Position numbers and translations under genes: made by a program. The notes under the pieces are model-generated. The model ran no database searches and was not told the DNA's origin. It was given only the letters and a program-made list of their open reading frames with translations. Of a DNA stretch of 21,518 nt, positions 1 through 21,518 are shown one piece after another (positions within the stretch are counted from its first letter, which is position 1; every line of letters begins with the position of its first letter). This stretch comes from Octopus sinensis (taxonomy: Eukaryota). Where the stretch lies: contig NW_021823857.1 in the NCBI RefSeq assembly GCF_006345805.1, positions 1-21,518 of the forward strand. Direction: 5' to 3'.

Positions 1-425
1 TAATATAGTCACATATCACACTGAACTAACCCTTATATATGAACATACACATATACTTCAGCTAAAATATTTGATGCAAACATTAAACTCACAAACGTTA
101 CATTTCCTAATACAACTTCATATCAAAATCATTGAAATTTGGGGAACAAAACTGAGTTATTGAGATGCGAATTGAAACAAAGCAACTACAATAAAGGAAC
201 ATTATATTTTTCCTATTATTTCACTTTCTCTCTCAAATTCTCTCTCTTTCTTTCACATTGTCTCGCTCTCTCATATTCTCTTTGTATCTTCCTAAATCGT
301 GTTCATTCTACAAATTTGAAATGATTTTGTTTGGTTCAGTCTGAAATTTTATACATTTGTGAGCTTATATATCAGCATCAATTATTACTTTCGGAAAATA
401 GTATCAAGAAACTGAACGAACTTAC

Positions 426-497
426 AATTGTTTTAAATTTGAAAGCCCCGTGAATGTACCTTCATTGATGGTTGCAATGTTGTTGTTGTCAAGACGT
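426..497 (-). CDS. LRR exon E1 (72 nt): (L)RLDNNNIATINEGTFTGLSNLKQL
   Basis: Minus strand reads tttactctttctttactgctatag|ACGTCTTGAC...AAACAATT|gtaagt. Open, phase 2-2, matches the typical LRR consensus. Confidence 0.93.
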
Positions 498-2782
498 CTA
501 TAGCAGTAAAGAAAGAGTAAAATAGATTATATGGAAAATATTTGTGATACAACATCAAACACTGTGACTTCAGAATGAAATGAAGAAAAGAAGAAAGATA
601 ACGAAGAAGAGGAAGAAGGAGAAGGAGAGTAGGAGAAGACGAAGAAGTAGAAGAAGAAGAAAGAAGAAGAAGAAGAAGAAGAAGAAGAGAAACGGAAGGA
701 GAATTAACGAGGAGGTGGAGGAGGTGGAGGGGATTGAGGGGCGGGGATGTTTGGAGGAGGACAAAGGAAGGGATGACTGAGGAGGGGGCCGCTGCGGGTA
801 GCAGCAGAAGGAGGAGGAAGAGCTGCAGACTGAGAATAAGAGGAAGAATTGGCAGAGAATGGAAAAGAGGGAGACCAGTGACGAAGCAGGAAGTACAGAG
901 AAGAAAAAGAAGAAAAAGAAGAAGAAAAAGAAGAAGAAGAAGATACAGAAGAAGAAGAAGAAGAAAAGGAAGGAGAATTGACGAGGAGGAGGAGGAGGCG
1001 GAGGGGATGGAGAGGCGGGGATGTTTGGAGGAGGACAAAGGAAGGGATGACTGAGGAGGGGGCCGCTGCGGGTAGCAGCAGAAGGAGCAGGAAGAGCAGG
1101 AGGATGAGAATAAGACGAAGAATTGGCAGAGAATGGAAAAGAGGGAGACAAGTGACGAAGCAGAAAGTACAGAGAAGAAAAAGAAGAAGAAAAAGAAGAA
1201 GAAGAAGAAGAAGAAGAAGCAGAAGAAGAAGATACAGAAGAAGAAGGAGAAGTGGAAGAAGAAGTGGAGAAGAAGACGAAGACGAAGAAGAAGAAGAAGA
1301 AGAAGAAGTAGTAGAAGAAGAAGAAGACGCAGAAGAAGAAGAAGATACAGAAGTAGCTGAAGAAGAAGAAGAAGAAGAAGAAGCAGAAGAAGAAGAGGAA
1401 GTAGAAGAAGAAAACGACGAAGAAGAGAGGAACATGAAGAAGATGAAATAGGAAAGAAGAAGAAGACGAACAAGAAGAAGAAGGAGAAGAAGAAGAAGAA
1501 GAAGAAGAAGGAGAAGAAGAAGAAGAAGAAGAGAAGAAGAAGAAGAGAAGTGGAGGAAGAGGAAGTAGATGAAGACGAAGAAGACGATACAGAAGAAGAA
1601 GGAGAAGTGGAGGAAGAAGTGGAGAAGAAGACGAGAGACGAAGATAGAATAAGAAGAAGAAGTAGTAGAAGAAGAAGAAACGCAGAAGAGAAGAGATACA
1701 GAAGTAGCTGAAGAAGAAGAAGAAGAGAAGCAGAAGAAGAAGAGGAAGTAGAAGAAGAAAACGACGAAGAAGAGAGGAACATGAAGAAGATGAAGTAGGA
1801 AAGAAGAAGAAGACGAACAAGAAGAAGAAGGAGAAGAAGAAGAAGAAGAAGAAGAAGGAGAAGAAGAAGAGAAGAAGAAGAAGAGAAGAGGAAGTGGAGG
1901 AAGAGGAAGTAGATGAAGACGAAGAAGACGATACAGAAGAAGAAGGGGGAGTAGAAGAAGAAGAAGAAGAAGTAGACGAGAAAAGGAAGAAGAGGAAGGA
2001 GGAAATAAGATTAAGAAGAAGAAGAAGACGACGAAGAAGAAAAAGAGGAACATGAAGGAGATGAAGTAGGAAAGAAGAAGAAGACGAAGAAGAGAAGAAG
2101 GAGAAGAAGAAAAACGAAGAAGAAGAAGGAGAAGAAAAAGACGAAGTGGAGGAAGAGGAAGTAGAAGAAGACGAAGAAGAAGAAGAAGAAGAAGAAGGGG
2201 GAGTAGAAGAAGAAGAAGAAGAGGAAGTAGTAGAAGACAAAGAAAAGGAAGAAGAAGGAGAAAAATAAGAGGAAGAAGAAGAAGACGACGAAGACGAAGA
2301 GGAACATGAAGAAGAAGAAGTTGGGAAGAAGAAGACGAAGAAGAGGAAGAAGAAGAAGAAGGAGAAGTAGGAGAAGAAGAAGAAGAAGTAGAAGAAGACG
2401 AAGAAGAAGAAGGGGAACTAGAAGAAGAAGAAGACAAAGAAAAGGAAGAAGAAGAAGAAGAAGAAGAAGAAGGAGAATAAGAAGAGGAAGAAGAAGAAGA
2501 CGAAGTAGAAGAAGAAGAAGACAAAGAAAAGGAAGAAGTAGAAGAAGGAGAAGTAGAGGAGGAAAGAGCAGAAGAAGATGACGAAGAAGAAGGGGAGCAT
2601 GAAGAAGATGAAGTAGGAAAGAAGAAGAAGACGAAGAAAAGAAGAAGAAGAAGAAGAAGAAGAAAGAAGAAGAAGAATAAGAAGAAGAAGTAGAAGAAGA
2701 AGAAGAAAGAGAAGAAGAAAAAGAAGAAGGAGAAGAAGAAGAAGATGGATAAGATGATGATGAAGAAGAAGAAGAAGGATGA

Positions 2783-2813
<31 letters not shown>

Positions 2814-5800
2814 ACGAAGAAGAAGACACATTGAAAATCATAGTGTTTAAGATGAAACTGAAAATATTTTCGAAATATCAGGAAATAATTCAAGGATAGA
2901 TCGATAAATCTTGGGCGAGAAACATGGCTGAAACATCAGGGAATATACGGAATCAGAAATCAACATATTCAAATGCACTCATACGCATTCTTATATTCAT
3001 AGTATCAACGACGGAATGCGGTATGCACACTCACATCACACATATTCCCACTCACCCTTGTGGAAATATGGTGAGAGAGATTATTTATTTCATATCGCTT
3101 CATTGTCACACAAGAATATTAGAAAACACACGCTTACAAGAATTATCACATTTTAATTGTATCAGCCAAATATTCCAGCTTACAAGTACAGTAAGTATTT
3201 CAGGTTTACAGATAGAATGTATGTGACGATATTATTCGAATATATATTTTCCGCTTCCACTTCAGTTGCTCTCTTACATAATAACGTGAAGTGAATGACA
3301 AAATTCGAAGTTGAATGATAATATCGAAACACGAAGGAGAATATTGAAATAAGAAATGGAGGAGGATGTAAAATATAAAATAAAGAAATAATATAGTCAC
3401 ATTTCACACAGAACTACACATATATATGAACATACACATATATTTCAGCTAAAAATATTTGATGCAAATATGTAAACTAACAAACATTACCATTTCTAAT
3501 ACAAATTCATATCAAAAACATTGAAATTTGGGGAACAAAAATGAGTTATTGAGATGCGAATTGAAACAAAGCAACTACAATAAAGGAACATTATATTTTT
3601 CCTATTATTTCACTTTCTCTCTCAATCTCTCTCTTTCTTTCACATTGTCTCGCTCTCTCCTATTCTCTTTGTATCTTCCTAAATCGTGTTCGATCCTCAA
3701 ATTTGAATTAATTTTGTTTCGTTCAGTCTGAAATTTTATACATTTGTGAGCTTATATATCAGCATCAATTATTACTTTCGGATAATAGTATCAAGAAACT
3801 GAACGAACTTACAATTCTTTTAATTTGAAAGCCCCCGTGAATGCTCCTTCTTTGATGGTTGTCTATGTTTTTGTTGTAACCAGATATCTATAGTAGCAGT
3901 AAGAAAAGAGTAAGTTAGATTATATGGAAAATATGATGTTTACGACATCAAACGCTGTACTTTCAGAATGAAAGGAAGAAAAAGAAGAAAGATAACGAAG
4001 AAGAAAAGGAAGAATAAGAAGGAGGAGGAGGAGGAGGCAAGAAGTGAAAAGAAGAAGAATAGTAGAAGAAGAAAGGAAAGAAGGAGAAAAAAAAGAAGGA
4101 AGAAGTAATAGGAGGACAAAAAAAAGGAGGAGGAGATGGTAAAAGGGAAGAAGTAGTAGCGGAAAAGTAAAAGAAGAAGAAGGAGGAGAGGAATGAGAGG
4201 ATGCAAGTAAATGAAGAAGTAGAAAGAAGAAGAAGAAGAAGAAGGAAGAGGAGAAAAAGGGGAGGAGGAGAATGATGGAGAATAAGTAGGAGAAGATGAA
4301 AAGAAGATGAATGAAGGATGAGGAGGATAAGAATAACAAAAAGAAGAATATAAGAATAAGAAAGAGGAGTAGGAGGAGAAGTAAATGTTGAAGTAGAAAG
4401 TTTGTAGAAGAAGAAGAAGAAGATTGAGAATAGTATAAGAAGAAAAATAGTAGAAAATGAGAAGAAAAAAGAAAAAGGAGAAGGAGAAAAGAACAAGAAG
4501 AAGAATTCGAGATAAGACTCAGAAGAAGAAGAAAAATATTCTGATAGAGGGGAGGAGGAGAATTACCAAAAAAAATGAGGAGAAGGCGTAGAGTATTGGG
4601 AAGAAAGAATAAGAGAAAAATAATTAAAGAGGAAGAGGAAAAGGAGGATGAATCAATAATGGAAATTAGTAGTAAAGAAAAAGAAAGAATAATAAGAAGG
4701 AGGGTAGGAAGGGAAAGGGAATAAGAGAGGAGTAGTTGAAAAAGTTGAAAGTAAAGAGTTGAATGTAGGATAAGAAGAAGAAATAAGTGATAAGCGATCG
4801 AAGAAGAAAAGAATAATAGAAGGAGAAGCGATAGAAGAAGAAAAGAATAAGAGACGAAGAAGGAGAAGAGAATAAGAAGAAGAAGAAGAAAATGAAAAAC
4901 GAGCAGGAAGAGGAGGGGAGGAGTAGAATTTACAAAGGAAAAATGGAGGAGGGGCGAGTGGAGGTAAGAAATTTAAAGAAGAAATGAAGAATAAGAAGAA
5001 GAAGAAATTAGAAGAGGAAGAGTAGGACGGAGTAGAAGAAGAAGAAAAAGAAAAGAAGAAAAAGAAGAAGAAGAAAAAGAAGAAGAAGAAGAAAAAGAGA
5101 AAGAAAAAGAAGGATGAGAAGGAGCACGGAGGAGAGGAAGAGAAGAAGAAAATAAGAAGAGGGAGGAGAAAAGAAGAAGAGCAGAAGATACATTGAAATT
5201 ATGGCGTTCAAGATGAAACTGAAAATGTTCTTAAATTCAGGAAATAATTCAAGGATATCGATAAATTTTGGGCGAGGAGACATGGCTGAAAAATCAGGGA
5301 ATATACGGAATCAGAAATCAACATATTCAAATGCACTCATACACATTCTCATATTCATAGTATCAACGACGGAATCCGGTATGCACACTCACATCACACA
5401 TATTCCCACTCACCCTTGTGGAAATATGGTGAGAGAGATTATTTATTTCATATCGCTTCATTGTCACAAGAATATTAGAAAAAACACGCTCACAAGAAAT
5501 ATATCAGCAGTTTAATTGTATCAGGCGAAATATTGCAGCTTACAAGTACAGTAAGTATTTCAGGTTTACAGATAGAATGTATGTGACTATATTATTCGAA
5601 TATATATTTTCCGCTTCCACTTCAGTTGCTCTCTTACATATATAACGTGAAGTGAATGACAAAATTCGAAGTTGAATGATAATATCGAAACACGAAGGAG
5701 AATATTGAAATAAGAAATGGAGGAGGATGTAAAATATAAAATAAAGGAATGATATAGTCACATTTCACACAGAACTACACTTATATATGAACATACACAT

Positions 5801-8800
5801 ATACTTCAGCTAAAAATATTTGATGCAAACATGTAAACTCACAAACGTTACCATTTCTAATACAAATTCATATCAAAATCATTGAAATTTGGGGAACAAA
5901 ACTGAGTTATTGAGATGCAAATTGAAACAAAGCAACTACAATAAAGGAACATTATATTTTTCCTATTATTTCACTTTCTCTCTCAAATTCTCTCTCTTTC
6001 TTTCACATTGTCTCGCTCTCTCCTATTCTCTTTGTATCTTCCTAAATCGTGTTCGATCCTCAAATTTGAATTAATTTTGTTTCGTTCAGTCTGAAATTTT
6101 ATACATTTGTGAGCTTATATATCAGCATCAATTATTACTTTCGGATAATAGTATCAAGAAACTGAACGAACTTACAATTCTTTTAAATTTGAAAGCCCCA
6201 TGAATGCTCCTTCTTTGATGGTTGCTATGTTGTTGTAACCAAGATATCTATAGCAGTAAAGAAAGAGTAAATTAGATTATATGGAAAATATATGTGTTAC
6301 GACATCAAACGCTGTGACTTCAGAATGAAAGGAAGAAAAAGAAGAAAGATAACGAAGAAGAAAAGGAAGAATAAGAAGGAGGAGGAGGAGGAGGCGAAGA
6401 AGTAGAAAAAGAAGAAGAAGAATTAGTAGAAGAAGAAAGGAGAAGAAGGAGAAGAAAAAGAAGGGGAAGAAGTAATAGGAGGAAAAAGGAGGAGGAGGAT
6501 GGTAAAAGGGAAGAAGTAGTAGCGGAAAAAGTAAAAGAAGAAGAAGGAGGAGGAGAAGGAGGAGGATGACAAGTAAATGAAGAAGTAGAAAGAAGAAGAA
6601 GAAGAAGGAAGAGGAGGAAAAAGGAGGAGGAGGAGAATGATGGGGAAGAATAAGTAGGAGAAGATGAAAAGAAAGATATGAGAGAGGAGGGATGAGAATA
6701 ACCAAAAGAAGAATATAAAAGAAGAAAGAGGAGTAGGAGGAGAAAGTAAATTTTGAAGTAGAAAGTTGTAGAAGAAGAAGAAGAAGAAGGAGTAGAAGTA
6801 TAAGAAGAAAAAAGAGTAGAAAAATGAGAAGAAGAAAAGAAAAAGGAGAAGGAGGAAAAGAAGAAGAAAAAGATGCGGGAGAGGAGGGGGAGGAGGAGAA
6901 TTACAAGAAAAAAGGAGGAGGAAGGGCGGAGAGGATTGGGAAGAAAGAAAGGAGAGGAAAAAAGAAGTAGAAGAGGAAGAGGAAAAAGGAGGAGGAAGCA
7001 ATGAATTGGAAAAGTAGGAGTAGAAGAAAAAGAAGAAGAATAAGAGAAGGAGGAGGAGGATGAGAGGTTTAAAAGTTAAAGTAAAGAGGATGTAGGAGAA
7101 AGAATAGAAGAAATAAGTAGAAGCGATAGAAGAAGAAAAGAATAAGGAGAAGGAGAAGCGATAGAAAAAGAAGAATAAGAAGACGAAGAAGGATAAGAAG
7201 AAGAAGAAGAAGAAGAAATGAAAACGAGCAGGTAGATGAGGGAGTAGGAGAATTACAAGAGGAAATATGAGGAGGAGGCGCGGAGTGGAGGGGAAGAGAA
7301 TTTAAAGAAGAAAATGAATAATAGAAGAATAAGAAATTAGAAGAGAAGAATGTAGTAAGGAGTAGAATAAGAAGAAAAGAAATGAGAGAAAGAAGAGAGA
7401 AGAAGAAGAGAAAAGAAGAAAAAGAAGAGAAGAAAAAGAAGAAGGAAGAAGGAGCGCAGGAGGAGAGGAAGAAGAGAAGAAGAAGAAGAATAAGAAGTAG
7501 AAAAAAGAAGGAGAGATGGGAAGGAATAAGAAGTAGAGAAGAAGATTAGAAGAAGAAGAGAAGAAGATTAGGAGAAAAAGAAGAAGATAAGACGAAGAAG
7601 ATACATTGAAATTATGGCGTTCAGGTGAAACTGAAAATGTTCTTAAATATCAGAAATAATTCAAGGAGAGATCGATAAATTTTGGGCGAGAGACATGGCT
7701 GAAAAATCAGGAATATACGGAATCAGAAATCAACATATTCAAACGTACTCATTCGCATTCTTATATTCATAGTATCAACGACGGAATCCGGTATGCACAC
7801 TCACATCACACATATTCCCACTCACCCTTGGGTAAATAATGTGAGAGAGATTATTTATTTCATATCGCTTCATTGTCACAAGAATATTAGAAAACACACG
7901 CTTACAAGAAATATATCAGCAGTTTAATTGTATCAGGCCAAATATTGCAGCTTACAAGTACAGTAAGTATTTCAGGTTTACAGAAAGAATGTATGTGACT
8001 ATATTATTCGAATATATATTTTCCGCTTCCACTTCAGTTGCTCTATTACATAAATAACGTGAAGTGAATGACAAAATTCGAATTTGAATGATAATATCGA
8101 AACACGAAGGAGAATATTGAAATAAGAAATGGAGGAGGATGTAAAATATAAAATAAAGGAATAATATAGTCACATTTCACACAGAACTACACTTATATAT
8201 GAACATACACATATACTTCAGCTAAAAATATTTGATGCAAACATGTAAACTCACAAACGTTACCATTTCTAATACAAATTCATATCAAAATCATTGAAAT
8301 TTGGGGAACAAAATGAGTTATTGAGATGCGAATTGAAACAAAGCAACTACAATAAAGGAACATTATATTTTTCCTATTATTTCACTTTCTCTCTCAAATT
8401 CTCTCTCTTTCTTTCACATTGTCTCGCTCTCTCCTATTCTCTTTGTATCTTCCTAAATCTTGTTCATTCTACAAATTCGAATTGATTTTGTTTGGTTCAG
8501 TCTGAAATATTATACATTTGTGAGCTTATATATCAGCATCAATTATTACTTTCGGAAAATAGTATCAAGAAACTGAACGAACTTACAATCCCTTTAAATT
8601 TGAAAGCCCCGTGAATGTACCTTCTGTGATGGTTGCAATGTTGTGCTCGTACACATATCTATAGCAGTAAAGAAAGAGTAAAATAGATTATATGGAAAAT
8701 ATTTGTGATACAACATCAAACACTGTGACTTGAGAATGAAAGGAAGAAAAAGAAGAAAGATAACGAAGAAGAAAAGGAAGAAGAAGAAGGAAGAGGAGGA

Positions 8801-11800
8801 GGCGAAGAAGAATTAAAAGAAGAAAGGAGAAGAGGTAGAAGAAAAAGAAGAGCAAGAAGGAATAGGAGGATAAAGGAGGAGGAGGCTGATAAAAGGGAAG
8901 AAGATGTAGGAGAAACAGTAAAAGAAGGAGAAGGAGGGGGAGGAGGAGCAGGAAGAGAATAACAAGAAGAAGAAGATAAGAATAAGAAAGACGAGGAAGA
9001 AGTGGAGGAGAAGTAGATGAAGAAGTAGAAAGAAGAAAGGAGAAGAAGAAGAAGGAGAAGAAGAAGGAGAAGAAGAAGAAGAAGAAGAAGACGAAAAAGA
9101 AGGAGGATGAGGAGGGGGAGGGGAAGAAGAAGAATTGCAAGAAGAAGGAAGGGAAGAACAAGAAGAAGACGTAGAAGAATTTGAAGCAGGAAAAAGAAGA
9201 AGAAGATGAAGAAGAAGGAGGAGGAGGAGGAGGAGGAGAAGGAGAAAGAGAATAACAAAAACAGAAGTTAAGAAGGAGAAGGAGGAGGAGGAGAAGATGT
9301 AGAAGAAGAAGAAGAAGAAGAAGAAGGAAGAGGAGGAAAAAGGAGGAGGAGTAGGAGTATGAAGGGGGAGAATAAGTAGGAGAAGATGAAAAAGAAGAAG
9401 AAGATGAAGGAGGAGGAGGAGGAGGAGGAGAGGAGGAAAATAACAAAAAGAAGAATATAAGAAGAAGAAAGAGGGGTAGGAGGAGAAGTAGATAAAGAAG
9501 TAGAAAGAAGAAGAAGAATATAAGAAGAAAAAAAAGAAATAGAAGAATGAGAAGAAGAAAAGAAAAAGAAGGAGGAGGAGGAAAAGAAGAAGAAGAATTA
9601 GAAGAAGAAGAAGAAGAAGAAGAAGAAGAAGACGGAGAAGAAAAAGAAAAAAAAAGAAAAAGGAGCAGGAGAGGAGGGGGAGGAAGAGAATTACAAGAAG
9701 AAATAGGAGGAGAAGCGGAGTGGAGGGGGAAGAGAATTTAAAGAAGAAAATGAAGAATAATAATAAGAAAAAAATTAGAAGAGGAAGGAGGAGGAGGACC
9801 AGGAGGAGGAGGAGGACCAGGAGGAGGAGGAGAACCAGGAGGAGGAGGAGGACCAGGAGGAGGAGGAGGACCAGGAGGAGGAGGAGAAGGAGGTGAAATA
9901 GAAGAAAAAGAAAAGAAGAGAAGAAGAAGAGAAGTAGATGAAGTAGAAGTGGAAGAAAGAAAAGAAAAGAAGAAGAAGAAGAAGAAGAAGAAGAAGAGAA
10001 GGAGGAGGAGGCAGAAGACGAAATGACAAAAAGATGATGAAAAAGGCAGAGAAGGAGAAGTAGAATAAGAAAAAGAACAAAAAGAAGAAGAAGGAGAAGA
10101 AGAAGAAGAAGAAGAAGAAGAAGAAAAGAAAGAAGAAGAAGAGAAGAAGAGGAAGAGAAGAAGACGAAGAAGATACATTGAAAATTATGGCGTTCAAGAT
10201 GAAACTGAAAATGTTCTTAAATATCAGGAAATAATTCAAGATAGATCGATAAATTTTGGGCGAGGAGACACATGGCTGAAAAATCAGGGATATACGGAAT
10301 CAGAAATCACATATATTCAAATGCACTCATACACATTCTTATATTCATAGTATCAACGACGGAATGCGGTATGCACACTCACATCACACATATTCCCACT
10401 CACCCTTGGGAAATATGGTGAGAGAGATTATTTATTTCATATCGCTTCATTGTCCACAAGATATTAGAAAAAACAACGCTTACAAGAAATATATCAGCAG
10501 TTAATTGTATCAGGCCAAATATTCCAGCTTACAAGTACAGTAAGTATTTCAGGTTTACAGATAGAATGTATGTGACTATATTATTCGAATATATATTTTC
10601 TGCTTCCACTTCAGTTGCTCTCTTACATAAATAACGTGAAGTGAATGACAAATTCGAAGTTGAATGATAATATCGAAACACGAAGAGAATATTGAAATAG
10701 AAATGGAGGAGGATGTAAAATATAAAATAAAGAATGATATAGTCCACATTTCACACAGAACTACACTTATATATGAACATACACATATACTTCAGCTAAA
10801 AATATTTGATGCAAACATGTAACTAACAAACGTTACATTTCTAATACAAATTCATATCAAAATCATTGAAATTTGGGGAACAAAAATGAGTTATTTAGAT
10901 GCGAAGTGAATCAAAGCAACTACAATAAAGGAACATTATATTTTTCCTATTATTTCACTTTCTCCCTCAAATTCTCTCTCTTTCTTTCACATTGTCTCGC
11001 TCTCTCATATTCTCTTTGTATCTTCCTAAATCGTGTTCGATCCTCAAATTTGAATTAATTTTGTTTCGTTCAGTCTGAAATTTTATACATTTGTGAGCTT
11101 ATATATCAGCATCAATTATTACTTTCGGAAAATAGTATCAAGAAACTGAACGAACTTACAATTCTTTTAAATTCGAAAGCCCCGTAAATGCACCTTCATT
11201 GATGCTTGAAATGCTGTTGCCCGAAAGAGCTCTGTGGTAGTAAAGAAAGAGTAAAATAGATTATATGGAAAATATTTGTGATACGACATCAAACGCTGTG
11301 ACTTCAGAATGAAAGGAAGAAAAGGCAGAAAGATAACGAAGAAGAAAAGGAAGAAGAAGAAGGAGGAGGAGGAGGAGGCGAAGAAGCAGAAAAAGAAGAA
11401 GAAGAATTAGTAGAAGAAGAAAGGAGAAGAAGGAGAAGAAATAGAAAGGGAAGAAGTAATAGGAGGAAAAAGGAGGAGGAGGATGGTAAAAGGGAAGAAG
11501 TAGTAGCGGAAAAAGTTAAAGAAGAAGAAGGAGGAGGAGAAGGAGGAGGACGACAAGTAAATGAAGAAGTAGAAAGAAGAAGAAGAAGAAGAAGAAGGAA
11601 GAGGAGGAAAAAGGAGGAGGAGGAGAATGACGGGGAAGAATAAGTAGGAGAAGATGAAAAAGAAGATGATGATGAAGGAGGAGGAGGATGAGAATAACAA
11701 AAAGAAGAATATAAGAAGAAGAAAGAGGAGTAGGAGGAGAAGTAAATGTTGAAGTAGAAAGTTGTAGAAGAAGAAGAAGAAGAAGGAGAAGAAGTATAAG

Positions 11801-12501
11801 AAGAAAAAAAGAGTAGAAAAATGAGAAGAAGAAAAGAAAAAGGAGAAGGAGGAAAAGAAGAAGAAGAAGATTTAGAAGAAGACGCAGAAGAAGTAGAAAA
11901 AGATGCGGGAGAGGAGGGGGAGGAGGAGAATTACAAGAAAAAAAGGAGGAGGAGGGGCGGAGAGGATCGGGAAGAATGAAAGAAGAGGAAAAATGAAGTA
12001 GAATGGGAAGAGGAAAAAGGAGGAGGAAGCAATGAAGTGGAAAAGTAGGAGTATAAGAAAAAGAAGAAGAATAAGAAGAAGGAGGAGGAGGAGGAGGAGT
12101 AGTTGAAAAAGTTGAAAGTAGAAGAGGATGTAGGAGAAGAAGAAGAAGAAATAAGTAGAAGCGATAGAAGAAGAAAAAGAATAAGGAGAAGGAGAAGAAG
12201 AAGAAGAAGAAGACGAAGAAGGAGAAGAAGAAGAAGAAGAAGAAAATGAAAAACGAGCAGGAGAGGAGGGGAGGAGGAGAATTACAAGAGGAAAAATGAG
12301 GAGGAGGGGCGGAGTGGAGGGGGAAGAGAATTTAAAGAAGAAAATGAAGAATAAGAAGAAGAAAGAAATTAGAAGAGGAAGGAGTAGGAGGAGTAGAAGA
12401 AGAAGAAAAAGAAAAGAAGAGAAGAAGAAGAAGAAGAAGAAGGAAAAGAAGAAAAAGAAGAGAAGAAAAAGAAGGAGGAGAAGGAGCAGCAGGAGGAGAG
12501 G

Positions 12502-12533
<32 letters not shown>

Positions 12534-15500
12534 GAGGAAAAGAAGGAGGAGGAGAAGAAGAAGTAGAAGAAGAAGAAGAAGAAGAAGAAGCGGGAGGAGA
12601 AGAAGAAGAAGAAGACGAAGAAGATACATTGAAAATTATGGCGTTCAAGATGAAACTGAAAATGTTCTTAAATATCATAAATAATTCAAGATAGATCGAT
12701 AAATTTTGGGCGAGGAGACATGGCTGAAAAATCAGGGAATATACGGAATCAGAAATCACATATTCAATGCACTCATACACATTCTCATATTCATAGTATC
12801 AACGACGGAATGCGGTATGCACACTCACATCACACATATTCCCACTCACCCTTGTGGACATATGGTGAAGAGATTTTTATTTCATATCGCTTCATTGTCA
12901 CAAGAATATTAGAAAACAACACGCTTACAAGAAATATATCAGCATTTAATTGTTCAGGCGAAATATTCCAGCTTACAAGTACAGTAAGTATTTCAGGTTT
13001 ACAGAAAGAATGTATGTGACTATATTATTCGAATATATATTTTCCTTTCCGCTTCCACTTCAGTTTGCTCTCTTACATAAATAACGTGAAGTGAATGACA
13101 AAATTCGAAGTTGATGATAATATCGAAACACGAAGGAGAATATTGAAATAAGAAATGGAGGAGGATGTAAAATATAAAATAAAGGAATGATATAGTCACA
13201 TTTCACACAGAACTACACTTATATTGAACATACACATATACTTCAGCTAAAATATTTGATGCAAACATGTAAACTCACAAACGTTACCATTTCTAATACA
13301 AATTCATATCAAATCATTGAAATTTGGGAACAAAACTGAGTTATTGAGATGCGAATTGAAACAAAGCAACTACAATAAAGGAACATTATATTTTTCCTAT
13401 TATTTCACTTTCTCTCTCAAATTCTCTCTCTTTCTTTCACATTGTCTCGCTCTCTCCTATTCTCTTTGTATCTTCCTAAATCGTGTTCGATCCTCAAATT
13501 TGAATTAATTTTGTTTCGTTCAGTCTGAAATTTTATACATTTGTGAGCTTATATATCAGCATCAATTATTACTTTCGGATAATAGTATCAAGAAACTGAA
13601 CGAACTTACAATTCTTTTAAATTTGAAAGCCCCGTGAATGCTCCTTCTTTGATGGTTGCTATGTTGTTGTAACCAAGATATCTATAGCAGTAAAGAAAGA
13701 GTAAATTAGATTATATGGAAAATATATGTGTTACGACATCAAACGCTGTGACTTCAGAATGAAAGGAAGAAAAAGAAGAAAGATAACGAAGAAGAAAAGG
13801 AAGAATAAGAAGGAGGAGGAGGAGGAGGCGAAGAAGTAGAAAAAGAAGAAGAAGAATTAGTAGAAGAAGAAAGGAGAAGAAGGAGAAGAAAAAGAAGGGA
13901 AGAAGTAATAGGAGGAAAAAGGAGGAGGAGGATGGTAAAAGGGAAGAAGTAGTAGCGGAAAAAGTAAAAGAAGAAGAAGGAGGAGGAGGAGGATGACAAG
14001 TAAATGAAGAAGTAGAAAGAAGAAGAAGAAGAAGAAGGAAGAGGAGGAAAAGGAGGAGGAGGAGAATGATGGGGAAGAATAAGTAGAGAAGATGAAAAAG
14101 AAGAAATGATGAGAATAACAAAAGAAGAAATATAAGAAGAGAAGAGAGGAGGTAGGAGGAAAGTAAATGTTGAAGTAGAAAGTAGTAGAAGAAGAGAAGA
14201 AGAAGAAGAGAAGAAGTAATAATAGAAAAAAAGAGTAGAAAAATGAGAATAAGAAAAGAAAAAGGAGAAGGAGGAAAAGAAACAAGAAGAAGATTTTAAG
14301 AAGACGCAGAATAAGAAGAAAAGATGCGGGAGAGGATGGGGAGAGATAATTACAATAAAAAAGGATGAGGAAGTGCGGAGGATTGGAAGAAAGAAGAAGA
14401 GGAAAAAAGAAGTAGAAGAGGAAGAGGAAAAAGGAGGAGGAAGCAATGAAGTGGAAAAGTAGGAGTAGAAGAAAAAGAAGAAGAATAAGAAGAAGGAGGA
14501 GGAGGAGGAGGAGTAGTTGAAAAAGTTGAAAGTAGAAGAGGATGTAGGAGAAGAAGAAGAAGAAATAAGTAGAAGCGATAGAAGAAGAAAAAGAATAAGG
14601 AGAAGGAGAAGCGATAGAAGAAGAAAAGAAGAAGAAGAAGACGAAGAAGGAGAAGAGAAGAAGAAGAAGAAGAAGTAGAAGAAAATGAAAAACGAGCAGG
14701 AAGAGGAGGGAGAGGAGAATTACAAGAGAAAAATGATGAGAGGGCGGAGTGGAGGGGGAAGAGAATTTAAAGAAGAAAATGAGAATAATAAGAAGAAAGA
14801 ATTAGAAGGGGAGAGGAGCATGAGAGTAGAAGAAGAAGAAAAGAAATGAAGAGAAGAAGAAGAAGAAGAAGAAGGAAAAGAAGAAAAAGAAGAGAAGAAA
14901 AAGAAGGAGGAGAAGGAGCAGCAGGAGGAGAGGAAGAAGAAGAAGAAGAACAAGAGGTAGAAGAAGAAGTAGAGGAAGAAGAAGGAGGAGAAGAAGTAGT
15001 AGAAGAAGAAGAAGAAGAAGATGGAGGAGAAGAAGAAGAAGAAGACGAAGAAGATACATTGAAAATTATGGCGTTCAAGGTGAAACTGAAAATGTTCTTA
15101 AAATATCAGGAAATAATTCAAGGAGAGATCGATAAATTTTGGGCGAGGAGACATGGCTGAAAAATCAGGGAATATACGGAATCAGAAATCAACATATTCA
15201 AACGCACTCATTCGCATTCTTATATTCATAGTATCAACGACGGAATGCGGTATGCACACTCACATCACACATATTCCCACTCACCCATGTGGACATATGG
15301 TGAGAGAGATTATTTATTTCATATCGCTTCATTGTCACAAGAATATTAGAAAACACACGCTTACAAGAAATATATCAGCAGTTTAATTGTATCAGGCCAA
15401 ATATCCCAGCTTACAAGTACAGTAAGTATTTCAGGTTTACAGATAGAATGTATGTGACTATATTTTTTGAATATATATTTTCCGCTTCCACTTCAGTTGC

Positions 15501-18500
15501 TCTATTACATAAATAACGTGAAGTGAATGATAAAATTTGAAATTGTTTGATAATATCGAAACACGAAGGAGAATATTGAAATAAGAAATGGAGGAAGATG
15601 CAAAAAATAAAATAAAGGAATAATAGTCACATATCACACAGAACTACACTTATATATGAACATACACATATACTTCAGCTAAAAATATTTGATGCAAACA
15701 TGTAAACTCACACACGTTACCATTTCTAATACAAATTCATATCAAAATCATTGAAATTTGTGGAACAAAAATGAGTTATTGAGATGCAAATTGAAACAAA
15801 GCAACTACAATAAAGGAACATTATATTTTTCCTATTATTTCACTTTCTCCCTCAAATTCTCTCTCTTTCTTTCACATTGTCTCGCTCTCTCATATTCTCT
15901 TTGTATATTCCTAAATCGTGTTCATTCTACAAATTTGAATTGATTTTGTTTAGTTCAGTGTGAAATATTATACAATTGTGAGCTTATATATCAGCATCAA
16001 TTATTACTTTCGGAAAATAGTCTCAAGAAACTGAACGAACTTAAAATTCTTTTAAATTTGAAAGCCCCGTAAATGCACCTTCTGTGATGGTTGCAATGTT
16101 GTTCTCGTTCAGATATCTATAGCAGTAAAGAAAGAGTAAAATAGATTATATGGAAAACATTTGTGATACAACATCAAACACTGTGACTTGAGAATGAGGA
16201 AGAAAAAAGAAGAAAGATAACGAAGAAGAAAGGAAGAAAGATAGAGCGAAGTAGAGTGAGGCGAAGAAGAATTAGAAGAAGAAAGGAGAAGAGGTAGAAG
16301 AAAAAGAAGAGCAGAAGGAATAGAGGAAAAAGGAGGAGAGGCTGATAAAGGGAGAGAGATGTAGGAGAAAAAGTAAAAGAAGGAGACGGAGGGGTGAGGG
16401 AGGAGAGGAGAGGAATAGAATAACAAGAAGAAGAATATAACGAATAAGAAAGACGAGGAAGAGTAGAGGAGAAGTACATGAGAAGTAGAAAAAGAAAGAG
16501 AAGAAGAAGGTGAATGAAGAAGTAGAAGAAGATGAAGAAGATGACGAAAAATAAGGAGGATGAGTGAGGGGGTAGTGAATAAGAAGAATTGCAAGAAGAA
16601 GGAAGGAAGAACAGGAAAGAAGACGAGAGTTGAAGCATGGAAAAGAAGAAAAAATGAAGAAGAAGGAAGGAGATAAAGATAGAGAATACAAAAACAGTAG
16701 TTAAGAAAGAAGAGGTGAGGAAGGATTGTAGAAGAAGAAGAAGAAGAATGAAGAGGAATAAGAAGAAGATAGAAGAAGAAAATCAGAAATAACGATAACT
16801 AAGAAAAAAGAAGACAGAAGAAGAAGAGAACCGAAGGAGAAGAAAATAAGGCAGGAGGATAAGAATATCTTAACGTGGCAGCCGTTTCATGTTATTTCCT
16901 ACTTCTTGCACAACCTCGAGTATCCGCATCGCCTCTCTATGTACCACCACACACATCCACACACATACACGCACATGTATGCACATAAAGCACATACACA
17001 CATATCACTCAGAATATACACACATATGTCTACTACCTCTGGGTGCGAGTATGTGTGTGAACCTCGTCCCCGTAGTGGTGTCCTTTTATCTGTCGATACA
17101 GTTTATTATCGAATCTAAGGTGTTGTCTTCTAGTTCCCGGCGTGTGTCTTTGGAAATGCGTTTTGAAGCGTTCGTCCATCCGTCCGCTATGTTTTTTCTA
17201 CCCAGTGTTTTGATTGCTCCCAGGCCCAAGTGTGATGTATTTGTAGAAGATTAGTCAAATCTTTTAAGTATAGTACGTTCTGGGACAGTGGGTGGAATGT
17301 GTTTGATGAATCCATATCGTCTCGGGTATAGCTGGGCATTAATGGGCACAACGGTTTGAGGAGTATATCTCAAGATGGCTCATTTGTTGTGTTGGGGCTC
17401 AAGGTCCATCAACTGTTGGTCTCAATTTGATGTCAGTAGGTCTTTAGTATTTTTTATATGCTGATCCTTGCATTTTGGAGCATTCGCAGATCTTGGGTGA
17501 TCCATCCATAAAATTACTCTCTTTCATTACAGAGCTGCATAAATAATCGTTCTCTCTTTATCTGTGAACGACGAACGTTGGTATTCATTTATCTTATTTT
17601 GGGTGTATTCATTATTACATTTTCTCCGCGTGTCTTGGTTCTTCCTTGTAGCAGGATTAGTCTGTTTTCCAATATTTTATCTTTATAGTAGTCTTGGGTC
17701 CGTGACTGCTATCGCCCTTCCCAATCGGTTTCGTTTAGGATGATTAAATTGTCAATTTGCAGTTTGTAAGGCTTTCTTTTCGTCTTCACGAAGGTTCTGT
17801 TTGCATTTTCGCATTTTCGATTATTTTATTATAATAGATATAAACAGATTTAAGTCACACGTAAAGTATGAATGGAAAACACACATGCATGTAAAATATG
17901 AGAAAAGAATGGATGTTCAAATATTGTGATTTGAATTAGATTTACAAAGCCTTCGTTGCAACATCAGTTTTCAGTGGAAGATATTTTTTATCATCTCATA
18001 AGTCAGCTTTATTTATAAATATCTTGTTTCTGTCCAATGAGCATTCTATTTGTTATTACACTTTGCTGTCAAAAGTAATTTATCTTTGCAAAAGTAAACT
18101 CCTTTCCTTTGCATAATTGATGCATAAAAGTTCTTTACAAAAATAAATAAACCCCCAAAACCTCAAGACTGAAATAATAGACTAGGAAGGAAAACATAAC
18201 AGAAATGGAAAGGGATTTATTAATAGAACTGGTGATGGTAGAGTGGGGAAACCCTGATATAATTTTGAGTTATGTACTACAAAGGAGAACAACCTTACAT
18301 GGTGATTTAACTGGCTAAGGGTGTTATTTAAAAAAGGGATGTGACAACATACATTGCCTTAGTTTTTTAGTCTTTGTTTAGCCCTTTGCTCCTTACTCTT
18401 GCTGTATTAAACCTCAGTTTGTTCCCATTATTAACTACCTATGCTAAATCCTTCATCTCCTGAAGAGTATCCCTGTTCATCATTTCTGTAAAGGTTGACC

Positions 18501-20363
18501 TGCAACAGCTCAAGCGGAATATTAATGATATCTGTCTCACAAGTATTGGAGATCTTGCAGGGGTTAAAAAACTTGTCTGATCCTTTCTCCAAAATCGGTA
18601 AAATAAAAAGTGTGGGATTTTAACTCATATCACAACACCGGACAATATACTGCAAGGTGTCTTATTCGAGGTCCTCATAGTTGCATTTGTTCATTGAACT
18701 GTTATGGTTCTTTATTGATCTCGGAAATGAATGACCCAAGGTTGACCTTGCGGGATTTGACGTCAGATTGCCGTGTGTCAGAACGCAATGTATTCTACTA
18801 GACGGTCAAATGATTTGTGCCTACCTCGCTCAAGTTATGAACGATGAAAATATCTAACTTATTAAACAGAACTTCAACTTTACTATTCAACATCTTGAGT
18901 TATACGAGATTTAGGGATTCCATTATTGACACTTTCTCTTTATTTTACATTAGGATTTCTCATTTTGTCAAAACGTTCCAAATGTTTTGAGAAATAGATC
19001 TGATCGAATGAATTGATCCACTTTAGTATTAGAATATTTGATTAAACTGAAAGTTTAAGGATTAAATGCAATGATGCAAGCCAATTAACTGGAAAAATCA
19101 CCTGGAAGAGCAATGTGTTGCAACAGAGTATTTGTTATGATTGCATGTATCAAAATAATTTTCTCTTTTTATTCTATCCATTTCTTGAGACGTTAAATTT
19201 TAATAATTTACTTAAAATTGCGTAAGATTTCAGGTGAACGGGGATACATCAATCAGCCGAAACTTCAATTAAGCTTGCATAATTTTGTAATAAGGTTTAT
19301 TGTGTTCATGATAGGGTAAATTTTACTGATGACATTCTATCAAAAATAAATTCCTCATAATTTGTTAAAATAACACTATTTTTTGATTTCTTCACTTAGG
19401 TATTTTAAGAATTTGGCAATTTAAGCGGATCTCGTCATTATCTGCTGTTTAATTCATCTGTTTCATTTTTAATTATAAAAATAATAATTTCTTCTATAGG
19501 AACAAACCTGAAATTTTGGGAAAGGGACAAGTCCTTTACATTGATCTCAGAGATAAATTGCTGTTTATTTACCGACTCCAAAAGAATGAAAAGCAAAGTC
19601 AACCTCGACAGAATTTAAATCGAAACGTAAAGACGAACGATAACCGCTCAACATTTTGTCTGCGTGCACAACGATTCTGATAGCTCGCTGCATATTCTAT
19701 TATAAAATTAACACAAACAATAATTAACATTATTCTGTGACACGGACGATCAACTGATATTATATCATATTACTGTAACAATAAGTAACAATTCAACTAA
19801 TTATGATATAATATCTAACTGTTGGAATACACGTTTTCTTAGCACTAAAGTTTTTATACTGTCCGTTCATTGAATATACCGTAAAGATTGATAAGTTCAG
19901 ACAAATGAAATCAAAGTCAGATACTAGTCATAGCCAATCTCTGTGTATGCGATGTTATATATTATAAATTCAATATGGTAAGTAACAGTTTATTTGACTT
20001 CACAGCAGGTAACATATCGATTTGTTTTACTCTAACATAAGATTGTGCTTAAAGCTGTGAGATAAACAGCATAAGCGATTAGCTGAGAACATAATCAATG
20101 AGAATTTAAAATATTGGATGTGGAAAATACGTAGAAAGTGGTCAAATACTTACAAATATTCACATTCGTCGGAATTGTTTGGGAAATCGATGGTAAATTG
20201 CGATGTTCACAATCTATATTTGTTGTAAGTGAATTGCAAGTACATATCTTGCATATATCTGAATCAGCTTGAGTCTCCAAAAACAATATCGTACACAGTA
20301 TCAACGCAAGAGACCGTCTATATGATACTACGTGTGAACATATTGCCAGGCGTGATTTATTAT
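426..20363 (-). CDS. Multi-exon secreted/membrane LRR protein gene, 5' portion (signal peptide + LRRNT + at least 7 single-LRR exons; continues beyond the left edge)
   Basis: Hand-assembled from one LRRNT exon and seven LRR exons, all on the minus strand with AG/GT boundaries except where noted. One 72-nt phase-2 exon per LRR is the established architecture of extracellular LRR genes such as LGR/RXFP and Slit. Linking the LRRNT exon to the array is inference. Confidence 0.8.
565..2824 (+). repeat. Purine-rich (GAA/GGA)n spacer S1, longest, with nested internal duplications
   Basis: Direct inspection; overwhelmingly A/G on the plus strand. Confidence 0.95.
3813..3887 (-). pseudogene. LRR exon E2, frameshifted as written (75 nt; underlying YLGYNNIATIKEGAFTGLSNLKEL type)
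   Basis: AG/GT intact. Several small indels versus E6 give A TAT CTG GTT ACA ACA AAA ACA TAG (stop). Could be assembly error or true decay. Confidence 0.7.
3965..5186 (+). repeat. Purine-rich spacer S2
   Basis: GAA/GGA-rich; shares landmarks (atggtaaaaggg, aagtaaatg, gcgat, aaaaacgagcagg) with S3, S5 and S6. Confidence 0.95.
6176..6247 (-). CDS. LRR exon E3 (72 nt): (L)YLGYNNIATIKEGAFMGLSNLKEL
   Basis: ctatag|ATATCTTGGTTAC...AAAGAATT|gtaagt; open, phase 2-2. Confidence 0.93.
6325..7599 (+). repeat. Purine-rich spacer S3
   Basis: Same landmarks as S2, S5 and S6. Confidence 0.95.
8587..8658 (-). CDS. LRR exon E4 (72 nt): (L)YVYEHNIATITEGTFTGLSNLKGL
   Basis: ctatag|ATATGTGTACGAG...AAGGGATT|gtaagt; open, phase 2-2. 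The ladder Asn is replaced by His. Confidence 0.88.
8735..10171 (+). repeat. Purine-rich spacer S4, containing an 18-nt (GGA)5CCA-like minisatellite at ~9787-9886
   Basis: Left half shares gctgataaa, gatgtagg and aaaaacag(a/t)agttaag with S7. Confidence 0.95.
11160..11231 (-). CDS. LRR exon E5 (72 nt): (L)ALSGNSISSINEGAFTGLSNLKEL
   Basis: ctaccacag|AGCTCTTTCGGGC...AAAGAATT|gtaagt; open, phase 2-2. Most divergent exon. Confidence 0.93.
11305..12622 (+). repeat. Purine-rich spacer S5
   Basis: Same landmarks as S2, S3 and S6. Confidence 0.95.
13610..13681 (-). CDS. LRR exon E6 (72 nt): (L)YLGYNNIATIKEGAFTGLSNLKEL
   Basis: ctatag|ATATCTTGGTTAC...AAAGAATT|gtaagt; open, phase 2-2. One nt different from E3. 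Confidence 0.93.
13760..15052 (+). repeat. Purine-rich spacer S6
   Basis: Same landmarks as S2, S3 and S5. Confidence 0.95.
16045..16116 (-). CDS. LRR exon E7 (72 nt): (L)YLNENNIATITEGAFTGLSNLKEL; donor mutated GT>TT
   Basis: Acceptor and frame are intact. The plus strand has cttaaaatt where other copies have cttacaat(t/c), so the minus-strand donor reads ttaagt. Confidence 0.75.
16190..16865 (+). repeat. Degenerate, truncated spacer S7 marking the array edge
   Basis: S4-like but more interrupted; ends abruptly in unique sequence. Confidence 0.9.
16940..17030 (+). repeat. Degenerate (CA)n/(TA)n microsatellite
   Basis: cacacacatccacacacatacacgcacatgtatgcac... Confidence 0.7.
17035..17815 (-). 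mobile_element. Decayed Penelope-like retroelement RT fragment
   Basis: Minus-strand pieces, frameshifted: QNLREDEKKALQ (17761-17799), KLRPTVDGP*APTQQMSHL, DILLKPLCPLMPSYTRDDMD, FDNKLYRQIKG (17081-17113). They match Penelope-type RT motifs (NLTxEExxAL, LRPIVS, YxQxxG) recalled from memory. Confidence 0.75.
18330..18600 (-). mobile_element. Possible decayed Ty3/Gypsy RT fragment
   Basis: Minus-strand frame FWRKDQTSFLTP...RSTFTEMMNRDTLQEMKDLA* resembles the Gypsy KTAFxTP...PxTFQRxMN motif. Heavily degenerate. Confidence 0.4.
19471..19692 (-). mobile_element. Degenerate tRNA-derived SINE resembling an abundant Octopus repeat
   Basis: Minus strand starts gcagcgagctatcagaatcgtt (A-box-like) and contains gatttaaattct (B-box-like). 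It has an ATT-rich tail. The body (gaatgaaaagcaaagtcaacctcgacagaattt) was recognised from memory, not by search. Confidence 0.65.
20154..20363 (-). CDS. Signal peptide + LRR N-terminal cap exon (210 nt): ...RRSLALILCTILFLETQADSDICKICTCNSLTTNIDCEHRNLPSISQTIPTNVNI
   Basis: ttttcttcttttacag acceptor, gtaagt donor, open frame. Hydrophobic stretch ending in TQA, followed by a CxxCxC...C...L....IP LRRNT pattern. Confidence 0.85.
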
Positions 20364-20705
20364 CTGTAAAAGAAGAAAATAGGAAATGTCAGAGATTTCA
20401 ATGTTATTAACTTCAAATTGCAGATTCTCTGAAGGAACTAAAATTCACTCCCTGTTCCACATGACAAATATATTTTTGTTTTCATGATTGGATATTTAAA
20501 GCTAAAAATTAAATTTCGATAAATTAGTGTGAAGAAATTTATAAAAATATTATAGCTTTAACCGTAATAATATCAAAGAAAACACCAAACTCCACACACA
20601 AACACAAACGCACTCCTACACACATCTGTAACCATACTCGGAGGGGGGTCTAATATATATATATACAAAACTAGCGAACCATGATTTTCGTAGACCCTAA
20701 ATACG

Positions 20706-21491
20706 CAGTGGTTGTAAACCCGGTTGGGTCGTTAAATCCGATGGGACCCACAAGCAACTGTATTGTATCAAAGGATTTTTCCTGTACCCCAGTTTTTAGA
20801 AGCGTTCATACAAAGTTTTTCCTTAAATAAACTATCATGATTTCATTTTACTTACTTTTTTTTTTACTGAACAAGAATAAAGCATGAACGTAAATCATAT
20901 ATATAAACTCAACTTGTGTGTCTATCTGTGTATCCTGTGTGTGTGTCTGTGTCTTTTACTTTCCCGGCACATCTCCCTCCTATCCAACAAATCGTAGAAC
21001 CACCAACATGGTCACTTAAAGTTTAGGCGAATGAAATTGAACTGCGCTATTTCTGTTCCGAAATTCATCTCGAAGTGCAAAATCGATAATGTGTTTGTTT
21101 AGGCCTTCTCCCATGCATTGAATAGTGAACTTTACTCAGTCAGGCTGTTGACGTGAACTGTGTTCACCACGCGTGCAAGCATGCGTAATTGCATGAAAAA
21201 TAAACAAATCAAGATATAAAAACGAATCGCCGTAAACATTGTAGAAATTCGGCAAAGAAATGATTTTTCGGGTGTAGCCTGGAGGGTTTTTTTCGTATTA
21301 ATCGTTGGACTTTGTGAACCATACAATTTTTTCATAACATTTTTAACGCTTTGAATTAAATATGACCATTTTGCGTTGAGTCTGCAGTTTGAATCACTAA
21401 CCAAATTTTAGCAGGTTGGATTTTTGATCATCACGATACATCGCCAGCGACTCCCTGAACTCTCCTCTGATATCCTCGTTGAGAAATACTG
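20706..21491. mobile_element. Possible hAT-type non-autonomous element or remnants
   Basis: cagtggttgtaaac at 20706 and gttgagaaatactg at 21478-21491 form an imperfect inverted pair (10/14) resembling hAT CAGTGxTTCTCAAC ends. No clean 8-bp TSD. Confidence 0.3.
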
Positions 21492-21518
21492 ATCTAAAAG
21501 AATAATTCAACAATGCAT

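What the first reader, a model, noticed from the sequence alone, without database searches (positions are those of the whole stretch)
426..16116. Hidden array of single-LRR exon cassettes: candidate modular, variable LRR receptor locus
Seen: a satellite-like array actually hides one 72-nt symmetric (phase 2-2) LRR exon per unit. The seven copies encode at least five distinct LRR variants, 4 kb downstream of a signal peptide/LRRNT exon. Known: symmetric exons can be gained, lost or skipped without frameshift, and LRR-module diversity underlies lamprey VLRs, while exon arrays underlie arthropod Dscam diversity. Inference: this locus may generate receptors of variable LRR number and surface by unequal crossover, conversion and/or combinatorial splicing, a possible cephalopod immune or self-recognition system. 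I cannot confirm it is undescribed.
Basis: partly seen in the sequence, partly recalled or inferred. Interest (0 to 1): 0.85.

Follow-up and report, generated by a model that had tools for sequence, protein, structure and literature searches.

The report
Octopus gene with repeated LRR exons
The window holds the front end of an octopus gene in which seven near-identical 2.4 kb blocks each carry one small exon for one leucine-rich repeat; those exons differ almost only at the predicted ligand-contact positions, which fits fast germline diversification of a binding surface but gives no evidence of a lamprey-like or Dscam-like diversity machine.

Summary
Seven tandem units of about 2.4 kb lie on the minus strand. 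Each holds one LRR exon with AG/GT borders, phase 2-2, 4.0 kb downstream of a signal-peptide/LRRNT exon. Six copies are clean 72-nt exons giving six different peptides. One of these has a TT donor. The seventh is 75 nt with a stop as assembled.

The locus is an unannotated paralogue (about 5% substitution divergence) of Octopus sinensis genes named "slit homolog 1-like" or "LRRC4-like". These encode signal peptide, LRRNT, 24-residue LRRs, LRRCT and a Cys-rich tail.

Across loci, introns differ by 3-8%. LRR positions 3, 5, 7 and 8 (concave face) are near saturation (pN about 0.5). This points to diversifying selection on a binding surface. Identity patches show conversion or unequal crossover between units.

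NCBI Gnomon models of one paralogue list 13 isoforms that differ by whole 24-residue cassettes. This is prediction only.

I found no VLR-like or Dscam-like features. The window carries heavy small-indel noise, so its frameshifts cannot prove a pseudogene.

The closest precedent is the brown-algal ROCO arrays of 72-nt, phase-2 LRR exons. I rate it moderately interesting: a new member of a known kind.

The parts
20154..20363 (-). Exon 1: short leader, ATG (20339-20341), signal peptide and LRRNT (CKICTCNSLTTNIDC...). As assembled it carries a -2 nt and a -1 nt difference from its paralogues.
   Evidence: tblastn with P0140 gives 78% identity over 68 aa. The DNA alignment to exon 1 of L001 and L002 shows the two deletions.
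16117..20153 (-). Intron 1 (4037 nt). It is homologous along its length to intron 1 of the O. sinensis paralogues and contains SINE-like fragments.
   Evidence: 4.8-5.1% mismatch divergence to L001, L002 and L003. Length.
16045..16116 (-). LRR exon U1 (YLNENNIATITEGAFTGLSNLKE). The acceptor is intact; the donor is TT instead of GT.
13610..13681 (-). LRR exon U2 (YLGYNNIATIKEGAFTGLSNLKE), AG/GT intact.
11160..11231 (-). LRR exon U3 (ALSGNSISSINEGAFTGLSNLKE), acceptor ccacAG, donor GT.
8587..8658 (-). LRR exon U4 (YVYEHNIATITEGTFTGLSNLKG), AG/GT intact.
6176..6247 (-). LRR exon U5 (YLGYNNIATIKEGAFMGLSNLKE), 1 nt different from U2.
3813..3887 (-). LRR exon copy U6, of the U2/U5 type. As assembled it is 75 nt with five indels and an in-frame stop; splice sites are intact.
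   Evidence: The exon plus about 450 nt upstream differ from U5 by 38 gap positions and 8 substitutions, while the next 200 nt downstream are identical.
426..497 (-). LRR exon U7 (RLDNNNIATINEGTFTGLSNLKQ), AG/GT intact. The array runs off the left end of the window.
16184..16863 (-). Pyrimidine-rich (CTT)n-like tract ending 66 nt before the U1 acceptor.
13745..15074 (-). Pyrimidine tract before U2 (1.3 kb, about 90% Y, 144 UCUU motifs).
11290..12649 (-). Pyrimidine tract before U3.
8710..10209 (-). Pyrimidine tract before U4.
6307..7606 (-). Pyrimidine tract before U5.
3956..5205 (-). Pyrimidine tract before U6.
563..2842 (-). Pyrimidine tract before U7, the longest (2.3 kb, 343 UCUU motifs).

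Best explanation
The window is the 5' part of one member of a young, octopus-lineage multigene family of secreted, or possibly membrane-linked, proteins. In complete paralogues the layout is signal peptide, LRRNT, a run of 24-residue LRRs, LRRCT and a Cys-rich C-terminal domain.

Shown:
- Each LRR is one 72-nt phase 2-2 exon.
- Here the run was built by tandem duplication of a 2.4 kb block made of an exon, about 1 kb of unique intron and a 1.3 kb (CTT)n tract.
- The blocks keep exchanging sequence. Some segments are 0-0.4% different and sit next to segments that are 3-5% different.
- Against a neutral background of about 5%, the exons differ almost only at LRR positions 3, 5, 7 and 8. These positions point into the concave face in solved LRR structures.

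Inferred:
- Repeated positive (diversifying) selection has reshaped a ligand-binding surface.
- Exon birth and death changes LRR number in the germline.
- Because all cassettes are symmetric, any of them can be skipped without a frameshift. NCBI models of paralogues predict such cassette isoforms.
- The kb-long UCUU-rich tracts in front of every exon are plausible PTB-type splicing silencers and recombination-prone (GAA)n DNA.

The ligand and the tissue are unknown. Whether this particular copy is intact cannot be decided from this assembly.
For: - Array and exons. LRR identity.
- Family and architecture. The exon map of the complete paralogue L003 shows 12 LRR exons, with LRRCT and tail exons at 38982-46050.
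- Paralogy: mismatch-only divergence of 4.8-5.1% over about 5 kb of promoter, exon 1 and intron 1 to L001, L002 and L003, the same as L001 versus L002.
- Exon versus intron: 25/72 variable sites against 117/1108, Fisher p=1.6e-7. The first 45 exon nt are 9-33% divergent (one pair, U2/U5, identical), while the 400 nt after the exon are 3-8% divergent in nearly all pairs, across all loci.
- Site pattern: pN at codons 1, 3, 4 and 23 is 0.50-0.55. pS of the other 19 codons is 0.09-0.22 and their pN is 0.04-0.08. Entropy is 1.9-3.0 bits at LRR positions 3, 5, 7 and 8, and at most 1.7 bits elsewhere, in 18 A-type and 8 B-type repeats (nucleotide view).
- Mosaic identity between units.
- Cassette isoforms: 409/385/361/337 aa for XP_036355612-623, and four 160-aa isoforms each lacking a different exon for XP_036355774-777.
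- Fold: the LRR solenoid is modelled with pLDDT mostly 80-98. The nearest solved folds are Nogo receptor, LRRTM2, hagfish VLR and LGR4/5.
- Pyrimidine tracts.
Against: - No transcript or protein of this very locus is in the protein collection; the best hit has 75% identity.
- As assembled, exon 1 is frameshifted, the U1 donor is dead and U6 has a stop.
- Synonymous divergence of the A-type exons (pS about 0.2) also exceeds intron divergence (about 0.05). Selection on amino acids alone does not explain the pattern. Either the introns are homogenised while the exons are kept apart, or exon pieces are imported from diverged copies.
- The isoforms are automatic Gnomon models in a repeat array. Some contain hybrid exons joined at an internal GAAG|GT, and L003 e1 is 73 nt, so some models may be work-arounds for assembly errors.
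- pN/pS was computed by hand (Nei-Gojobori) on 23-codon exons, without a tree or a site model.
Confidence: 0.7

Rival explanations
1. One reading: a diversity generator working within an individual. Combinatorial or regulated cassette splicing, or somatic recombination or conversion in the array, would give many receptor variants per animal, for immune or self-recognition.
For: All cassettes are symmetric and have hypervariable contact positions. One paralogue has 13 predicted isoforms and another has 4, all differing by whole cassettes. Two intact exons in L003 are used by none of the models. Every exon is preceded by a long UCUU-rich tract. The repeat structure is recombination-prone, with conversion patches.
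Against: The isoforms are predictions only, and short reads cannot phase exons whose last 27 nt are nearly identical. There is no docking/selector complementarity. The paralogue models include many cassettes at once, so splicing is not mutually exclusive. The cassettes are ordinary exons, not VLR-type donor cassettes. No somatic data exist. Seven to twelve cassettes give modest diversity compared with Dscam or VLR.
Confidence: 0.12
2. This particular copy is a decaying pseudogene: a dead duplicate of the family that is no longer translated.
For: The -2 and -1 nt differences in exon 1 give a stop after 7 codons. The U1 donor is GT>TT, which is a substitution, not an indel. U6 has a stop. No gene product for this locus is in the protein collection. 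Paralogue L002 also has a dead first exon.
Against: The 5' 5 kb of the window has 111-121 gap openings against its paralogues, whereas L001 versus L002 shows 22 at the same mismatch divergence. Most are 1-nt gaps in homopolymers. Three single-base contractions in exon 1 are therefore what local assembly noise predicts. The U6 lesions are 38 gap positions against 8 substitutions and stop abruptly at the donor. Five exons keep frame and splice sites, and non-contact codons show pN 0.08 against pS 0.22.
Confidence: 0.3
3. This is an ordinary, constitutively spliced LRR gene. The array is a neutral by-product of tandem duplication in repeat-rich octopus DNA, and the exon differences have no special meaning.
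For: Single-LRR 72-nt phase-2 exons are standard in gonadotropin-receptor and Slit genes (PMC11378527 discussion; PMC6642158). Octopus genomes are rich in repeats. No functional data exist.
Against: Neutral drift cannot put near-saturated replacement change at four codons per repeat while the other 19 codons and the flanking introns stay 4-8% or less divergent, in two exon types and three loci.
Confidence: 0.12

Closest known systems
Brown-algal (Ectocarpus, Saccharina) ROCO LRR-GTPase genes (Zambounis et al. 2012, PMC3341825; Teng et al. 2024, PMC11378527)
   Same: Each LRR is one 72-nt, 24-residue exon in phase 2. Exons are tandemly duplicated or shuffled. Inactivated exon copies sit inside arrays. 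Positive selection acts on concave-face residues. Several splice variants carry different LRR combinations. The genes have been proposed as variable recognition receptors.
   Different: The ROCO proteins are intracellular LRR-ROC-COR GTPases of a stramenopile. The octopus protein has a signal peptide, LRRNT and LRRCT caps and a Cys-rich tail, with no ROC-COR. It therefore works like that system but is not a member of that family. The octopus introns also carry kb-long (CTT)n tracts.
Vertebrate genes with modular LRR exons: gonadotropin/LGR receptors, SLIT1-3, NLRP3 (Hoss et al. 2019, PMC6642158; Little et al. 2002 and Koo et al. 1991 as cited there and in PMC11378527)
   Same: There is one LRR, or a fixed number of LRRs, per in-phase exon, so exons can be skipped or duplicated without a frameshift. 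The introns of the gonadotropin receptors are all phase 2. The LGR4/5 ectodomains are among the nearest folds.
   Different: Those arrays are old, with diverged introns, fixed exon number and conserved sequence. Here the units are about 95% identical outside the contact codons, and exon number differs between paralogues. No 7TM or EGF part is known for the octopus family.
Lamprey and hagfish variable lymphocyte receptors (VLR)
   Same: The protein layout is similar: signal peptide, LRRNT, a variable number of 24-residue LRRs and LRRCT. Hypervariable concave positions are shared. A hagfish VLR is among the structural neighbours.
   Different: The VLR germline gene is incomplete and is completed somatically by copying flanking cassettes that lack splice sites, with a cytidine deaminase involved (my own knowledge). 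Here the cassettes are normal exons in one transcription unit, so that defining feature is not met.
Arthropod Dscam1 alternative exon clusters
   Same: Tandem arrays of similar exons inside one gene are a potential source of isoform diversity.
   Different: Dscam clusters are spliced in a mutually exclusive way, guided by docking and selector RNA pairing (my own knowledge). Here the paralogue models include up to 8 cassettes together, and no such complementarity was found. The domains are Ig, not LRR.
Coding macrosatellites and accelerated exons with conserved introns (LPA kringle IV-2 repeats; conopeptide and snake-venom PLA2 genes), from my own knowledge
   Same: A kb-scale exon-plus-intron unit is repeated in tandem inside a gene, as in LPA. 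Exons diverge several-fold faster than their introns, as in the venom genes.
   Different: LPA copies are nearly identical and vary in number, not in sequence. The venom genes diversify between gene copies, not between exons of one gene.
Octopus-specific adhesion-GPCR expansion, group 3 (Ritschard et al. 2019, PMC6408891)
   Same: It is octopus-restricted, clustered and under positive selection. Five of 22 members carry LRRs. Relatives of the C-terminal part of the present family are named 'adhesion GPCR G6-like' by NCBI (P0085).
   Different: No GPS or 7TM was found in any protein retrieved here. The only hint is a sub-threshold HRM match (E=0.021). The link is unproven.

Membership tests
Extracellular capped LRR proteins (LRRNT - typical 24-residue LRRs - LRRCT) | Repeats match LxxLxLxxNxL with a 24-residue period. 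| tested here: met
   Pfam LRR_8 at E=4e-74, five stretches.
Extracellular capped LRR proteins (LRRNT - typical 24-residue LRRs - LRRCT) | An N-terminal Cys-capped LRRNT follows a signal peptide. | tested here: inconclusive
   The CxxCxC...C pattern and a hydrophobic leader are visible. Pfam LRRNT in the paralogue reaches only E=0.0054, below its cut-off. The ATG is out of frame as assembled. No signal-peptide predictor was available.
Extracellular capped LRR proteins (LRRNT - typical 24-residue LRRs - LRRCT) | A C-terminal LRRCT cap. | not testable with these tools
   The 3' end of the gene lies beyond the left edge of the window, and tblastn finds no LRRCT in the window. An LRRCT is present in paralogues.
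Octopus sinensis 'slit homolog 1-like / LRRC4-like' LRR gene family (XP_036355612 etc.) | Shared exon 1, intron 1 and A-type exon-plus-intron units. | tested here: met
   Exon 1 peptide is 78% identical. About 5 kb of DNA shows 4.8-5.1% mismatch divergence to three loci. A-type unit introns are 3-8% divergent across loci.
Modular single-LRR-exon arrays under diversifying selection (brown-algal ROCO type) | One 72-nt phase-2 exon per LRR, in tandem. | tested here: met
   The same description appears in PMC3341825 and PMC11378527.
Modular single-LRR-exon arrays under diversifying selection (brown-algal ROCO type) | An excess of replacement change on the concave face. | tested here: met
   pN is 0.50-0.55 at LRR positions 3, 5, 7 and 8, against pS of 0.09-0.22 elsewhere and 0.03-0.08 in introns. 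No likelihood site model was run.
Modular single-LRR-exon arrays under diversifying selection (brown-algal ROCO type) | Splice variants with different LRR combinations. | tested here: inconclusive
   Only Gnomon-predicted isoforms of paralogues are available. No transcript data could be read.
Modular single-LRR-exon arrays under diversifying selection (brown-algal ROCO type) | A ROC-COR GTPase domain, needed for membership of the ROCO family proper. | tested here: not met
   Complete paralogues end in LRRCT plus a Cys-rich domain, with no ROC or COR hit in Pfam.
VLR-type somatic assembly system | An incomplete germline gene plus flanking donor cassettes that lack splice sites. | tested here: not met
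   All seven cassettes lie in one orientation downstream of exon 1. All seven have an AG acceptor, and six of seven have a GT donor.
VLR-type somatic assembly system | Somatic rearrangement in lymphocyte-like cells. | not testable with these tools
   This needs somatic versus germline long-read DNA.
Dscam-type mutually exclusive exon cluster | Exactly one exon of the cluster per mRNA. | tested here: not met
   Paralogue models contain 5-8 cassettes at once. This rests on predictions.
Dscam-type mutually exclusive exon cluster | A docking site complementary to a selector sequence in front of each variant exon. | tested here: not met
   The inverted-repeat search (seed 11, at least 16 nt) found no pairing between intron 1 and every unit, only a 17-nt hairpin inside each unit. 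Shorter or imperfect pairings could be missed.
Adhesion GPCR (octopus group 3, Ritschard 2019) | A GAIN/GPS motif and a 7TM domain. | not tested
   Neither the window nor any retrieved relative reaches such a domain. There is only a weak HRM match (E=0.021) in P0085.

The most novel reading that the evidence does not exclude
Octopuses own a lineage-specific family of secreted or lipid-anchored LRR proteins. Hypervariable single-LRR cassettes would be turned over rapidly in the germline and also included combinatorially in mRNA. The kb-long UCUU-rich tract in front of every cassette might gate that inclusion. The result would be individual- or cell-specific recognition surfaces, for instance in hemocytes, suckers, skin or nerve cords. 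That would be a protostome counterpart, by splicing, of what lampreys achieve with VLRs.
Probability: 0.12. Interest if true: 0.85.

Novelty: new member of a known kind. Interest (0 to 1): 0.55.

Why it matters
Cephalopods have no described diversified recognition receptors. A 2026 review of immune diversification lists only FREPs for molluscs (PMC13428168). The known octopus expansions concern protocadherins, zinc fingers and GPCRs.

A young family whose LRR cassettes differ almost only at contact positions, and whose exon number differs between paralogues, is a concrete candidate for fast-evolving recognition, whether of pathogens, symbionts, prey chemistry or self. The question is directly testable with long-read cDNA and population long-read DNA.

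It is also a clean natural example of exons diverging several-fold faster than their introns inside one gene.

There is a practical lesson as well. Such arrays break assemblies: two paralogue gene models end at contig ends. They also mislead annotation, producing hybrid exons and names such as 'slit homolog'. The family is therefore probably under-counted.

Tried and rejected
- VLR-like donor cassettes: rejected, because the cassettes are normal exons.
- Dscam-like docking and selector pairing: none found.
- Known RNA families and tRNA genes in the window: none.
- Other coding pieces in the window (B-type LRR exon, LRRCT, Cys-rich tail): none by tblastn with P0140. ORFs in 16800-21518 are not informative.
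- Fetching the loci of P0001, P0002 and P0085 failed, because only the longest isoform of a gene is indexed.
- The O. vulgaris locus L004 (OX597843.1) is a distant member with two LRR exons and no megablast match to the window. The source assembly of the window stays unknown.
- Identifying the C-terminal Cys-rich domain as Ly6/uPAR failed. Pfam gives no hit, and the AlphaFold model is poor there (pLDDT 25-60), so only NCBI's name for P0102 suggests it.
- The pseudogene reading was considered and downgraded after the indel-noise test.
- Literature searches for a prior description of an octopus LRR cassette family found none. The library covers open-access papers only.

Full report
**1. What is in the window**

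The plus strand alternates between purine-rich (GAA)n-like stretches of about 1.3 kb and unique stretches of about 1.1 kb. The repeat search finds seven copies of a unit with start-to-start spacings of 3387, 2363, 2411, 2573, 2450 and 2435 nt.

Read on the minus strand, every unit contains one copy of a short exon. It is flanked by ctatAG (ccacAG once) and GTAAGT. The copies are U1 16045-16116, U2 13610-13681, U3 11160-11231, U4 8587-8658, U5 6176-6247, U6 3813-3887 and U7 426-497.

Six copies are exactly 72 nt. They begin with one base and end with two (TT + A = Leu), which makes them phase 2-2. They translate to a textbook 24-residue LRR, for example (L)YLNENNIATITEGAFTGLSNLKE(L). The joined product scores E=4e-74 against Pfam LRR_8.

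A signal-peptide/LRRNT exon lies at 20154-20363, 4037 nt upstream of U1. tblastn with a complete paralogue finds no other coding piece in the window. The array runs off the left edge.

**2. Defects as assembled, and why they cannot be trusted**

- The U1 donor is TT instead of GT.
- U6 is 75 nt long with an in-frame stop.
- Exon 1, aligned with exon 1 of two paralogues, lacks 2 nt right after ATGTT and 1 nt near its 3' end. The ATG frame therefore stops after 7 codons, and the exon ends in phase 1 instead of phase 2.

All three missing bases in exon 1 are single-base homopolymer contractions. Over the 5 kb that the window shares with paralogues L001, L002 and L003, the mismatch-only divergence is 4.8-5.1%. 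That equals L001 versus L002, yet the window alignments have 111-121 gap openings against 22 for L001 versus L002. Most of these gaps are 1-nt gaps, and most of those lie in homopolymers.

U6 and the 450 nt upstream of it differ from U5 by 38 gap positions and only 8 substitutions. The next 200 nt downstream are identical. Among unit-specific differences, 1-nt deletions outnumber 1-nt insertions 19 to 5.

This is the signature of patchy long-read consensus error. I therefore treat the frameshifts as uninformative. Only the U1 donor change is a substitution. Whether this copy is a pseudogene stays open; my estimate is about 0.3.

**3. What gene it is**

The best protein matches are Gnomon models from Octopus sinensis. 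They begin MFHHVVSYRRSLVLILCTILFLETQADSDICKICTCNSL..., and the window reads ..SHVVSYRRSLALILCTILFLETQADSDICKICTCNSL.. at the same place.

The complete models (P0140 = XP_036355612.1, 409 aa) continue with 24-residue LRRs, an LRRCT (CGCHLPAFVKYIKK...) and a Cys-rich domain of about 100 residues. NCBI names a relative of that domain 'Ly6/PLAUR domain-containing'. I could not confirm this: Pfam gives no hit and the model has low pLDDT there.

The LRR part models as a confident solenoid. Its nearest solved folds are Nogo receptor, LRRTM2, hagfish VLR and LGR4/5.

Relatives occur in O. vulgaris and O. bimaculoides. No squid or cuttlefish protein appeared among the close hits. The window's own product is not in the collection; the best hit has 75% identity. 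The window is thus an unannotated paralogue from O. sinensis or a very close relative.

Three paralogous loci were fetched from assembly GCA_006345805.1. Two of the gene models stop within about 1 kb of contig ends, so the arrays break the assembly. L001 and L003 are 98.9% identical and are probably haplotigs.

**4. Anatomy of the family**

The complete locus L003 has 12 LRR exons of two alternating types:
- A-type: NNI[AS]TIKEGxFTGLSNLK, acceptor ctatag.
- B-type: NKISRIEKEMFQGLHNLEK, acceptor cttcag.

The LRRCT and tail exons follow at 38982-46050. The window has A-type units only.

In the window, each exon is preceded by a 0.7-2.3 kb tract that ends 50-70 nt from the acceptor. The tract is about 90% pyrimidine on the transcript and holds 65-343 UCUU motifs.

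**5. The key evolutionary signal**

Among the six readable window exons, 25 of 72 sites vary. In the flanking introns, 117 of 1108 sites vary (Fisher p=1.6e-7).

Across 14 A-type units from three loci, the 400 nt after the exon differ by 3-8% in nearly all pairs, whatever the locus. The first 45 nt of the exon differ by 9-33%, apart from one identical pair, U2/U5.

The variation is not spread evenly:
- Codons 1, 3, 4 and 23 of the exon have pN of 0.50-0.55 and 1.9-3.0 bits of entropy. These are LRR positions 5, 7, 8 and 3 in L1xxL4xL6xxN9xL11.
- The other 19 codons have pN of 0.04-0.08.
- In the B-type exons almost nothing else varies.

From established LRR structural knowledge, these four positions face the solvent on the concave beta-sheet. 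That is the usual ligand-binding face, and it is the hypervariable set in VLRs and plant LRR receptors. I read this as diversifying selection on a binding surface.

One feature is not explained by selection alone. Synonymous divergence of the A-type exons (pS about 0.2) is also well above intron divergence. Either the introns are being homogenised while the exons are kept distinct, or short exon segments are imported from diverged copies.

**6. Recombination footprints**

The nearest neighbour of a unit changes along its length. The first 250-500 nt after U2, U5 and U6 are 0-0.4% different, and adjacent segments are 3-5% different. U2 and U5 differ by one base, although three units apart.

Exon death is also seen:
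- U1 in the window.
- A first exon in L002 with an AA acceptor and a stop.
- A 73-nt first exon in L003.

These are the expected marks of unequal crossover and conversion, with birth and death of exons in the germline.

**7. Splicing**

One NCBI gene on L003 has 13 isoforms of 409, 385, 361 and 337 aa. They differ by whole cassettes in the first half of the array. Another gene has four 160-aa isoforms that each lack a different one of four exons. Two intact exons in L003 are in none of the models.

This fits cassette skipping, but it is prediction only. Some models contain hybrid exons joined at an internal GAAG|GT, which look like work-arounds. Short reads also cannot phase exons whose 3' 27 nt are nearly identical.

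No docking or selector complementarity was found, and nothing resembles VLR donor cassettes.

**8. Comparison with what is known**

Single-LRR 72-nt phase-2 exons are classical in gonadotropin-receptor genes and SLIT genes. Exonic modularity of LRR domains as a precondition for alternative splicing has been shown for human families (PMC6642158; PMC11378527 discussion).

The closest system is the brown-algal ROCO family. It has 72-nt, 24-residue LRR exons, exon shuffling, inactivated exon copies, positive selection on the concave face and several splice variants. It has been openly discussed as a possible basis for variable immune recognition (PMC3341825, PMC11378527).

The octopus locus works like that system but is not a ROCO gene. 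It lacks ROC-COR and encodes an extracellular capped LRR.

A possible relation to the octopus-specific adhesion-GPCR expansion exists, some members of which carry LRRs (PMC6408891). It rests only on NCBI names and a sub-threshold HRM match.

I found no paper describing this octopus family.

**9. Verdict**

It is a new, apparently undescribed member of a known kind of system, of moderate interest. The copy in this window is too noisy to say whether it is functional.

Noticed in passing
window 563-2842, 3956-5205, 6307-7606, 8710-10209, 11290-12649, 13745-15074, 16184-16863 (minus strand): Every LRR exon is preceded, 50-70 nt from its acceptor, by a 0.7-2.3 kb tract. The tract is about 90% pyrimidine on the transcript ((CTT)n-like) and holds 65-343 UCUU motifs. 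It could act as a PTB-type splicing silencer, and as (GAA)n DNA it could favour triplex formation and recombination. The tract before U7 is nearly twice as long as the others.
   Followed up: partly
window 7993-8009 / 8159-8175, and the same pair in other units (5581/5747, 10570, 13014, 15452): A perfect 17-nt inverted repeat, with arms 149 nt apart, sits inside the conserved intron part of each unit. It may be a MITE-like remnant or an intronic hairpin.
   Followed up: no
window 16448-21517 compared with L001, L002 and L003: The window has 111-121 gap openings against its paralogues, whereas two O. sinensis paralogues show 22 at the same 5% substitution divergence. Most are 1-nt homopolymer gaps, which suggests the window comes from a poorly polished long-read assembly.
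   Followed up: yes
window about 3810-4300: This is a local patch of dense indels (38 gap positions, 8 substitutions against unit U5). It covers exon copy U6 and the sequence upstream of it and ends abruptly at the donor site. It looks like a consensus-quality artefact.
   Followed up: yes
L003 28668-28739 and 31667-31738: Two LRR exons with an intact frame and intact splice sites lie between the last used LRR exon and the LRRCT exon. They appear in none of the 13 NCBI isoforms. They may be silent reserve exons or unannotated alternative exons.
   Followed up: partly
L003 11131-11203; isoforms P0061, P0133, P0142: The first A-type exon of L003 is 73 nt. Several Gnomon isoforms contain hybrid LRRs joined at an internal GAAG|GT (for example YLSENNISTIKEG|AFTGLSHLKEL). 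This is probably annotation working around an assembly indel.
   Followed up: partly
L001 (17751 nt) and L002 (19750 nt), 3' ends: Both O. sinensis gene models stop at an LRR exon within about 1 kb of a contig end, so the LRR arrays break the assembly. L001 and L003 are 98.9% identical over 13.3 kb, and most of their differences are gaps, so they are probably haplotigs.
   Followed up: partly
window about 19560-19700 and 18700-18830 (minus strand), intron 1: These fragments resemble the abundant tRNA-derived SINE of octopus genomes, as far as I recall it. ARAGORN and Rfam report nothing there.
   Followed up: no
A-type exons of the window, L002 and L003: Synonymous divergence of the non-contact codons (about 0.2) is several-fold above intron divergence (about 0.05). 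In B-type exons it is only about 0.09. This is unexplained; intron homogenisation or import of exon segments from diverged copies are the candidates.
   Followed up: partly

What the first reader, a model, noticed from the sequence alone, without database searches (positions are those of the whole stretch)
11041..13681. Exons diverge far more than their flanking introns, mostly at concave-face positions
Seen: E5 versus E6 differ at 15/72 exon nt, whereas the adjacent ~120 nt on the donor side (from 11041 and from 13491) differ at one site. E1 versus E6 differ at 10/72, five of them in the first 13 nt. Variable residues are exon positions 1 (Y/A/R), 3 (N/G/S/Y/D), 4 (E/Y/G/N), 11 (T/K/N) and 23 (E/G/Q). 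I7, I10, E12, G13, F15 and GLSNLK are invariant. Known: the x positions of LxxLxLxxN line the ligand-binding concave sheet and are hypervariable in VLRs and plant LRR receptors. Inference: diversifying selection, or intron homogenisation that spares selected exon differences.
Basis: partly seen in the sequence, partly recalled or inferred. Interest (0 to 1): 0.8.

Follow-up and report, generated by a model that had tools for sequence, protein, structure and literature searches.

The report
Octopus LRR exon array, hypervariable binding face
The window holds part of an octopus gene built from tandem 2.4-kb units, each carrying one 72-base leucine-rich-repeat exon; four codons that line or border the binding face differ about ten times more between units than the introns do, a sign of selection for diversity in a repeat array whose non-coding parts keep being homogenised.

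Summary
The window's minus strand carries an octopus (Octopus vulgaris/sinensis group) gene: a signal-peptide/LRRNT exon, a 4-kb intron, and seven tandem units. Each unit has one 72-nt phase-symmetric LRR exon plus about 1 kb of unique intron and a 1.2-2.2 kb (TTC)n tract.

Exons differ by 10-26% where the unique introns differ by 3-7%. E5/E6 is 15/72 against 1/119 in the donor flank.

The excess sits in exon nt 2-13 and 67-70, that is codons 1, 3, 4 and 23. These are the x positions of LxxLxLxxN. They are contiguous in the mRNA but 2.4 kb apart in the DNA.

The same pattern recurs in ten independent O. sinensis exons of this type and in a second exon type.

My own site models give ω of 4.5-16 at codons 1, 3 and 4, with codon 23 weaker. 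Position 11 is not supported.

Synonymous sites of this exon type are also about 3x more diverse than the introns. Intron and exon distances are uncorrelated, introns cluster by locus, and at least 29 recombination events are needed.

Best reading: diversifying selection on the concave face acting together with gene-conversion homogenisation. This is a known kind of evolution in a seemingly undescribed octopus cassette-exon family. Frameshifts in this copy are probably assembly errors.

The parts
20154..20363 (-). First coding exon. The ATG is at 20341. It encodes the signal peptide and the LRRNT cap (...SLALILCTILFLETQADSDICKICTCNSLTTNIDCEHRNLPSISQTIPTNV.EYL). As assembled it lacks 2 nt after ATGTTC and 1 nt in AATG-TGAATATTT, which puts it out of frame.
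   Evidence: It aligns to exon 1 of four O. sinensis paralogues (MFHHVVSYRRSLVLILCTILFLETQADSDICKICTCNSL...).
16117..20153 (-). Intron 1. It is collinear with four O. sinensis paralogous loci at 3.7-6.0% substitution divergence. Its 3' end holds a (TTC)n tract (+ strand 16199-16780).
16045..16116 (-). Its donor is TTAAGT instead of GTAAGT.
13610..13681 (-). LRR cassette exon U6 (E6), encoding YLGYNNIATIKEGAFTGLSNLKE.
11160..11231 (-). LRR cassette exon U5 (E5), encoding ALSGNSISSINEGAFTGLSNLKE. It is the most divergent exon. Three further differences lie in the last 7 nt of its acceptor-side intron.
8587..8658 (-). LRR cassette exon U4 (E4), encoding YVYEHNIATITEGTFTGLSNLKG.
6176..6247 (-). 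LRR cassette exon U3 (E3), encoding YLGYNNIATIKEGAFMGLSNLKE. It differs from U6 at one nucleotide.
3813..3887 (-). LRR cassette exon U2 (E2). It is of the U3/U6 type but is 75 nt long, with several 1-2-nt indels and an in-frame TAG. It is either a dead cassette or an assembly error.
   Evidence: with the window's indel excess shown.
426..497 (-). LRR cassette exon U1 (E1), encoding RLDNNNIATINEGTFTGLSNLKQ. The array runs off the left edge of the window.
12625..13609 (-). Unique donor-side intron segment of unit U6, about 1 kb. Equivalent segments lie at about 15055-16044, 10174-11159, 7602-8586, 5189-6175, 2827-3812 and 1-425. Mean pairwise diversity among cassettes is 0.057.
13682..13765 (-). 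Unique acceptor-side intron segment of U6, about 85-110 nt, ending ...CTCTTTCTTTACTGCTATAG. It is nearly invariant in all cassettes of both assemblies.
13766..15054 (-). Imperfect (TTC)n tract on the gene strand ((GAA)n on +), upstream of exon U6. Equivalent tracts lie at 582-2826, 3975-5188, 6332-7601, 8743-10173, 11338-12624 and 16199-16780.
   Evidence: The same architecture is seen in O. sinensis locus L005.

Best explanation
This is part of a gene of an octopus-lineage family of extracellular LRR proteins. The family layout is signal peptide, LRRNT, a variable number of 24-residue LRRs, LRRCT and a Cys-rich module.

Each LRR is one 72-nt exon that starts and ends in the same codon phase (TT|A = Leu). 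Each exon sits in a tandemly duplicated cassette made of the exon, about 1 kb of unique intron, and a 0.3-2.2 kb (TTC)n tract.

The cassettes and the gene copies keep exchanging sequence by unequal crossing-over and gene conversion. That holds all unselected sequence (introns, upstream region, signal peptide) at about 4-6% divergence.

Selection favours repeats that differ at codon 23 of one exon and codons 1, 3 and 4 of the next. These are the x positions of LxxLxLxxN: codons 23 and 1 flank the buried Leu in the strand of the concave sheet, and codons 3 and 4 follow it. Selection both fixes new replacements there and rejects conversions that would erase the differences. The outcome is a sharp, codon-periodic divergence peak inside each exon, flanked by homogenised introns.

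Shown: the anatomy, the excess divergence and its position, ω above 1 at codons 1, 3 and 4, the mosaic history, and replication in a second assembly and a second exon type.

Inferred: the exchange mechanism, the ligand-binding role of the concave face, and the biological function (recognition, whether immune or neural or adhesive, is unknown).
For: Gene and family:
- Best protein hits are O. sinensis proteins with the same signal peptide, LRRNT and LRRs.
- The 4.8-kb 5' part is collinear with four paralogous loci at 3.7-6.0%.
- The LRRNT/LRR/LRRCT fold is modelled with pLDDT above 90 in the LRR part. Nearest structures are Nogo receptor, LGR4 and hagfish VLR.

Excess divergence:
- Exon against intron, all pairs.
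- Intron diversity is 0.057. Exon nt 1-13 gives 0.44 and nt 67-72 gives 0.34.
- Codons 1, 3, 4 and 23 reach 7-13x the intron value.
- The pattern recurs in ten O. sinensis A-type exons and eight B-type exons.

Selection:
- pN at the hypervariable codons is 0.54-0.58, against an intron value of 0.04-0.06. pN/pS is 1.6 and 2.9.
- M2a beats M1a with P of 5e-6, 9e-3, 4e-6 and 1e-6. ω2 is 4.5-16 on codons 1, 3 and 4.
- Invariant Leu and Asn codons alternate with hypervariable codons. A conversion tract could not by itself produce that pattern.
- The pair S1a/S5c has introns 3.6% apart, 0/60 framework differences and 3/12 hypervariable differences.

Homogenisation:
- A-type framework third positions are 0.169 against 0.057 for introns, P=0.0004.
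- Mantel r between intron and exon distance is 0.03 and -0.08.
- Introns cluster by locus; exons do not.
- 38% of informative site pairs fail the four-gamete test, Rm is at least 29, and neighbouring sites are less incompatible than permuted ones, P=0.002.

Literature for the same logic: L/M opsins (PMC3213168), the divergence-peak theory (PMC3924837) and a plant R-gene cluster (PMC3113787).
Against: - The site models are my own implementation. They use a fixed exon NJ tree with one global scale factor, and only 24 codons.
- Recombination is known to inflate such likelihood-ratio tests.
- pS inside the hypervariable codons rests on 2-3 synonymous sites.
- In the B type, framework synonymous diversity is not significantly above the intron value (0.073 vs 0.043, P=0.14). 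There, homogenisation beyond simple recent duplication is not demonstrated.
- Divergence drops abruptly at the exon borders with no decay into the intron. A simple linked-site effect of conversion plus selection would predict a gradient. Splice-signal constraint near the borders may hide one.
- Many synonymous changes lie next to variable first positions. This could reflect multinucleotide mutation or micro-conversion.
- Mosaicism could be partly produced by short-read polishing of repeats.
- No raw reads, population data or orthologous arrays were available.
- The window copy carries frameshifts and a broken donor, so it may not be functional.
Confidence: 0.6

Rival explanations
1. Pure positive selection after a recent burst of cassette and gene duplications. 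The introns are simply young and neutral, no ongoing homogenisation is needed, and all exon excess is newly fixed replacement.
For: Non-coding divergence is much the same everywhere. It is 3.5-6% between gene copies and 0.057 between cassettes. B-type framework synonymous diversity is not above the intron value. S1a/S5c differ only at hypervariable codons. ω2 is well above 1.
Against: A-type framework third positions are 3x the intron value, P=0.0004. Exon and intron distances are uncorrelated. Exon and intron trees are discordant. Rm is at least 29, with 38% of site pairs incompatible. The implied ω relative to introns, above 10, is unusually high.
Confidence: 0.2
2. Old exons with homogenised introns and no positive selection. 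The LRR exons are ancient paralogous repeats whose x positions are merely unconstrained. Conversion erases divergence everywhere except where purifying selection rejects converted exons.
For: Exon synonymous divergence is above the intron value in the A type. The history is mosaic. Opsin genes give a precedent (PMC3213168).
Against: pN exceeds pS at the hypervariable codons in both exon types. M2a is favoured with ω2 of 4.5-16. If the x positions were neutral, nothing would protect them from conversion. The framework of S1a/S5c is identical while the hypervariable codons differ.
Confidence: 0.08
3. The introns evolve more slowly than neutral because they carry function, for example splicing-regulatory elements for cassette choice. 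On this view the exon/intron contrast overstates the exon acceleration.
For: The first 100-330 nt on either side of the exons are the most conserved parts. B-type donor-side diversity is 0.00-0.03. The acceptor-proximal 30 nt is nearly invariant. Intron homology is still 81% overall, about 83% outside the exon by eye, in a distant O. vulgaris relative whose exon differs at 22/72 by my count of the alignment. Annotated isoforms suggest regulated cassette skipping.
Against: Intron 1 and the upstream region are equally similar between paralogues. The whole 1-kb segment is about 5% diverged with no obvious blocks. No Rfam family or tRNA was found. This does not explain pN above pS within the exons.
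Confidence: 0.08
4. Assembly or sequencing artefact: the exon differences, or the intron similarity, come from consensus or polishing errors in a repeat array.
For: The window has 77 private small indels in 4.8 kb, against 1-14 in each O. sinensis locus. It also has frameshifts in exon 1 and U2. Repeat arrays are hard to assemble: four of the five O. sinensis gene loci fetched end at a contig end.
Against: Private substitutions in the window are not in excess: 89, against 35-94. The same codon-specific pattern appears in a different assembly and in a second exon type. Errors would not respect codon positions or keep Leu and Asn codons intact.
Confidence: 0.02
5. A targeted mutational process, such as templated micro-conversion from other family members or a deaminase-type hypermutation focused on the exon ends, creates the variability. 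Selection would only filter the result.
For: Hypervariable di-residue modules (NE, YE, RG, GY, SG) recur in cassettes that differ at codons 1 and 23. Four-gamete breaks fall inside the 72-nt exon. Synonymous changes cluster next to variable sites.
Against: The variable nucleotides lie 2.4 kb apart in the DNA but are contiguous in the protein. Invariant codons are interleaved with hypervariable ones. No transition or deaminase bias was seen (κ is about 1). No donor cassettes were identified.
Confidence: 0.02

Closest known systems
Divergence peaks in duplicated genes under gene conversion plus selection (primate L/M opsins; Teshima and Innan model)
   Same: Exons diverge significantly more than the flanking introns. 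Intron trees and exon trees disagree. Conversion acts mostly in the introns, and selection preserves differences at a few functional codons (PMC3213168, PMC3924837). Here.
   Different: Here the units are repeated exons of a single gene, and of its paralogues, rather than two genes. The selected sites number four per repeat and show ω above 1, so new diversity is favoured rather than one fixed difference being kept. The peak is only 12 plus 4 nt wide.
Plant resistance-gene LRR clusters (positive selection on solvent-exposed xxLxLxx residues with sequence exchange between paralogues)
   Same: Hypervariable x positions of the LRR β-strand, gene conversion between paralogues and birth-and-death dynamics (PMC3113787). 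Here.
   Different: This is an animal extracellular 24-residue LRR with LRRNT and LRRCT caps. There is one repeat per exon with kb-size introns, whereas plant LRR domains are mostly encoded in long exons. No link to pathogens has been shown.
Variable lymphocyte receptors of lampreys and hagfish
   Same: The same domain order (LRRNT, 24-residue LRRs, LRRCT) and hypervariable concave-face residues. Hagfish VLR-A (2o6q) is among the best structural matches. The cassette logic is similar.
   Different: By my knowledge, VLR diversity is assembled somatically from intron-less flanking cassettes by a cytidine-deaminase-dependent copy-choice process. Here the cassettes are ordinary spliced exons in the germline gene, and no somatic process has been shown.
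LGR4/5/6 and glycoprotein-hormone receptor genes (one LRR per ~72-nt exon)
   Same: The exon-per-repeat architecture (my knowledge). LGR4 and LGR5 ectodomains are among the closest sequence and structure matches.
   Different: By my knowledge, LGR exons are old, conserved and not tandemly homogenised. They show no hypervariability, and their introns are unrelated to one another.
Octopus-specific adhesion-GPCR expansion (group 3 of Ritschard et al. 2019)
   Same: A recent octopus-lineage expansion, LRRs in some members, and signs of positive selection (PMC6408891). Larger relatives of this family share the LRRCT and Cys-rich module, and one is named 'adhesion GPCR G6-like'.
   Different: The window shows no GPS or 7TM region, because the 3' end lies outside it. 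Full-length members such as P0241 end after the Cys-rich module. Identity with that group was not tested.

Membership tests
Extracellular 'typical' LRR proteins with LRRNT and LRRCT caps (the Slit/NgR/LGR/LINGO/VLR structural class) | Tandem 24-residue repeats that fit LxxLxLxxNxIxxIxxxxFxxLxxL | tested here: met
   All seven window exons fit, with U2 fitting after allowing for indels. Pfam LRR_8 scores E=3e-95 on the relative P0121.
Extracellular 'typical' LRR proteins with LRRNT and LRRCT caps (the Slit/NgR/LGR/LINGO/VLR structural class) | An N-terminal Cys-rich cap (CxxCxC...C) after a signal peptide | tested here: met
   Window exon 1 encodes ...LFLETQA/DSDICKICTCNSLTTNIDCEHRNLPSI. The Pfam LRRNT match on P0121 is weak (E=0.005, below the curated cut-off). 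The region aligns to caps of solved structures.
Extracellular 'typical' LRR proteins with LRRNT and LRRCT caps (the Slit/NgR/LGR/LINGO/VLR structural class) | A C-terminal cap (LRRCT, CxC...) | tested here: inconclusive
   It is not in the window, because the array runs off the edge. Family members carry it (NNLMKCGCHLPAFVKY aligns to the IGFALS cap).
Extracellular 'typical' LRR proteins with LRRNT and LRRCT caps (the Slit/NgR/LGR/LINGO/VLR structural class) | A curved solenoid with one short β-strand per repeat forming the concave sheet | tested here: met
   The AF2 model of P0121 has strands every 24 residues (63-65, 87-89...) with pLDDT above 90 in the LRR part. Foldseek gives TM to target of 0.7 for Nogo receptor and VLR.
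Duplicates evolving under gene conversion with selection for divergence (Teshima-Innan divergence peak) | Divergence is high at a small target and low in the flanks | tested here: met
Duplicates evolving under gene conversion with selection for divergence (Teshima-Innan divergence peak) | Independent evidence of sequence exchange between copies | tested here: met
   Rm is at least 29, a PHI-like test gives P=0.002, and introns cluster by locus. Caveat: polishing artefacts are possible and no GENECONV run was made.
Duplicates evolving under gene conversion with selection for divergence (Teshima-Innan divergence peak) | Neutral sites linked to the target are older than the flanks | tested here: inconclusive
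   A-type third positions are 0.169 against 0.057, P=0.0004. The B type is not significant. No gradient into the introns is seen.
Variable lymphocyte receptors (VLR) | An incomplete germline gene completed somatically from flanking intron-less LRR cassettes | tested here: not met
   The cassettes here are internal exons with AG/GT splice sites, in frame with exon 1.
Variable lymphocyte receptors (VLR) | Hypervariable concave-face residues in the LRRs | tested here: met
Mutually exclusive exon arrays (Dscam1 type) | Exactly one exon of a cluster is included per transcript | tested here: not met
   Annotated O. sinensis isoforms include 5-8 cassettes each and differ by whole 24-residue steps. 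This is cassette skipping, not mutual exclusion. The evidence is at annotation level only.
Octopus adhesion-GPCR expansion (Ritschard 2019, group 3) | A GPS/GAIN motif and an adhesion-type 7TM domain | not testable with these tools
   The 3' end of the gene is outside the window. The relatives fetched show no 7TM region, and Pfam finds nothing in P0144. One of them is merely named adhesion GPCR-like.

The most novel reading that the evidence does not exclude
The arrays may be a germline-encoded combinatorial recognition repertoire. Every 72-nt cassette is phase-symmetric, so any subset can be spliced together in frame. Each cassette is preceded by a kb-scale (UUC)n polypyrimidine tract that could govern its inclusion. 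Its concave-face codons are driven apart by selection.

One O. sinensis gene is already annotated with 13 isoforms that differ by whole cassettes. If cells choose cassettes variably, octopuses would build many different LRR binding surfaces from a few genes. That would be a splicing-based analogue of lamprey VLR assembly or insect Dscam diversity, used either in immunity or in neural and sucker surface recognition.
Probability: 0.2. Interest if true: 0.85.

Novelty: new variant of a known kind. Interest (0 to 1): 0.6.

Why it matters
Cephalopods have no described diversified recognition receptors apart from expanded protocadherins and GPCRs. This finding points to a young, fast-expanding octopus family of capped LRR proteins. 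Its ligand-facing residues evolve roughly ten times faster than neutral sequence.

Its gene architecture seems built for repeat turnover and possibly for cassette choice: single-repeat exons, homogenised introns and (TTC)n tracts. It is also a clean natural example of selection and gene conversion leaving opposite marks only a few bases apart. The selected nucleotides are adjacent in the protein but 2.4 kb apart in the DNA, which separates a protein-level cause from a mutational one.

There is a practical warning too. These arrays break assemblies and gene models: four of the five O. sinensis gene loci fetched stop at a contig end. The family is therefore probably under-counted.

Tried and rejected
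- Look-ups of P0001, P0002 and P0121 found no recorded gene because they are not the longest isoforms. P0241 worked.
- The O. vulgaris locus L006 turned out to be a distant relative, not an orthologue. No cross-species orthologous-cassette test was therefore possible.
- My first third-position test had an indexing error. An apparent high-diversity intron block was misaligned (TTC)n. Both were corrected.
- The first codon-model run crashed on the B type and was rerun.
- Whole-exon dN/dS is below 1 for most pairs. Only the partitioned and site-class analyses show ω above 1.
- Pfam finds no domain in the C-terminal Cys-rich part.
- No Rfam family and no tRNA or SINE-like gene explains the intron conservation. 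Cassette-intron sequence occurs only at cassettes, not in the 10-kb upstream flanks of the other loci, so a dispersed transposon is unlikely.
- Literature searches found no description of this family or of an octopus LRR diversification system.
- A simple three-unit higher-order duplication (U7-U6-U5 copied to U4-U3-U2) was rejected. The three pairs have unequal intron distances of 3.7%, 1.5% and 5.6%.

Full report
**What is in the window**

The + strand shows a roughly 2.4-kb periodicity with long (GAA)n-rich stretches. On the minus strand, each period holds one 72-nt open exon bounded by ...CTATAG| and |GTAAGT. Each exon encodes one 24-residue leucine-rich repeat.

There are seven units. In + coordinates they are U1 426-497, U2 3813-3887, U3 6176-6247, U4 8587-8658, U5 11160-11231, U6 13610-13681 and U7 16045-16116. 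Every exon begins with the third base of a split Leu codon (TT|A) and ends with TT. Any exon can therefore follow any other in frame.

Upstream in the gene direction, at 20154-20363, lies an exon for a signal peptide and a Cys-rich LRRNT cap. The array continues beyond the left edge of the window.

**Source and family**

The best protein matches are predicted Octopus sinensis proteins. They share the same signal peptide (MFHHVVSYRRSLVLILCTILFLETQA), the same LRRNT and near-identical LRRs.

Full-length members add an LRRCT cap and a Cys-rich module. Larger relatives carry extra extracellular modules, and one is named adhesion-GPCR-like. Pfam recognises only the LRRs.

I fetched five O. sinensis loci (L001-L005). 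The window's 4.8-kb 5' part is collinear with L001-L004, the four aligned. It lies 3.7-6.0% from them by substitutions, and they lie 3.5-5.2% from each other. The window is therefore another paralogue from the same species group.

The window has 77 private small indels in that stretch, against 1-14 in each O. sinensis locus, yet its count of private substitutions is ordinary. The deletions that put exon 1 out of frame and the indels in U2 are therefore most likely assembly errors. The U7 donor GT-to-TT change is a substitution and may be real. A dead cassette also exists in O. sinensis: S4a has an AA acceptor and a TAA stop.

**Check of the observation**

- E5/E6 differ at 15/72 and E1/E6 at 10/72.
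- There is one difference in the 119-nt donor flanks, at 11130.
- The listed variable and invariant residues are right.

Across all 21 pairs, exons differ by 10-26% and the roughly 1,070 alignable intron positions by 2.7-7.5%. The exception is the recent pair U3/U6.

I aligned 16 independent intact exons of this 'A' type with their introns, six from the window and ten from O. sinensis. Intron diversity is 0.057 in this set and in the earlier 12-exon set. In the 12-exon set, exon nt 1-13 reach 0.44 and nt 67-72 reach 0.34, against 0.089 for nt 14-66. No block of the donor-side unique intron of equal length comes close.

Codons 1, 3, 4 and 23 reach 7-13 times the intron value, and each exceeds every adjacent intron triplet.

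A second exon type is absent from the window but alternates with A in O. sinensis. This 'B' type (NKISRIEKEMFQGLHNLE) shows the same picture at the same codons.

**Where the variable codons sit**

In LRR terms the repeat reads L21-x22-x23-L0-x1-L2-x3-x4-N5. The variable codons are therefore x3, x5, x7 and x8 of LxxLxLxxN.

An AlphaFold model of the relative P0121 has pLDDT above 90 in the LRR part. It places a three-residue strand every 24 residues, made of codon 23, the buried Leu and codon 1. Codons 3 and 4 follow directly. The nearest solved folds are Nogo receptor, LGR4 and hagfish VLR.

The variable nucleotides are the last few of one exon and the first dozen of the next. They are contiguous in the mRNA but separated by a 2.4-kb intron in the DNA, and they are interleaved with invariant Leu and Asn codons. 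This argues for a cause at the protein level rather than a local mutational hotspot or a conversion-tract boundary.

**Selection or homogenisation?**

Whole-exon dN/dS is mostly below 1, and exon dS (0.13-0.49) itself far exceeds intron divergence. I therefore partitioned the codons.

| Partition | pN | pS | pN/pS |
|---|---|---|---|
| A type, codons 1, 3, 4, 23 | 0.58 | 0.35 | 1.6 |
| B type, codons 1, 3, 4, 23 | 0.54 | 0.19 | 2.9 |

The remaining codons have pN of 0.063 (A) and 0.043 (B), close to the intron values, with pN/pS of 0.33 and 0.48.

My own maximum-likelihood site models use an exon NJ tree with one global scale factor and F3x4 codon frequencies. They favour M2a over M1a in every set.

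| Data set | LRT | P | ω2 |
|---|---|---|---|
| A type, 16 exons | 24.5 | 5e-6 | 4.5 |
| Window only, 6 exons | 9.4 | 0.009 | 8.6 |
| B type, 8 exons | 24.9 | 4e-6 | 16 |
| O. sinensis A type only, 10 exons | 27.4 | 1e-6 | 15 |

Posteriors are at least 0.95 for codons 1, 3 and 4, except that the O. sinensis A-only set supports only codons 3 and 4. Codon 23 reaches 0.84 in the pooled set. Codon 11 stays at about 0. It is unresolved for position 23, and position 11 is not supported.

Four results show that the introns do not simply share the exons' history:
- A-type framework third positions are three times as diverse as the introns (0.169 vs 0.057, P=0.0004).
- Intron and exon distances are uncorrelated (Mantel r=0.03 and -0.08).
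- Introns cluster by locus, whereas exon types are shared across loci.
- 38% of informative site pairs fail the four-gamete test. At least 29 exchange events are needed, and the incompatibilities show spatial structure (P=0.002).

Recurrent hypervariable modules (NE, YE, RG, GY, SG) in otherwise different cassettes point the same way.

Sequence exchange keeps unselected DNA at about 5% divergence. Selection for different concave faces both fixes replacements and resists homogenisation.

**Caveats**
- The alignments are short, and recombination inflates likelihood-ratio tests.
- The B type shows no significant synonymous excess.
- The step at the exon borders is abrupt.
- Polishing of repeats could mimic mosaicism.
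- No reads, populations or true orthologues were available. L006 from O. vulgaris is only a distant relative.

**Comparison with known systems**

The logic matches three known cases. The first is the divergence peak of duplicated genes under conversion plus selection (L/M opsins, PMC3213168; review PMC3924837). The second is positive selection on solvent-exposed LRR residues with paralogue exchange in plant R-gene clusters (PMC3113787). The third is the hypervariable concave face of VLRs.

It is not a VLR, because the cassettes are ordinary spliced exons. It is not a Dscam-type mutually exclusive array, because annotated isoforms carry 5-8 cassettes.

An octopus-specific adhesion-GPCR expansion with LRRs and positive selection has been reported (PMC6408891). 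A link is possible but untested.

I found no description of this family or of its architecture.

**Other features seen**

Every cassette in both assemblies is preceded by an imperfect (TTC)n tract of 0.26-2.2 kb. One O. sinensis gene has 13 RefSeq isoforms of 409, 385, 361 and 337 residues, which are steps of exactly one cassette. Some of these models look chimeric, so this is only a lead. It allows the reading that cassette choice by splicing adds combinatorial diversity.

**Verdict**

The phenomenon is of a known evolutionary kind, found in a new and apparently undescribed octopus gene architecture.

Noticed in passing
window 582-2826, 3975-5188, 6332-7601, 8743-10173, 11338-12624, 13766-15054, 16199-16780; L005 twelve tracts between 6469 and 29059: Every LRR cassette exon, of A and B type and in both assemblies, is preceded on the gene strand by an imperfect (TTC)n tract of 0.26-2.2 kb. 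It could promote unequal exchange, or it could act as a giant polypyrimidine tract in splicing. Neither idea was tested.
   Followed up: partly
window 20154-20363 (exon 1) and 3813-3887 (U2): Exon 1 lacks 2 nt after ATGTTC and 1 nt before the donor, compared with four paralogues. U2 has about five small indels and a stop. The window carries 77 private small indels in 4.8 kb, against 1-14 in each related locus, so these are probably assembly errors rather than a pseudogene.
   Followed up: yes
window 16043-16044 (donor of U7); L004 about 13720-13800 (cassette S4a): There are dead cassettes inside arrays. The U7 donor is TT instead of GT. O. sinensis S4a has an AA acceptor and an in-frame TAA. 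Because all cassettes are phase-symmetric, skipping them keeps the reading frame.
   Followed up: partly
L005 (O. sinensis contig VCDQ01004985.1), proteins P0241, P0121, P0232-P0243: One gene has 13 annotated isoforms of 409, 385, 361 and 337 residues, which are steps of exactly 24 residues or one LRR cassette. The variable usage lies among the 5' cassettes. Some models contain chimeric repeats and may be mapping artefacts.
   Followed up: partly
L001-L004 (O. sinensis): All four of these gene models stop at a contig end inside a cassette array. The family is therefore truncated and probably under-counted in that assembly. L001 is an allelic or haplotig copy of the start of L005, with introns 0.4-1.1% apart.
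   Followed up: yes
window 20154-20260 (mature LRRNT part of exon 1): The LRRNT cap also evolves fast between paralogues (pN 0.10-0.15, pS 0.09-0.13, non-coding 0.035-0.06). The signal-peptide codons are conserved (pN 0.013).
   Followed up: yes
window 426-16116 compared with L005 7066-27676: The window has seven A-type cassettes in a row and no B-type (NKISRIEKEMFQGLHNLE) cassette. The complete O. sinensis gene largely alternates A and B types. Array composition therefore differs strongly between paralogues.
   Followed up: partly
window 634-1251: Inside the longest (GAA)n tract there is a 274-nt higher-order tandem repeat (2.3 copies, 90% matches).
   Followed up: no
L006 15210-15638 (O. vulgaris chromosome OX597843.1): A more distant family member still has recognisable A-type intron sequence: 81% identity over the whole 430-nt match, about 83% outside the exon by eye. 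Its exon differs at 22/72 by my count of the alignment. It shows the same exon-above-intron trend at greater evolutionary distance.
   Followed up: partly
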